64,000 bases of DNA from a virus (IMGVR_UViG_3300008120_000016:60720-124719), one strand, 5' to 3'. Shown: positions 1-64,000, counted from the stretch's first letter. Numbers and translations: made by a program. The notes: generated from the sequence alone by a model not told the origin.

Positions 1-3000
1 AATCTTTTTAAAATCAAGTTTATACTTACGAGTGTACCATTTACCAAGACTACTTTTATCTCCGGTTAATGTATCTTTTGAAATTCCAGTGTAGAATATA
101 GGATTATTTGAACGAAACATGCTCCAAAAATGTTTATAGACATCACTTTTTTGTTTCGTACCAAAATCAGCTATTAAATTCTGATAACTTTCAAAGGCAT
201 ATCCGTATAATTTATTAATTATTTGAATAGGTGCTACCGATGTATAACTTACATCAGAAGTATTCATGCCAGATTGAAAAATTGAATATAAAGCAAGATC
301 TTTAAAAAAACTAACTACTAATCTATCTATATCATCTTTAGGTTCAATATTTACCAAACTTTCAAACTGACTAATAATACTTTGTTTTTCTATTGGGTTA
401 GAACTATTTTCAACTAATTTAAAAGTATTTAATCGATTATTATTCTCTCCTATTTGTAATACTATATTTTTAATAAAAGGATATCTTTCAGCTAATGAAT
501 TAAAAGCTAAAACGTCAGCACCAGAAACATTGTCTTTTATTTTTCTAGTTTTTAATTCATACCAATTATCAACCATTTTAGTAGTAGTAACTAATTCTAA
601 TAAATACTCATTTAAATCTTTATCAGTATTAAATGTTTCTTTAAAAAATTTAGTACCTTCTTCAGATTTGTCTAAGCCATTTTGTAACAAGTAATTAGCA
701 AAATCATTTTTTGCAGTTCGTGCTACTTTTGACATATCATCTTGAGAAATAATCTGTTTATTATCACGACTATCTCTCATTAAAGTTATTTCATTTAAAA
801 GAAACTCATTAAAATCTTCATCATTTCTTATTGGAAATAACTCACTAAGAATTGATTTAATATCATCTCCAACATCTAAAGGACTAATAATACTATTCTT
901 TTTAATATTTATTAAAGTTTCACTGCTTAAAATGTTTAAATTAAAGTCCACTGATCTTTCATACTCATCGTTTTTAGCATAAACTTCAAATGAACTTTTA
1001 TAAGGATTTGTATCAAAATCTAAAAATCTTTGTGCTTCTGTCATACTGTTAGACTGCTCTCTTAAATTTAATAATTCTAAGAGCATAGACAGCTGTATAA
1101 TTTTTCCTTTATCAGTTAATGTTGATATATCAAAATCAATTTCACCATTGTCTTCTCCTTTTTGAATACCTTTATACAACATTTCTTCTGTAAAAAACTG
1201 ATCGTAAGATCCATTTACAAAACTTATATTTCTTTCTAATGTTTTTTCTATTGCTTTTTTACTAGTATCTTGTTGAGCAAATCCAAGTTCTAACAATGTT
1301 CTTTTTAAAGCTAATTGTCTTGAACCTTCATCTCCATCATAATTAAGCTGAGTATGAAGATTTTGATACATCGACAGGTTCTTAATGTATGTTCTAATGG
1401 CAGGTTGATTAACAAAATATAATATCTTTTTAGAAGACATCCCAGCATATTTCATATAAAATATAATAGGACTTAATTCTGTTACAACATTAGCTGCAAA
1501 AACATAATCATCTCTAGCAACATCTACAAAAGCATTAATAAACTCACTAAAAAACTCTGATTTTAATTGATTGTCTTCGTCAAATATGCTTGCAAAATTT
1601 ATGTTTTCAATTAAACCTTTTGAATTTTTTTCAATGTAATTTGAATTAAAAAATGTTTTAATTTGACTTGAATTGAAAAAATGAGAATTACCTTCTGCAT
1701 TAGCAAGTTGAAACATTACATTAAAGGTATTTGCTTTAGCTGCAATACCTAAATCACTTTTACCTTTGAGAAGTGATATGAATTTTCTTAAGTTTTTTTC
1801 TCGATCAAGAATATCTGAATTCTTATAATCTGTTTTAGGTCTATCTTTTCCTTCTTCCTTTCTACCAAGTTTCTCAAATATTTCATCTATTATAGGTAAT
1901 ATGTGATAATTTTCTGATGGAGTTACTAGTTCCATGTAGTTAGCAGGATGTAAAATAATATCAGCCATTACATCATAAAGCTTATTTTGTATATTACCTT
2001 TTATGTGATTGTATTTATATAATCTATTATGAACTACTTCAATTTCTTTTGTAATATCATTATAAATACCATCAATATATTCTTTGTTCTGATCACGAAC
2101 TAGTTTTAAATATTCTGTCTCAGAATTAAATAAATTTTCTATTGAATTTACAAGTGTTTCTAAACCTTGTTTTCTTGTGTCGACCCAAAGCATAGGATTA
2201 AATACATTAAGATTATTATCTTCCATGTATTTTTCATATTCTCCTATATCAAAAGTGATATTAGAACGAATTAAATTTTGTAATACACTATCTGGATGAT
2301 CATTGTTTTCAGCTGTTCTTGATAATGCTGATTTCATATTATCTGCAGCCTCAGCATCCATTACAGCAATAATTGTCTGAACTCTTCTTAATAAACGATT
2401 AAGTTTATCTCGTGTTTGAGTATCTTTTCTTAAAGCTTTTCTATATGTACGTTCTAAATCTTTATACTCTTGAAGCAAATCATTGACGGTAGTTCTTCTT
2501 GCTAGTTTTAAATAACTCAAATCAGCAACAGCTTCTGCTTTTTTATCTTGTATGTTTTCTTGTAAAATAGAATCATTATATTCAAAATTGATATAATTAC
2601 CATTTTTATCCAGATTAGGATAGAACACAAACATCTTATCAATATCAAAGTCAGATCCGGATTTAATAACCACTTCAGATGGCATAATAATAGCATCACC
2701 TACACTAGCCGGTAAAAATTCTTTTACCATCATTACATCTAAAAAGTTTCTACCTTGTGTTGGAATCCTATAAGCAATCATAGTAATTGCTTTTTCATTT
2801 TCTGCTCTCCAAGCATCATCTCGTATAGCTTGATTTAATCTCTCTCTTGTTCCAATTTTTGAACCATTCCAGTTAAGATTTAATAAATTTAACCATTGAC
2901 CAGTGAGAGCTATTTTGACATCCATTTTACCAACAATAACATTATTTGCTATTTGTTGAACATCATAGTAATTTAATTCAGAATTACCATATGTCTCAAC

Positions 3001-6000
3001 AGCTTTTTTACTATCATCCTTATTAAATATTGTAGGTTCTGATCCTGTAATAGCCATCTGAACTAACATAGATCCGTTAGTCTTATATCTTACTACTCTA
3101 TTATTAATAGCAGATATAATTATTCCTTCAATAACTTGAGCTTGTACTGCAGCATCTAATGGAATTTCAAACTTACCTGTTGTTTCATTATATGAAAGAG
3201 CCTTTTTTACATTGCTGTCTTGATTCTTTTTATCTATCTCTTTAAAAAAGTATTCAACTAATTTATTTAAATCATTAACTTGTAACTTATCACCAACTTT
3301 CTTAATACCCATTTCATCGTATATGGCAGTTTTTTCTAACTTAGCCAAATGATCCATATACTTAATATACTTATCTCTATATTCAACAAACTCTGGTCTA
3401 TCTAAATTCATTAATATAAGCTTACGAATTTGAGAACCAAACGTAGCATGATCATGAATTTCAGAATGTATAGCCACCTGTTCTTTAAAACTATCAAAGT
3501 ATAATTCCTGTTCAGACATGAATTTATCTAAAGGATTAAACTTATTAATTTTTCTTACCGTAGGGTTTTTAGGATCAAACTCACTGTAAAATTCATCTAG
3601 CTCAGAAGGTGTTTCAACTTTACTTCCACTTTTAAATTTAACATAACCAATACCGTTAAACTCCATTTTTTTAGCTAAGTAATAATCAGCTGTTCTAACA
3701 CCATCACGTTTAACTACAGTTGGTATAAGAGGTTGCAATGAAAACTTATCAAATATGGGAACTTTTTGATTATATTCCTCACCATCTATCTCTCTAGAAT
3801 AGTTTTGTGTTCCTGCATATTGGAACTTTTTTGGAGGAAAGTAAACTGGTGCAGTTGAATCATAACCTACAGCATCTCTCAAAGCAATATATTCTGCTTT
3901 AAGTACAGGGTCTGTTTCTTCATCAGCAAGCTCATCATAATGATCGTATTCAACAATTTTTCTATAAGTTTCTTCATGCTCATCAAACCATTGTCCAGTT
4001 AATATACTCATGATTCTATAAAAATCAAATGTACATTTACCTTGACCATCTGCTTCTGTACCTTCGTATTTATCCTTAATAGTTTTTTTAAGATTCTTTT
4101 CATAAAGTTCTTTCATTTCGGGTGATATAAAATCACCTGGAACAGATTCAATTTTAGATATATTTTCTAAAATTTTATCAGCATGAATTGATCTAAAGTT
4201 AACATCTTTTAAAACAGCAGATCTATACGACTTATTTTTACTAAGCATTTGTTTAGAAAGAGCTTGTCGTCTTTGCTCTTCTGTAATTTTTCCTTGTAAA
4301 AACAATCTTTCTATAAGTCTTCTACCTGTTAAATTGTTAGAACCTCCCAGTCCTTGATTATCATCCCACTTGTTTAAATGATCAATAATCTCATTGTCTA
4401 TAAATGTAAATATACCTGTAGCAGAATCTTTAGATGCACGTTTATGAAAATCTTTAAAATAAATAGCATCACCAAAAAATACTTTCATTTGATCTAAATC
4501 AGTAATAAAAGTATTTGCAACAAAAGAATAAATAATATCTTTTAGATTAATATCTTTATTTCCTGTATTGACAATATCTTGTGTTGTTAAACCTACTTTA
4601 TTTTTATAAGTATTAAGCTTCTTTAATAATTTATTAGCATTGTTTGTAAAATATGTATTAAAATCTTTTATTAACTCGTTAATAAATTTTTCATTTGCTG
4701 TTTTATCAAATAAAATATCAAGTTTATTTATACTACTATCTGAACTATCTGCAGCTTTTTTAACCTTGTCACTTAAGTATTTTTTATTTTTATCTGATAT
4801 TATTGAATCAAATAAACCAAACACTGGTTTTTTATTTTTATCATAAAAAGCATTTTCAGACATCAATAAACCACTTTGAATTAAATCTCCATTAGAATCA
4901 AATTGTGATTTATAGAATCCTTTTTCATATAAATATCTAACACTAACTATATCTTTCAATGCATTAAGCAGTGATTGATTAAAAAGATCTGTGTTAAAAA
5001 TATTTGATGTAGTATCTGAACCTAGTGGTCTTCCGTGCTTAATAGGAACTCCATTAACTATATCAATACCATAATTTAATGATAGACCTAAATCAGTTGA
5101 CTTATCACCAAGCCTCATTACACCACTATAATGTCTTTTATTATTTGAGTTAAAAGCATGTATATCTAACAAAAGTTTATCTATTTCATTCAATCCTGTT
5201 GTTGAAATACCTTCTTTCTCAAAACTGTCAAGAAGTTTCATTTGTAAACCACCTGTATTCAAAACCCCTATAGATACAGGTGTGCCCCCGATAGTCTTAG
5301 CTTGATCTTTAGTAATATATTCATCACCTTTTTTAGTTACATATCTTCTTTTTCCAAATCGTTCATCAGATGGATTAAAGAAAAATAAACTATTTAAGTA
5401 ATAACTATTTGCAATACTAGGATTTTTACGCGGATCTAACCAAAACATTGAAGGCTCACTTTGAATAATGCTAAATAAATCTTCATACATTTCTGGATCA
5501 GACAAGTATTTTGCTAATACTGTAAAACCATTATGTAATTGCAACGCATGTATTCTAGTTCCCTCAGCACTTATTGAACTCTTTTCTACATTATATTCTG
5601 GATTATTTTTTAGTTCTTCCTCTATTAATCTTTGTATAGCAGCACTTTGACCACCTGCTAATTTACCATTTACAACTTTTGGATTACTTATATTCTTTTG
5701 AATATCTTTAATCGGATTTAAAACAAAAGCTTTATTGTCTAATATTTGTGATAGATGTCTAACTATAAATCCAAAACTATCTTTTAAATAACTACCATTG
5801 GTTAAAAATTCTTCTGTTTTAGGAGAAAATTCAAATCCTAAACCTTTTAAGAATTCTACCTTTCTTCTTTTCTTTTCAAAATCTGTTATATTATCAGCAT
5901 TTAGAAAATCATTTATTTTTTTAATATCATTTGGTAATAACATCCAAACTCCATCTTCTCTTGATGCCAACTGAATAACTTGATTAGTAGCTGGATCAGC

Positions 6001-7068
6001 TAAAACTTCTATGCCTTTAATTGAAAAATTAGAACTTATTTTTCTTTCGTATGCACTACTCTTACCTGAAGCAGCTTCAGTAATAATAAAATTATTTCTG
6101 CTGCCATCACCTTTATTCTGTCTTTCAATAGATGTAATATATATAGGTACAAATGCTTTTACAAATGAGTTTCTAAATTTAATTCTAAAATTTAATTCCT
6201 CAGCTGTAAGATTTTGTCCAGTTTGCTGTAGTTTATCCAACAAATAAGAATACTCAGGAACTTTATCTAGATTTTTATTTAATTTAGAAATAATTTCAGT
6301 TAAGCCCGTCGAGTTTTCTAAATCGTTAAACAACTTACGAATAAAATCAGAATAATTTATAGACATAGTATATCCATAATCATCATACAAATCTTCATTT
6401 GCTGATGGGATACTTCTAATAAATAATTCAACTGATTTATCAATATCATCTACAGGATCAATCTCATTAGCTGGTTGATCAAAAACCATTTTAGCAATTG
6501 CAGCATCGTCATCAGCTACAGTTGATAAATCAACTAACCCGTCTTCATCTAATTTAAACTTTGATCGAACTCTAAATATATCACTATAGATCAAAAAGTT
6601 AGGAGTAATTTGATCCCATAAACTAATTATACCTTGCAAATTACCTGCAAACTTTTTATAAAGTTCTTCTGATGATTCATCATTATATTCATTTTTTGAA
6701 ATAGCTGCTTTTTCAATATAATCAGCAACAAGGTTAGGAATAATAGAAGTTTTAACAGTTTCAAATAAATGAACCATTTGAGCTACTCTATATGCTTCTT
6801 TACCAATACGATTTAAATCGTCTGTATTAGATGCGGTTATTAGCATTGTGGCTAACTTACCTCCAACCAAATCACTTAATTGTTGTCTTGTATATTCACC
6901 ACTACGAATTTTTTCAAATACCTCAATAGACTCAGGTGTTTTAGGTTGTTGAGATATTTTATAAAAATCCATTCCTTTCATTTCGAGTGCACGAAATAAA
7001 AAATATTCAAGCTTATTAATAATTAATGGGAGCTTTTCTACTTTTAATTTGACTGGACAGTTCGACAT
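1..7068 (-). CDS. Virion-packaged single-chain DNA-dependent RNA polymerase (crAss-like / phi14:2 gp66-type), 3'-truncated by the window edge (>=2356 aa)
   Basis: Not in the ORF track because no stop falls in the window. ATG at 7068 overlaps the upstream stop (TAATG) and translates MSNCPVKLKVEKLP.... In-frame motifs read by hand: GTEADGQGKCTFDFYR (~4020-4065), HATFGSQIRKL (~3420-3450), IAYRIPTQG...VKEFLPASVGDAIIMPSEVVIKSGSDFDIDKM with catalytic DFDID at 2638-2652. The frame was spot-checked as open, not checked at every codon. Confidence 0.93.
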   Translation of the reverse strand, partial: MSNCPVKLKVEKLPLIINKLEYFLFRALEMKGMDFYKISQQPKTPESIEVFEKIRSGEYTRQQLSDLVGGKLATMLITASNTDDLNRIGKEAYRVAQMVHLFETVKTSIIPNLVADYIEKAAISKNEYNDESSEELYKKFAGNLQGIISLWDQITPNFLIYSDIFRVRSKFKLDEDGLVDLSTVADDDAAIAKMVFDQPANEIDPVDDIDKSVELFIRSIPSANEDLYDDYGYTMSINYSDFIRKLFNDLENSTGLTEIISKLNKNLDKVPEYSYLLDKLQQTGQNLTAEELNFRIKFRNSFVKAFVPIYITSIERQNKGDGSRNNFIITEAASGKSSAYERKISSNFSIKGIEVLADPATNQVIQLASREDGVWMLLPNDIKKINDFLNADNITDFEKKRRKVEFLKGLGFEFSPKTEEFLTNGSYLKDSFGFIVRHLSQILDNKAFVLNPIKDIQKNISNPKVVNGKLAGGQSAAIQRLIEEELKNNPEYNVEKSSISAEGTRIHALQLHNGFTVLAKYLSDPEMYEDLFSIIQSEPSMFWLDPRKNPSIANSYYLNSLFFFNPSDERFGKRRYVTKKGDEYITKDQAKTIGGTPVSIGVLNTGGLQMKLLDSFEKEGISTTGLNEIDKLLLDIHAFNSNNKRHYSGVMRLGDKSTDLGLSLNYGIDIVNGVPIKHGRPLGSDTTSNIFNTDLFNQSLLNALKDIVSVRYLYEKGFYKSQFDSNGDLIQSGLLMSENAFYDKNKKPVFGLFDSIISDKNKKYLSDKVKKAADSSDSSINKLDILFDKTANEKFINELIKDFNTYFTNNANKLLKKLNTYKNKVGLTTQDIVNTGNKDINLKDIIYSFVANTFITDLDQMKVFFGDAIYFKDFHKRASKDSATGIFTFIDNEIIDHLNKWDDNQGLGGSNNLTGRRLIERLFLQGKITEEQRRQALSKQMLSKNKSYRSAVLKDVNFRSIHADKILENISKIESVPGDFISPEMKELYEKNLKKTIKDKYEGTEADGQGKCTFDFYRIMSILTGQWFDEHEETYRKIVEYDHYDELADEETDPVLKAEYIALRDAVGYDSTAPVYFPPKKFQYAGTQNYSREIDGEEYNQKVPIFDKFSLQPLIPTVVKRDGVRTADYYLAKKMEFNGIGYVKFKSGSKVETPSELDEFYSEFDPKNPTVRKINKFNPLDKFMSEQELYFDSFKEQVAIHSEIHDHATFGSQIRKLILMNLDRPEFVEYRDKYIKYMDHLAKLEKTAIYDEMGIKKVGDKLQVNDLNKLVEYFFKEIDKKNQDSNVKKALSYNETTGKFEIPLDAAVQAQVIEGIIISAINNRVVRYKTNGSMLVQMAITGSEPTIFNKDDSKKAVETYGNSELNYYDVQQIANNVIVGKMDVKIALTGQWLNLLNLNWNGSKIGTRERLNQAIRDDAWRAENEKAITMIAYRIPTQGRNFLDVMMVKEFLPASVGDAIIMPSEVVIKSGSDFDIDKMFVFYPNLDKNGNYINFEYNDSILQENIQDKKAEAVADLSYLKLARRTTVNDLLQEYKDLERTYRKALRKDTQTRDKLNRLLRRVQTIIAVMDAEAADNMKSALSRTAENNDHPDSVLQNLIRSNITFDIGEYEKYMEDNNLNVFNPMLWVDTRKQGLETLVNSIENLFNSETEYLKLVRDQNKEYIDGIYNDITKEIEVVHNRLYKYNHIKGNIQNKLYDVMADIILHPANYMELVTPSENYHILPIIDEIFEKLGRKEEGKDRPKTDYKNSDILDREKNLRKFISLLKGKSDLGIAAKANTFNVMFQLANAEGNSHFFNSSQIKTFFNSNYIEKNSKGLIENINFASIFDEDNQLKSEFFSEFINAFVDVARDDYVFAANVVTELSPIIFYMKYAGMSSKKILYFVNQPAIRTYIKNLSMYQNLHTQLNYDGDEGSRQLALKRTLLELGFAQQDTSKKAIEKTLERNISFVNGSYDQFFTEEMLYKGIQKGEDNGEIDFDISTLTDKGKIIQLSMLLELLNLREQSNSMTEAQRFLDFDTNPYKSSFEVYAKNDEYERSVDFNLNILSSETLINIKKNSIISPLDVGDDIKSILSELFPIRNDEDFNEFLLNEITLMRDSRDNKQIISQDDMSKVARTAKNDFANYLLQNGLDKSEEGTKFFKETFNTDKDLNEYLLELVTTTKMVDNWYELKTRKIKDNVSGADVLAFNSLAERYPFIKNIVLQIGENNNRLNTFKLVENSSNPIEKQSIISQFESLVNIEPKDDIDRLVVSFFKDLALYSIFQSGMNTSDVSYTSVAPIQIINKLYGYAFESYQNLIADFGTKQKSDVYKHFWSMFRSNNPIFYTGISKDTLTGDKSSLGKWYTRKYKLDFKKI

Positions 7069-10000
7069 TATTTACAAGATTTTTTATGATTTAATTCAAA
7101 ACGAGGAGCCCAAGCTCTTTTATTACCTGGTAGTTTAATTTTCTTTTTAGTAGTGTTTACCTCACCACTTGCTTTTTTAACAGCTTTATCTATGGCATTT
7201 TCATCTTTGTTTAAATCATTAGATGTAACTGATATTGTATTTTTTGTTGGATTAAGATCTGAAGGTTCCAAAAAGTGAACAGATGAATTATATCTCTTTA
7301 TAGCATCCTTAGATGGTATATCATTAATGTATGTAGTAAGACCTATGTTATTCATTAAATAATCCATATAATCCATCTTTTCAAAATTAATAACTTTTTT
7401 ACCATCAACTTCAGTTATATATGGAAATTTAAAGTTTAATTTTCCCTCTAAAAATTGCTTAGATGCATTAACTCTCATTCTATCTACATAAGGTCTAATA
7501 ATATTTAAATTGTCTTCATTAATGGTTAATACACCATTTATTTCTTCAAAGACTGGAAGAGTTGTCATTTGATCTTTAATACGTACTGAAATATTTCTAA
7601 ATTTTTGAGGTATTTGTAAATTATAATTAGACCCTGTAATCCATGTTTCTTTAGCCCAGTTCCAAAGATCTCTTTGCACATCACCTAAATTAGAGCTGTT
7701 ATCCTTTTCCATCTGATGATATACCTTCATTAACTCAACAAGATAATTGAATAAAGTATATTCTTTTCCATCTGTTGATGTAATTTTAACAGACTTTGAT
7801 GCAGGAGTAAATAAAGGAGTACCTTGCAAAGCACCATCATTATCTTCTATGATAGCATTTAAATATTGACCTTGCAAAATAAATGATACATGATCTTGTT
7901 TTAATTTCTCAACAATATCTTTATCTCGTAAAGTATTTTTTTGACTTTTAGATTTTGGTTTTACTAAACCTTTTAATACCATTTGCCCTTTACTAATTCT
8001 TTTAAGTTTAGCTATTTGGGGCTTACCGTTCATTACTTTTTCACGAGCTTTAAATAACTTATCTAATTGCTCAGGATTAATTCTTTTTAAAGAATCAGGA
8101 TGTGTATTAGGTGTATATGTATTAAAATATACTATTTGATTTTCACCATTATTAAACCGGCTAGCAATTGGATTATTTTTATCTGCCTTACCTATTGCTT
8201 TACCATCTTTATCAAACACTATAGGATTACCATCTTTATCAGATATATATCCCACTACACCTTTGTCAGAAGAGATCCATTCTCTACTTTGTGCCGAACC
8301 ATCCCATCTTAATCCTTCGGCATCTTTATCTAACGTAACATAAAAGTTAGCAATGTCATTTAAAGATGCTAACGATAACTTGTTAATAATGTTTCTAACT
8401 TTATAGTAATATAATTTAAATGAATCATATTCAATATATTCACCATTTTTAAGTTGCCCATCATTTCCTTTTGATCTTAGACCTTCAGGCTCAACAGCAG
8501 TAATTGTAACACCAGACTTTACACTAGAAATATCAATTGCTGATGGATCTTCTTCATAAGATTTATTAGCTAAATCAGATGTTATTTTAAAATTTGCTTT
8601 CTGAGTTTGATTTGTTTCAGGTACAGGAGAAGGTGATGGTGGTGGTGGAGTAGGTGGTTTTGTAGTTTTGTCAATCTCAGCTTTAACATTATCAAATTCA
8701 GTTTGATTAGTAACTTTAGTTAACTTAAGACGACCCTTTTTAAATATTTCTAAAGTACCTGATTTATCAGAATAGTAATATTTTGTTTTACCAACCTTAA
8801 TTTGTTTAAGATCTTTAACAGCATTATTTATTTCTTGTGTATTAAGCCTAGCAACTTTTTGCTTTATCGAAGCTATAATAGAATTAAATATTGAATCCGG
8901 TAAAGCATCTTTAACTTTATTATCTGTTAATTCTTTAGTTATATTGTTTAATTCATCCACTGTAGCTGCGGATGCAATTTTTTGCATATACTTTTCAGAT
9001 GGAAGTTGATCATCAACAACAACTGCATCTTTATTCATCAAGTCATTTGTTAGAGACAAAACTTCAGACAATGTTGTATCAGAAATATTTATTCCGATTC
9101 TAGATAGTATATCACTTAATAGTTCTATAAAAGTTTCCCAAATTGTTTTGCTTGTATTAGCGTAAGGTGTTTTAGCTAATAAATATTGAAATGAAGGATT
9201 TGTAAATGCTTCTGTTACAAACTCTCGTAATTGCTGCCCTTCATCTAGATTTTTTTGATAAGCATAAAAAGTTTGAGCACCTGGAACATTTTTTACAGTG
9301 TTGTATAAACTTTTAATTGCTTTAGCATATTCGGATGTAGGGTCACTAATTGAATCTTCGATAACAGCATGTATAAGTTCATGAAGAATAACAGTTTCAG
9401 CAGGTACTGATAAACCATTTTCTTTATATCCTGCAATATCAAGATTTATAAATATTTCTTTAGTAACATAATCAAACATTCCAGCTGTATCAAGATTATT
9501 ATTAACTTTAATAACGTCTTCTTCAGATACAACTCTTAATAACTTTTTAGCTAATTCTTTTTCATAATCTGTAGCAAACTGACTATCAATTATAAATAAT
9601 AACGCATTTTCAGTTTTAATACTACCATCGGCATCTACCTGTAAAAGTTTAGATAATTCATCAGTGGTTCTTGTATCAGTAGAAAACTTTTGTCTTAAAC
9701 TATTAAAGGGAAGTCCTACTTGATTTTGATCAACAGGTTCGTATGAAAATAATTTTTCTTTACTTTTAAATCCAACAGCTGCATTTAATTGACTCTTATA
9801 TTTATTAAGCTGTTCATTTTTAGCATAATCTTCAACTTGTAAAATCTGTTGCTTATTTAATATTGAATCTGAATTTTCAAGTACATTTAAAATTTCAGTT
9901 TCAGTTAATGGCTCAGCATTATCATCTTCAGACTTTGTAAGATTATATGTTTGAATAGCACCAGCATATAATGATTGTAACAATGCTAAACCATCTGATC

Positions 10001-13000
10001 CACGTTTAAAATATTTTTGGGATATATTGGTTATAGCTTTTAATGCATCAGATTTAGATCCTTTTAATACAATAGGAAAATTTGACAATACATCTGCATA
10101 AAGATTTGCAGAATCATCAAATTTATTTAAAAATTTATTTAATAAAGCAACTTGGTTTTTATCAATAATATCAGTATCATTGACTTTTTTATTACTTAAA
10201 GAAAGTTTTTCATTATGCTCATTCCAACTATCTAATATGTCTAATATTGTATTATTAGACATCATACCAATCATAGCTTTTCTATACTCACTGAATAATG
10301 CAAATTCTTCATTACTGATAACAGAGTTTTGTTCTTTTACAGGAATTCTTAAAACTTCTAATATTTCTTCAGGAGTTTTATATACATCTTTATTTAAAAA
10401 TCCTTGAACAGAATCTCTTGCTTCTTGTTCTAATTCTTTTCTTGTCTGAGTAGATGGATATTCTACTTTTTTTGTGTTAGGATTATAAACTGGATCTAAA
10501 CCAGTTTCCATATCTAACAAATACTCATACAAAGCTTCTTTCAATTTATCAGGATTATTCTCTGGTCCATAATAATCATTTAATCCTTTATGAAGTTGAA
10601 GAGTTAAAATACGAGCTACACCAAGATTTATTATTTCACTAGCACCTTTACGAGTTGATTCGTCATAAGAATAAATATTTGATTCTGTAATAATTTCTGC
10701 ATTAAGTAAATTTTGAATAGCTATTTTTTGAGCTGCACTTCTAACACCCACATTTCGATTACTCATTATACCACGATGAGTAGGATTTGTAAATATGTTA
10801 CTAGTAAGAACTATATATGATAAATCACCTTTTTGTTCTTTAAGCTTTTCAGATTTTTCTTGAAGATTTTTTACAAACGATTCTACACTGCTTTGAAATT
10901 TTTCTTTTAACTGAATAAGATCAGATAATACTTCACTAGTTTCAGATGAATTAACATTCTTTAAAAGATTACTTATTCTACGATCAATTGCTTTTAAATA
11001 TTCTTTTTCAAAATGTTCTATAAGTTCTTCTTTAAATTCAGGTTTTAATTTAATATTTAATTGATCATATAATAAATCAAAAGTACTATTTAAAGGATTA
11101 CTATTTGATGCAAATGAATCAGTAATTAATTTTTTAGCTCCATTAATATCTTTTGAAGCTATTTCCTGCATAGCCTTTGCTATTACATCTATTTTAATTT
11201 TAGAATATTTTTCATAATACTCATCACGTTGCTGTTGCTCAAGCTTAGCTAATACAGGATATAATAATGCAAACGCTTCTGTTATTTCATTTAATGTAAC
11301 ATCCGGTTTATTTATAACTTGATCTAATGTTTTTAAAACTTGCTCATACTCTTGTACAAACTCTGGATCAGTATCTTTTAAAACTTTAGTAGTTCCGGCT
11401 TCAGCAGCAGCTTTATTAAGTTTATCTGTTACTTCATCAACTACTTTTATAAAATCAGGATTACTTAATATATTATCATTTTGATATTCTGATAGTAATT
11501 TTTCAAGTTCAGATTTTGTATTAACAGCTTTAACTTTTTCAATTGCTTCTTGTAGTTTAGATTGTTGAGGATTTTGTTGTGGTCCTTGTTGATTATTATT
11601 ATCTAAACCAATTAAACCTAATGTTGCATTAATTAAGTAATCATAGTTATCGTTTGTTTCAACCCCATCAGGTCCAAAGTCTTCTACTACATCTAATCCT
11701 TCATATATAGTATCAATTGATTTAGGATATTTTTGACGATTGCTAAACAACATTTTACCTACATCGTTTTTTTGTTGCTCAGTCATTGAAAGTTTTACTC
11801 TTACTTCATCTCTGATTCTTTCTAATTCAGCTATTGATTTAGGATATCTACTTTTAAAAATATCACCATAAACAACCTCGCCTTGATCATCTACATATCC
11901 TTTTATAATCCATGGAGGTTGTTGGTTTCTACCAAATACATAATGCCAATCTATTTTCTTACCATCTGTACCAGAAGAAGAAAAATAAAAAGGAACAACA
12001 AACTTTCCAACACGAACTAATACAAATACTCTTCCGTCATAGTTAAATATAAACTGACCATCAAAGTTTATTAAATTTTTATTGATAAACTCTTTATCCC
12101 AGTTTTTAAGAAGAGCTGTTACATCTGTCATCATTGTATCAGCATCAGTATCTGTTTTACTACTTCCGGTGAAATCAATCTTTCCAGGAACATCTTCCAT
12201 AGTAATAACCTTACCATCAACTTTAATGTAACCTTTAGTACCAGTTTTTTTAGGTCTTGTTATTTGTTTTTGAACTTTATTATCTTTAATAAGTTTTTGA
12301 AGTTCATCTTTAGACCAACTGCCAACACCATTTAAACTAGTTTTAAAACTAATTTTATCATCTTCAATTTTAGTAATTGTATAAGATAATCCTGAATCTT
12401 TTGAAAATAAAGTATCCCCTACTTCTATATCATTTACTTCTTCTAAATCAACAACACCAGACTCTGTTTCAACAGATTCTTCACTCTGAGGAGCATCAGG
12501 AGAAATACCTTTTTCTTCAGAAGAAATAGCAGCTTCATATTCAGCATCTCTCTTTTTAGCCTCTTCTTCAGCTTCTTCTTTTGTGGCAAATCCTTTTGCT
12601 ACTACTACATCTTCAGGATCAACAACATACCAAGTATTATCATCTGGATTTTGTTCTACTTTGTGTTTAGGTATTTCATAAACGTCAACACCAGTTCCTT
12701 CGGCTATTTCTGCTTTCATTTCTTCTTGAAACTTCTTCATCATAGCCTCCCAAGCAGACATAGATGCATTTTTTACAAGCTCCATGTTTTTAGGATCAGC
12801 AAGTAAATTCATTGCATCAACATATTCTTTATGATCTTTATTAAGCTTAATGTAATCAACTACTTTATTAAAAACATCTTCAACATCTTCTTTCGAAACA
12901 GCTCTATCAATTCTGTTCCTTTCATTCATAATATTAATTAAATTAGCAAAAGCTCTATATGACTTATCAACTTTTGCCTCGTTAATTAATTCATCTTTGG

Positions 13001-15773
13001 TGTCTAACCAATCATTTAAATTTTTAAGTTCTTCTTTCTTGCTTTTATAAAGTTCACGTTGCTCGGCACTTACAATTTGAGATTGTTCTATATTTTTAAT
13101 CTCCATTGTAAGAAGATTCATATGTCTTTTTAAAGACTGATCAGTTGCTAAAACAGTTAGAACTTGTACAGCAGAAGCACCTATATTTTTATTATTACCA
13201 ATTTCAGATTGAAGTTCACTAGCTCTAATAATAACCTGTTTTGCTTTAAAAGAATTAGTAGCTAACATTTCTATAATAGAATCTAAAACCTGTTTCTGTT
13301 GCTTAGCTTTAACATAATCTTCAGGTTTATTATTCTTGTATAAATCAGGAATTATTCTATCTGCGTATTTATCTTTTAAAACTTGATATGTATTGTAATA
13401 ATCTTCTATATTATTTACAACAGTATCTGTAAAGTTTTTTACGTTCTTTTTATTTGTTTCAGTAGGGTCTATTCCAAAAGCTTCTTTAAATTCTTGATCA
13501 GTAAATTCAACTCCAAACTCTTTAATACTATCTCTTAAAGATTCATATAAATCTAATTTGATAGCTGCGGCTACAGTTTTAGCTAAAGCTGAATCTTTTG
13601 AATTATTGAAAACATATTTGTCTTGATTAGCTGCTGCTTCATCCATGTTTTCAGCAGCTTTATTATTTACTTTAATATTAGCAATTGCTTCATTCTGTAA
13701 CCATTTAGGATCTTGATACAAATGGTTCATTAAAGCAACAGATTCATTAACTAAGTCTTTAGTTGTTTTAAATTCTGTAGATAATTTAACACTATCTTGA
13801 ATATTTTTTAACTCTTCACCTTGTGGTTCTTTACCATTTTCAAGTTTATACTGCTGTACTTTAGCATCTACAAGTTGTTTATAAGTTTGAGCTGCAGCTT
13901 TTCTACCTTTATAATTACGATTAGCTTCTGAAATTTTACTAAAGCCCAATTGCATAGGAGCAATTAATCTACCGGTTAGTGCACCCATCAAAAAGGTTTT
14001 CATACCCTGCATATCAGTAAGAGGATTTTGCATACTTCCTATTACACTATCCATCTTACTTCCATAACCTTTTTTACCATGATGTAAATCATAGTAATAA
14101 TCAGTCAATCCTTTACTAGATGCTTCTTGAATAAGTTCTTGCATCCCTTCAGACCCTTCAAATTTCATTAATCCTTTACCGAGGGATTTAGTAATTTCCC
14201 ATGCTGCTGCTCCTTTACCAAAATCTTTAGCAATTTGACGAGCTGCACCCACTCTACCAAGAAGACCTGTTTTATAAACTCTTGATGCTGTTTTTCCTTC
14301 AATCTTACCAGTTACTTGAAATGCTTTACCTGCTAATGAATTCATTCCTTCACTTAATATACTTCTAGACTTTTTAAAAGTATTAAACATTGTATTAAAC
14401 TGAATACGATTCATTACAGATAATACACCAACGTTAGTCCAAAAGTTATCATGCGATGCTCTTTCAGCTGTTTGTTTTATATTTTCTAATTCATTAGCAT
14501 TAGGTTCTCTACCATTTTTATTTATAAAGTCATTTACAAGTCTATCAGTTAATGTTTTATATGTACTAGCTGCCTCAAAAATAGATTCAGACCTAGCCAT
14601 ATTAAATTCACTAAGACCACGTCTAATTCCACCAAGTCCTGTAAAAGCTAATTGTGCAAACCCTGCACCAGCTTTATACATTTTTGCCATTTCTTCTACA
14701 CTACCAACAACTGGTACAAATTTCTTCATACCATTAAGAATTGAACCTTCTACACGAGCAGATTTAGTAATAGTATTTGCAACTTTACGAGTATCATTTA
14801 CTAGTTCACCAACTGTAAATACACCTTTTGGTGTAAACATATTTTTTACATTATCAACTCCTCTAGCAACAGTTGACATTGATTTAATTTTTGCCATTTG
14901 TTCTGCAGATCTAGCAACTCTACCCAACAACATACCTTTTGTAAGGGGTGCAAAAAAAGTAGATGCACCAAATGTTAAAGCTTCTTCAGCAGCAAATTGC
15001 AATCCAGCACCAATGGCAAACCCAGATTGCTGAAGCATGTTTCCAAAAAACTGTCTATTCCACAAAGTTTCTTTTGATTCAGCCGTATCATAGATAGCAT
15101 ACTTATTCATGATATCTTCTTGCTTCTTAGCCATCTCATATCTTTCTTCTTCAGAACCCATGAGTTTAGAAGAATCCCATGTAAACAAAGCTTCTGTCAT
15201 TCTACCCCAACCTTTCCATCCTTCTATAAATGTATCAGCTGCTAAGTGACCAGCTCCTGCTAAACCATTAGCAATTGTTTCCCCCCAAGTTTGAGCTCTT
15301 CCGTATAAATATTCTTGCTCATCACCAATCATAGGATTTAAACCAAATGTTTGGAAATTCTTAGAATTTTTATACCTATCATAATCAGCTTGTGTTCCAA
15401 GAACCATAGGTTTATTAGTAGCTAACAAACTACGTTCTTCAGGATTAACTCTTTGTGCTAATTTATTATATGCATCATCTGGATTAAAACCTGGAATTGT
15501 TGTATTACCTCCACCAGAAGAAGGAAGAGGTCCGTAATTATTTAAAAGATTTTCACCTTCTCTTTGTAAATTTTGTACATCTGCAATAAGATCTGTAATA
15601 CTTTCACCATAAGATATACTCTTAGCATATTCTTCTCCCGTAGGACCAAGATTTTGCATCGTCAATTGATGATCAAAACTTAAGTCTTCAGCTTTAGGCA
15701 TACCTGTATCAGGTACAAATGTTTGTGAAGAAGGTAATGGAGCAAAACCTGGTAGTTGTGGAGTATCGGGCAT
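7068..15773 (-). CDS. Giant internal virion (cargo/ejection) protein, 2901 aa, with N-terminal Gly/Ala-rich hydrophobic helices and a zincin-like HExxH metallopeptidase domain
   Basis: ORF track. VILHELIHAV at ~9366-9383 with downstream LREFVTEAFTNPSFQYLL. Hydrophobic segments such as FAIGAGLQFAAEEALTFGASTFF. Lies directly upstream of the RNAP, as do crAss-like cargo genes. Confidence 0.75.
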   Translation of the reverse strand: MPDTPQLPGFAPLPSSQTFVPDTGMPKAEDLSFDHQLTMQNLGPTGEEYAKSISYGESITDLIADVQNLQREGENLLNNYGPLPSSGGGNTTIPGFNPDDAYNKLAQRVNPEERSLLATNKPMVLGTQADYDRYKNSKNFQTFGLNPMIGDEQEYLYGRAQTWGETIANGLAGAGHLAADTFIEGWKGWGRMTEALFTWDSSKLMGSEEERYEMAKKQEDIMNKYAIYDTAESKETLWNRQFFGNMLQQSGFAIGAGLQFAAEEALTFGASTFFAPLTKGMLLGRVARSAEQMAKIKSMSTVARGVDNVKNMFTPKGVFTVGELVNDTRKVANTITKSARVEGSILNGMKKFVPVVGSVEEMAKMYKAGAGFAQLAFTGLGGIRRGLSEFNMARSESIFEAASTYKTLTDRLVNDFINKNGREPNANELENIKQTAERASHDNFWTNVGVLSVMNRIQFNTMFNTFKKSRSILSEGMNSLAGKAFQVTGKIEGKTASRVYKTGLLGRVGAARQIAKDFGKGAAAWEITKSLGKGLMKFEGSEGMQELIQEASSKGLTDYYYDLHHGKKGYGSKMDSVIGSMQNPLTDMQGMKTFLMGALTGRLIAPMQLGFSKISEANRNYKGRKAAAQTYKQLVDAKVQQYKLENGKEPQGEELKNIQDSVKLSTEFKTTKDLVNESVALMNHLYQDPKWLQNEAIANIKVNNKAAENMDEAAANQDKYVFNNSKDSALAKTVAAAIKLDLYESLRDSIKEFGVEFTDQEFKEAFGIDPTETNKKNVKNFTDTVVNNIEDYYNTYQVLKDKYADRIIPDLYKNNKPEDYVKAKQQKQVLDSIIEMLATNSFKAKQVIIRASELQSEIGNNKNIGASAVQVLTVLATDQSLKRHMNLLTMEIKNIEQSQIVSAEQRELYKSKKEELKNLNDWLDTKDELINEAKVDKSYRAFANLINIMNERNRIDRAVSKEDVEDVFNKVVDYIKLNKDHKEYVDAMNLLADPKNMELVKNASMSAWEAMMKKFQEEMKAEIAEGTGVDVYEIPKHKVEQNPDDNTWYVVDPEDVVVAKGFATKEEAEEEAKKRDAEYEAAISSEEKGISPDAPQSEESVETESGVVDLEEVNDIEVGDTLFSKDSGLSYTITKIEDDKISFKTSLNGVGSWSKDELQKLIKDNKVQKQITRPKKTGTKGYIKVDGKVITMEDVPGKIDFTGSSKTDTDADTMMTDVTALLKNWDKEFINKNLINFDGQFIFNYDGRVFVLVRVGKFVVPFYFSSSGTDGKKIDWHYVFGRNQQPPWIIKGYVDDQGEVVYGDIFKSRYPKSIAELERIRDEVRVKLSMTEQQKNDVGKMLFSNRQKYPKSIDTIYEGLDVVEDFGPDGVETNDNYDYLINATLGLIGLDNNNQQGPQQNPQQSKLQEAIEKVKAVNTKSELEKLLSEYQNDNILSNPDFIKVVDEVTDKLNKAAAEAGTTKVLKDTDPEFVQEYEQVLKTLDQVINKPDVTLNEITEAFALLYPVLAKLEQQQRDEYYEKYSKIKIDVIAKAMQEIASKDINGAKKLITDSFASNSNPLNSTFDLLYDQLNIKLKPEFKEELIEHFEKEYLKAIDRRISNLLKNVNSSETSEVLSDLIQLKEKFQSSVESFVKNLQEKSEKLKEQKGDLSYIVLTSNIFTNPTHRGIMSNRNVGVRSAAQKIAIQNLLNAEIITESNIYSYDESTRKGASEIINLGVARILTLQLHKGLNDYYGPENNPDKLKEALYEYLLDMETGLDPVYNPNTKKVEYPSTQTRKELEQEARDSVQGFLNKDVYKTPEEILEVLRIPVKEQNSVISNEEFALFSEYRKAMIGMMSNNTILDILDSWNEHNEKLSLSNKKVNDTDIIDKNQVALLNKFLNKFDDSANLYADVLSNFPIVLKGSKSDALKAITNISQKYFKRGSDGLALLQSLYAGAIQTYNLTKSEDDNAEPLTETEILNVLENSDSILNKQQILQVEDYAKNEQLNKYKSQLNAAVGFKSKEKLFSYEPVDQNQVGLPFNSLRQKFSTDTRTTDELSKLLQVDADGSIKTENALLFIIDSQFATDYEKELAKKLLRVVSEEDVIKVNNNLDTAGMFDYVTKEIFINLDIAGYKENGLSVPAETVILHELIHAVIEDSISDPTSEYAKAIKSLYNTVKNVPGAQTFYAYQKNLDEGQQLREFVTEAFTNPSFQYLLAKTPYANTSKTIWETFIELLSDILSRIGINISDTTLSEVLSLTNDLMNKDAVVVDDQLPSEKYMQKIASAATVDELNNITKELTDNKVKDALPDSIFNSIIASIKQKVARLNTQEINNAVKDLKQIKVGKTKYYYSDKSGTLEIFKKGRLKLTKVTNQTEFDNVKAEIDKTTKPPTPPPPSPSPVPETNQTQKANFKITSDLANKSYEEDPSAIDISSVKSGVTITAVEPEGLRSKGNDGQLKNGEYIEYDSFKLYYYKVRNIINKLSLASLNDIANFYVTLDKDAEGLRWDGSAQSREWISSDKGVVGYISDKDGNPIVFDKDGKAIGKADKNNPIASRFNNGENQIVYFNTYTPNTHPDSLKRINPEQLDKLFKAREKVMNGKPQIAKLKRISKGQMVLKGLVKPKSKSQKNTLRDKDIVEKLKQDHVSFILQGQYLNAIIEDNDGALQGTPLFTPASKSVKITSTDGKEYTLFNYLVELMKVYHQMEKDNSSNLGDVQRDLWNWAKETWITGSNYNLQIPQKFRNISVRIKDQMTTLPVFEEINGVLTINEDNLNIIRPYVDRMRVNASKQFLEGKLNFKFPYITEVDGKKVINFEKMDYMDYLMNNIGLTTYINDIPSKDAIKRYNSSVHFLEPSDLNPTKNTISVTSNDLNKDENAIDKAVKKASGEVNTTKKKIKLPGNKRAWAPRFELNHKKSCK

Positions 15774-15776
15774 TTC

Positions 15777-18700
15777 TTAATAACTTTTTATTAATTCATT
15801 ACGAATAGACTGTGTAGTAACAGGTGGTACACCAGCAGCAGCTGCTTGTGTTTTCATTTGATTGTTGATTGCAATTTTACCTAAAACATATGGATTAATA
15901 AAGGTTTCGTATATATTATTTTTAATTTCAGGAAAAGTTGTTTTAGATAAATCATATTCCATTCTATCACCATAAGGAACAAACTCGGTTGAATAACTAC
16001 CAGGTTGACCATTTACACCAGGTGTGTATGGTTTATAATAAAGTTGTATATATCCTGTATTTGAACCTGCTTGAGAAGGCATCATTTCAGCTTTAACTCC
16101 TTCAGCTTGAAATGCATCAAAATGATATTTAGTTCCATCTTTTCTATTAGTAGCAAACTCACCTACTTCATTAACATTAGAAAATACATGATAAATGGAA
16201 GGTGAAGCAATTGTAGGACTAATAGGAAAATAAAAACTTTTACCTGCCCAAGCTGGAGGATTTTCACCAGAAGGAGTTTTCATTGTTATTTTAACAGCTT
16301 GTCCTCCTCCATTTAAAGGAGAAGATGTAAAAAGTTTTACAGATGTAACATTATCTTTTGTTTCCAATGCGGTTCTAATCTCAGCTTGCAAAGCAGGAGG
16401 AACATCCGTAGCTTCACTTGTTCCATCTGCATATTGAAATATTGCAGAGTTTGTTGGTGTAACTTCACTTAAACCATGTAACATTTTTTCTTTATTTTCT
16501 CCTGATATTTCATAAAAAGGAGAACCTTGTACCAAACCTGGTGCAATACCTGCACCTTGCATAAATTGAGGAATAGGTATTTGACTATTAATTTCTTTTG
16601 TATACTTTTGAAAAGTTTTAGATGTATAAGGAACAGCTGTTATAATTTTACCATTTTCATACTGATCATAGATGTAGTATTCTTTACCTTTATAAGTAAA
16701 CATAACTTTACTAGCATCTGATAAAGGTACATCAGGGTTATGAGTATGATGTGTAAATTGTATAGCTCCATTAACATACCCTTCAGCAATATCTTCAATA
16801 TCATCATCTGTTAAATCAGCACGTTTATCAAAACCCATTGAAATATCTTCATTGATAGCTTTTTTAAACTTCATCATATTTTTAGAAACATATGCTTTAT
16901 CTATAACATCTTTTGTACCATCTGGTTTTGTATAAAACATACCTGCATAATCAGGATTGTTACCTAACTTATCAACAATATATTTACGACCACTTTCTAA
17001 AGCTTTTCCAGATATTTCAATTTCTTGTAAATTGTTTTTGTAATCCATCAAAGCTCGTTTAGCTTCAACTTCATTTTTGGTTCTTGCTTGATAACCTGTA
17101 GTTGCTCTTTCTAGTAAATCAGGCATTCTTGATAGTAAAGTTCTATCAACTTTTGTATTTGCAAAATTTTGACGTTCCTGATCTAAAAAAGTATTAGTAG
17201 GATTATTTTTAGAAAATGCCCACATTTTACTATAAGCATCTCTAAGAGCTGCTGTTTCTTGTGCTGTAAGCGTTACTTTTGTTTTATCATCAGCATTATA
17301 GTATTTTGTAAAAGCAGTTCTTATAGAACTAACATTTACATCAGATACCCCCATTGATTCTAATAATGACAAAGCCCCAAAAGTTTTTGTCATATTATTA
17401 AGAGCTGTATTATTAGCAGATTGTACTTTATCTTTTAGTTTAGTAATTGCTTCAGTGGATGTAATAACTGTTGAACTAACATCTATTGGTGTAATTCCAG
17501 CTGTACCATCTTCAGTTGCATAAGTACCATCAGAATTCATTTTATATGTACCATCAGCATTCTTTACTCTGCGTTTACCTTGCATAGCAAGTTTAGCATC
17601 AAGTTCTTTTTCTTTTAAATCAAGTTTAGCATCATCTACTGCATTATCATGAATATCATCTTTAATATCATTAACAGCTCTCATTGCATTGGTTTTAGCA
17701 ACCATTATATCAACATAAGCTCTATCTTCTTTAACAGTACGTGAAACAGAAGCTGATTTAATATTACTAAATCTTGTAACATCATTTTTAAATTGCAAAT
17801 CAGAAAAAAAGGTCTGAGGGCTTTTTACAAAATTGTCCATGTAACTATTCATATTTTTTTGAACAGTGCCATCATCACTTCCAAATGTTTGATTATAACT
17901 TTCTCGTACAGCTTTAGCTTTTTCGTCCAAGCTATTCCTATTTCTTGAACGTTGTTCTAAAGCAATATACATTTGTGCCTCTTGTGTATTGCTATTTCCA
18001 GCAATTATATCTTGTTTACCTTTAATATATTTATCTGCATTAGGACCTTTTAATTCTGCATCTATTGCACCAGTTTCATCAAACACTCTTTTATTAATAT
18101 TATCTAAATATTGTTTTTGAGTATTTCTATGTTCATTAAAACTAGTTCTAGCATAATCTTTATAAATATCTTCATTAGAAGAATTAGCCCATTTTGGATC
18201 AGCTTTATATTTTTCAATTACTTTTTCTTGTCTACTTTGGCCAAGGATTTGTAATTGTCTTTGATATACATTATTAGAAGCTAAAACGTTTTCAGCAAAC
18301 GTTTGATAGTTTTGATCAAACTGAGGACCTCCCTCTACAGTGACAATATACGGCTGTCCTAAATTATCAATTTTAGTTTTGAATCCTTTTTCTTTTACTG
18401 CTTTATCTAATAAGTCTTGAGGATCAACATATGCAGCTGCTGTTCTTCCTTCAACTTTATAGTTATCAATATTACCTTGTCCTGTTTTTAAACTATTTAA
18501 ATCACGTGCAACCCACTCTTGTATTTCAGCATTATATTGTTTACGTACATCCATGTCTTCAGAATTCTTCCATGCCTCCATTCTACCGATTTCATTCTTA
18601 ATTCTTTTTGTATGATATTGATCATACAAAATTGCTTTATCTGTAGAAACAGGATCAAACAAAGAATTTGCATAATTTACATTTTGCTGCATTGAAAAAT

Positions 18701-18935
18701 CAGCAGAAGCAATTTGTTGCAGTTGTCCTTCAATGTCTTTTAAATACTTATCTCTACGTTCAACATTAGAAGGATCTGTAAGTTCTTTTTTTAAACTATT
18801 ATAAGAAGCTGCAGCTGCTTTTAAACCTTGTTGATATTGCTGTGATTTTTTATCTAAAACGTATTTTAAAAAGGAAAAATCCGGAGTATATATCACCGGA
18901 TCAAACCCACCATATTGTATGTCTGTTGCTGCCAT
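15777..18935 (-). CDS. Internal virion cargo protein, 1052 aa, function unknown
   Basis: ORF track. Helical N-terminus (YTPDFSFLKYVLDKKSQQYQQG). Position within the cargo block. Confidence 0.6.
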   Translation of the reverse strand: MAATDIQYGGFDPVIYTPDFSFLKYVLDKKSQQYQQGLKAAAASYNSLKKELTDPSNVERRDKYLKDIEGQLQQIASADFSMQQNVNYANSLFDPVSTDKAILYDQYHTKRIKNEIGRMEAWKNSEDMDVRKQYNAEIQEWVARDLNSLKTGQGNIDNYKVEGRTAAAYVDPQDLLDKAVKEKGFKTKIDNLGQPYIVTVEGGPQFDQNYQTFAENVLASNNVYQRQLQILGQSRQEKVIEKYKADPKWANSSNEDIYKDYARTSFNEHRNTQKQYLDNINKRVFDETGAIDAELKGPNADKYIKGKQDIIAGNSNTQEAQMYIALEQRSRNRNSLDEKAKAVRESYNQTFGSDDGTVQKNMNSYMDNFVKSPQTFFSDLQFKNDVTRFSNIKSASVSRTVKEDRAYVDIMVAKTNAMRAVNDIKDDIHDNAVDDAKLDLKEKELDAKLAMQGKRRVKNADGTYKMNSDGTYATEDGTAGITPIDVSSTVITSTEAITKLKDKVQSANNTALNNMTKTFGALSLLESMGVSDVNVSSIRTAFTKYYNADDKTKVTLTAQETAALRDAYSKMWAFSKNNPTNTFLDQERQNFANTKVDRTLLSRMPDLLERATTGYQARTKNEVEAKRALMDYKNNLQEIEISGKALESGRKYIVDKLGNNPDYAGMFYTKPDGTKDVIDKAYVSKNMMKFKKAINEDISMGFDKRADLTDDDIEDIAEGYVNGAIQFTHHTHNPDVPLSDASKVMFTYKGKEYYIYDQYENGKIITAVPYTSKTFQKYTKEINSQIPIPQFMQGAGIAPGLVQGSPFYEISGENKEKMLHGLSEVTPTNSAIFQYADGTSEATDVPPALQAEIRTALETKDNVTSVKLFTSSPLNGGGQAVKITMKTPSGENPPAWAGKSFYFPISPTIASPSIYHVFSNVNEVGEFATNRKDGTKYHFDAFQAEGVKAEMMPSQAGSNTGYIQLYYKPYTPGVNGQPGSYSTEFVPYGDRMEYDLSKTTFPEIKNNIYETFINPYVLGKIAINNQMKTQAAAAGVPPVTTQSIRNELIKSY

Positions 18936-18936
18936 T

Positions 18937-18982
18937 TAGTATTAATTTAAGAAAAAATCTTTGAAGTTTAAAACTAAACTTT
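18937..18982 (-). promoter_or_regulatory. Conserved intergenic element copy A (candidate phage promoter) AAAGTTT-N6-AAACTTCAAAGATTTTTT-CT-TAAATTAATA
   Basis: Near-identical to 36687-36731. Fills the gap between two cargo genes and ends just before the ATG at 18935. Contains an AAGTTT/AAACTT inverted repeat. Confidence 0.6.
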
Positions 18983-18992
18983 ATAAGTTTAA

Positions 18993-21900
18993 TTATGATT
19001 CCATGACTCTAGCATATGCTAAAGCAACTCTTTGTCTTTCTTCTGGATCTGCAATATAATTTAATTTTTTGTACCAGCTATCAACTGCTTTAACAAAAGC
19101 AACGCTACCACCTTTTTTAAACGAACCACCTGTTACATCATCATCATCTTGTGATGTAACAGTATTTACAGTGCTAACATTACCTTGACCATCAGTTCTC
19201 TTTTGAGTTTTTATAGTAGACCCACCAGAATTTCCAGTTAATCTCTCTTTTACAATTTTACTTCTTTCCTTTGCAGACATCATTGCTAAATTCTTATCGT
19301 TCATTAATGCTGCATATCTAGCTGCCCATGCTTCATCTTCATTAGGTTGAGAACCACCTCTGGTTTCAGCTTCCCAAGCAGCTTTAGCAGCATCACTTTT
19401 AAAATAGATTTTTTGTGTCCAAGGATCAGTGTTGAAGTATTTTTCAGTTTGATTTAAATTGTATATTTTACTAGCATTGTGTTCAGCTTGATTCCATGTT
19501 TTTACAATACCTTTTCTAGCTTCCCTTTCTGCACGTCTATATCTATCATCATAAACATTATTATCGTCCCAGTTTTTATTAAGATTTTCAGCATTGTACA
19601 TATTAAACTGATTAAGAATACCAGCTCTTTCAGAATCTTTAGCTGTTGCACCTGCTGCGTTATATTGATCAGTTTGTGAAATATATTGACCAAGTTGATT
19701 ACCTGTTTGACCTTGTAAGAAAGATAAATTAGCTCCCATTGCATTACCACCTTGGAAAGTACCAATTTGATTAGCTGCTGCATTCTGACTTGATTGTAAA
19801 GATGCAGCCATACCCCTCCAATCTACAGGAATAAACTGTGGTAATACAGGTTGAACAGGTTGTCTACGTGCATAATACTTTCTAAGAGTAGCATAATCTG
19901 CTATAGCATTTCCAAAATTACGAGCATCTTGACTTGTCCATTTACCTTTAGGTGGTATTTTTTTACGTGGAGGTAATGTAGTAGTTGGTACAGGTATAGA
20001 TCCTCCTGGAGGTTTTGTTGTAGATGAGGTTAAAATTGTGGCAGGTGGTTGACTAGTTGTTGGTGTTGGTTCTGGAGATTTAGTTGTAGTTTTTACAGGT
20101 ATTGTTTGTTGCATTGCGTATGTAGTACGAGCTCCAAATATTGAATCATCATATTTACCTGCTGCAGTAGGTCCCCATTCTTTTTCAATATACTGCATTG
20201 CTTCAGGATTTTCTTTTTGCAACTCTCCAAAAACATATTTTTGAAAATCAGCTGGTCCTGTAAAATCTCTACCAGCTCTATTTCTCCAATATTCATATCC
20301 TTTATAAAGATGATCTTTAGGAGCTTGAGTTTCATCATAAGTTGAAATTCTACCTTTAGGACTTTTTCTACCTTCTGGGGTATTTGATTTAGTCCAAAGT
20401 TTAAACCAATTTGGCATATTATATCGCTGAGCACTTACAGGAGATTGTGCTGCCCCTGTATTTTTACTAGGATCAGTAGTATTTAAAAACTTCTGTTCAT
20501 ACTCAGCTTTAGGAATCCACTTTGTTCCGTCCCAAGCTTCTTCTTGTTGAGGATTAGTAGGATTAGCTCTTGTTTGCCCAACAAGTGGACCTGGGTTTAC
20601 AGGAGCACTAGGTGCTTTAGTAACTTTAACTGTAGCAGTCTTACCACTATTAGTTAGCATATTCTTTACACCAAAGGGATCATTTGTTGTTGATCTGTTA
20701 TCAGTTGGTCTACCAACACCTTCTGTGCCAGAAGTAGTAGGAGATTTAGTAGTATCTTTTGTTGTTTGCTCTTTCGATTTTTCTTCTTCTGCAACCTCAC
20801 CTTTATCAACATATTGAGGATAGCCTCCAAATCTTTGCATAGGCATTTCTTGACCACCACCTTGTTGTTGTCTTTTTTGTTCTATTTGAGCTTGTTGTTC
20901 TGGACCTACGATAGCTTTTGCAACTTCAGGAACTCCTTGAGGATATCCTTTAATACCTTCTTGTACTAAAGCAAGTTCAGCTAATTTTATTTGATAGTTT
21001 TCTACCATCCTCATTGCTGTTTGCTTTTGTAAAGCGTCTGCATAAGGATCTTTTAAAATAGCTAAAAACTTATTTACATCATATTGTCTTGCTAATTTAG
21101 CAGGTGTCATACCTTTTTCTCCTGATTGTCCAAAATGTTTTAAAATTTTTGGATCACGAATTTTCATTTTACCCGTATCAGAATATATAAATGATCCGGG
21201 AGGAGCTTGTTTTCTATTTAATTTAACACCATCATCAGTATGTCTATTTCCAAGAATAAAATTATGTGTACCGTCAGGACGAAGAATTGTTTCACCTATT
21301 TTATTTTTACCACCACCTTCAGCTTCCAATACATGTGGATTTTCTTCTGTTGGTTCTTCTTCGGTTACAATGTTATTAGGTGATTTAAAAGGATTTTCAG
21401 GCATACTGCTATATAAGTTTCTTTGACCTATATATAATCCATAATCAGATTGACCACTATATTGAGGCTGCCCACCTTTAGCCATTTGTTGAGGAGCACT
21501 ACCATATGTAGCAGATATTTTTACATTAGGTCCTTTTCTAAATGATTTATTATACTCCAGTCCTCCATGAAAATTTCCTCTACTTTGTCCTTGTTGATTA
21601 TTCGCACTCTGCATAAAACTTGGATCACTACCTTGTTGAACATTGTTTCCAGTTTGCCTATCATAACCACCTTTAATTTTAAGATTACCTCCGGCTACAG
21701 GTAAAACCATATTAGTTCCCACTGAATAATGATTTCTATCAAGTTCACCTGTAACACCTATATTACCTTTTCCTCTAATTATACCAGGTAGAGTTAATCC
21801 AGCAGTATATGCTGAATTTTTAAATCCTTCTTTACCAACGGTTCCTCTATAACCTAATGATAAATCGTAAGTTCCAGGTTTACCTTCACCTTGAGCATCA

Positions 21901-23693
21901 TTAAAATTTATACCAAATCCAACAGGTCTTGTAACAATTGTTCTTGATGGTCTACCTGTAGCTGCAGCTAATTCTTCATCAGAAATAACTGGTTTTCCAC
22001 CACCTGAACCAACTGTACTACCTTCTTCATCACCTTGATATTTTTTTAAACCTACGATACGTATTTTCATATTATTATTATTTTGACCTCCATATTCTAA
22101 ATTAGCATACTTTGATGTTGTACTACCAAAAGCATCTCTAGTTTCTTTACCAGTTTTAAAATATTGATATGCACCTGTAGGACCGGCAAAATGAATTGCA
22201 TATTTAATATTATTAATTGGTACTTTTACACCTAGTTCACTTTTTATTTTATTTGCATGCGGTGTCAATACAGTTCTATCCCAGTATTGAAAAGCACGTT
22301 CTTGTGCTTCTGGATTATTTCTAAATTCCTCTTTTGATCTTACACCTGTAACTTGAGTTATCCAATCAGAATTTTGATTCCACAAAAATTGATATTTACC
22401 AACTGCAGATGATGCAAGTGTTCCATCTTTTTTATAAGGAAGTGCTCTATAATCACCTCCACTTTCTTTTTGAGCAATTGTACCAGCTAAACCACCACTA
22501 AATGATCCAGATGATTTTTTACCTGATAAATCAAAATTTAAATAATTTCTAGGATCAACAGCATCAGATCCTAAATTAGGTCTGTAAGTAAAATGTAAAT
22601 GTGGTCCAGTTGATGTTCCTGTATTTCCTGATAAAGCAACATTCTGACCTTTTCTTACTCTATCATTTAATTTAAAATTATAACTATTTAAATGAGCATA
22701 ACCACTTACAGAACCATCATCATGTTTAATAAGCATTTGTTTACCCCCATGACCATCTTCCCACATTTTATAAATTGTACCATCTTTAATAGATCTAACA
22801 TTAGTATTTTCAGGAACAGCAAGATCTAATCCATTGTGATTTGATGATGCTCCTTTTGTAGGAGATTTTCTTGGACCAAACCCACTAGTTAATTTAAAGT
22901 TTTCTACAGGAAGAACGTAATCTTGATCAGAATAATCAGCATCAGCAGAAGAAGAACTTTCTAAAGATGGTGCACTAGAAGATTGCATTTGTACAGGTGA
23001 TGCACCAATGAAAGCATCTGCTGCATTTACATCAGGTAAAAATGCTTTATTTACTATTTGATCTCCTGGAACGAGCATTCCATCAGCAGCTTTAATTAAA
23101 CCACCATATCTAACAAAATTTCTTGAAGCATAATAGGGATTTGCTTGTGTTCCTTTACTTTTATAACCCGTGGTATTTGGTTGGAAACCTCCATCGTTTT
23201 TTTCCCAATCACCTTTGTCAAGCTTGGTATCTACAGCGTAATTATTATCAGGCAATAAACTTTGTCTATTCCAAGCATCAAACTCTTTTTGTTTTTTTCT
23301 TATATCAAAATAATTTAAACCGGCATTTGCTATATTCAATCCCGTATCAAATTTTTGATATGCTCTACCAAAAGCACTATTTCCAAAATTTAAAGGACCT
23401 CTAAACATATCAGCAACACCATCAATAGGACTTAACGTAGTTGTTTTAACTACAGCAGGATCTGTTAATTTTGGAGGAGATTGTTGAACTGCTCCAAAAG
23501 TCCCTTCATTACCTGTTGTTTTTCCACTACTGGGATTTATTCCTAAAGCCCTAGCTCTTTTAAAACCAGGACTATTAAAAATAATACTAGCAGCACCACT
23601 AAAATCACTCATATTCATAGTAGTAGTACTAGTAGTAACTTGAGAAGTTCCTATAACACCTTGATACTTTGGTAATATTTTAACTCTAGGCAT
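18993..23693 (-). CDS. Internal virion protein, 1566 aa, with M23 peptidase and lysozyme/transglycosylase-like domains
   Basis: M23 motifs HNGLD...GYAHL...GPHLHF (~22540-22910). IAQKESGG...SSAVGKYQF lysozyme-like core (~22110-22485). Pro/Thr-rich linker. Multiple [FYM]xxGG motifs. Confidence 0.8.
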   Translation of the reverse strand: MPRVKILPKYQGVIGTSQVTTSTTTMNMSDFSGAASIIFNSPGFKRARALGINPSSGKTTGNEGTFGAVQQSPPKLTDPAVVKTTTLSPIDGVADMFRGPLNFGNSAFGRAYQKFDTGLNIANAGLNYFDIRKKQKEFDAWNRQSLLPDNNYAVDTKLDKGDWEKNDGGFQPNTTGYKSKGTQANPYYASRNFVRYGGLIKAADGMLVPGDQIVNKAFLPDVNAADAFIGASPVQMQSSSAPSLESSSSADADYSDQDYVLPVENFKLTSGFGPRKSPTKGASSNHNGLDLAVPENTNVRSIKDGTIYKMWEDGHGGKQMLIKHDDGSVSGYAHLNSYNFKLNDRVRKGQNVALSGNTGTSTGPHLHFTYRPNLGSDAVDPRNYLNFDLSGKKSSGSFSGGLAGTIAQKESGGDYRALPYKKDGTLASSAVGKYQFLWNQNSDWITQVTGVRSKEEFRNNPEAQERAFQYWDRTVLTPHANKIKSELGVKVPINNIKYAIHFAGPTGAYQYFKTGKETRDAFGSTTSKYANLEYGGQNNNNMKIRIVGLKKYQGDEEGSTVGSGGGKPVISDEELAAATGRPSRTIVTRPVGFGINFNDAQGEGKPGTYDLSLGYRGTVGKEGFKNSAYTAGLTLPGIIRGKGNIGVTGELDRNHYSVGTNMVLPVAGGNLKIKGGYDRQTGNNVQQGSDPSFMQSANNQQGQSRGNFHGGLEYNKSFRKGPNVKISATYGSAPQQMAKGGQPQYSGQSDYGLYIGQRNLYSSMPENPFKSPNNIVTEEEPTEENPHVLEAEGGGKNKIGETILRPDGTHNFILGNRHTDDGVKLNRKQAPPGSFIYSDTGKMKIRDPKILKHFGQSGEKGMTPAKLARQYDVNKFLAILKDPYADALQKQTAMRMVENYQIKLAELALVQEGIKGYPQGVPEVAKAIVGPEQQAQIEQKRQQQGGGQEMPMQRFGGYPQYVDKGEVAEEEKSKEQTTKDTTKSPTTSGTEGVGRPTDNRSTTNDPFGVKNMLTNSGKTATVKVTKAPSAPVNPGPLVGQTRANPTNPQQEEAWDGTKWIPKAEYEQKFLNTTDPSKNTGAAQSPVSAQRYNMPNWFKLWTKSNTPEGRKSPKGRISTYDETQAPKDHLYKGYEYWRNRAGRDFTGPADFQKYVFGELQKENPEAMQYIEKEWGPTAAGKYDDSIFGARTTYAMQQTIPVKTTTKSPEPTPTTSQPPATILTSSTTKPPGGSIPVPTTTLPPRKKIPPKGKWTSQDARNFGNAIADYATLRKYYARRQPVQPVLPQFIPVDWRGMAASLQSSQNAAANQIGTFQGGNAMGANLSFLQGQTGNQLGQYISQTDQYNAAGATAKDSERAGILNQFNMYNAENLNKNWDDNNVYDDRYRRAEREARKGIVKTWNQAEHNASKIYNLNQTEKYFNTDPWTQKIYFKSDAAKAAWEAETRGGSQPNEDEAWAARYAALMNDKNLAMMSAKERSKIVKERLTGNSGGSTIKTQKRTDGQGNVSTVNTVTSQDDDDVTGGSFKKGGSVAFVKAVDSWYKKLNYIADPEERQRVALAYARVMES

Positions 23694-23695
23694 GT

Positions 23696-24274
23696 TTATA
23701 AATATTCAATTTGATAACCTTGTTGAATTAACTTTTGTATATCGTTATGGCTTAAATTATATTCACCACCAACTTGAAATTGTTGTTCAGGTGCTTGTTC
23801 TTGACCACCTTGCATTTGTTGCATTACTTGTTCTATAACCTGTTGAGCCATTTCTGGTGGTACTCCCATTTGAACTAATTGTTGCATAATTTGATCAGGT
23901 TGTGCACCTTGTTGCAACATCTCAGCAACCATTTGCATAAGTTGTTGAGGATCGATTTGTTGACCTTGTTGTTGAGGAGCACCTTGTTGTTCCATCATTT
24001 GTTGTTCCATCATACCACCCTCTTGCATCCAATCTAAAGCAGGTACATAATCTTGACGAGGATAACCAGTATGTTGACTAAATGTAGATAGCTGTTGGTA
24101 CACCCATTGCTCCCATGCCAAATTTAGGTAATCCATATGCACTATCTGCATATTGTGGCATAAATGATCCACCATCATCATAATAAACACCAGCACTATA
24201 TGTACCACCCTCTTCTTTATAATTTTGTTTTCTGTCATAAACTTTTCCCGATGCTCTACCTGCAGCTTTATCAA
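23696..24274 (-). CDS. Gln/Met-rich protein. The called start is doubtful: this is either the frameshifted C-terminus of the upstream 821-aa protein or a short gene starting at MQEGG
   Basis: Only the portion from about YQQLSTFSQHTG onward looks like real protein (MQEGG, QQLMQMVAEMLQQGAQPDQIMQQLVQMG). Overlaps the upstream ORF by 197 nt. Confidence 0.5.
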   Translation of the reverse strand: MIKLQVEHREKFMTENKIIKKRVVHIVLVFIMMMVDHLCHNMQIVHMDYLNLAWEQWVYQQLSTFSQHTGYPRQDYVPALDWMQEGGMMEQQMMEQQGAPQQQGQQIDPQQLMQMVAEMLQQGAQPDQIMQQLVQMGVPPEMAQQVIEQVMQQMQGGQEQAPEQQFQVGGEYNLSHNDIQKLIQQGYQIEYL

Positions 24275-26543
24275 GTTTTTCTTTAGCCATGTTAAAAGGA
24301 GGAGCAGCTGCTGCCTGAAATCTAGTTCCTCTATTAATAGGAGTGGTTACTTGTAATACTTTTCCTACAGTTGGAGACTTAGCAGCTAACTTGTTTGTAA
24401 CATTTACAGTAGCATGAGCTAATGGATTATAATAATCTACTTTATTCTTTATTGGTTGTAAAAATTGTCCTGCTTTACTATTATCAACCCAAGCAATTGC
24501 ATCACCTACTTTGTTAATACCTTTTTTAACAATGTTGCTATTTTTTACAACTTTACCAACACCTCCAGCTTTATTAACAGCTTGTACACCTTCTATACCA
24601 TATTTAACACCTTTTGCAAGTTTACCTAATTTACCTACTACAGGTAGAGCACCAGCTGTTTCTAATAATGCTGAACCTACATTACCCCAACTTGGATTAT
24701 CCCATGCTTTTGAAATTGAACGTCCAGCATCTCCCCAAGAACTTATACCAGAAGGATCAAGAATTTTTACAGCCCCCCAACCTACATCACCCCATGTAGT
24801 ACCACCTTCTTCTTCACCACCAGGTTGATACATTGGATAAGCACCACCATTATCATATGCATGATATCCACCATATCCATAATTTCCACCATAAGCATAA
24901 TTAGGATTTCTACCATAATAATGCATCATATCTAAGTCATCAAGTTCACCACCATCTTTACGAACTTTATTAAAAAAATTAAACAACTTAGCTGCTTTTG
25001 CTATACCTGGTGAATTTCTTGCAGCTCTCCAAGCATCAAGCCCAAGATCAACAGCTTTTGCTCCATACCTTGAAGCAGCAGATGCCGCATCATCATAATA
25101 ACGTCCAGCAGCAGATGCTGCATCATTATAATAACGTCCAGCTGTCGTAACAGCATCATCATACCAAGAACCTCCTGCTTTAGGAGGAGGAGTAGTAGGT
25201 TTAGGAGTTTTAACAGGTGCACCTGATGAAGTAGGTTTTGGTGTAGCAGTAGGTTTTGGTGTAGGTGTTGCAGCAGGTTTAGATTGAGGTGTAGCTTGTT
25301 TGTTTTTCCATCTAGCTTCTGCAGCTCTTTTACCTCTAGCTGAACGTATAGCTTTTGCTTCTTCGTCAGCATCAGCTAAAGATTGTGCTATTTGTCTATC
25401 TTTTACTATTAGATCTTCAGCAGCTGCTTCATTTAACATATCTATTGTCTGAAGATTTCTCATTGCAGTACCAGGACGTGTATTTGCGATATCTCCTGGT
25501 ATTTCCATTGCATCAAGATTATTAAGAATAGCTTTTTGTTCTTTAGGTAATTTATTCCACCATTTTTGAAATTCTCCCATACTTTGCGACATCTTTGCAA
25601 AAGCTTCAGTTCTTAAAGCATTTTGTGCTCTAGTCAGTTTACCTTTTGCAACTCCTCTCATATTAAATTTTCCTTGATTAGCAGCATCCATAAAACCCTT
25701 ATATTCTCTATAAGCCCCATATCCACCTGCACCTGCAGCACCTGCACCTGCTACCATCCAAGGCCATATTGGATTACCATCCTCATCTTGACCAATTGGT
25801 TGTTGCCCTGCTCCACCACCTACAAAAGGATTAACATTATTTTCAGGTCTTAAAACATATTGATATCTTTGAGCATATTCTTGTGGTGTTAATTCTTCAT
25901 CACTTTTAAAACCTCCTGTAGTTGGAGAAGTAGATCCTGTATTTGTAGATGTGCGACGTCCTGGAGCTACATATGTATTTTCATCAAAATTACTTTGTTC
26001 ATTTTCATAATCGTCTAGCAATCCTGGATTTTCTCTTAAGGCTTTTAGTATTTGATTATTTTGATCAGGTCTTCCAGTATAATCAGTAATTCCTAATTTT
26101 TGTGCTAACTTCTGTCTAGATTGTTTTGAAGAAGCTTTATCTTGTGTTTTAAGAAAATCAACAAGACTACCACCACCATAAGGATTTAATTTTGTTTTTG
26201 GTTCACTTGGTGTTGCTGCTGTACTACCAGTTTGCTGATTTGCAGGTGTTGTATTTTGATTTTGAGCAGCAACTGCTTTTTCGTATTCTGCTAATTTAGC
26301 ATTATACTCTTGCATTGCTTGATCATATTTTTCACCAGCACCAGATCCAGTTTGGTAATCTTCTCTTCTAGGCATTACAGGTTTTTCAATAACAGTACTT
26401 GAGCCCGTTTGACCCTGGTATCTTATTAATCCACCATTTCTAAGTTTTTTGATATGTCTATCAAAATGGGCTTCAGTAGGGAACTTCGCATAGAAGTCTC
26501 TTAAGTTAGTTACTCCACCCAGTGCAAAAAATTGATTAAGCAT
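24078..26543 (-). CDS. Internal virion protein, 821 aa, with a DUF3597-like module and a pre-toxin-TG-like helical hairpin
   Basis: GSLVDFLK...SSKQSRQKLAQKLGITDYTGRPDQNNQILKAL (~26040-26178) resembles a module of phage cell-wall hydrolases. LDPSGISSWGD...TAGALPVVGKLGKLAKG (~24590-24800). Many YxxGG motifs. Ends in a rare TAG. Confidence 0.6.
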   Translation of the reverse strand: MLNQFFALGGVTNLRDFYAKFPTEAHFDRHIKKLRNGGLIRYQGQTGSSTVIEKPVMPRREDYQTGSGAGEKYDQAMQEYNAKLAEYEKAVAAQNQNTTPANQQTGSTAATPSEPKTKLNPYGGGSLVDFLKTQDKASSKQSRQKLAQKLGITDYTGRPDQNNQILKALRENPGLLDDYENEQSNFDENTYVAPGRRTSTNTGSTSPTTGGFKSDEELTPQEYAQRYQYVLRPENNVNPFVGGGAGQQPIGQDEDGNPIWPWMVAGAGAAGAGGYGAYREYKGFMDAANQGKFNMRGVAKGKLTRAQNALRTEAFAKMSQSMGEFQKWWNKLPKEQKAILNNLDAMEIPGDIANTRPGTAMRNLQTIDMLNEAAAEDLIVKDRQIAQSLADADEEAKAIRSARGKRAAEARWKNKQATPQSKPAATPTPKPTATPKPTSSGAPVKTPKPTTPPPKAGGSWYDDAVTTAGRYYNDAASAAGRYYDDAASAASRYGAKAVDLGLDAWRAARNSPGIAKAAKLFNFFNKVRKDGGELDDLDMMHYYGRNPNYAYGGNYGYGGYHAYDNGGAYPMYQPGGEEEGGTTWGDVGWGAVKILDPSGISSWGDAGRSISKAWDNPSWGNVGSALLETAGALPVVGKLGKLAKGVKYGIEGVQAVNKAGGVGKVVKNSNIVKKGINKVGDAIAWVDNSKAGQFLQPIKNKVDYYNPLAHATVNVTNKLAAKSPTVGKVLQVTTPINRGTRFQAAAAPPFNMAKEKLDKAAGRASGKVYDRKQNYKEEGGTYSAGVYYDDGGSFMPQYADSAYGLPKFGMGAMGVPTAIYI

Positions 26544-26577
26544 TTTGTTCAGTTTAATTATTATTTAATTTTATATT

Positions 26578-29500
26578 TTATAAGTATTCATTTAACCATC
26601 CTGTTGATCCTCCGTTATCATACATTCCACCACATTGATAACAAGGTTCTCCTCCCATTTTTCTTTTATCATCATATTGTCTAAATGTCAAGTATTGTGC
26701 ATTGTTTTTAACTCTGCTAGCATAATTACTACGTTTATTCCATTTTGTAGGAAGATGTTTCCACATATCTTTTTTCTGTTCAGAAGTTAATTGTTGATTA
26801 TATCTTACCCCAAGAACAACTGCAGTACCCATAGCAGCTTTAGAAGGATCAAGAAAATCTGTATTTTTTGTTATACCTACTTTAGCAAGAGCTTTTTTCT
26901 CATCATTGTTTAATTGAGCCCACCTAAGTTGTGTATAACCAACACTTTGATTTTTATCATCAGCTCTATATGTTTCAGCTTTAGATTTAACATCTGGTCC
27001 TCCTACAGCATCATCTGTTTCTACTTTAAACTTACCACTAAATAAATTACCAATAGTTTTACCGTAATCAATTTTACCAATAGCTTTGATAAGATTGTTA
27101 GGTGCTAAATGTTCATCACCAAAATTTGATTCAGTACCATATATACCAAATGCCATTCTTGCAATTTCATTATAAACATCTGATGGAATACCAGCTGCTT
27201 GCATAATTGCTTTTTTATTATTTACAAGTGATGTATAATATGGTTTAGTAGTATTTTCATATTCCTTTTGGTCATTATAATCCCATGGTGTATAAACATT
27301 TTTTTCAAACTTACCTCTATCAAATATTCCTTGAATAGGTTTATATACTAATGTATTAACACTTCTGTTTACACCTTGTCCTTTTTGAACCCTGCCTTTT
27401 GCATCCTTGTATTGATTATAATTGTTAATGTTTGTATTAACTCTTAATACAGGTTTACCATCTACAATTTGAAATGAATTACCACGGTCTTCAGGTAGTA
27501 CATACATTTTATTACCTACCGTATAACCTGTGTTATAAAGTTCATCCAGATTATAACAAATACCATTTATACAACCATTAGATAATCTATTATTCGCAAT
27601 ATCTTTATCTTTAATTTTTGCAGTTCTATCACCAAAACTACTATGTAGTGCCATTGCAACATTTTCACCTTTGTCGTTTGCAAAGTTCCAAGAAGCTGCA
27701 TCCGAATAATGAGGATCTTTTTTCTGTGAACCAGCCACTGTATATACTCCTGCACCTGTCATTTTATTACCTGCATCCCAATCTACTTTACCGTTTACTA
27801 TTCTTGTAACTGTTTGAGCATCACCAGCACTAGCACCTGTACCAACTGGGTAAGTATTTATAAGTTTATCTCCTTTATATACATTTAATCTTCCTCTTTT
27901 TTTATCTACCACTGTATAAACTTCTTCGGGTTGATTTTTGTAATAAGCAGCTATACGTCTTTCATCACCTGTATAATCACCTTCGTCTTGTAAAGAATTT
28001 AAATACTGATTGTATTTATTTATATCACTCCAGTTTTGCCATTGTTGTTCAACAGCAGGTTGCCCAGCAACAGGTAAAATTAATTTTTGATTTACACCAA
28101 TAACATTAGCATCTTTAATTTTATTTGCTTTTATTAAGTCATTCATAGATACTCCTGTTTCTCTAGAAATTTTACTTAATGTATCACCTTTTTTTACAAC
28201 ATAACTACCACCTTCATTAAAATAATTATTCAACCATCCGCCATGTTTTAAATATCTACCACTTTTAGGATTATATCTTTGTGGGTCATACTTACTTACA
28301 TCACCTGTTTCTGGATTTCTTATCCAAGCACCTTCACCTGGAATGATTGTTAACTTAACTTGTTTACCACCTACGTACACATGCTGAGGCATACCTTCAT
28401 TAGCTATATTACGTCCAGAACTTGAACCATTTGATGAATAAGCAGAACCAGCATCCATTTGGTAATTAGCACCAGGAATACCAAGATCTTTACTTCCTTG
28501 AGAACTTACTAACGTCATATCAGGATACTTATATGTATTTCCTAACATTCTATATCCTATAATATCTCTTCTTCCTCCAACTAAAGGTTGTTTTTGTTGC
28601 ATCCCACGTCTTTCTGCAAATTTGGTTTTATTAGGAATAATAGTTCCTGTAAGTTCATTTTCGACATGTGGAATCCAATCAGTACTAAAAGTTGCATTAG
28701 GATTTAACTTATTATACTGATCTACAAAAGTTTTCGTTTCATTAAATCCTCTCACTTTAGGTTGAACAGCTATTGGATTAGCTTCATCATATCCTACCTG
28801 ATCTCTAATGTAAGAATGTAAATTATTCCATCTTGCTCTATAATCGCTTGGTAAACCAGAAGAAACTTCTTCTTTAGAAGTATTAGTTGAAGAAGGATTT
28901 TCTGTAGCAGGTTTTTCTGTAGTAGGTTTTTCTCCTCCAATATTATATTTATCCAGCCATCCACCATATTTTGCTGTATTAGATTTTATACTTGCTTCAG
29001 GACTTGAAGCACCTGGACCAGGAGGATGTAACTCATTATATGCAGGTCCTTCTTCTTTTATTTTGTTTTGATAATAATCATAATCTGGATGCAATTGATT
29101 ATATTCATTAACAGCTTGTTTATAATTTTTAGGAAAATCTCCTACAATTGCATCCTCATATACAGGACTTACTTTTCCTTCTTCAGGAGCTGGTGGTTTA
29201 CAAACACCTGTTGAAGGATCACAACCTCCACCACCTCCATTATTTCCACCACCTCCACCTCCACCATAATAAATTACAGAGCTACCTTGATAACAAGGTA
29301 CTTCATTACCTTCTTCATCATAACAAATTTCATCGTCATTTCCGTCAAATGGATTTATAAAACTAGATCCTCCACCACCACTACCTCTATTTTTTTTGAC
29401 TCTAGATGGTTTTTCAAATTTCATTTTTCCAGGACTACATACATCTCCAGGACAATCAAAACTTCCTCTACCTCCTTTGCCACCAAATAAATTTCTTAAC

Positions 29501-29844
29501 CAATCCCAAAATCCACCACCTTTTCCAGTACCTCCACCACCTTTAAAATATTCGTCAACATAGTCTGCACCAGGAAAATTTACAGATTGATTTGTATAAG
29601 GTTCTAACCATTCTTCCTGACCTGTGTTTGCTTTAGCTTTTATTCTGTAGGGTGTAGGGTTATATAATGTATCAGATGGTATTCTATAATGAGTTCCATT
29701 AGGAGGTAATCCATTTTTAAAACCATCCATAGAAATATATGGTACAGTTTTTTTACCAGGTAAACGACTTAATCCCTTATTAGGGATGTGTCCAGTTTTA
29801 TCTTTATTCTGAGCAATTATTTTATTTAAATTAGGCCTCTCCAT
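26578..29844 (-). CDS. Internal virion protein, 1088 aa: LysM + L,D-transpeptidase (YkuD)-like + lytic transglycosylase-like domains
   Basis: LysM YVVKKGDTLSKIS...LIKANKIKDANVIGVNQKLILP (~28073-28205). YkuD-like VVDKKRGRLNVYK...YPVGTG...ALHSS...RLSNGCIN (~27560-27925). IYGTESNFG...SVGYTQL...DPSKAA (~26690-27200). Confidence 0.78.
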   Translation of the reverse strand: MERPNLNKIIAQNKDKTGHIPNKGLSRLPGKKTVPYISMDGFKNGLPPNGTHYRIPSDTLYNPTPYRIKAKANTGQEEWLEPYTNQSVNFPGADYVDEYFKGGGGTGKGGGFWDWLRNLFGGKGGRGSFDCPGDVCSPGKMKFEKPSRVKKNRGSGGGGSSFINPFDGNDDEICYDEEGNEVPCYQGSSVIYYGGGGGGGNNGGGGGCDPSTGVCKPPAPEEGKVSPVYEDAIVGDFPKNYKQAVNEYNQLHPDYDYYQNKIKEEGPAYNELHPPGPGASSPEASIKSNTAKYGGWLDKYNIGGEKPTTEKPATENPSSTNTSKEEVSSGLPSDYRARWNNLHSYIRDQVGYDEANPIAVQPKVRGFNETKTFVDQYNKLNPNATFSTDWIPHVENELTGTIIPNKTKFAERRGMQQKQPLVGGRRDIIGYRMLGNTYKYPDMTLVSSQGSKDLGIPGANYQMDAGSAYSSNGSSSGRNIANEGMPQHVYVGGKQVKLTIIPGEGAWIRNPETGDVSKYDPQRYNPKSGRYLKHGGWLNNYFNEGGSYVVKKGDTLSKISRETGVSMNDLIKANKIKDANVIGVNQKLILPVAGQPAVEQQWQNWSDINKYNQYLNSLQDEGDYTGDERRIAAYYKNQPEEVYTVVDKKRGRLNVYKGDKLINTYPVGTGASAGDAQTVTRIVNGKVDWDAGNKMTGAGVYTVAGSQKKDPHYSDAASWNFANDKGENVAMALHSSFGDRTAKIKDKDIANNRLSNGCINGICYNLDELYNTGYTVGNKMYVLPEDRGNSFQIVDGKPVLRVNTNINNYNQYKDAKGRVQKGQGVNRSVNTLVYKPIQGIFDRGKFEKNVYTPWDYNDQKEYENTTKPYYTSLVNNKKAIMQAAGIPSDVYNEIARMAFGIYGTESNFGDEHLAPNNLIKAIGKIDYGKTIGNLFSGKFKVETDDAVGGPDVKSKAETYRADDKNQSVGYTQLRWAQLNNDEKKALAKVGITKNTDFLDPSKAAMGTAVVLGVRYNQQLTSEQKKDMWKHLPTKWNKRSNYASRVKNNAQYLTFRQYDDKRKMGGEPCYQCGGMYDNGGSTGWLNEYL

Positions 29845-32800
29845 TATCTAGGTGATTGAAGAATTTTTTGATTAGATATTTTAAACAAATATTTATTTTG
29901 TCCACTTTTTACTTTTCTTAAAAATATTCTATTTACATTATGTCTAAATTTCTTTCTTTCTAATGCAGCTTTTGAATAATTTACATAAGCAGGGTTAATA
30001 TTAAATTTATAACCATTTGGTTCAATATTTAACATAGGAAGATTAACTGATGCAAATTCCCCTCTGTCTTTTGTAATATCCCAAAACTGATTAAACCTAT
30101 ATTTATTCTCTTCTTTAGAATATTGTATCTTAATTGTGTTTGCTCCAATTTGCGGATAACTTAACAAATTTACAGCATCATTCTTAGATTTAAGTACAAG
30201 TTCTAAAATTCCTGAAATTTGTTCAGAATTATAAATCATAGCTTGATCAAAATTTTCATCAAGAATATGAAACTTATCTCTACAATTATTATACATTGTA
30301 TACACTTCCAACAAATATTCTAAGTTTCTCATAGAGTTTACTTGTTGCCCAGTGGCTGATACAAACTCTACTTCAAAAGGATAATCAACACCATAAAAGT
30401 TACAATAACTATTACATACTACATTATGTTTCCAAATACTATTATCCTTAACCGACAAAAAATGATTCTTACCTGGAATCAAAAATGTTGGAATCCAATC
30501 ATGAAAACTTACCCATGATTTAGATTTAGGATCATAGCTTATTGTCCAACTTGCATCTTCAAAATAATCTTTATCGTCAAAGTTTATTTTAACACCACCA
30601 GCTGTAAACATATTACCATCTGAATCAAAAGTAAATGTTTGAAACTTTGGCTTATAATCCTTTTTAGTAATATACAAAATTTCGTTGGTATTATCATAAA
30701 TACATTGAACTCCTACACCTTTTACTGGATTATCATACAAGGGATAATTTGGATATTGCAGTAATAGCTGAGAAGGTAAATATCTAGAAAACCACCATTT
30801 TAAACCACCATTTGATATTTCATTTAATTGACCTGTATATTGAAATACCTTTCCTTGATTTTGACTTACATAGAATAAACCGTGAAGTGTATTTACAGAA
30901 CTAAATCTACTTTGGTTTGATCCATACTCATATGATGCGTCTGTATTTACAATAGCTTGCATAGGTTGTTGAAATAAACCTCCGTCTCCTATTGTTAACT
31001 TAGCACCAGTACCATCTACCTTTAATTCTTCCAATCCCATAAATTGTAGTGGACTTTGGTAAGCCATCATAAAAAATCCATTATAAAAATTACCTGATTT
31101 AATTATATCAGATCTAAACATTGCAGCAAGCTCCGTAAACCTTGTAGGATCGTAATGTCTTTTTGCTATTTCTTCATCCCAATCTCTGTAAGCACAGTTT
31201 ACTTCACTTTCAATAAAAAATTCTCTTACACCAGAATTAAAAAGATAAAAGAAACCTCTAGATACATAAAATGCGTTTAAAAAACCACCATTTTGTCTAG
31301 CATCTAATGATCTAAAAGTTGAAGGTTGCTGCAATAAATGCAATTTTACAATACTACTATTTATCCAATGTCTGGGATATGGTATATTTATATACAGCGT
31401 ATAATCATATTCGGTTTCATCGGGCTCACCCATTAACCAAGTAGTAAAGAAAAACATTGTGTTTTTCTCAGTAAATCTTGATACATATATATCTCCACCA
31501 AATAAAACTTCTGTTGATTCTCTAAGAAGAGTAGAAGTTCTTATAGGATTAATACACGTATCTATTGGCAATTGTTTTATAGATTCTAATTGCCCATACT
31601 GAGTTGCTAAATTTATTTTTAAAGCAGCATGGTGTGCAGAAATGGTGCTACCAGGTGCTTCACTAAATATCCAACGACTATTATCTATTGTAAGAGGATC
31701 CTCAATATTTGCAGCACTATTATCTATAGCTACAATAGCAAATTTGCTTCTATATAAATTATTAACTTGTAAAACTTCTACAGGATTTTGTTTAGTAAAA
31801 TATTGTATGTGAGGAGAAATGTATGCTGCTTGATCAATTCTTCTTCTTCTATTTCCTAATCTTGAAGGAACTGTTCTATTATAAAATCCTGATGATATAA
31901 ATTGTGAACAATATTGAATTCGTGGAACCAAGTATCTAAAGATTTGCATAACCTTTTCAGATTGTACTTCTGTAAAGTAAGCAGCTAATAAAAATAAAGC
32001 TCCTGTAATAACTACCCATAAAGCTAATCTTAATGCATATTCAATCCATCCTAAAACTGTTGCCCATAAGTTTGCAACACCACCACCTGCAGGAGGAAGA
32101 GGAGGTGGTTGTAGTGGAGGAAACGTAAATGCAATTGGTAAATCCTCAGTACCTGTAAACTCAAGTCCTTGGGCTATTATATTAACACCAGCAACAGCAC
32201 CAACTATATCAGAAATAAATTTAACAAAGTTTGCTAAAACTTTAAATCTTGGATGTCTATAAGGAGTTTCAAAAAATCCACTAACGTTACCAACATACTC
32301 ATTGTATATTTTTAATTCACTAACGTTTAAAAACGGATTACTAAACGTAACATCTGGACTATGAAATGAGAATATATCTTTACGATATGAACTCATTTTA
32401 CTATAGTTAACATTACCATTAGAGTCTCCATTAGTACCATTTACAAGATCAGTTGTTAAATAAGGATCTGGTCTTAAATCATTATAAGGATAATTTTGAA
32501 AAAGTCCTCTTTGAGTATTACCCGGTATAGGATAATCTCTCATATTGCAAATAATACCCTTTGCAATAATTGATTTGTTTCCTTCACGAGATCCTCTTAA
32601 TATTTGATAGCCTACAATAGATTCAATAGGATTTCCATTGTTATCAAGTGGTGCAGCAATATTTTCAAAAGCTACACCTAACAAAACAAGTTTGGTACCT
32701 CCAGGTACACCTGGACCACCTGTGTCAAAAGTTGCTGGAAAATTATCAACTGTTTCATCAGGCATCTTATGGTGACGAATTTTTTTACCACATAAGTTAC

Positions 32801-34199
32801 CCCAAACAGTAGGATTATTATCTGGATAGTATTCTTCACTTTCCCAAAAAGCCATTCTACCAGAAGCAATTATTCTTCCACCTTCTAAATAAGAAGGGCT
32901 AGATTGAATGTTTGAATCAACAATGGCTGTATTTTTAACTTGCCAAACTTTTCTTGAAAATGCAGATGGTCCTGTTGTTTCGAATGCATCGTTTACTATA
33001 CCTGTAATATTTGCTTCATCACCAGATAAAGGAGCTCTGCCGGGTATATGATACGATTCACTAAGTTCACCTGTATTATAAACAAATCGAATAAAGAAGG
33101 AATATACCTCATCTCTTAAATATCCAGTTTTATTATTACCTTTTTCATAATAATCATTAGGATATTGAACAGCTACCCACTTTGCTCTAATTTGATTTGC
33201 TAATGGTTGATAATTAAATTTAAACTTACTATATGTACCTACTCTTAATAAATAATTATTTATAGAGTACATAGCATCACTTTTTTCTATTGCCTCAGAT
33301 CTAAATACTATATCAGCCACACTAACATTAACAAACTCTAAATTCCATCTATCAACGTGTATTATACCTTGTGAAGTTGAATAATAACCAATTCTTTTAG
33401 CAACTGTTTGAGCATTAACATTAGACAATATTACAAGTTCAAATTCGTCAAAATCTCTATCAATATCAGTAACAATAATTTCTAAAGAGCCATTTACATT
33501 ATCATGTGACCATATTGGTTGTACAGCTGTTAATCCAATATAATCTGTAACTTTTACCTGATTAACTGTGTATGCAATACATGCTTGATATGACCCATTC
33601 GGAAGTGTTCCAGGAACCTTACCTTTTTTAATTGTAAGACAAGGATGTGTAATTAATGGAGCAAGTCTAAGAGATTCACAGTTTACAGTATTTAGATAAT
33701 TTCTTACTCTGCAATTATTAACATATGTGTCTACATAGTTAAAGTATTGCTGAACATTGTCTATATCAATTACTCTTGTTGGATTGCGACCATCATCCCA
33801 ATACACTAATCTTTCACAATCATATCTTCTTCTAAATACACCTGTGATTAAATTACTTTTTCTAAAATTTAAACATTTACTATTCAGTTGTTTTTGATAT
33901 GTACATGCTGATTCATCAAATATTCCTATTTCAGAATCAAGATCATCTGTAGTAAATACAGCCCATTGGTCATCACCTAAGTGAACAGTTCCAATAAGAG
34001 TATATGGAAGATTGACACAATTAATATTCGAGGGTTCATTACCAATTATACCCACTTGTCCATCATGAGAATTATTTACAGCGTTACGTGCATGGGTATA
34101 TTGTCCCTCTCCTACAAAGGTTTCATTATAATCTTTCAACATACCTTTATTAAAGGTATTTGTTGTAGCTTGTGGATTACCTTGTTGATTCTCAGCCAT
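29844..34199 (-). CDS. Tail muzzle / stabilization protein (crAss-like, P22 gp10-like role), 1451 aa
   Basis: N-terminal FNKGMLKD...YTHARNAVN, LYWDDGRNPTRVIDI, SYQACIAYT, YLRDEVYSFFIRFVY, KIRHHKMPD, SWTISYDPKSKSWVSFHDWIP. Follows the ring genes as in crAss-like tails. Confidence 0.8.
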   Translation of the reverse strand: MAENQQGNPQATTNTFNKGMLKDYNETFVGEGQYTHARNAVNNSHDGQVGIIGNEPSNINCVNLPYTLIGTVHLGDDQWAVFTTDDLDSEIGIFDESACTYQKQLNSKCLNFRKSNLITGVFRRRYDCERLVYWDDGRNPTRVIDIDNVQQYFNYVDTYVNNCRVRNYLNTVNCESLRLAPLITHPCLTIKKGKVPGTLPNGSYQACIAYTVNQVKVTDYIGLTAVQPIWSHDNVNGSLEIIVTDIDRDFDEFELVILSNVNAQTVAKRIGYYSTSQGIIHVDRWNLEFVNVSVADIVFRSEAIEKSDAMYSINNYLLRVGTYSKFKFNYQPLANQIRAKWVAVQYPNDYYEKGNNKTGYLRDEVYSFFIRFVYNTGELSESYHIPGRAPLSGDEANITGIVNDAFETTGPSAFSRKVWQVKNTAIVDSNIQSSPSYLEGGRIIASGRMAFWESEEYYPDNNPTVWGNLCGKKIRHHKMPDETVDNFPATFDTGGPGVPGGTKLVLLGVAFENIAAPLDNNGNPIESIVGYQILRGSREGNKSIIAKGIICNMRDYPIPGNTQRGLFQNYPYNDLRPDPYLTTDLVNGTNGDSNGNVNYSKMSSYRKDIFSFHSPDVTFSNPFLNVSELKIYNEYVGNVSGFFETPYRHPRFKVLANFVKFISDIVGAVAGVNIIAQGLEFTGTEDLPIAFTFPPLQPPPLPPAGGGVANLWATVLGWIEYALRLALWVVITGALFLLAAYFTEVQSEKVMQIFRYLVPRIQYCSQFISSGFYNRTVPSRLGNRRRRIDQAAYISPHIQYFTKQNPVEVLQVNNLYRSKFAIVAIDNSAANIEDPLTIDNSRWIFSEAPGSTISAHHAALKINLATQYGQLESIKQLPIDTCINPIRTSTLLRESTEVLFGGDIYVSRFTEKNTMFFFTTWLMGEPDETEYDYTLYINIPYPRHWINSSIVKLHLLQQPSTFRSLDARQNGGFLNAFYVSRGFFYLFNSGVREFFIESEVNCAYRDWDEEIAKRHYDPTRFTELAAMFRSDIIKSGNFYNGFFMMAYQSPLQFMGLEELKVDGTGAKLTIGDGGLFQQPMQAIVNTDASYEYGSNQSRFSSVNTLHGLFYVSQNQGKVFQYTGQLNEISNGGLKWWFSRYLPSQLLLQYPNYPLYDNPVKGVGVQCIYDNTNEILYITKKDYKPKFQTFTFDSDGNMFTAGGVKINFDDKDYFEDASWTISYDPKSKSWVSFHDWIPTFLIPGKNHFLSVKDNSIWKHNVVCNSYCNFYGVDYPFEVEFVSATGQQVNSMRNLEYLLEVYTMYNNCRDKFHILDENFDQAMIYNSEQISGILELVLKSKNDAVNLLSYPQIGANTIKIQYSKEENKYRFNQFWDITKDRGEFASVNLPMLNIEPNGYKFNINPAYVNYSKAALERKKFRHNVNRIFLRKVKSGQNKYLFKISNQKILQSPR

Positions 34200-34554
34200 G
34201 TTTGATAAATAACTTCTTTTTATCTATAAACTTATAAATAACACCGGTTAAATGACCACATAACCAAGCTTGTGCCTCTTCATCTGATATTCCTCTGTCT
34301 TCAGTAACTCTTACAACAGCGTGATATACTTCATGAGCTATTGTGTTATGTGATAAATATTTACTATCTATTATTAAATAATACTTGTCAATATCCGGAG
34401 AAACTAATATACCTTCACTTTCTCCATCATCTTCTGAGTTTTTTAGTTTATATTTTTTGTCAAGTTTTTTTACAGAAGCATTTAATTGATCTGTAATTGA
34501 AAAAACTACACTACAATTATACGTTTCTAATTTTATGGTTAATGATATTTTCAT
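34192..34554 (-). CDS. Small zincin-like (HExxH) protein
   Basis: TIAHEVYHAV...DEEAQAWLCGHL. Confidence 0.6.
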   Translation of the reverse strand: MKISLTIKLETYNCSVVFSITDQLNASVKKLDKKYKLKNSEDDGESEGILVSPDIDKYYLIIDSKYLSHNTIAHEVYHAVVRVTEDRGISDEEAQAWLCGHLTGVIYKFIDKKKLFIKHG

Positions 34555-35417
34555 TAATAACCGTCTTGAGTTTTAAACATGTTATAGTATTTGTGATAAA
34601 TACCTTTTCGGTTTAATTCCCAATTTTTCTTCAGCTCAGAGAAATTAGGAGTATTAACAATTGACAATGCGTTATTTCTAGCTACTCGTAATCTTTGCTC
34701 AACTAATTGCATTTTTTGCCCTACGTCTTCTCCATTGATATATAAGTTTTCTAAAAGACGTTGTTTAATAGCATACTCATAATATTCATTAATCATTGGA
34801 TGATCAAGAACTAAAAGATTTCCTTCATCATCTTCTAATGCTCCTTGATATGAAATAAATATTTTACCATTATCTATATTAGTATAAATAAATCCATTTT
34901 TAATGTACCCAATATTACCTGACTGAGTATCATCTAAAGCATCGCATTTTCCAGAACTGGTAGCAATTTTAATTCTATCAAAAGTTTCATATATCCTTGT
35001 TTCAGTTTTTCTTTTTTCTACAACCTGTACGTATATCTTTTCTCCATTTTGACACTCTTGTACATATGTAGCTTCACATTCACATTCAGTGTTACATCCA
35101 CATTTAGGACAATGATCCATTATAACATTTTCGGTTTCTCTACCAGCATTTGCTCTATACGTTACTTTATAAGTAGAGCACATATAAGCATAGTTTAAAA
35201 CATAAAAATCATCTGGTAATTTTACCTTTCGTTTTTCAACTTCAAGAAGTTTCTCTTTAGTTCCGTGAATTCTTAATCCTAAATCATAATTTATTTTTTG
35301 AGCTATTTTAATTAACTGAGAAGGTTCAATTAAACCTTCATTATTATACATTGTAAAGTCTATGCTAACCTCGCCTAAAAGGTCATTAAAAGTTCTATAT
35401 TGTAACTCAGTGTTCAT
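34554..35417 (-). CDS. Tail ring / tubular protein (crAss-like)
   Basis: YIKNGFIYTN...GKIFISYQGALEDDEGNLLVLDH...YYEYAIKQRLLE. Located immediately upstream of the muzzle module. Confidence 0.65.
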   Translation of the reverse strand: MNTELQYRTFNDLLGEVSIDFTMYNNEGLIEPSQLIKIAQKINYDLGLRIHGTKEKLLEVEKRKVKLPDDFYVLNYAYMCSTYKVTYRANAGRETENVIMDHCPKCGCNTECECEATYVQECQNGEKIYVQVVEKRKTETRIYETFDRIKIATSSGKCDALDDTQSGNIGYIKNGFIYTNIDNGKIFISYQGALEDDEGNLLVLDHPMINEYYEYAIKQRLLENLYINGEDVGQKMQLVEQRLRVARNNALSIVNTPNFSELKKNWELNRKGIYHKYYNMFKTQDGY

Positions 35418-36091
35418 TATCTAGCTATATTTTGTTTATCAATTGCAGTATCAACCGGTACTTGATACATTCCTAATAAATCTTTTACAACATAACCTTC
35501 TAACTCTGCTAATAAATAATCCGGTACATTGAAAGATTGATCATGCTTGACTAAACATTCATCTTCTTCACAAGTCCATTTACTTATGTCATCTTCAAAT
35601 ATTCCTTCTATACGTATAGCGTCCCATTCTAAATTTGGAAAATATAAGTAGTCATTTAAATACCAATAGTATTTTGTTTTGTTATATTTAAAATTTTTAG
35701 AATTTGCTACATGTATATAACTGCTTGGAAGAATTGGTTGCAATTCTTCAGATGCATCTAATGAACTTACAGTTCTAATCAATGGTCCAAAATACCCCTG
35801 TAAAAAAACAGGAAGCTTTTCTTTTGTACGTTTAATAGTACAATCTGATTTAATACCAGTACAACACGCTTCAACTTTATCAATTTCAATTAATTCTACA
35901 AAATCCATTGTTTGAATTACGGCAGAAAAAGCCATTAATTTACTTTTAGAATCTTCACGTTTCATTAAAAACTTTGCATTTTTTAATACAAACGTGTAAA
36001 TCATTCTATCAGTTAAAAGAGCATCTTGCTTATCTCCTTTTACTTGACTTCTTATTCTTGAAACAATTTCTCCAATAGTATTTTTAGCCAT
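35417..36091 (-). CDS. Tail ring / tubular protein (crAss-like)
   Basis: TIGEIVSRIRSQVK...TDRMIY...CTIKRTKEKLP...YYWYLNDYLYF...IRIEGIFED. Synteny with crAss-like tail genes. Confidence 0.65.
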   Translation of the reverse strand: MAKNTIGEIVSRIRSQVKGDKQDALLTDRMIYTFVLKNAKFLMKREDSKSKLMAFSAVIQTMDFVELIEIDKVEACCTGIKSDCTIKRTKEKLPVFLQGYFGPLIRTVSSLDASEELQPILPSSYIHVANSKNFKYNKTKYYWYLNDYLYFPNLEWDAIRIEGIFEDDISKWTCEEDECLVKHDQSFNVPDYLLAELEGYVVKDLLGMYQVPVDTAIDKQNIAR

Positions 36092-36092
36092 T

Positions 36093-36677
36093 TTAGTCTA
36101 AATTAAATTCATCATAGTTTTCAAGTAATAAACCTAATTCTTCTTGCTTTGATTGTTTAAATTTTTCAATTCTAAACAATCTACTTATTTTAAGTTTGTT
36201 ATCAACCATAACATATTTTTTCCACTCAAGAGGGTATGTTTTTGCCACTGTTCTTTTAAAATCTCTTACTCCAGTAAAACCCCATAAGTCATGATTCTTA
36301 AACCTATATTTAGTTTCAAAGTTGGTATAAAATATTTTTGCAGTGTATTGATCAGATTCCCAATTTTGATTCTGAACTTTAACTCCATAATATTCTGACT
36401 TTTTATAGTTTGTATTGTCCCATTTCTTTTTTGGACAAGTTCCTATAAAAAGATACCCAAGCTGCTCTGGTAATTGAACTCCGTCACGTTCATTAATTAC
36501 ATTTTTCCATATCTTACCATTAAACAGATTAATTATATTTTTAAACGTTTTTAACGTTAAAGACGCATACCTAGGATTTTTCATTACAAAATCATTGTAA
36601 GCATCAACGTTAGTTAAGTTTAATTTTTTTGGTCTAAACCTCGGACCATTTAAATTTGGTTTTTTATATTTTTTCAC
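36093..36677 (-). CDS. Basic protein, probable IHF/HU-like DNA-binding protein of crAss-like phages
   Basis: Lys-rich. FKNIINLFNGKIWKNVINERDGVQLPEQLGYLFIG resembles an HU/IHF-like core. Sits next to the ring genes as crAss IHF-like genes do. Confidence 0.45.
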   Translation of the reverse strand: MKKYKKPNLNGPRFRPKKLNLTNVDAYNDFVMKNPRYASLTLKTFKNIINLFNGKIWKNVINERDGVQLPEQLGYLFIGTCPKKKWDNTNYKKSEYYGVKVQNQNWESDQYTAKIFYTNFETKYRFKNHDLWGFTGVRDFKRTVAKTYPLEWKKYVMVDNKLKISRLFRIEKFKQSKQEELGLLLENYDEFNLD

Positions 36678-36686
36678 AACTTCTAT

Positions 36687-36731
36687 ATTATTAATTTACA
36701 AAAAATCTTTGAAGTTTCCTACTTAAACTTT
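36687..36731 (-). promoter_or_regulatory. Conserved intergenic element copy B (candidate phage promoter) AAAGTTT-N7-AAACTTCAAAGATTTTTT-G-TAAATTAATA
   Basis: Near-identical to 18937-18982. Lies upstream of the ATG at 36677. Confidence 0.6.
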
Positions 36732-37935
36732 AAATGTTTACATTATAAGTAAACTCGGATGTTTTACCTTTTTCTACATCATGTACTTCCATAACAGCTT
36801 GACGCTTTGACCCAATATACTTATTATGATAATGCCAATAATCAGTTGAACAAAGGCTAGGAAGATGTTTAATAGCAAACCCATTGGTTTCATTTTCGCT
36901 GACATATTCTGTTGTTTTTTTAGAATGGAAATGTCCAGTGTAACATGTACGATATTTAGTTCTGCCCCAAAGTTCAGGATATTCTGTAGCATATACAAGT
37001 GGAGTATTCTTTTTATTTACATCTCCGTGTTCAAACGCAAAAAAGTTATGACCATAAACTACAACTTTTCTTTCTGAGTATTCAACATCAAAATAGATCG
37101 AATAGTCTTCTTTGTCAAAACATTTTGAAAGAGCATGAGCTAAATGAAAAGAACTAAGTCGGTCGTGATTACCAGGAACATATACAACATGTAAGTTTTC
37201 ACAAAATTGTTTAAGATAACATACAGACCAATATAGTGCATCAAATGCTTGTTTATAAGCTTGATGTGCTAACATACTATTATTTATAGGAGTTCCAGAT
37301 GTAGTAGTTCCATTAAACGTATCCATATTTAAAACATCTCCACCAATAACGTAAACAATTTTGTTTAGTTTGTGTGACATGTAAGCTCTATGTACAAGAT
37401 CTTTTACTGCTGTTTTAAAATTATCTACTATATCATCATTGTATTCTTTACCAAAATGCAAATCCTGTATTGACAAAATACCAACAGTATCATTTTCAAA
37501 TTTATTATTGATATATATCTCACCACTAAGAGGTTGATATTCAGGCTCAAAATTGGCTATTACTTCAGCTAGTATATCTTTTTCATCTTTTCTTATAGCA
37601 GTGACAAAAGCTGACACATGCCAACCATCATGTTTTTGTTTGTTCCAGTAATTACTAAGCTTCCATTTAGTAGTATCTATTTTAAGAAGCTGAATTATTT
37701 CTTCAGCAGTTTTTGGTTCTATAGAAAATATCCCCATTATTTCAGCTTCACCTTTAGCAACATTTTCTTTAACTTCAACAACTCTATCTTTAATTATTGG
37801 TTCTGGATAAGATTCTGTTAATACTTTTTGTTTAATTTCTTTATACTTTTTAATAGGGATTCCAAGTCTTACTGAACAATAGTAATCAGATTTTTTCCAC
37901 CTTATGGAATTTTTAACTTGATCATAAATATTCAT
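36730..37935 (-). CDS. Calcineurin-like metallophosphoesterase
   Basis: Motifs DLHFG, GGDVLNMD, VPGNHD, FEHGD, TGHFH. Start moved from 37977 to the ATG at 37935 because the called extension runs through a terminator. Confidence 0.85.
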   Translation of the reverse strand: MNIYDQVKNSIRWKKSDYYCSVRLGIPIKKYKEIKQKVLTESYPEPIIKDRVVEVKENVAKGEAEIMGIFSIEPKTAEEIIQLLKIDTTKWKLSNYWNKQKHDGWHVSAFVTAIRKDEKDILAEVIANFEPEYQPLSGEIYINNKFENDTVGILSIQDLHFGKEYNDDIVDNFKTAVKDLVHRAYMSHKLNKIVYVIGGDVLNMDTFNGTTTSGTPINNSMLAHQAYKQAFDALYWSVCYLKQFCENLHVVYVPGNHDRLSSFHLAHALSKCFDKEDYSIYFDVEYSERKVVVYGHNFFAFEHGDVNKKNTPLVYATEYPELWGRTKYRTCYTGHFHSKKTTEYVSENETNGFAIKHLPSLCSTDYWHYHNKYIGSKRQAVMEVHDVEKGKTSEFTYNVNI

Positions 37936-37960
37936 ATGGCATATATTATTTAATTTGTAT

Positions 37961-37995
37961 AAAAAATAGAGCCCCAACGTAGAAACGTCAGGGCT
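37961..37995 (-). terminator. Intrinsic terminator
   Basis: AGCCCTGACGT-TTCT-ACGTTGGGGCT (11-bp stem with 2 G:U) followed by CTATTTTTT, downstream of the glycosylation genes. Confidence 0.8.
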
Positions 37996-38043
37996 GTGTT
38001 TGTCAGGATTAAACCAACAAAACCTGACTTATATTATTTATAA

Positions 38044-38829
38044 TTATTCTTTGCATGGTCTAGCTAAATGCTTATATCCCAAAAAATCAACATACTTTCT
38101 AGTATCCGGAACACTCCAATATTCACCTAAAAAACTCATGTTTTTTTCATAGTGTCCCATATCTCTGTTAGTATAAATATGATGCAAGTGTAATAATTCA
38201 GCATCAATTCTATATTTTTTTAAATTAAGTGCAGAACATTTGTGAGCAAACGCATCATCTTCAGCCCCCCATCCTTTAAATCTTTCATCATACCCACCAA
38301 TACAATAAAAATTTTTAGCACTTAAAATATTTACACCACCGTGTATATTAACAATATACTCTAATTTTCTGGTTTTTTCGTTATTTCCTGTATTAATATC
38401 TTCATTATTTACAAAGTTTTTTGTCTCATCTTCTGACATATAATACATTGCATCTTTAAAAGGTAGAACAAAATAGTCGTCAAAATACTCATAGTATTCT
38501 TCAATGTTTTCAAGTACTTTTTTTTCTATTAAACAATCAGCATCTCCAAATATTATGTAGTCAGCACAAAAAGATGATTGACTTATATTGTAACCTATAT
38601 TAAACAAAAAACCTCTGTTAAAATGATCATCGTTTGTGTTAACTTTAAAATGTTTATGATAACAACCTGATACCTCACTCATATCAGTTTTTGAATCTTG
38701 CTCTACAATTATAATCTTACAATCTTTTAAAAATCTATTATAATACTTGATAGTATAAAATAAATTTCTTTTTCTATCAGGTGTAGAATACCTAAAAGGT
38801 ATAACAACACATATTTGTTTTTTATCCAT
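38044..38829 (-). CDS. GT-A glycosyltransferase, GT7/GT2 galactosyltransferase-like
   Basis: VVIPFR, IIIVEQD, FNRGFLFNIG, DxD motif FGDAD, GGYDERFKGWGAEDDAF. Confidence 0.88.
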   Translation of the reverse strand: MDKKQICVVIPFRYSTPDRKRNLFYTIKYYNRFLKDCKIIIVEQDSKTDMSEVSGCYHKHFKVNTNDDHFNRGFLFNIGYNISQSSFCADYIIFGDADCLIEKKVLENIEEYYEYFDDYFVLPFKDAMYYMSEDETKNFVNNEDINTGNNEKTRKLEYIVNIHGGVNILSAKNFYCIGGYDERFKGWGAEDDAFAHKCSALNLKKYRIDAELLHLHHIYTNRDMGHYEKNMSFLGEYWSVPDTRKYVDFLGYKHLARPCKE

Positions 38830-39429
38830 TTAAAACCAAGTATTAATTTTACAACCTAATTTTGTTAAATCAGATATGATTTCATTTTTTGTATCGACAG
38901 ATTCTTTTGGATACATTCTTCCTTCATGAAACTCTACATAAAACTCTTTAATTTTAGAAGCAGTGTTTTCTTTAATCATTTTTCTTAAAATTTCAAACTC
39001 TGCTCCTTCAATATCTAGTTTGCATATTATATGAGAATCATTTGGTAAATCATTTACAAATTTGCTAAGATCAATACTAGGAATTGTAACTTGTGTTTCA
39101 TATCCTAAATGATTAAATCCAATTCCTTGTATAGATGACCCCCACCCATCAATGTTTGAAGCACCATCGGTTGGAGAACCACTTCCACTTTTAGTATGAT
39201 TTTCTTGATTAAATGTAACAATTCCATCTTCTACCCAAACAGCTTTGTTAAAAGAAGTTATATCTAATGAGTATTTGTTACGAAGTAATTCAACTCTTTC
39301 TTCAATAAAGCAAGCTGGATTAGCTTCAAATGAATAAATTTTATAATCTGTAGTAATTATTCCATTGTTTATAAAATATTCCAATCCTTCTCCGTGATGA
39401 AATCCACAATCTAAAAATATTTTTTTCAT
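38830..39429 (-). CDS. FkbM-family SAM-dependent methyltransferase
   Basis: IFLDCGFHHGEG, IYSFEANP, NKAVW, CKLDIEGAEFEIL. Confidence 0.88.
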   Translation of the reverse strand: MKKIFLDCGFHHGEGLEYFINNGIITTDYKIYSFEANPACFIEERVELLRNKYSLDITSFNKAVWVEDGIVTFNQENHTKSGSGSPTDGASNIDGWGSSIQGIGFNHLGYETQVTIPSIDLSKFVNDLPNDSHIICKLDIEGAEFEILRKMIKENTASKIKEFYVEFHEGRMYPKESVDTKNEIISDLTKLGCKINTWF

Positions 39430-39431
39430 TA

Positions 39432-40082
39432 TTATTGGTTTATTAAAAAGTTAGAAGTTGAAATGTTTTTACCATGAATGTGCCAGATGATATTTTCTCG
39501 ATTATCAATTTCTGCTATATTACAATTTTTACACCAAGCATCCCTCCACATATGATCTTCAAATCCATAAATTGATTCAGATTCTAATACACACTTTAAT
39601 CCCTTTTTATTAAAAGCAAATGTAGGTGGCATATTAAAATCACAACCTTCTGGATTACCACCTAAGTTTGGTGCATTGATCCATCTTAAAATAGCTCCAT
39701 TCAATTGATATTTTATCTTAGATGACACAACATCTACAGATGGATTATTTTGAAAAAATTCTACTATTGTTTTAACATAATCTTTTTTGTAAATATCATC
39801 ATCGTCTATTTTAACAAACAAATCATAATTATCAAAATCAACTGATATAATTGAATTTGTGTAATTAAAATGTTGATGTTTATTTTCATTAATAACAATG
39901 TTTACATCATCTATATCATCATACAATATAGTATAGTCAGTATAATCATCTGCATCATGTGCAATATTAATAGAATGGAAAAGATTCTTATAGCTTTGAT
40001 TTTTAATATCAGCTATAGTACCCCTTAGCATTTTGTGTCTTTTGTAACTTGTTGTAAAGCACAATACTTTTAAATCAGACAT
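39432..40082 (-). CDS. GT2-like glycosyltransferase
   Basis: FTTSYKR...IKNQSY, FVKIDDDDIY, GFEDHMW. Confidence 0.75.
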   Translation of the reverse strand: MSDLKVLCFTTSYKRHKMLRGTIADIKNQSYKNLFHSINIAHDADDYTDYTILYDDIDDVNIVINENKHQHFNYTNSIISVDFDNYDLFVKIDDDDIYKKDYVKTIVEFFQNNPSVDVVSSKIKYQLNGAILRWINAPNLGGNPEGCDFNMPPTFAFNKKGLKCVLESESIYGFEDHMWRDAWCKNCNIAEIDNRENIIWHIHGKNISTSNFLINQ

Positions 40083-40990
40083 GAAATTTCTTTGGTTTTT
40101 AATAATTCTTCAACGTATTTGTAAGAACAAGATTGAGGATTTATATTTTCAAGTTTTACATCGTTATAAGGAAGATTTGTAAAATACGCTGCTTTAAAAA
40201 ATAAATCTTTTCTATCTTCTGTCACACCAGCATTATGAAATATAGGTGCCTCATTCCATCTATCAATGTAACAAGTAGCCCAACAAAAATCTAATCTATT
40301 ATCAACTCTTGTTGGATGACCAAACTTCCAAGCATTCCATAAAAGTGACCACATTCCTGCAGTCCACTTTTGAATAGCATACCCTTCACCTTTATAATTT
40401 GGTTCAGTATCACAAAAATGTTTGTAAAGTTTTATAGAATCTTTTTCAACTTTATCCCAATATTCAGGTGTAGTATTTTTTACAATATGCTGAGCACCTC
40501 CTGAATTTGGATTCATAATTCTAGGAATTAAAGGATCCATTTCCATTACACGACACATATCTAAATAAACATCTTCACCCTTACCAAAAATATAGTTATA
40601 ACCAATATAACCCACAGTATCACTTAAATACCAAGTATTATGGTATTCCATATCTTTAAAATTAACAGGTCTTGTGAAAATTATATCACAATCATGTAAA
40701 AACAAAGGCTGCGTAGTTAATTCAGGATAAGCAGTAAGATGCTGCTTCATTAAATTAAAATAAACAGAAGGAATGTAAAAGTGATCTTCTCTAGTATCAG
40801 GATAAAAAAAGAAACCAACATTATTATAATGTTGTTGTAGTTTTAACCAATCTGGAGGAACTTGCCCATAATGGGCACAAAGAATATTAATATCATTTGG
40901 ATTAACACCGTTTCTAATAAAGTTGTTAATCATTATTTCTACCTGCCATGTATAGTATGGTATAGCAGGTTGTGCACAAATAAACTTCAT
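40070..40990 (-). CDS. GT-A glycosyltransferase, putative protein O-glycosyltransferase (resembles plant HPAT/SERGT1, GT95/GT96)
   Basis: YYTWQVEIM, YIPSV, LFLHDCDIIFTRP (DxD), GGAQHI, QKWTAGMWSLLW. Motif order is recalled as similar to HPAT/SERGT1. The GT-A call is firmer than the family call. Confidence 0.55.
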   Translation of the reverse strand: MKFICAQPAIPYYTWQVEIMINNFIRNGVNPNDINILCAHYGQVPPDWLKLQQHYNNVGFFFYPDTREDHFYIPSVYFNLMKQHLTAYPELTTQPLFLHDCDIIFTRPVNFKDMEYHNTWYLSDTVGYIGYNYIFGKGEDVYLDMCRVMEMDPLIPRIMNPNSGGAQHIVKNTTPEYWDKVEKDSIKLYKHFCDTEPNYKGEGYAIQKWTAGMWSLLWNAWKFGHPTRVDNRLDFCWATCYIDRWNEAPIFHNAGVTEDRKDLFFKAAYFTNLPYNDVKLENINPQSCSYKYVEELLKTKEISCLI

Positions 40991-41010
40991 ATATGTTGGT
41001 TTTTATTATT

Positions 41011-41142
41011 TTAAGCAGGAACAGCTGCTGATTGCGTAAGTCCTACAGCTTCAGCATATTTAAGATAGGTTTCAACACTGGCTTCTATAGTAATGCAACA
41101 ATTGGCATTAGGATTAATTGTTGTAGTTGTAGTAACTGGCAT
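41011..41142 (-). CDS. 43-aa microprotein with the shared C-terminal tag ([43 protein letters not shown])
   Basis: Translated by hand; below the ORF-track cutoff. Its C-terminal 23 aa match the two upstream genes. Confidence 0.85.
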
Positions 41143-41160
41143 GTTTTTTAATTTTAATTA

Positions 41161-41487
41161 TTATGCAGGAACAGCAGCTGACTGCGTCAAACCAACTGCC
41201 TCTGCGTATTTAAGATATGTTTCTATGCTTGCTATTATATTATCAGGAGTACACCTCCATGTAAAACCTTTATCTAAAAGTTTGTTTATTATTCCCATAG
41301 TATCAGTAACACTAATATTATTGTCATTAACAAATTTTAATAATTTGCAAACAATTCCTTCACCATTTACGGTATTACTTTCAACTAATCCCCTATCTAA
41401 AATAGTTAGATAATTAACCGGTCCTACAAAAGCTTTTAAATCTTCAATGCAATTGTAAGTACAACAAATAGGTCTTTGAGTTGGCAT
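41161..41487 (-). CDS. 108-aa protein with the shared C-terminal tag [23 protein letters not shown]
   Basis: ORF track. Internal LD(R/K)G repeat. Tag identical to that of 41507..41965. Confidence 0.8.
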
Positions 41488-41506
41488 AATTAATAATTTT
41501 TATAAG

Positions 41507-41965
41507 TTAAGCTGGCACTGCTGCACTTTGAGTTAAACCAACAGCTTCAGCATATTTTAAATAAGTTTCAATAGATGCAAATGTATAATCAGTATTTACA
41601 CCACAATCAGGACAGCATATATTACAAACAGTTGATACAATCCCTTTATCTAAAAGTAAATCAAGAACTTCAGTCCAACTAATAGTAGGATCGGCCACTT
41701 TAGAAGCTTTCATTTGATCAAACAATATATCAAAAGGACTTGTACAAGGTAAATCTAAATCTACATAATCATCACACCCTGCTTTTTTTATACGAATTGT
41801 ATTAGCTGCATCAGGTATTGTATTAGTTGTATATCCAGATATCATATCAGCTTTGCTAATACCGGAATCAAAAGGATTTAAAAAACCATCAGCATCAGAA
41901 AACAAAGAAAAAGTTGTATCAGATGATCCTGCTAATGTTAATTTTATTGTTGCAGATTTTGGCAT
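41507..41965 (-). CDS. 152-aa protein: type-A N-terminal domain + CCPDCG + shared C-terminal tag
   Basis: ORF track. N-terminal domain is paralogous to those of the 272-, 476- and 384-aa proteins. Confidence 0.8.
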   Translation of the reverse strand: MPKSATIKLTLAGSSDTTFSLFSDADGFLNPFDSGISKADMISGYTTNTIPDAANTIRIKKAGCDDYVDLDLPCTSPFDILFDQMKASKVADPTISWTEVLDLLLDKGIVSTVCNICCPDCGVNTDYTFASIETYLKYAEAVGLTQSAAVPA

Positions 41966-41998
41966 ATATTATAATTTTATAAAGGTATGTAATTATTT

Positions 41999-42817
41999 TT
42001 ATCCACAAAGTACCCAATTCCAAATTAATGGATCTAAAGTTCCTATTTGTTGTAATGTTAATGTTATAAATATACTTTGACCTGGTGCAACTGTAGAAGT
42101 TGGAGCAGGTATTATACCACCTTGATCACACAAAAATGTAGGACTATCTTGAACACTTGCACTTATATTTTCTAAAATTACACAAACACAATCTCCACCA
42201 ATTGGAGGAGTAGTTGTAGTTGATGTTGTTGAACTACAAATAGGTATTGTATTTGGAGACACTGTAAAATTAGTTAATGTCCATGTTTTAATACTATTAG
42301 GATCATTACAATCTAAAAGTGTTTTAGTTACATAATTTTGACTAGCAGAAATTGATCCTGTAGGTATAACTAATGATTCAGTAGTAGGAGAACCAATACT
42401 AGGAGTATAAGTAAAACTTAACGTAATCGGAAAAGGAGCAGGTGTAGGTAATCCATTAATTGTATATGCTATACCTACTGGTGCAAATTCTTCATCAAAC
42501 GAACCACCACATATTTTTGTAGATCCTGTTCCTAAACTTAGTACCAAACATTGAATCAATGAAGGTGTAGTTGTACTAGTTGTACCAGGATTAAACGGAT
42601 TAGTTATAGAAATAGTTATTGGATTTGTACAAGCTCCTACAGATGTTAAAGTAACACTTGTTGCAGTAGGATCGGTTAATGTAAAAAGTTCCCCTCCTCC
42701 CAAAAGACCTGCAGCTGTAGCAGTAGTAGGATTTATAGATCCCACATTTGGAGAAATTGTAAAAGTAGGTCCTAAACCAGAACCTAGAGGACTATTTAAT
42801 TGTACTAATATATTCAT
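41999..42817 (-). CDS. Thr/Cys-rich putative virion surface protein (type-A N-domain), 272 aa
   Basis: GPTFTI N-domain. TTSTTT linkers. PAPFPIT domain shared with the 704-aa protein. Confidence 0.75.
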   Translation of the reverse strand: MNILVQLNSPLGSGLGPTFTISPNVGSINPTTATAAGLLGGGELFTLTDPTATSVTLTSVGACTNPITISITNPFNPGTTSTTTPSLIQCLVLSLGTGSTKICGGSFDEEFAPVGIAYTINGLPTPAPFPITLSFTYTPSIGSPTTESLVIPTGSISASQNYVTKTLLDCNDPNSIKTWTLTNFTVSPNTIPICSSTTSTTTTPPIGGDCVCVILENISASVQDSPTFLCDQGGIIPAPTSTVAPGQSIFITLTLQQIGTLDPLIWNWVLCG

Positions 42818-42830
42818 TTTATATTAATTA

Positions 42831-43847
42831 TTATGGAACACAATCAAGATTGTTTGCACATGTTACTACACCACCGTTAACTACTATACCTAACTCAGTT
42901 ATAGCTGGTACTGTTTCAGAACAAACATAATCTGTAGTATTGCCTGCAAGAGAAACAGTGGTAAATCCAGAACCACCACATTGAGTATACTGATAGTTAA
43001 GTGGATCAGGAGTAGTATTTTCTACTGAGTAACATTTGCAAGGCGATGATGTTGTAGTAGAAGTTGTTGGGAAAAAACAATCAGGACATCCAGGACAAGA
43101 TGAACCAGTTGGCAACCATACCGCTGTATTACCATAACGAACAGTTGGTGGAATACATCCACAAACACATTTATATGTAATACTTCCTACTGTATCAATT
43201 GATACCCATTGACCTGTAACACAATCAATATATTCAGCAGCAGGTAGAGAACCACCAGCCATACTACTTGTTTGTGTTATTGTTATATCATATGCTTTAC
43301 ATTGAAGTGATCCTGGTGGACAACCAACACAAAGACTTGGGTCTATTATTATTGGTTCGTCAATAGTTGTAGTGGTTGTTGGAGCTGGAGGTATTGTTGT
43401 TGGAGCTTGTGTTGTTGGAAGAACAACGAAAGCACTACCACCATTATAAGTACAAGATACTGTTGTAGTACTTGTAGTAGAACTAGTAGTTGTGCTAGTA
43501 GAACTAGTAGTTGTAGTTGGTGCAATTGTTGTAGTTGTTGTTAAAATAGTAGCAGTCAATGTGCCAAATCTACAATCTCTTAATGTTGTTGTAGCTACTG
43601 GTCCTAATTTACAAATCTCATCATTAATGATTTGTATAATTTCACATAAAGTTGTACCATTTTTTATACCATAACATAGTAAATCTTCTCCTATATATCT
43701 TACACATTCGCAATCATACAACTCATCACATTGTTCTCCAATACAAGGAATAGTAGTTGTGCTTGTTGTACTAGTTGTAGTACAAGGTTTGTGACACGGA
43801 TTCGGATCACAACCACAACCAGAATTACATCCACAATTACATGACAT
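42831..43847 (-). CDS. Mucin-like Cys/Thr-rich protein (type-B N-domain), 338 aa
   Basis: MSCNCGC...CECVRYIGEDLLC. Long TTTTSSTSTTT tracts. CxCY module. Confidence 0.75.
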   Translation of the reverse strand: MSCNCGCNSGCGCDPNPCHKPCTTTSTTSTTTIPCIGEQCDELYDCECVRYIGEDLLCYGIKNGTTLCEIIQIINDEICKLGPVATTTLRDCRFGTLTATILTTTTTIAPTTTTSSTSTTTSSTTSTTTVSCTYNGGSAFVVLPTTQAPTTIPPAPTTTTTIDEPIIIDPSLCVGCPPGSLQCKAYDITITQTSSMAGGSLPAAEYIDCVTGQWVSIDTVGSITYKCVCGCIPPTVRYGNTAVWLPTGSSCPGCPDCFFPTTSTTTSSPCKCYSVENTTPDPLNYQYTQCGGSGFTTVSLAGNTTDYVCSETVPAITELGIVVNGGVVTCANNLDCVP

Positions 43848-43885
43848 TTTTATAAATTTTTATTACTTTAAAAAAATACTAATTA

Positions 43886-45316
43886 TTATCCACATTCAAA
43901 AAATGTATTTACCCAACCAGGACCAGGTTCAGTACTATTACCTACACCATAACAAATACGTCCTCCAGGAGCTACAATCTGAGCTACTTTAAGAACACCA
44001 TTACAATCTTTGTAATTTATAGAAAGTGGTGCATTTGTTACATTTTGCCATTGTTCACAACCAATACATGTTGCAGGAGCAACAGTCCAATCTCCAGTAG
44101 CTTGTAACAATAATGCTTGTATACCGGTAATTTGAATTATATCAGAACCTCCATTTGCAATTGGCCCTGGTGGAAGATAATCCTGTGCACATAGTAAATT
44201 AGGATAATCTACTGTTAATTCTATTGTAGAACCAGAAATATTTGTCACTTCATAACATTTACATTGATCATCGAAAACTCTTGCTGTAGTAGTTGTTGTT
44301 ACAAGACTACCTGCATTACAAGTATTTACAACACTATGTGTTTTAAGTGTACCAACAGAATCTTTAAAAACCATCCAATAAGTCCCGTCAGGTAAAGGAG
44401 TACCTGGAACTAAACCACCTGGAGCATAAGCAAAACTTCCTTCAGGACCTAGCAATGTCCAATCTGTATTTGCTAAAGCACCTGCTTCAGTTGAAAAAAC
44501 AAAAGGAGATGCTGAATAAGGAGGAACTCCTCCAACAGTACGAGCTATATCAACACGGAAGTTTACTCCACTACAATAAGTTCTGTAGACAAAATCAAAA
44601 GGAATAAATATAGTTCCATTTGTTGTTGTTGCTGTAAAACATGATCCTGTTATATTACCGGTTACATCAATATTAACTTGAGGAGCACCTGCTCCAGCAA
44701 TTCCTATTGTACCAGTATACCCTAATGGAACAGGTGGATCAAACTTAACATAAATTACTTTTGGGTTTGGATTAATAAATCCACCACTTGATGAATTAAA
44801 TGTAATACTAGTTGACCAAGGACCAGTTACAGATTCAGATATACCAAATACTATTGTTGGTGATTGTATAATAATATTACTATTTGGAAATAAATTTTGT
44901 CCTGTTAATGTAAATGATTTAATCCACGGAGTTCCAGGAATAACACAAGGATCAAAAAATTCAATTTGATTCACGTTAGACTGAATTACTCTTCGTGAAG
45001 AAATTGTGGTAGTAGATGTTGGATTTCCAGAAGATGTTGTGGTACTTGTTGTATCTTCAATTACACAACATCTTAACGGCTTACCACATAATCCTTCTAT
45101 TGTAACTTTTTTACTAGAACTGCATTGACCTCCTGTTGATTGTAATGTTATATTTTCAACATTATCATCTACAGTTACAATAGCTCCTGTAGGAGATAAT
45201 AAATCAATTAATGTAACTTGTGTAGGAAAAACAGTTCCTACGTTAGGAATAACATTAAATGTTGGACCTATTGAGGAACCACTTGGTAAATCTGTTATTT
45301 TTAATACTACTTGCAT
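43886..45316 (-). CDS. Thr/Cys-rich putative virion surface protein (type-A N-domain), 476 aa
   Basis: GPTFNV N-domain. Ig-like/beta-rich middle region. CKCY module. Confidence 0.75.
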   Translation of the reverse strand: MQVVLKITDLPSGSSIGPTFNVIPNVGTVFPTQVTLIDLLSPTGAIVTVDDNVENITLQSTGGQCSSSKKVTIEGLCGKPLRCCVIEDTTSTTTSSGNPTSTTTISSRRVIQSNVNQIEFFDPCVIPGTPWIKSFTLTGQNLFPNSNIIIQSPTIVFGISESVTGPWSTSITFNSSSGGFINPNPKVIYVKFDPPVPLGYTGTIGIAGAGAPQVNIDVTGNITGSCFTATTTNGTIFIPFDFVYRTYCSGVNFRVDIARTVGGVPPYSASPFVFSTEAGALANTDWTLLGPEGSFAYAPGGLVPGTPLPDGTYWMVFKDSVGTLKTHSVVNTCNAGSLVTTTTTARVFDDQCKCYEVTNISGSTIELTVDYPNLLCAQDYLPPGPIANGGSDIIQITGIQALLLQATGDWTVAPATCIGCEQWQNVTNAPLSINYKDCNGVLKVAQIVAPGGRICYGVGNSTEPGPGWVNTFFECG

Positions 45317-45334
45317 TAATTAAATATTTATAAA

Positions 45335-47449
45335 TTAATCACAACCACCAGGAAGACATTGTATAGAAATACTAACACTATCAGTTGGATTTATAATAAC
45401 ATTTGGTACTTGTACAACTGGTTCAAATGTGAATTGTTGTGAATAAGTTGTTATGTTTCCAAATGTATCTGTAACTTCTACATACATTATTCCACAATTT
45501 CCTGTTCCTGGAGTATTACTATTAACATTTAATTGTATCAAATTAGTTGATCCAAAATTAATTACAGTATTTGTAAGACTTATAAAGCCAGATTGAGTAT
45601 TTGTTAAAGGATATGGTGCTGATAAAGTTAAATTATTACCATTTATACTAGAACTTAGTATACTACCACCACCACAATTTTCATTTCTTACAGTGACAGT
45701 AGCAGTACCACCAGTACCACCTGATGAACTAGTAGTTGTAGTTGGAGCAAATGGTCCATTGTATGCTAATTGATTTGATGGCACACTAGAACCATTAGAA
45801 CAAATTTGAACAATTCTAAATAATGTCGGTCCTGTAGGAATGGTAAATAAACGAGGTGATGTACAACTTCCTGTAAAACTACTCCATGTAGTTCCACCAT
45901 TAGTTGAACTTTCAATTGTTATGGCTTGACATGGTAAACAACCAGCACTTGTATCAGTGGTAAAATTAAGACTTAAATCACTTCCATTATTAACTATACT
46001 ATTAAATGTTGGAGCACAACAAATTTCATTTGCAGGACAAAATACAGAACTTACAAAACTAACACTCCAATCACCTGAGCTTGCTAAAGCAGAAGCTGTT
46101 GATGATGATATTTCTACTCTACAAGTATCTCCAGGTGCAACAACACCGCAATTTAAAGTACTTGTTCTACAAAATATTGCAGGACCGGGATCTATTGGGC
46201 TTTGACTAATATTTGTTATATCGTAACAATTACATCCACTAGGAGCAGCTGTTGTAGTACTAGTAGTTACAGTACTGCATAAAGGAATTGTACCAGGAGA
46301 TAAAACAAAGTTTGTTAATGTCCATGTTGTTATAGTATTTCTTTCTGTACAATCTAAAATTGTTCTTATTAGCCATTGATCACTTGCAGATGATGCACCT
46401 GTTGGTATAGTTAAATTTTCTACTGTAAATCCACCTGTAGAAATTGTATAATCAAAGCTATAAGTAATTGGGAAAGGTGCTGGTGCAGGAACTCCTCCCA
46501 CTAAATACATTATTGTTAAAACTCTAGTTTGTTCTAGTAAATCTTCACAAACATCACTATTTACTATATTACTAGCAACAACAACACAACCCAATGGTGG
46601 AGCTGCTGTGGTAGGAGCAGATGTAGTTGGTGCTGCTGTGGTAGGTGCTGCAGTAGTACTAGTCGTAGGAGCAGCTGTCGTAGGAGCACTAGTAGTTGGA
46701 GCAGCTGTTGTTGGTGCAATAGTTGTACTGGTTGAAGTTGTTTGACAATCGCCATCATCATTACATAGTACATTATTTGTATTAGTTATAAATTCATCTC
46801 CTGGTTCAAGAGAAACAATACTATTTTGTTTAGCACATATGTAAATTGTTTCAGTGGCATCAACATAACCATTACTATCTTGCCCTTCACAATTTTTATA
46901 AGTAAAATTTACACCATCTGTATTTGGCCCAGCATATACACTATAGCAATAACATGGTGCTGCTGTTGTCGGGGCAACTGTTGTACTAGTTGTCGGTGCT
47001 GCTGTAGTCGGAGCAATAGTGGTAGTACTAGTTGTGGGAGCTAAAGTTGTAGTAGTTGGTGCAACAGTTGTTGTTGTAGGTATACTAGTAGTAGTTGTAA
47101 TTGGAGGATTATTTAAACAACCAATAGGACCACTATATCCCGTTATACTACCAAACAATCGACAATCATTTATTACAAGATAACCATCTATAACACAATT
47201 AAGAGTAGTAGTTGTTGTTAAACAATTATCTAACCCTAATATTTGAATAATATTTTGAAAAACTTTTGTTACTCTATCACCTTTAACAACATTAATACAA
47301 TTAAGATTTCTTCCTGAATAAATGACACAATCAGACGATACAACAGTTTCGCATTCAGGAGGACATGTTGTAGTAGTACAAATTAAAGAAGATGCCACTG
47401 GTTTACAGCAACACTCTTTATTTTTTATTGGACCACAAGTACAGGACAT
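45335..47449 (-). CDS. Mucin-like Cys/Thr-rich protein (type-B N-domain), 704 aa
   Basis: SSDCVIYSGRNLNC..GD N-domain. Tandem PTTAA/PTTS repeats. CxCY modules. Confidence 0.8.
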   Translation of the reverse strand: MSCTCGPIKNKECCCKPVASSLICTTTTCPPECETVVSSDCVIYSGRNLNCINVVKGDRVTKVFQNIIQILGLDNCLTTTTTLNCVIDGYLVINDCRLFGSITGYSGPIGCLNNPPITTTTSIPTTTTVAPTTTTLAPTTSTTTIAPTTAAPTTSTTVAPTTAAPCYCYSVYAGPNTDGVNFTYKNCEGQDSNGYVDATETIYICAKQNSIVSLEPGDEFITNTNNVLCNDDGDCQTTSTSTTIAPTTAAPTTSAPTTAAPTTSTTAAPTTAAPTTSAPTTAAPPLGCVVVASNIVNSDVCEDLLEQTRVLTIMYLVGGVPAPAPFPITYSFDYTISTGGFTVENLTIPTGASSASDQWLIRTILDCTERNTITTWTLTNFVLSPGTIPLCSTVTTSTTTAAPSGCNCYDITNISQSPIDPGPAIFCRTSTLNCGVVAPGDTCRVEISSSTASALASSGDWSVSFVSSVFCPANEICCAPTFNSIVNNGSDLSLNFTTDTSAGCLPCQAITIESSTNGGTTWSSFTGSCTSPRLFTIPTGPTLFRIVQICSNGSSVPSNQLAYNGPFAPTTTTSSSGGTGGTATVTVRNENCGGGSILSSSINGNNLTLSAPYPLTNTQSGFISLTNTVINFGSTNLIQLNVNSNTPGTGNCGIMYVEVTDTFGNITTYSQQFTFEPVVQVPNVIINPTDSVSISIQCLPGGCD
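46597..46740 (-). repeat. Tandem pentapeptide repeats PTTAA/PTTS(A/T) encoded with diversified codons
   Basis: TTIAPTTAAPTTSAPTTAAPTTSTTAAPTTAAPTTSAPTTAAPP. Similar tracts occur at ~46960-47100, ~48195-48365 and ~50240-50360. Confidence 0.9.
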
Positions 47450-47467
47450 TTATTAAAATTTTAAAAT

Positions 47468-48622
47468 TTAAGGTGATGTGGTTGTTGAACAATATAGATT
47501 TGGTTGATCACAAGGGAATCTTTCAAGATCAAAACATGTTTGACTACCTACAGCATCAACAAGTGAACAAGGTGCACCAGGTAGATTAACTTCAGCACAA
47601 CAAATCTTTGTCTGGGTAAAGCCACCACTACGTGTTGTTGATGATGTAGTTGTAATTGCAGGACACCCGTTAATTGCTGTTATTACACCACTACCATTTA
47701 CTGTCATACATTTTATACCTTCCGAATAGAATCCACCAGTAACTGGAATTGTCATTGCAACATTTGTATATAAAATGCAACCTACTGCTAATGGAGCAGG
47801 ACATGGACTGTAATATTGAGATATAAGATTACCACTACAATTACATGCACTAGATGTAAAGTTATTTGGATCACATGTTTGTATACTATAACATAAATTA
47901 TGTATTGTTACAGGACGTGCTGTACTAGTTGTTGTTTCAGGAGGTAAAGTAGTAATAATACTTCCTGTTGTTGTATTAGTAACTCCACAAAATCCAAAAC
48001 AAGGAACATTTCCTACTATAGTAAATCCTTGACCTAAAATTGAGCCTTGAGCAGCACAAAATTCTTTTGTACTATCTGCAGCTATTGTTCCTGTTTCTGA
48101 ATTACCATCGCAATTTAAAAATGTGTAAGATCTATTTGGAAAACCAAAAGGATCTGTATTAGCTATTGTATAACATCTACATACAATTGGAGCAGCTGTA
48201 GTTGGTGCTAATGTAGTTGTTGGTGCTGCGGTAGTAGGGGCTGCCGTAGTTGGAGCTATTGTAGTTGTACTTGTAGTTGGTGTTGCAGTACTTGTACTTG
48301 TAGTTGGAATTATAGGTATTGTAGTAGTTGTAGTTATACCTGATGATGTTGTAGTTGTAACAACAGGAATAGTACCTGGTGTAACAGGTACAGTTTTGTC
48401 AACATAATAATCATTACATAGTTGACTTTTTGATTTTAATCTAACTTTTACTACATCATTTGGTACAGATATAGTATACCCACCTGGAGGTAAAAATGAT
48501 GATTTTGGAACATTGGTAGGCCCGTTTCCTATAACAACTCCTAAAGCATTTAAATAGAATACATCATACGGACCCAAGTCCGTACCTGATATAGTCATTA
48601 ATATATTTATAAGTTTAGCCAT
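47468..48622 (-). CDS. Mucin-like Thr/Cys-rich protein (type-A N-domain), 384 aa
   Basis: GTDLGPYDVF...VPNDVVKVRLKS..LCNDYYVD N-domain. PTTAA repeats. CRCY module. Confidence 0.8.
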   Translation of the reverse strand: MAKLINILMTISGTDLGPYDVFYLNALGVVIGNGPTNVPKSSFLPPGGYTISVPNDVVKVRLKSKSQLCNDYYVDKTVPVTPGTIPVVTTTTSSGITTTTTIPIIPTTSTSTATPTTSTTTIAPTTAAPTTAAPTTTLAPTTAAPIVCRCYTIANTDPFGFPNRSYTFLNCDGNSETGTIAADSTKEFCAAQGSILGQGFTIVGNVPCFGFCGVTNTTTGSIITTLPPETTTSTARPVTIHNLCYSIQTCDPNNFTSSACNCSGNLISQYYSPCPAPLAVGCILYTNVAMTIPVTGGFYSEGIKCMTVNGSGVITAINGCPAITTTSSTTRSGGFTQTKICCAEVNLPGAPCSLVDAVGSQTCFDLERFPCDQPNLYCSTTTSP

Positions 48623-48631
48623 TTTTTACAT

Positions 48632-50629
48632 TTATGGTATTGGAGGTCCATCTAATGGTGGACAAATGGGATTTGTAGGATCTGTAGGAATTTTTGTTAT
48701 AAACAACCATTTATTTTGTACTACAGATGTCATTGTCCAATCAACAGATGTTCCAAGTATAGGGTATGCTGGCGGAGTAATAGCTGTTATATAACCATAT
48801 AATGTACCACCTGCTACTGTGTTATTTCCTAAGTTTGCACCTATTTCCCATCTATTTGCCGATAGATTAAAATAAACATATGCGATAGGAACTGTAGGAA
48901 CATTAAATACAATATCTGTTATTGTGTAATAAGGTTTTCCACCAAATAAAGTAATCGATCCTGTATAATTTACGTAGTTTTTACCAGCTTCTCCAGTATC
49001 AACTACAAAACATAACTTTATAGGACAACCAGTATAATTACTACATTCACCATTAGTGTACACTATAGGAGTACCAAATACACCAAAGTTTGGATATTCG
49101 ATATTTCTATTAGTGATTGTACAGAAACCAGCATAGTTAGTACCTGCTTCTGCAATTGTCCATTCTGCAAATTCACCATTACAAGTAGTATAAGTTCCAG
49201 TTCTAGGATTACTATCTGGATATTCTACAATTACACAATTACAGCATTGACCAAGCGAAGTTTCTTTAATATATTGTCCTGTTGAAGTAACAACAGTCCA
49301 TGTACCTTCCAATGTTGATGAAAGTAAATATCCTACTAAAGTACCTGAAGTTGCATTAACTCTTGCTTCCCATCTAAAACCAGTCCAAAAAACAAGTAAA
49401 ACATCAGGACCACTTGTAAAATTCCAAGTGTAAGCATATTTACCATTAATTTTTTGTATGTACCCTGAATCATCTATATAAGGTATTCCAGTGGAAAAAG
49501 GTTCAATACAAGGAGGTCCACCATCATAAGGTTCAACACAAGGAACTTTTCCGACAGCACAAATTAAATCAGGACATGGTCCTTGTTGAGAAACTGCAAC
49601 ACCCGTTTTATCACAATCATCAATATCACCAATACATTGCCATCCTGTAATCCCACTTATTGGAACATAAGTAGTTGTATTTAATATATAAACAAGAGGT
49701 GGTTTTGGAGGGGGTTGTGTAATTGTCCATTCCCATCTATTATTTGTATTTGACCATATAATTGTCATAGGAAAACCACCATATGTAAATGAATAAGATG
49801 GTTTATTATTTGTAATACCTGTTTGAGTAATTGTTTGACCTTCACCTGCACCTCCCAAAGAAGGAAGACCAACAGCTTCACCTGCAATACTAACACATAA
49901 TGATGTAATACATCCTACACTTATTGATACCTCACCAAAAGCTTTATCACAATTACTATTAAAACCACTTGGATTATATACACATGTCCATGGTGTTGTA
50001 TTGGATATTGGTGTTGGAGTATCATCATCTAAATACGCATAAAAAGAGGTTACTGTATTATTATCATTACAATCTAATAAAACCCTCCATGTTTGTGATG
50101 CAGTATCCCATTTTACACATCCATTTGCTGCAAAAGTATAAATAGGTTTACCATTTTCTATACCATTTACTTCTAATATTTCAGTAAATGGTGCACTTGC
50201 CGATCCTCCGTCAAAACTTATACATAATGGTTCAGGTACAGCTGTAGTAGTACTTGTTGTAGGGGCAGCTGTTGTAGGTGGTATAGTAGTCGTTGTAGGT
50301 GCTATAGTAGTTGTCGTAGGTGGTATAGTAGTTGTCGGAGCTATTGTAGTAGTAGGAACAGATAATAATGTAACAGCAATATCAAAATAACAACAACGAT
50401 CTGGAGGAAATAACTTTGCTAATATTTTAAATATAATATCACAAAGAGGGTCGCCTTTTTCTATAAAAGAACAGGGATAATCTGATCCTGCCCATTTAAC
50501 ACAACATATATCAATAACATCATCTCCACATGGATCTTTCGGATTACAATCTGGTAAGCATGTTACACCAGGTGGTAAACAAAAAGCACAAGGATCACAA
50601 TTTGGAGATTTGTTACAAGTACAAGACAT
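48632..50629 (-). CDS. Mucin-like Cys/Thr-rich protein (type-B N-domain) with four repeated beta-rich modules, 665 aa
   Basis: CCVKWAGSDYPC..KGD N-domain. PTTTIAP repeats. Four LC...(N/G)(G/N)KxxY modules, most followed by an RWE-like motif. Confidence 0.78.
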   Translation of the reverse strand: MSCTCNKSPNCDPCAFCLPPGVTCLPDCNPKDPCGDDVIDICCVKWAGSDYPCSFIEKGDPLCDIIFKILAKLFPPDRCCYFDIAVTLLSVPTTTIAPTTTIPPTTTTIAPTTTTIPPTTAAPTTSTTTAVPEPLCISFDGGSASAPFTEILEVNGIENGKPIYTFAANGCVKWDTASQTWRVLLDCNDNNTVTSFYAYLDDDTPTPISNTTPWTCVYNPSGFNSNCDKAFGEVSISVGCITSLCVSIAGEAVGLPSLGGAGEGQTITQTGITNNKPSYSFTYGGFPMTIIWSNTNNRWEWTITQPPPKPPLVYILNTTTYVPISGITGWQCIGDIDDCDKTGVAVSQQGPCPDLICAVGKVPCVEPYDGGPPCIEPFSTGIPYIDDSGYIQKINGKYAYTWNFTSGPDVLLVFWTGFRWEARVNATSGTLVGYLLSSTLEGTWTVVTSTGQYIKETSLGQCCNCVIVEYPDSNPRTGTYTTCNGEFAEWTIAEAGTNYAGFCTITNRNIEYPNFGVFGTPIVYTNGECSNYTGCPIKLCFVVDTGEAGKNYVNYTGSITLFGGKPYYTITDIVFNVPTVPIAYVYFNLSANRWEIGANLGNNTVAGGTLYGYITAITPPAYPILGTSVDWTMTSVVQNKWLFITKIPTDPTNPICPPLDGPPIP

Positions 50630-50631
50630 TA

Positions 50632-52161
50632 TTATCCATTATTTAAACATTCGCAATATCCAGGTAAACTAGAATATGTTATAGTAGCACTAGGTTGTCC
50701 TGATGTTATACTAACAGTTGTATTACATTGTATACACGCTGTAAAATTTGTTGGAGTTGAGGCATCAACTGCTTCAATTACTTTTGAAAACAATGTTCCA
50801 TCAGGTCCTGAATATTCAACAACTAAATTTTCATTTGGTAAATGAGGTGCTGGTATTATTGCTAATCTACCATTCACTAATGCATTCAAAAGAGGATTTA
50901 ATGGATATACAAAAGTCGTAGTTGTTGGAACAGGATTATTAAATGATTGTATTTGTTTAGTAACAGTTTTACTACAAACTGTTCCTTTGTATTCTAAACA
51001 TCCTGTAACTGTAATTGTCCAAGGAACTTGAACATTTAAATTTTGAATATTTATTGTTAAACCAGTTGGTGATTCTGCAGCAGTTTTTAAATTAAATGTT
51101 TCTGTATAAATAGCACCATTACCATCAGATACTTGTATTGTAGACATTGTTGCACAATTACTAAAATACGACGGAATTGTACAATATGAATTAAAAACTA
51201 TATTAATAGTACCTGATTCTATAGTTCTATAAGCATTAAAACCTAACACAAAACTACTACAATCTACGGTAATTGATCCTTTTAAATCAACAACTGCAGC
51301 TCTTATATCACACACTGTTAACCATAAATTTTGCAAAGATTGACCTAAATTATTTACAACAGGATTCCAACCTGGTATATTACTCATTAAGCCATTTTGA
51401 CTTAAAGCATTATAAGAAGATAAATAAGTACATTGTTGACCAACACCGGAATTTAGTTCTGTATTGTTACCGAGAATTTCTCTCAAACGACAAAATTCTA
51501 CATCTATTTCTTGTAACATTGTTACAATAGAAACTGGATTATTAGCAACCAATGTTCCAAAACTGCAAAAAGGAGTTACAGAAGGTAATTCAAAATCTGG
51601 TTTTAACTCAAGTGTATTAATTCTAGTTTCGTGATTTTCAATTTGACTTGTATGAGTATTAACAAGAGTTTTAAGTGTGCAATATGAATTTGCAAGTAAT
51701 ACAGCATAATCACTTATTGGTAAAGACGTGATTAACAAACCTGTATTAGAATCAGTGTATTGTAAACATTCTGGAAGAACTAACTCACCACTTGAACTAA
51801 AACCATCTTCAAAAGCAAATGATTTTGCAAATGATTGAACCATTGGCATTGCTCCACCCCCACCTCCACTACAACATACTTTATCTATAAGTAATTGAAG
51901 TATTGCACTTAAAGTTTTTGCTGGAGGAACAGCTTGAGGACCACAATAAATATCATTTATTAAACATGTTACATCTACATCATCTAATGAAACACTATTT
52001 TGAAAATCACAAACAATTGTAGCAAGTTTATAAACAACATCAGAAACAGAATCACCTTTACATAAATTAATGCAAGATATGTCTGGTCCTTGCCATATCA
52101 CACAATTAGATGATATAGGTAGGCAATTTTCTTTTTCTGAACTTGACCTTACAGGTTTCAT
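50632..52161 (-). CDS. Cys-rich structural protein (type-B N-domain), 509 aa
   Basis: ISSNCVIWQGPDISCINLCKGDSVSDVVYKL. Coiled-coil-like middle region. Confidence 0.7.
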   Translation of the reverse strand: MKPVRSSSEKENCLPISSNCVIWQGPDISCINLCKGDSVSDVVYKLATIVCDFQNSVSLDDVDVTCLINDIYCGPQAVPPAKTLSAILQLLIDKVCCSGGGGGAMPMVQSFAKSFAFEDGFSSSGELVLPECLQYTDSNTGLLITSLPISDYAVLLANSYCTLKTLVNTHTSQIENHETRINTLELKPDFELPSVTPFCSFGTLVANNPVSIVTMLQEIDVEFCRLREILGNNTELNSGVGQQCTYLSSYNALSQNGLMSNIPGWNPVVNNLGQSLQNLWLTVCDIRAAVVDLKGSITVDCSSFVLGFNAYRTIESGTINIVFNSYCTIPSYFSNCATMSTIQVSDGNGAIYTETFNLKTAAESPTGLTINIQNLNVQVPWTITVTGCLEYKGTVCSKTVTKQIQSFNNPVPTTTTFVYPLNPLLNALVNGRLAIIPAPHLPNENLVVEYSGPDGTLFSKVIEAVDASTPTNFTACIQCNTTVSITSGQPSATITYSSLPGYCECLNNG

Positions 52162-52162
52162 G

Positions 52163-52327
52163 TTATTTAGAATTTATTTCTTTAGATATTTTTTCTTTAG
52201 TTTCCTTTTTTCTAATTTCTTCAGTCTTCTTTATGATAAAATTGTACAAAGGAAATCCATATTTAAATGGCAAATCGTCAACGTATTTCATTAAATCAGC
52301 AACTTCTTCTTTTGTTAAAATAATCAT
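52163..52327 (-). CDS. 54-aa hypothetical protein (MIILTKEEVADLMKYVDDLPFKYGFPLYNFI...)
   Basis: Translated by hand. AAACCAA leader. Fills the gap on the coding strand. Confidence 0.65.
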   Translation of the reverse strand: MIILTKEEVADLMKYVDDLPFKYGFPLYNFIIKKTEEIRKKETKEKISKEINSK

Positions 52328-52408
52328 AACTTGTTGGTTTTTAAGTTTTTATAAAAAAGTAAAGCTATTACCTTTAGTACAGCTTTACATTATAAGATAC
52401 TCAATTTT

Positions 52409-52804
52409 CTAAACATTTCCAAATTTCAAACAACATCGTTTAATTGATTTAATTGAATGATTTGGATCAAAAAAATCTAAAAGAGCATCTAATATTTTAC
52501 CAGTTCTAGTAAGAGTTTTGGTAAGTTTGTTTTTACCAATTACGCTACTAATAGTTTCACCATAATTACCAAATCGATCAACACTTTCTTTCTTAATTAA
52601 CGTGTCGTTAAAAAGTTCAGAACATGCTACATTACCATATATATCTACAGCTGTAGCAAGTTTTACAAATTTTTGATTTATTGCAGGTAAACCTTCTTGA
52701 AAGAATCTTCTTTTATAAACCATTTTAAATATCATATATACAAATCCAAGGGGAAGTAGTATAACAGATATTATTAATGATATTATATAAAGAATAACTC
52801 CCAC
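52409..52804 (-). CDS. Membrane-anchored hypothetical phage protein
   Basis: GTG start overlapping the upstream TAG. N-terminal TM helix. GNVACSELFN...FGNYGETISSVIGKN. Confidence 0.6.
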   Translation of the reverse strand: MGVILYIISLIISVILLPLGFVYMIFKMVYKRRFFQEGLPAINQKFVKLATAVDIYGNVACSELFNDTLIKKESVDRFGNYGETISSVIGKNKLTKTLTRTGKILDALLDFFDPNHSIKSIKRCCLKFGNV

Positions 52805-53187
52805 TATGCGTTAAGTTTATTTTTAGCATATTGAATGTATGCTGCGACATTTTCCTGATTAGCTGTTCTAATAGCTTGAGTTTCTGTAGCTAATGTAATC
52901 CAATCTTCATCATTTGCAGTTACACCAGCAGTAATTTGAGGAAGTAAAAGATTATACATTTCTTCATTAGGTGTAGTGAACTGACCTTCTGGTTCAGCAC
53001 CAAGCTTTTTAAACACTGTGATAAAGAAATTTACATCACTTTCAACAGTAGTGAGATCGTCATCTAATTTATTAGCACATGCTATCTTAATCTTTTCTAA
53101 TGTAGAAAAGGAAACACTGGCTTGATCCTTAAAAAGGACATAAGAAATAAGATAGAAATGTTTTACTTTTAATTCTACTTGTACCAT
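52804..53187 (-). CDS. Hypothetical protein downstream of the tail fibre (possible fibre chaperone)
   Basis: ORF track. Position only. Confidence 0.55.
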   Translation of the reverse strand: MVQVELKVKHFYLISYVLFKDQASVSFSTLEKIKIACANKLDDDLTTVESDVNFFITVFKKLGAEPEGQFTTPNEEMYNLLLPQITAGVTANDEDWITLATETQAIRTANQENVAAYIQYAKNKLNA

Positions 53188-53197
53188 GTTTTTGTTT

Positions 53198-56100
53198 TTA
53201 TTCTATAAATAATATAACGTTCATACTCATTGTTGAAGGTGCTGTCGTCCAAGCAGGAGTAATAACTCTAACTTGTAATTGGTCTCCTTGGTTTACCTGC
53301 AAAGGAGTTATATTGTAAAAAGTATTTCTTGCAGGAGGACTTCCGCTAAACAATCCTGATGTTATTTGATATGTAGTATCAATAGGAGAATTTGTATTTT
53401 GAGTGATATTGTGCACTCTAATTTGCATTTGAGAAGTTGATGGAGATCCGTAAGATGCTGAATTTAATTGAACAACTAAACTTGCAGAAACAATATTACC
53501 AACTTTAGGGCACAATACCCATCTACTTGGTCTATTCTCAAACAAAGTAATTGCACCAGATCCGTACAATGTACCCATCACATAGGTTTCACTAGCTGCT
53601 AAAGCCGTGACATTGAATCCCATTATTAGTGTATAACCAAAACCAGACCCACCAACACCACCATAAGTAGGTACATTTAAAACACCTGTTGTATTGTTAT
53701 ATGTTGCTGCACCAGAAGAACCAATTGTAGTTAGAGATATTGATTGTCTAGCTCTTGCGTCAGTGTAATATAAATTACCACTTTCAGGAACAGCAGCGGT
53801 GTTTAATGTTTGCCATGTCTTATCACCTCTCCAATATTGAAGTATTGTTCCAGCTGCAATACTGTCTTCTTTTGCATTTAATGCAGTTTGTGTTGCAGTA
53901 CTTATTGGTTTATTTAAGTCACTTGTGTTATCAACATTTGATAAACCTACAGCACTTTTATCTAATGTTTGCCATGTTTTATCTCCCCTCCAGTATTGAA
54001 GAGTAGTTCCTAAAGCAATACCTGGTTCTTTTGAATTCCAGTTAGCAGCACTAGCAATTCTTGAATCTGCAAGTGTTCCTGACCATCCAAGTGTATGAAC
54101 TGTCCCAGCACTATTGATTATTACATTTGTATCATTTGCAAAAGTTTGACTAGTTCCTGTTAATCCATTAAGTGAGTTAATACCACCAAGAGCAGGTACA
54201 TTAGTTATTTTAGACCAATCAAGAGATGTAATCCAAGAAGGATCTGCATAAGAACCTGTACTCAGAATATCACCTACACTCCAAGTTCTATTTGCAGATA
54301 AATCTTGTGCAAGTCCATTTATTGTAATAGTACGAGACTCAGGAGTATAATTAGTATTATCATATGATATTGATGTACCAATAGCTTTTACAAATCCTGT
54401 ACCATTAAGTGCACTCTGTTTACTTTTAAAATCAAGCCAATCTGCTATACTAAGTTTACCATTAGCACTAGCTGATGCAAATGGAAGATTAAATGTGTGA
54501 GTATCTAATGCTGAACTGATATTAAAATCAGTTCCTGAAGTACCTTGAGTAAAAAATTGTGTTTGAACACTAAGTCCATTTAAAGAAGCAAGACCAGTAG
54601 AGAATGTTGTTATAAGTTCTGATAATGTACCATTTTCTGTGTGTAGTACTACATTTCTACCTGACGTAGTAACAAATATCCTTATAGCTAATCTATCCGT
54701 AGCCAATAAAGGTGTTTGCGGAACACTTATAGTTGTGTAATAAACATCAATACTTGTACCATTTGTAATACCTTCAGGGAAAGCAGAATCGCTCGCTATA
54801 AAAGTAAATACATTAGTATTGCTAACCTTGTATATCTCAGTATAGAAAGATGGACTGCCACCACCACTACTTGCACTAAAATAAAATTCAACATGAAAAT
54901 TACCACCTGGTATTTGTAAAAGATTAGGATCACCAGCATCAGTAATAAATGAAGCTATATATCCATTTCCTTGAGCGTCCAATCTTGTAAAAGTAGTCCC
55001 ACCTCCAACAACAGGAACTTTGCTTAGCTCATAATATACATCTCCTCCAAAAGTTCCTTGAGACACACTACCATTTAAGTAGTAATTAACAGAAGATCCA
55101 CCACCAACATTAGTGGGGAAATCAGCAAGTGAACCATCTCCACGAATATATTGAGAAGGTAATCCAGCACCTGTAACAGCAAGTGTTCCAGCTCCTGTAA
55201 CAGGACTACTTCCAACATTAAATGCTGCAGGCATTGTAAGACCTACACTTGTAACTGTACCAACACTCCATGTTCTATCAGCAGTAAGATCTTGCGATGT
55301 ACCATTGATAGTGATGCTTCTCGCGTTTGTAACAGGTGTGTATCCTAAAGCAGTTGTTACATCTAAAGATGAAATACTAGTAAGATATGTATTTGTATCC
55401 AGAGCAAATGTTCCAACACCTGTCATTTTCACAAATGGTGTACCACTAACCCATGTAGGATAATTTAAACCTCCCCATGTACCAACAGTTGGTATTGCAG
55501 GTTTATTAAGTATTTGATTATTACCAGTTGTTGCATTCCAATCTACAGGTTCTTGAATTAAAGGAAATCCTGCACCAAGATTAACCCAATATGATGTACT
55601 AGTTGGTATGATAGAATCATTATTTGCAATACATTCATAAACATTTCCACTATAATAAACAAGATCACCAATTAAATATTCATTTCCAGTTGCAGTTGTG
55701 TGATTAGCTGACCAAGGTAATGCCGTTAAAATTGCAGAAGGAATTATAGGTAAATTAAGTAAATCATTATAATCACCTGATGTAGCAACTGTTGCTAATA
55801 ATGGTTTATTAAGTATTTCTTGTACTCCTGAAACTGCATTCCAATCTGAATTAACCTGTGCTGCAGGTATAGTTGGAAAAGTAGCCAAGCTCCCATCACC
55901 TCTCAAATATTGCAAAGTTGTTCCAGTTGGATTATTAAACTTAGCATTTAGTGCATTTTGTAAATCAGTTTGAGAAGAGAGAGTACCTGTTATACTTCCC
56001 CATGTGGTTGCTGCTGTAGAAATAGTCCATGATCTATCAGCAGATAAATCAAAAGTTGTCCCATTAATTGTAATATTACGATTAAGTGGTACGTATGTAG

Positions 56101-56551
56101 ATGCTGCTAGAGCAGATGTAAGATAACCAGCTGTTGCATGATTACCCCAACCATATGCTGTATCCCAATTTGATATTTGTGTATTTGTAATTGCTTTTAC
56201 AGCGGCAGGTACTGTAGGATCAGTTTCTGTAAAACTAGTTAAATAACCTGCAGGGTTTGTTAATCTTGGATAATAATTAGCTACAAGATAATTTATTAAA
56301 TCTGTTTGTGCTGTTAAAGTACCTGAAATTGAACCCCAAGTAAGAGAAGGAGCAATACCACTGTTCCACGTGGAACCTGTCCAAAAATATGGAGTTAGAA
56401 GTGTTGTATCGTAAACCTGATATCCAATATCACTTATACCTAATGTAGCACCTAATGCTGTTCTTTGAGCAGTAGTAACATTGTGTAATCTGCTATTTAA
56501 AAGCTGATTAGCAACTAGATCAACATCGTGTAAATATTTTTTTAGTGGCAT
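53198..56551 (-). CDS. Tail fibre / receptor-binding protein, 1117 aa
   Basis: Repeats R(N/S/T)ITINGxxxDLxAxRxW (x3), QY(L/I/W)RGD (x4), WGSI(S/T)GTL..QTDL (x2) and DWNA..G...ILNKP (x2). CBM5/12-like YLIGDLVYYSGNVYEC...YW. Confidence 0.8.
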   Translation of the reverse strand: MPLKKYLHDVDLVANQLLNSRLHNVTTAQRTALGATLGISDIGYQVYDTTLLTPYFWTGSTWNSGIAPSLTWGSISGTLTAQTDLINYLVANYYPRLTNPAGYLTSFTETDPTVPAAVKAITNTQISNWDTAYGWGNHATAGYLTSALAASTYVPLNRNITINGTTFDLSADRSWTISTAATTWGSITGTLSSQTDLQNALNAKFNNPTGTTLQYLRGDGSLATFPTIPAAQVNSDWNAVSGVQEILNKPLLATVATSGDYNDLLNLPIIPSAILTALPWSANHTTATGNEYLIGDLVYYSGNVYECIANNDSIIPTSTSYWVNLGAGFPLIQEPVDWNATTGNNQILNKPAIPTVGTWGGLNYPTWVSGTPFVKMTGVGTFALDTNTYLTSISSLDVTTALGYTPVTNARSITINGTSQDLTADRTWSVGTVTSVGLTMPAAFNVGSSPVTGAGTLAVTGAGLPSQYIRGDGSLADFPTNVGGGSSVNYYLNGSVSQGTFGGDVYYELSKVPVVGGGTTFTRLDAQGNGYIASFITDAGDPNLLQIPGGNFHVEFYFSASSGGGSPSFYTEIYKVSNTNVFTFIASDSAFPEGITNGTSIDVYYTTISVPQTPLLATDRLAIRIFVTTSGRNVVLHTENGTLSELITTFSTGLASLNGLSVQTQFFTQGTSGTDFNISSALDTHTFNLPFASASANGKLSIADWLDFKSKQSALNGTGFVKAIGTSISYDNTNYTPESRTITINGLAQDLSANRTWSVGDILSTGSYADPSWITSLDWSKITNVPALGGINSLNGLTGTSQTFANDTNVIINSAGTVHTLGWSGTLADSRIASAANWNSKEPGIALGTTLQYWRGDKTWQTLDKSAVGLSNVDNTSDLNKPISTATQTALNAKEDSIAAGTILQYWRGDKTWQTLNTAAVPESGNLYYTDARARQSISLTTIGSSGAATYNNTTGVLNVPTYGGVGGSGFGYTLIMGFNVTALAASETYVMGTLYGSGAITLFENRPSRWVLCPKVGNIVSASLVVQLNSASYGSPSTSQMQIRVHNITQNTNSPIDTTYQITSGLFSGSPPARNTFYNITPLQVNQGDQLQVRVITPAWTTAPSTMSMNVILFIE

Positions 56552-56561
56552 CTTTTATATA

Positions 56562-57125
56562 TTAAGAAAGAAATGCCTTACCTGATACAGGTTGGCTAAA
56601 ATTTAATTTAATAGTATTATTATCTACAACTTCAACAGCTGCATCTAAATCTACACCACTACAATCTTCTACCCATATATTTGGAACTAATCCTAAATTA
56701 TGATTAATTGTCCATTGACTAGAAGGTGTTGCACAATCTTGAGTGTATTTAAAAGATGTACCAATATTCACAACAGGATCTACATTTAAATTAGTAATAC
56801 AACCACCTGAATTAATTTCAATTATGTTAGCTGTTGCATTACCATTTGTAAATTTTACTTGAACATTACATTTATTCATGGGATCATGTATTATAGAAAG
56901 TGAAGGAACAAGATTTGCTGTTATATTTACAGAACATAAAGCATCAGCATCATCATTTTTTTTATATTGTAATAATTGATATCTTATTTCATCTAACCAA
57001 TACTTTCTATTAAGTGAACATGATTTTATTCCATATCTCTTTTTACGAAATTCAGAATAAACTGTATTCCCAAAATTTATTGAATACTTTTCAAGCTTTG
57101 ATATATCACTATTATTACAACACAT
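56562..57125 (-). CDS. Structural protein with a C-terminal WTINHNLG...FSQPVSGKAFL module
   Basis: ORF track. The C-terminal module is common in phage tail-associated proteins. Confidence 0.6.
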   Translation of the reverse strand: MCCNNSDISKLEKYSINFGNTVYSEFRKKRYGIKSCSLNRKYWLDEIRYQLLQYKKNDDADALCSVNITANLVPSLSIIHDPMNKCNVQVKFTNGNATANIIEINSGGCITNLNVDPVVNIGTSFKYTQDCATPSSQWTINHNLGLVPNIWVEDCSGVDLDAAVEVVDNNTIKLNFSQPVSGKAFLS

Positions 57126-57265
57126 TAAGGCAATTTTCTATTTTTAAGTTCTGCTAATTTTTTTTCGTAAGCTGCTAAACAACTACTACACACTTGTTTT
57201 CCATCAGATGCAGTACGTTTTTGACATCCACATGTAATCTGAGAGTTACAATTTTGACAATTCAT
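57125..57265 (-). CDS. 46-aa Cys-rich (Zn-finger-like) microprotein MNCQNCNSQITCGCQKRTASDGKQVCSSCLAAYEKK...
   Basis: Translated by hand. CxxC, CxC and CxxC motifs. TAATG coupling to the next gene. Confidence 0.75.
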   Translation of the reverse strand: MNCQNCNSQITCGCQKRTASDGKQVCSSCLAAYEKKLAELKNRKLP

Positions 57266-57285
57266 ATTGGTTTATTTTTGGTTTA

Positions 57286-57864
57286 TTAATGACAAGTTGA
57301 ACAACAACCATCTTTAAGATATTTTTCTAATAACTTATTTGCATAAGCTAAAAGTTCAATACCTTTTTCAACATCGTGACAAATTTCTACTTTAGCTTTA
57401 GCAGCATCGATAAAAGATTTAATCATTCTTAAATCTTCAAGTTGTGCTTTTACGTCTGCTTCGGGTTCACAAGCTGCTAATTCTAATTCACAAAGTTCGT
57501 GAAAATATGTATTTAAAATTTGACAAGTTCTTAAATGATTATATTCTACAAATACTTTATCGTTAGGACTTACAGAATAACGTATAAAATAAACACCATC
57601 GGGTAAAATTTGTGAGTGATCTCCACAACCTGATGATTGCAATCCTAAAGTACAAGCATTTAAAATATAATTAAAAGATACTTCATTTGTAGGTGTAATT
57701 TGTATATTGATTACGGAAGCTTGATTAAAACCTGGAGGTATAATTTCTAATCTCGGACAAGTTACAGGCACATGCTCAGCATATATGCTAGTATCCTGTA
57801 CACGAAATATTTTACAATTATTTGTGTCAGGTATTTCTAAACTTAATTGATGCTTTTTGGCCAT
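57286..57864 (-). CDS. Conserved structural (neck/tail hub-like) protein, by synteny
   Basis: ORF track. LPDGVYFIRYSVSPNDKVFVEYNHLR. Confidence 0.55.
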   Translation of the reverse strand: MAKKHQLSLEIPDTNNCKIFRVQDTSIYAEHVPVTCPRLEIIPPGFNQASVINIQITPTNEVSFNYILNACTLGLQSSGCGDHSQILPDGVYFIRYSVSPNDKVFVEYNHLRTCQILNTYFHELCELELAACEPEADVKAQLEDLRMIKSFIDAAKAKVEICHDVEKGIELLAYANKLLEKYLKDGCCSTCH

Positions 57865-57940
57865 TATTATAAACTTTTATTGGAAATAATTATAGAACCC
57901 CTCAATTATAATATACAATTATTTGAGGATTTTTCAAAAT

Positions 57941-57965
57941 AAAAAAGGGGGACAAATTGTCCCCC
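57941..57965 (-). terminator. Intrinsic terminator
   Basis: GGGGGACA-ATT-TGTCCCCC followed by TTTTTT, just after the 408-aa gene. Confidence 0.85.
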
Positions 57966-57986
57966 AGTTTCATATTACATAAACTA

Positions 57987-59213
57987 TTAGTTATATGTTT
58001 CAAGAGCAATTGTGTTAGCACCTTGAGCAGCATTAGCAGCTGTGATAACGTAGTTAGTCAAAGCTGAAACGTTTGTACCAGAAGGTACATAAAATACTAA
58101 CAAATACTGATCATTATCAAAAGTACCTGTAGGATTGTTAAAACGAGGTACATTATGAAGAATCATTACTCTATCATAAATTGCAGCCTTGTTAAATCCA
58201 ATCAATGAAGGGTTAGCTTCAATTTCCCTCATCCTTAAGCTATCTACACGAGAGCTATCAGGATAAGCTTCTTGACGATAACGACCATCGAGAATCAATT
58301 CACGAAGAACAGTTTCTCCAAGTCCTTCTGCTTGAGCAGCTGGTTGAGTTTCAGTGATTACAACACCTTGAACATTACAAGGATCTCCAGATTCATCAGT
58401 CATAGAAAGGATAATTTTCAAAGGCTGAAGTTCATAGAAATCTGTAGGAGTAAAAGTACAATCACCAAACTTAGTCTCAACATAAGCAACTTCAAGTTCC
58501 AAACAAGCATCATCAGCTGAATCAGTAGCAGGATCAAATGTGCTTACATATGTAGCAAGAGCAGCTTTAAAAGTAGCAATTTCAGCATCACTTGTACCAG
58601 CTTGAGTAGCTGTAAAAGTGCTATCAAAATTTGTTACTTTAACTTTCAAGAAGTCTTTAAGAATAGGATTATCAACAATTTGCTCAGCCCATTTAATTAC
58701 AGCAATTGTAGGATCTACAATATCACCTGTACATGTAGCATTACAATCGTCAGTGCAACATCCTGTAAATGCATCTAATGTACGATAAATGTTATGAGAC
58801 AAGAAACGAAGTGCAGGAGAACCTTTCAGATCCAAACGGAGTCTGTAAGTTTTACCACACTCAAGTCCAGTAACACAAACTCGTTGCTTTTCATTTTGAG
58901 GAAGACTTCCGTTATATTTAATTACACGAGTAATATATCTAGGATTAATAACCTTAGATTTTACAGACTCAGTGTAACCACCGTGAAAAGGACCAATTTT
59001 GTCTTTTGCATAATAAGATCCTTGTGCAAGAATAAACGGTTTAGTACTTGCAGCTTGTAATGCAGTTCCATCAGGAGTAAATGCACCAATTAAACCAGGA
59101 GTAGTGGTTGAATACAAACTTGCTGTACCATCAGGAGCAGATGAAAGCAATGAAATTGCATTACCTGTAACGTAAGGAAGAAAGCTCTTCCTAAAGGCGT
59201 GATTAAAATACAT
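57987..59213 (-). CDS. Conserved structural protein, probably the auxiliary capsid protein of crAss-like phages, 408 aa
   Basis: Codon usage like the MCP (highly expressed). Followed by its own terminator. GKTYRLRLDLKGSPALRF. Position downstream of the MCP and ring gene. Confidence 0.55.
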   Translation of the reverse strand: MYFNHAFRKSFLPYVTGNAISLLSSAPDGTASLYSTTTPGLIGAFTPDGTALQAASTKPFILAQGSYYAKDKIGPFHGGYTESVKSKVINPRYITRVIKYNGSLPQNEKQRVCVTGLECGKTYRLRLDLKGSPALRFLSHNIYRTLDAFTGCCTDDCNATCTGDIVDPTIAVIKWAEQIVDNPILKDFLKVKVTNFDSTFTATQAGTSDAEIATFKAALATYVSTFDPATDSADDACLELEVAYVETKFGDCTFTPTDFYELQPLKIILSMTDESGDPCNVQGVVITETQPAAQAEGLGETVLRELILDGRYRQEAYPDSSRVDSLRMREIEANPSLIGFNKAAIYDRVMILHNVPRFNNPTGTFDNDQYLLVFYVPSGTNVSALTNYVITAANAAQGANTIALETYN

Positions 59214-59279
59214 AGCTTTTAATTTAAGGGGTTATAAAAAATAAATAAACAATTTTACTTTATAATATAATATAAGAAA

Positions 59280-59729
59280 TTATTTTAAAAATAACAACTT
59301 ATATTTTATAGAATTTATTGTAGACTTAATATTATCAAGATCATTTACAATCTCACTATACGGCATAGATGATTGTAATGAACATATTTTGTCATACAAC
59401 TTTCTAAGAAAATCCAAACCTTCTTCTACATTGTTTAATTCTGAAGCAGCTGTATTTGGAAGTTCTAATATTTTTTCAGCAGCACCTTGAAATCCTTCTA
59501 CAAGATCATCAGCATGTCCTGTAAATGCTTCATAATCAAGTGCTTTGTGAGCAGCAAATGATCCAAGCCCTGTCACTTTAAGATGAAGCTTATGAAGACT
59601 TGTTACAGCATTTAAAAGATCTTGTGCTAAAGCTGCTGTTTGCATACATAGTGAACAATTATCTGACATTTGAACTGTAATACTAACAGGACTTGCAGAA
59701 AAAATTGAGTTTCTTGAAATCTTTTGCAT
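59280..59729 (-). CDS. Ferritin/Dps-like four-helix protein (DUF5856-like)
   Basis: HKLHLKVTG.GSFAAHKALD...DDLVEGFQG...EIVNDLDNIKSTINSIKYKLLFL. Confidence 0.75.
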   Translation of the reverse strand: MQKISRNSIFSASPVSITVQMSDNCSLCMQTAALAQDLLNAVTSLHKLHLKVTGLGSFAAHKALDYEAFTGHADDLVEGFQGAAEKILELPNTAASELNNVEEGLDFLRKLYDKICSLQSSMPYSEIVNDLDNIKSTINSIKYKLLFLK

Positions 59730-59730
59730 G

Positions 59731-60432
59731 TTAACTATTTAATTGTACATTTTGTTGTTCTCTTTGATATTGTGTTAAACTTTCAATATCACCAGCTAAT
59801 ATACTAGCTGCAGCATCAACTAAAATTTCTGCAATGTCATCGTTAAACTCACATGTCTGATCTGCACTAAATACTGCTCCAGTACTTGGATCGGTACAAC
59901 CATTAAATTGAACTTCTCTTGGTTTTCTGTAATATGTTAGATGACATTCTGTAATATCAAACTCATCATTTGTGTAAACTCTTAAATTATTATTAATAAG
60001 AGTTGATACAGTTTCTCCCCATTCAAAGTTTGGTTGTTTATCTTTATTATTTAAGATAATTGAAATATTTGCTTCTTCCACTTCATAAACTGTCATTCTA
60101 CGAGCAGGACAACATTCTTTTTTTGCAAATACATCAGTTCTTACATAATGCAGATAATCAGTAGGTAAAGAAGTAGATCTGTAATAAATTCCCCTATCAA
60201 GCATATTTAATGATTGATGCTTAAGTAATTTCTGTAAGTCATCAACTAATCCACTTGATATTTCTTCACCTTGCTTTCTAGTGTTAATACCATACATCTG
60301 CCTTCTAACCCATTCAATTTGAGCTTTATTAAAAGCTTCTTGAACTTGCCAGCACTCTATGTTATCATAGTCAAAACTTGCAAGTTTATTAAGCCTTTGT
60401 TTAATCTTTATTTGAAGTAGATTATTATTCAT
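59731..60432 (-). CDS. Head-tail ring protein (crAss-like)
   Basis: FNKAQIEWV...DDLQKLL...LTYYRKPREV...EILVDAAASILAGDIE. Confidence 0.65.
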   Translation of the reverse strand: MNNNLLQIKIKQRLNKLASFDYDNIECWQVQEAFNKAQIEWVRRQMYGINTRKQGEEISSGLVDDLQKLLKHQSLNMLDRGIYYRSTSLPTDYLHYVRTDVFAKKECCPARRMTVYEVEEANISIILNNKDKQPNFEWGETVSTLINNNLRVYTNDEFDITECHLTYYRKPREVQFNGCTDPSTGAVFSADQTCEFNDDIAEILVDAAASILAGDIESLTQYQREQQNVQLNS

Positions 60433-60436
60433 CTAA

Positions 60437-60592
60437 TTAACACTTTTTACCTTTCTTAACTGATCCACCCATTTTCATAGTGGCTCCTGCAATTCTATCA
60501 GCATGTGTAGCACTAGGATTTTTATCAATTCCTTTTTTTACAGAAAGCATTCCGAATGAAGTGGACCCACCTTTTGACATTTTCTTTTTCAT
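60437..60592 (-). CDS. 51-aa Lys-rich microprotein with two MxxGG motifs (MKKKMSKGG...MKMGGSVKKGKKC)
   Basis: Translated by hand. Tight packing between neighbouring genes. Confidence 0.75.
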   Translation of the reverse strand: MKKKMSKGGSTSFGMLSVKKGIDKNPSATHADRIAGATMKMGGSVKKGKKC

Positions 60593-60596
60593 GTTA

Positions 60597-60764
60597 TTAA
60601 CCTTTTACTTTTTTAAGATTAGGATTTGCTCTTTTTGCAGCAGGTGAAGCTTTACGAGTTGCAGATGCTAAAATAGCTCCAGCAGCTTCTTTACTTACAC
60701 CTTGTTTTTTTGCAATACTAGATTGTACTGCTTTGAATCCAGGATGTGCTTTAGACTTACTCAT
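60597..60764 (-). CDS. 55-aa basic microprotein (MSKSKAHPGFKAVQSSIAKKQG...AGAILASATRKASPAAKRANPNLKKVKG)
   Basis: Translated by hand. ATGA overlap with the upstream gene. Confidence 0.8.
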   Translation of the reverse strand: MSKSKAHPGFKAVQSSIAKKQGVSKEAAGAILASATRKASPAAKRANPNLKKVKG

Positions 60765-60907
60765 TTAGTTTTAGCTTTTATTTTCTTTTCTTGCTTAAGC
60801 ATCTCAGCTGTAGGTTTCTTTCCAGAACCTTTAGCTGCACGGATATTATCCCAAAGTCCTCTTTGAGAGTAAGATCCATCCTTTCGTTTTATCATTTCTT
60901 TTGCCAT
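60761..60907 (-). CDS. 48-aa basic microprotein (MAKEMIKRKDGSYSQRGLWDNIRAAKGSGKKPTAEMLKQEKKIKAKTK)
   Basis: Translated by hand. Starts 3 nt after the upstream stop. Confidence 0.8.
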   Translation of the reverse strand: MAKEMIKRKDGSYSQRGLWDNIRAAKGSGKKPTAEMLKQEKKIKAKTK

Positions 60908-60909
60908 AA

Positions 60910-61926
60910 TTATTGATTCCAATGTTCTTCAACTTTTTTAGTAATGTCTACAAGAATTTCTTCATTTAAAGGATTCTTAAGATATTCTACACAATCTGCT
61001 AAAGTACGACCCATCATTGTAGATGTGGACATATGATAAATAAAACCATCTGATTTAGAAGCAATATATCTATAATAGTTTGCTTCTTTTACAATTGCTC
61101 TAATTTTTAGAGATTCCATATCTAAACCTGCAGCATCTAAAAATTTACGAGCTGTAACTTTTTTATTTTTATCTACAAGATCACCATTAATGTATTTATC
61201 CATATTATCATAGATAATATCATTAGGAGTGGACTTTTTGTATTGTGCTCCGTTTACATCCAAAATTTTTGCTATGTAAAGCAGTTTGTTAGTATTTTTA
61301 TCAAAGAGCTTTTGAAGTTCTGAAAGAGCTTTGTTTCTAAGCTTTTTCACTTCAGTATTTAAAGAAGCTGTTTCTTCTACTCTATGTAGATAAAATTTAG
61401 GTGGAACTGATGCAGCTCTAGCTTCTTCTAAAGATTTTGCAACAATTGAAAACCCACCATTTTCTATAGCATACAACCTAATTAAATCATAAGGATCGGT
61501 ATTAGGTTCTAAATGCACAGGTTCGTTTCCACAACGAACTTTAATCTTATCCCAAAATTCGTTATTATCAGGTCTGAGTAATTTTACTTTATTCCAAAAC
61601 TCTTTGTCTTCAGGATCAATTACATTAGCTGCAAGTTCTTTTTCAAGTTGTGCTACAACTAATCTAATTTGTTTAATTTTTGCTTCTTGCTCATCCAAAG
61701 ATAATGATTTAACTTCTGGAGCAAATTCATTTAATCCTGTTAAATACCTTTTAATTCCATTAATCTCTAAACATGCAATTGATTCTTCATGAAAAGCACC
61801 ATCAAAAAGACTTAACCCATACTTTTGCAATCCCATGTTTTCAATTGCCGGATCAAAATAAGGACGAATTGAAAGGTTTGATTTTTTGTTTTGTGGATAC
61901 CTTTCCACAATAGTAACACTACTCAT
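60910..61926 (-). CDS. Conserved crAss-like protein encoded downstream of the MCP, 338 aa
   Basis: YLTGLNEFAPEV, LDVNGAQYKKSTP, EYLKNPLN. Synteny. Confidence 0.6.
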   Translation of the reverse strand: MSSVTIVERYPQNKKSNLSIRPYFDPAIENMGLQKYGLSLFDGAFHEESIACLEINGIKRYLTGLNEFAPEVKSLSLDEQEAKIKQIRLVVAQLEKELAANVIDPEDKEFWNKVKLLRPDNNEFWDKIKVRCGNEPVHLEPNTDPYDLIRLYAIENGGFSIVAKSLEEARAASVPPKFYLHRVEETASLNTEVKKLRNKALSELQKLFDKNTNKLLYIAKILDVNGAQYKKSTPNDIIYDNMDKYINGDLVDKNKKVTARKFLDAAGLDMESLKIRAIVKEANYYRYIASKSDGFIYHMSTSTMMGRTLADCVEYLKNPLNEEILVDITKKVEEHWNQ

Positions 61927-61976
61927 GTTTGGTTTATTTATTGGTTTATGTTAATCGGTTACATTTTGTAACCATC

Positions 61977-62207
61977 TTAATCTAATATTCTTGAAATCCA
62001 ACTTTGTTTAGGCTGGTCTTCTTTATTTTTTTCACCACGTGCTAAAGCTTTACTTAACTCAGCATCAGTGAACATAAGACATTTTACTTTACGATTTAAT
62101 TTAACAAGCACAGTTACATACTCTTCATTTTCATTTGTAAATGTTTTAGTCTTTTGATTTTTAATTCTCAAAAGCTTACCTAATCGAGTGTAAATTTCTA
62201 GTGCCAT
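61977..62207 (-). CDS. Hypothetical protein, 76 aa
   Basis: ORF track. Plausible A-rich leader. Confidence 0.6.
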   Translation of the reverse strand: MALEIYTRLGKLLRIKNQKTKTFTNENEEYVTVLVKLNRKVKCLMFTDAELSKALARGEKNKEDQPKQSWISRILD

Positions 62208-62225
62208 GGTTGTAAGTTTTATATG

Positions 62226-62305
62226 AACCTAATAAGAGTTGCCAACTCTTCACTTTGGCCAAAGTGGTAGGCATACAATAGGTTGTTCAAGGATACTATC
62301 CTTGA
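62226..62305 (-). ncRNA. Candidate structured RNA / cis-element with multiple perfect stems
   Basis: Stems TCAAGGAT/ATCCTTGA, CACTTT/AAAGTG and AAGAGT/ACTCTT. The latter two are enclosed by AACCTA/TAGGTT. Fully intergenic. Confidence 0.45.
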
Positions 62306-62310
62306 GGGGG

Positions 62311-62463
62311 TTACTTTTTCTTTTTCATCCCAACAGCAGAAGACTGAGTCTTATTACCTGGTAAAGTAGCTGCTTTGTTAACACCTACTTTTACACCTTT
62401 AGATCCAGGTGTAGTTTGAACAGTAGCTTTTGCACTTTTGGGAGTTTTTGGATTACCTGCCAT
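62311..62463 (-). CDS. 50-aa Lys-rich microprotein (MAGNPKTPKSAKATVQTTPGSKGVKVG...MKKKK)
   Basis: Translated by hand. A-rich leader directly after the post-MCP hairpin. Confidence 0.7.
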   Translation of the reverse strand: MAGNPKTPKSAKATVQTTPGSKGVKVGVNKAATLPGNKTQSSAVGMKKKK

Positions 62464-62499
62464 TTTTTTTCTTTTTAATTGTTATCAATATATATAAAG

Positions 62500-62534
62500 A
62501 CCTGGGTGCTGTTCTTATGGGAAGCAACCCAGGT
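62500..62534 (-). terminator. GC-rich hairpin after the MCP (terminator or transcript-stabilising stem)
   Basis: ACCTGGG-T-TGCT...AGCA-CCCAGGT. The following U-tract is weak (CTTTATAT). Confidence 0.55.
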
Positions 62535-62546
62535 ACTGTTATATTA

Positions 62547-64000
62547 TTAGAATGAACCACCAGTGATTGGGTTTCTCATAACAATCTTCAACACTTTGGT
62601 AGGATCTTTAACCCAGATAGCCGGCATAGTTTGTGTCATGAATACACGGTATCCGTTAAAGTTACCAGAAGATTGGAATCCTTGAGTACGACCCATATAG
62701 TCCATAGTACCATTCTGATAGAACCACTTCAGTTGATTATCCCAGCTGAGTTTCAGCAAGAAGATATTATCGTTAGTGTTATCAGTGATATCAAAGATAA
62801 TGAAATTATATGAACTAAGAGGGAAACCATCAATAATTGGATTTTCAATATCGTTAGTATGTACGTTATCAAATGCAGGATTCAGTACAAACTTAACGTT
62901 AGCCAAGAATGGGATGATGTAGCTAGTGTAAGCAAATCCGAAGTTCAGATCCATTCCTTTACCAGTTACAGCTCCAAGTTCACTAGCATTAAGAACCAGA
63001 CCTGAGTTAACAGCTTCTTTCTTAATTGCTTCGTTAACAAGCTTCATACCACCAAGACCAGTTTGAACAATCAATGCACGATTGGGTTCAGGTCCTTTAA
63101 ATTCAACTTTACCATTGAAGAAGTTGAAGATCTCAGACTTAAACAAATCAAGATTGAAAGAACCACGGTTGTAGATACGCTTGTAAGAGTTATCAAGTTG
63201 TTTCCAAAGACCCACAGACAAACGAAGATCATCTGGACCATCTTGCTTAATACGTCCACCTTGTCCCCACATCAAGTAGGTTTCGATGTCATTAGCAATT
63301 TTAGTCAGGTGAGCAGCTTCCAAAGTGGTCAAGAAAGAACGTGTAAGCTGTCCAGATTGGTAAGCTTTTTTCACGTAATCTTTACCCATTTTTTCTGCCA
63401 TTGTTTCCAAATTGGTAACAGAAGGATCAACATTTTTATCAAAGTTTCTCCAAAGCTCAACTACAGGTACAGTTCCATCAGCTTTCATACCACCTTTCAT
63501 CATAAGGTCAGCACGAGAAGAAATAGAATAATGTACGTGAGCTTCAGCACCACCTACGTAGTTATAGAACTCACGAAAACCTGCTGATACGTTACCGATA
63601 TCAGAAAAACGTTCTCCGTATTCACCACGAGCAGAACCTTTACGGAAGATTTTTGTACCAACTTTCAAATACTTGTTATCCAAGAATTTGTTGTTGTCGT
63701 TGTTAACCAATTGTACTGTATAAATGAAACCATCACCAGCTGGAATAACATCATCAGCAGTAATGTACATTTCTACACCGTTATATTTGTCATAAGTGAT
63801 GATATCACCATGTCCAAAGTAACGCTTGTTAACTTTAATTTTAAATGATTGACCATCAATACCTTTTTTAGTATTGTTGAGTTCAATGTCTTCCACAATA
63901 TATGGAAGATCTTGGGCAACTGGAATTTGCCATTTGTACTCACCACGAGCATTATCAACTGAGATAACGTTCTTACCACCAAAAGAAGACATTTGATACA
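62547..64000 (-). CDS. Major capsid protein (crAss-like), 5'-truncated
   Basis: The frame stays open upstream of the called Met (..YQMSSFGG) to the window edge. GEYKWQIP, RGSARGEYGERFS, YLMWGQGG, VGLWKQLD, FMTQTMPAIWVKDPTKVLKI. Highly-expressed codon usage. Confidence 0.85.
   Translation of the reverse strand, partial: YQMSSFGGKNVISVDNARGEYKWQIPVAQDLPYIVEDIELNNTKKGIDGQSFKIKVNKRYFGHGDIITYDKYNGVEMYITADDVIPAGDGFIYTVQLVNNDNNKFLDNKYLKVGTKIFRKGSARGEYGERFSDIGNVSAGFREFYNYVGGAEAHVHYSISSRADLMMKGGMKADGTVPVVELWRNFDKNVDPSVTNLETMAEKMGKDYVKKAYQSGQLTRSFLTTLEAAHLTKIANDIETYLMWGQGGRIKQDGPDDLRLSVGLWKQLDNSYKRIYNRGSFNLDLFKSEIFNFFNGKVEFKGPEPNRALIVQTGLGGMKLVNEAIKKEAVNSGLVLNASELGAVTGKGMDLNFGFAYTSYIIPFLANVKFVLNPAFDNVHTNDIENPIIDGFPLSSYNFIIFDITDNTNDNIFLLKLSWDNQLKWFYQNGTMDYMGRTQGFQSSGNFNGYRVFMTQTMPAIWVKDPTKVLKIVMRNPITGGSF

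Follow-up and report, generated by a model that had tools for sequence, protein, structure and literature searches.

The virus considered here is represented in IMG/VR by a record of 124.7 kb that is ~96% complete, and the window, by which we mean the whole stretch of 64,000 nucleotides that was analysed, forms the 3' half of that record. Its GC content is ~31%, its long ORFs all lie on the minus strand, and 20 kb of it compared with cultured phages by megablast returned no match. An ATG-to-stop ORF encoding 306 aa occupies exactly positions 40070-40990 (minus strand) in the late region, inside a structural module that also holds genes for a tail fibre (53198-56551) and for a major head (capsid) protein (62547-63992), the latter carrying no Thr/Ser tract in a map of such tracts. 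The product matches phrog_4417, to which no function has been assigned, with an E-value of 1.6e-71 (241.8 bits; residues 1-299 against positions 1-291 of the 293 in the profile). As this match is full-length, and as the family comprises 1,107 homologous clusters at 90% identity and is found at no fewer than 594 IMG/VR loci, the ORF is beyond chance. From the ORF, the PHROG match, an AF2 model and its GT8/GT24-like fold, we regard the protein as a probable GT-A glycosyltransferase (GT), and propose that it initiates O-glycosylation on Thr.

The genes upstream supply the candidate acceptors. Five consecutive genes (41999..48622, minus strand) encode proteins of 272, 338, 476, 704 and 384 aa which consist of 13-20% Thr, contain short, dense, internal T/S tracts (10-25 residues), and matched no Pfam or PHROG family; the 338-aa protein is encoded at 42831-43847. 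Between this run and the GT gene stand three small genes alone: one directly upstream for a 43-aa mini-protein (41011..41142, minus strand) that begins with MPVTTTTT, and two for proteins of 108 and 152 aa (41161..41965, minus strand). The earlier note on this DNA had described the GT gene as the first enzyme gene following the Thr-rich genes, and so it is, with nothing but these three tag-sharing genes intervening. Of 77 related viral loci, 8 have a homologue of the 152-aa protein upstream of the GT. By translation and blastp, the tandem 43-, 108- and 152-aa products end in a common tag of 23 aa. The Thr-rich run also continues to 52161 as a series (41999-52161, minus strand) of unusually Cys-rich proteins, with Cys up to 9.5%, that belong to no Pfam or PHROG family. 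The five proteins appear from blastp to be mosaic paralogues, the N-terminal 70 aa being common to the 272- and 476-aa proteins and a block of 165 aa to the 272- and 704-aa proteins, and the series as a whole looks like a diversifying family of fibre or decoration proteins.

Downstream, three further enzyme genes follow the GT consecutively and without gaps, all on the minus strand. The first (39432..40082) encodes a 216-aa GT2-like glycosyltransferase, its start overlapping the stop of the GT gene by 13 nt; it matches phrog_8858 (glycosyltransferase), and Glycos_transf_2 below that model's cutoff (E 2.4e-4, 21.5 bits). The second (38830..39429) encodes a 199-aa FkbM-type methyltransferase (PF05050, E 5.9e-9; phrog_8156, methyltransferase), which may O-methylate sugars, and the third (38044..38829) a 261-aa GT7C/GT2_2-like enzyme of galactosyltransferase type (PF02709, E 2.4e-11; PF10111, E 2e-9), which, like the GT2-like protein, is a candidate for glycan extension. 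Homologues of these partners were found by blastp in only 0-3 of the 77 related loci; they are not conserved with the family, and the composition of the cassette is thus specific to this lineage. Beyond it, and before further virion structural genes, lies a gene for a DNA-repair exonuclease (metallophosphatase; 36730-37977, minus strand; phrog_704, E 1.7e-50), homologues of which stand two to six genes downstream of the GT in 7/77 related loci. Downstream of the structural genes, at positions 1-34199 (minus strand), lie seven very large ORFs of 821 to >2,900 aa. Among them are families of virion structural proteins, together with domains of a transglycosylase (26578-29844) and of an M23-type peptidase (18993-23693), and the set is reminiscent of the internal proteins that large podovirus-like phages eject.

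The family to which the GT belongs is large and has escaped annotation, every annotated copy that we encountered being labelled 'hypothetical'. It counts 845 representatives at 50% identity, and the at least 594 IMG/VR loci are joined by 77 cultured phage records and 134 loci in prokaryotic genomes; the 594 viral and 134 genomic loci were retrieved with the signature pattern QxWTAGMW. The earlier note had quoted five motifs in a given order, and all five were found in the translation in that order: YYTWQVEIM (residues 12-20), YIPSV (72-76), LFLHDCDIIFTRP (96-108), GGAQHI (164-169) and QKWTAGMWSLLW (207-218). They form the conserved core of the family. An alignment of 72 sequences shows no variation at Y72, D102, G165, Q167, M213, W214, H252 or K266, and at least 90% of the sequences share Y12, W15, Q16, D100, G164, A166, Q207 and W209. 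The DxD motif D100-C101-D102 (40685..40693, minus strand) directly follows strand beta4 (LFLH, residues 96-99) and would, from the alignment and the model, form the metal and NDP-sugar site. A conserved loop carries the GGAQ motif (G164-Q167; 40490..40501, minus strand), which includes the invariant G165 and Q167, and the family signature itself spans Q207-W214 (40349..40372, minus strand), with M213 and W214 invariant. Towards the C-terminus, H252-N-A-G255 is followed by K266 (40193..40237, minus strand); H252, at the end of strand 250-252, may by analogy with GT8 enzymes serve as the third metal ligand and K266 as a contact to the diphosphate.

Longer members of the family are fused to GT7C-like, GT25, GT6, GT61, methyltransferase and radical-SAM/SPASM domains, and such fusions with sugar enzymes tie the phrog_4417 domain to sugar chemistry; the GT7C-like domain is of the type encoded at 38044..38829 in the window. 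One protein of 658 aa (P0121), 57% identical to the window's GT over residues 1-305, joins the GT domain to radical SAM and SPASM domains, an uncommon combination that hints at peptide substrates of a RiPP-like kind. Searched singly against Pfam, NCBIfam and PDB sequences, the GT itself returned no match. When the profile was compared with PDB sequences, matches to the multiple repeats of TALE proteins were spurious and those to geminin and GNPTAB sub-significant.

The AF2 model of the GT is confident (pLDDT 97.4, pTM 0.93), and the closest solved folds are those of retaining, GT8/GT24-like GT-A enzymes: glycogenin, the Skp1 alpha-galactosyltransferase, LgtC, the catalytic domain of UGGT, the xylosyltransferase domain of LARGE1, XXYLT1 and pneumococcal GlyE, with Foldseek TM-scores by query of 0.44-0.54. 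The model opens at Rossmann strand beta1 (residues 2-8) with no N-terminal extension, and the protein is accordingly predicted to be soluble and free of a membrane anchor. Similarity of fold does not by itself establish an acceptor, and at the level of profiles the resemblance to GT8 disappears: PF01501 (GT8) gave no match at E<=1 for the GT, and neither PF01501 nor PF00535 (GT2) did so for any of the 72 members of one set (A1) or the 73 of a second (A2). GT8 enzymes carry HxxGxxKPW, whereas the GT carries H252-x-x-G255 with its Lys 11 residues past the Gly instead of 3. The earlier note had named best profile matches to the glycan-extending GT8 and GT2 families, without likeness to GT95/96, as an outcome that would overturn its assignment; such matches were found in 0 of the 145 members scanned.

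That assignment was to the HPAT (GT95) and SERGT1 peptidyl glycosyltransferases of plants, and for HPAT it probably stands at the level of remote kinship, though not at that of Pfam membership. The HPAT model PF23452, which has a gathering score of 23.9 bits, did not match the GT at E<=1, and the GT is therefore not a member of GT95 by the Pfam criterion. The model also found nothing in the virus's own genome at E<=10, in 10 other records or genomes that carry homologues, or in 401 Bacteroidota genomes, negatives that weigh little because the control genomes cannot respond to this eukaryotic family. Yet one relative (P0219, 39% identical to the GT over its full length) reached 21.9 bits against PF23452, below the cutoff, in a collinear alignment of residues 9-242 with profile positions 9-230 of 307, and HPAT was the sole glycosyltransferase family in Pfam to fall below E 0.01 for any of the 72 A1 members scanned singly. 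P0219 did not lead on to true HPAT sequences: the model was touched by only 2/72 A1 and 1/73 A2 members, the latter being P0219 itself, and none of the 85 relatives of P0219 carries a precomputed PF23452 annotation. Judged by language-model features, HPAT is the closest named family in the ESM Atlas. Its label is borne by 20 of the 30 closest named clusters, in each case by a minority of the members; six bear DUF7164 and none bears GT8. A Chlorophyta cluster, 99% of it PF23452, gave a TM-score of 0.75 over 282 aligned residues against an Atlas predicted model, about the same as the 0.76 of a phage member of the family only 19% identical (LP65 Orf49), and such values serve as leads only. The algal score exceeds that of any solved GT8/GT24 structure (at most 0.54 by query in Foldseek), a comparison that is no more than indicative since the values come from different pipelines. 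GT95 has been predicted to adopt a GT-A-like fold (PMC8476585), as the GT does with its DxD motif, and has been described as related to GT96 (PMC8012813). On balance we favour the view that phrog_4417 is a distant, superfamily-like relative of the HPAT lineage and not a part of it.

The likeness to HPAT and SGT1 is also one of proposed role, as on both sides the first sugar would be placed on hydroxy-amino acids of repetitive, extended tracts. The differences are considerable. HPATs are type II membrane-anchored enzymes of the Golgi (PMC8012813), in contrast to the predicted soluble GT without an anchor. HPAT transfers L-arabinofuranose to peptidyl hydroxyproline, and the acceptor of HPAT and SGT1 is Hyp or Ser-Hyp4, whereas the GT is linked genomically to poly-Thr tracts and not to Pro- or Hyp-rich motifs. 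HPAT and SGT1 come from plants and algae, phrog_4417 from phages and bacteria.

What recurs beside the GT across viral genomes is a tract of Thr. We called ORFs in 80 IMG/VR loci whose GT homologues are 43-75% identical, and scored as dense any tract in which at least 8 of 10 residues are S or T. Such a tract lies in the gene immediately upstream on the same strand (position -1) in 74% of 74 loci, leaving about a quarter without one; the frequency falls to 23% at -2, 19% at -3 and 6% at -4, and is 0-4% from +1 to +6. The contrast between -1 and +1 (Fisher p 2.5e-21) is drawn from phylogenetically related loci, and the p-value thus overstates their independence. The tracts are typically 20-100 residues long and dominated by Thr, and the median gap upstream of the GT is 18 nt. 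By blastp the upstream proteins form 30 clusters unrelated to one another, 20 of which contain tracts, and it is therefore the tract, and not any one protein family, that is the conserved partner of the enzyme. Another 80 loci, drawn independently from prokaryotic genomes and with homologues of 31-49% identity, repeated this pattern for stand-alone forms of the enzyme: beside these, tracts occur in 67% of loci at -1, 30% at -5 and 46% at -6, and in 0% at -2 to -4. This spacing is the layout of siphovirus prophages, where the tail tube gene occupies -1 and the capsid gene precedes it by about five genes.

Cultured phages give these tracts a place on the virion. The GT gene lies inside the structural module not only in the window but in phiFL1A, iLp84, phiCTP1, Planchet, RQ1 and P1046. 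In phiFL1A the tail tube protein carries the C-terminus NGTTTTTSTTTTTTSSTTTTTTTQASSK and the capsid protein the C-terminus GETTTTTKPTTTTTKPTTTTTTTQG; in iLp84 the capsid protein ends in VPTTTTTTTSK and a tail protein in GETTTTTTTSK, and equivalent tails or tracts are present in P1046, RQ1, phiCTP1 and Chryseobacterium phage MA9V-3. Many phages have homologues of the phiFL1A tail tube protein, at 50-60% identity, so that carriers of the GT can be set against relatives that lack it. A family profile (A1) found the GT in phiFL1A, iLp84 and R3.3 at E-values of 1e-97 to 1e-99, and all three bear poly-Thr tails on capsid and tail proteins. The same profile found no GT in three Streptococcus prophages, Bassarid, phiJL-1, ATCC8014 and AS1, and in none of these seven do the homologous capsid and tail proteins end in such a tail. 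R3.3, which has the GT, and Bassarid, phiJL-1 and ATCC8014, which do not, are all members of the genus Coetzeevirus, a contrast indicating that, inside a single genus, gain or loss of the tag goes with gain or loss of the enzyme. AS1 (L175, PV831789.1) is recorded as an 'Aeromonas phage', a host label that looks doubtful because, in a 5.6-kb stretch, its capsid C-terminus and gene order match those of Coetzeevirus phages of Lactobacillus plantarum, the capsid C-terminus being identical to that of Bassarid; its tail tube protein has an extra C-terminal domain of ~80 aa.

With the GT encoded directly after genes for poly-Thr virion proteins in hundreds of phages, the most likely role of the enzyme is to add the first sugar there, and we put the probability that it is an initiating Thr O-glycosyltransferase for phage virion proteins at roughly 70%. 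The protein would be a soluble, cytoplasmic and metal-dependent GT-A enzyme, probably a retaining one, that moves the first sugar from an NDP-sugar to the hydroxyls of Thr (and Ser) within poly-Thr stretches of virion proteins, either while the virion is being assembled or earlier. In this phage the sugar would go to the five Thr/Cys-rich proteins encoded upstream, with the 43-aa mini-protein and its TTTTT as a further possible acceptor, and the GT2-like, FkbM and GT7-like enzymes encoded downstream may then extend and methylate the glycan. The likely outcome would be a mucin-like, extended coat or stalk that resists proteases or shields the particle. Weighing on the other side are the short, internal tracts of the window, the three small genes that part them from the GT and the tract-free capsid protein, as well as the quarter of viral loci with no tract at -1 and the poor conservation of the downstream partners. 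The earlier suggestion of an initiating peptide O-glycosyltransferase encoded behind Thr-rich genes thus holds up well, in the position of the gene, in its co-variation with the tails and in the lack of Pfam matches to GT2, GT1/4 and GT8 in five complete carrier genomes.

Those genomes bear on the closest competitor, namely that the enzyme extends a glycan begun by the host or by the neighbouring GT2- or GT7-like enzyme, or uses an acceptor of another kind. The closest solved folds do include the extenders LgtC, LARGE1 and XXYLT1, and two further GTs are encoded in the window. Across the family as a whole, however, the conserved neighbour is a poly-Thr tract and not a second GT, and five complete phage genomes with both the GT and poly-Thr tails gave no match to the GT2, GT1/4 or GT8 families of Pfam, these being the three searched, with positive controls. 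If a phage enzyme glycosylates the tails of those five, the phrog_4417 protein must act on peptide, and we consider the extension of an existing glycan unlikely.

Many phage GTs modify glycans of the host envelope, and many carriers of the gene are temperate phages of Firmicutes, features that would suit an enzyme acting on teichoic acid, O-antigen or capsule in superinfection exclusion or serotype conversion. The teichoic-acid GTs of phages have been reviewed (PMC9863714). The gene studied here instead lies outside lysogeny and moron regions, in late structural operons where it is tightly coupled to genes for capsid, tail or fibre; it is carried by large phages of virulent type too, and an envelope target leaves the co-variation with poly-Thr tails unexplained. 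Such a role is improbable. A Stealth-like hexose-1-phosphate transferase, which would phosphoglycosylate Thr/Ser or a glycan, is slightly more improbable still, the signals that point to it all being sub-significant. Least credible of all is glycosylation of hydroxymethylated bases in the phage's own DNA as a means of evading restriction, for although GTs that hypermodify DNA are widespread in phages (bioRxiv 10.1101/2023.12.21.572611), the gene sits in a structural module, the association with poly-Thr would go unexplained, and the ~96%-complete genome has no match to the TET/JBP or thymidylate-synthase (ThyA)/hydroxymethylase families, which makes the reading very unlikely.

A broader proposition, to which we give even odds, is that of a widespread and previously unrecognised 'tag and transferase' system, in which a phage and bacterial branch of the GT95/GT96 lineage recognises portable poly-Thr tags to produce glycan-coated capsids, tail tubes and fibres, and whose catalytic domain has been recruited to glycosylate peptides in lanthipeptide (RiPP) clusters of Bacteroidota. 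Its carriers are spread over phages of Enterococcus, Staphylococcus, Lactococcus, Lactobacillus, Clostridium and Bacteroidota. In the full-text literature we found no description of the phrog_4417 family or of a pairing between poly-Thr tag and enzyme, and in the literature on the carrier phages no experimental report of glycans on virion proteins. To our knowledge, mycobacteriophages are essentially the only phages whose virions have to date been shown to be glycosylated, a modification that in their case affects recognition by antibodies. Among bacterial systems, glycosylation of the serine-rich-repeat adhesins of Gram-positive bacteria is initiated by GtfA/B, a GT-B enzyme; GlyE, which appears among the solved folds above, only extends the glycan there, and the substrates are secreted bacterial adhesins. 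As described in papers that cite the mycobacteriophage work (Freeman et al. 2023, via PMC12619734 and PMC10877033), GTs of those phages act on capsid and tail-tube subunits at their C-termini, and it is at exactly those positions that the Firmicute relatives studied here have their poly-Thr tails. Here as there, a phage GT lies within or next to structural genes, with candidate acceptor sites on virion proteins. Going by the same descriptions, our system is set apart by its hosts, which are Firmicutes and Bacteroidota, by its enzyme, the unannotated phrog_4417, and by an acceptor that, unlike that of the mycobacteriophages, is a recognisable poly-Thr tag co-varying with the enzyme.

Should these readings prove true, glycosylation of the virion would be a common trait in phages that infect Gram-positive pathogens, dairy and probiotic bacteria or environmental Bacteroidota, and could be predicted from sequence by a GT gene together with poly-Thr tags. 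The consequences would extend to therapeutic phages, in their immunogenicity and stability, and to how virion proteomics and cryo-EM are read, as the tails may be missing or may give extra density. A large hypothetical family would gain a function, the structurally uncharacterised plant HPAT and SGT1 enzymes a prokaryotic relative, and glyco-engineering a simple pair of enzyme and tag.

Away from virions, the prokaryotic set also contains fused forms of ~500-610 aa in which the GT domain is joined to a GT7C-like domain, and only 3% of these have poly-Thr neighbours. Examples from Chitinophaga polysaccharea (L097:2417-8867) and Sphingobacterium detergens (L130:1624-8633) lie in clusters of lanthipeptide type. 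Clusters with fused forms contain a split LanB dehydratase (Lant_dehydr_C, E 6e-37), SPASM and HlyD genes, and 19 of the 31 fused loci have a LanC-like gene at +1. A neighbour of lanthipeptide type was present at 23/31 fused loci as against 0/49 stand-alone loci, which suggests glycosylated RiPPs in Bacteroidota and, if the proposed activity is correct, would point to glycosylated lanthipeptides in particular.
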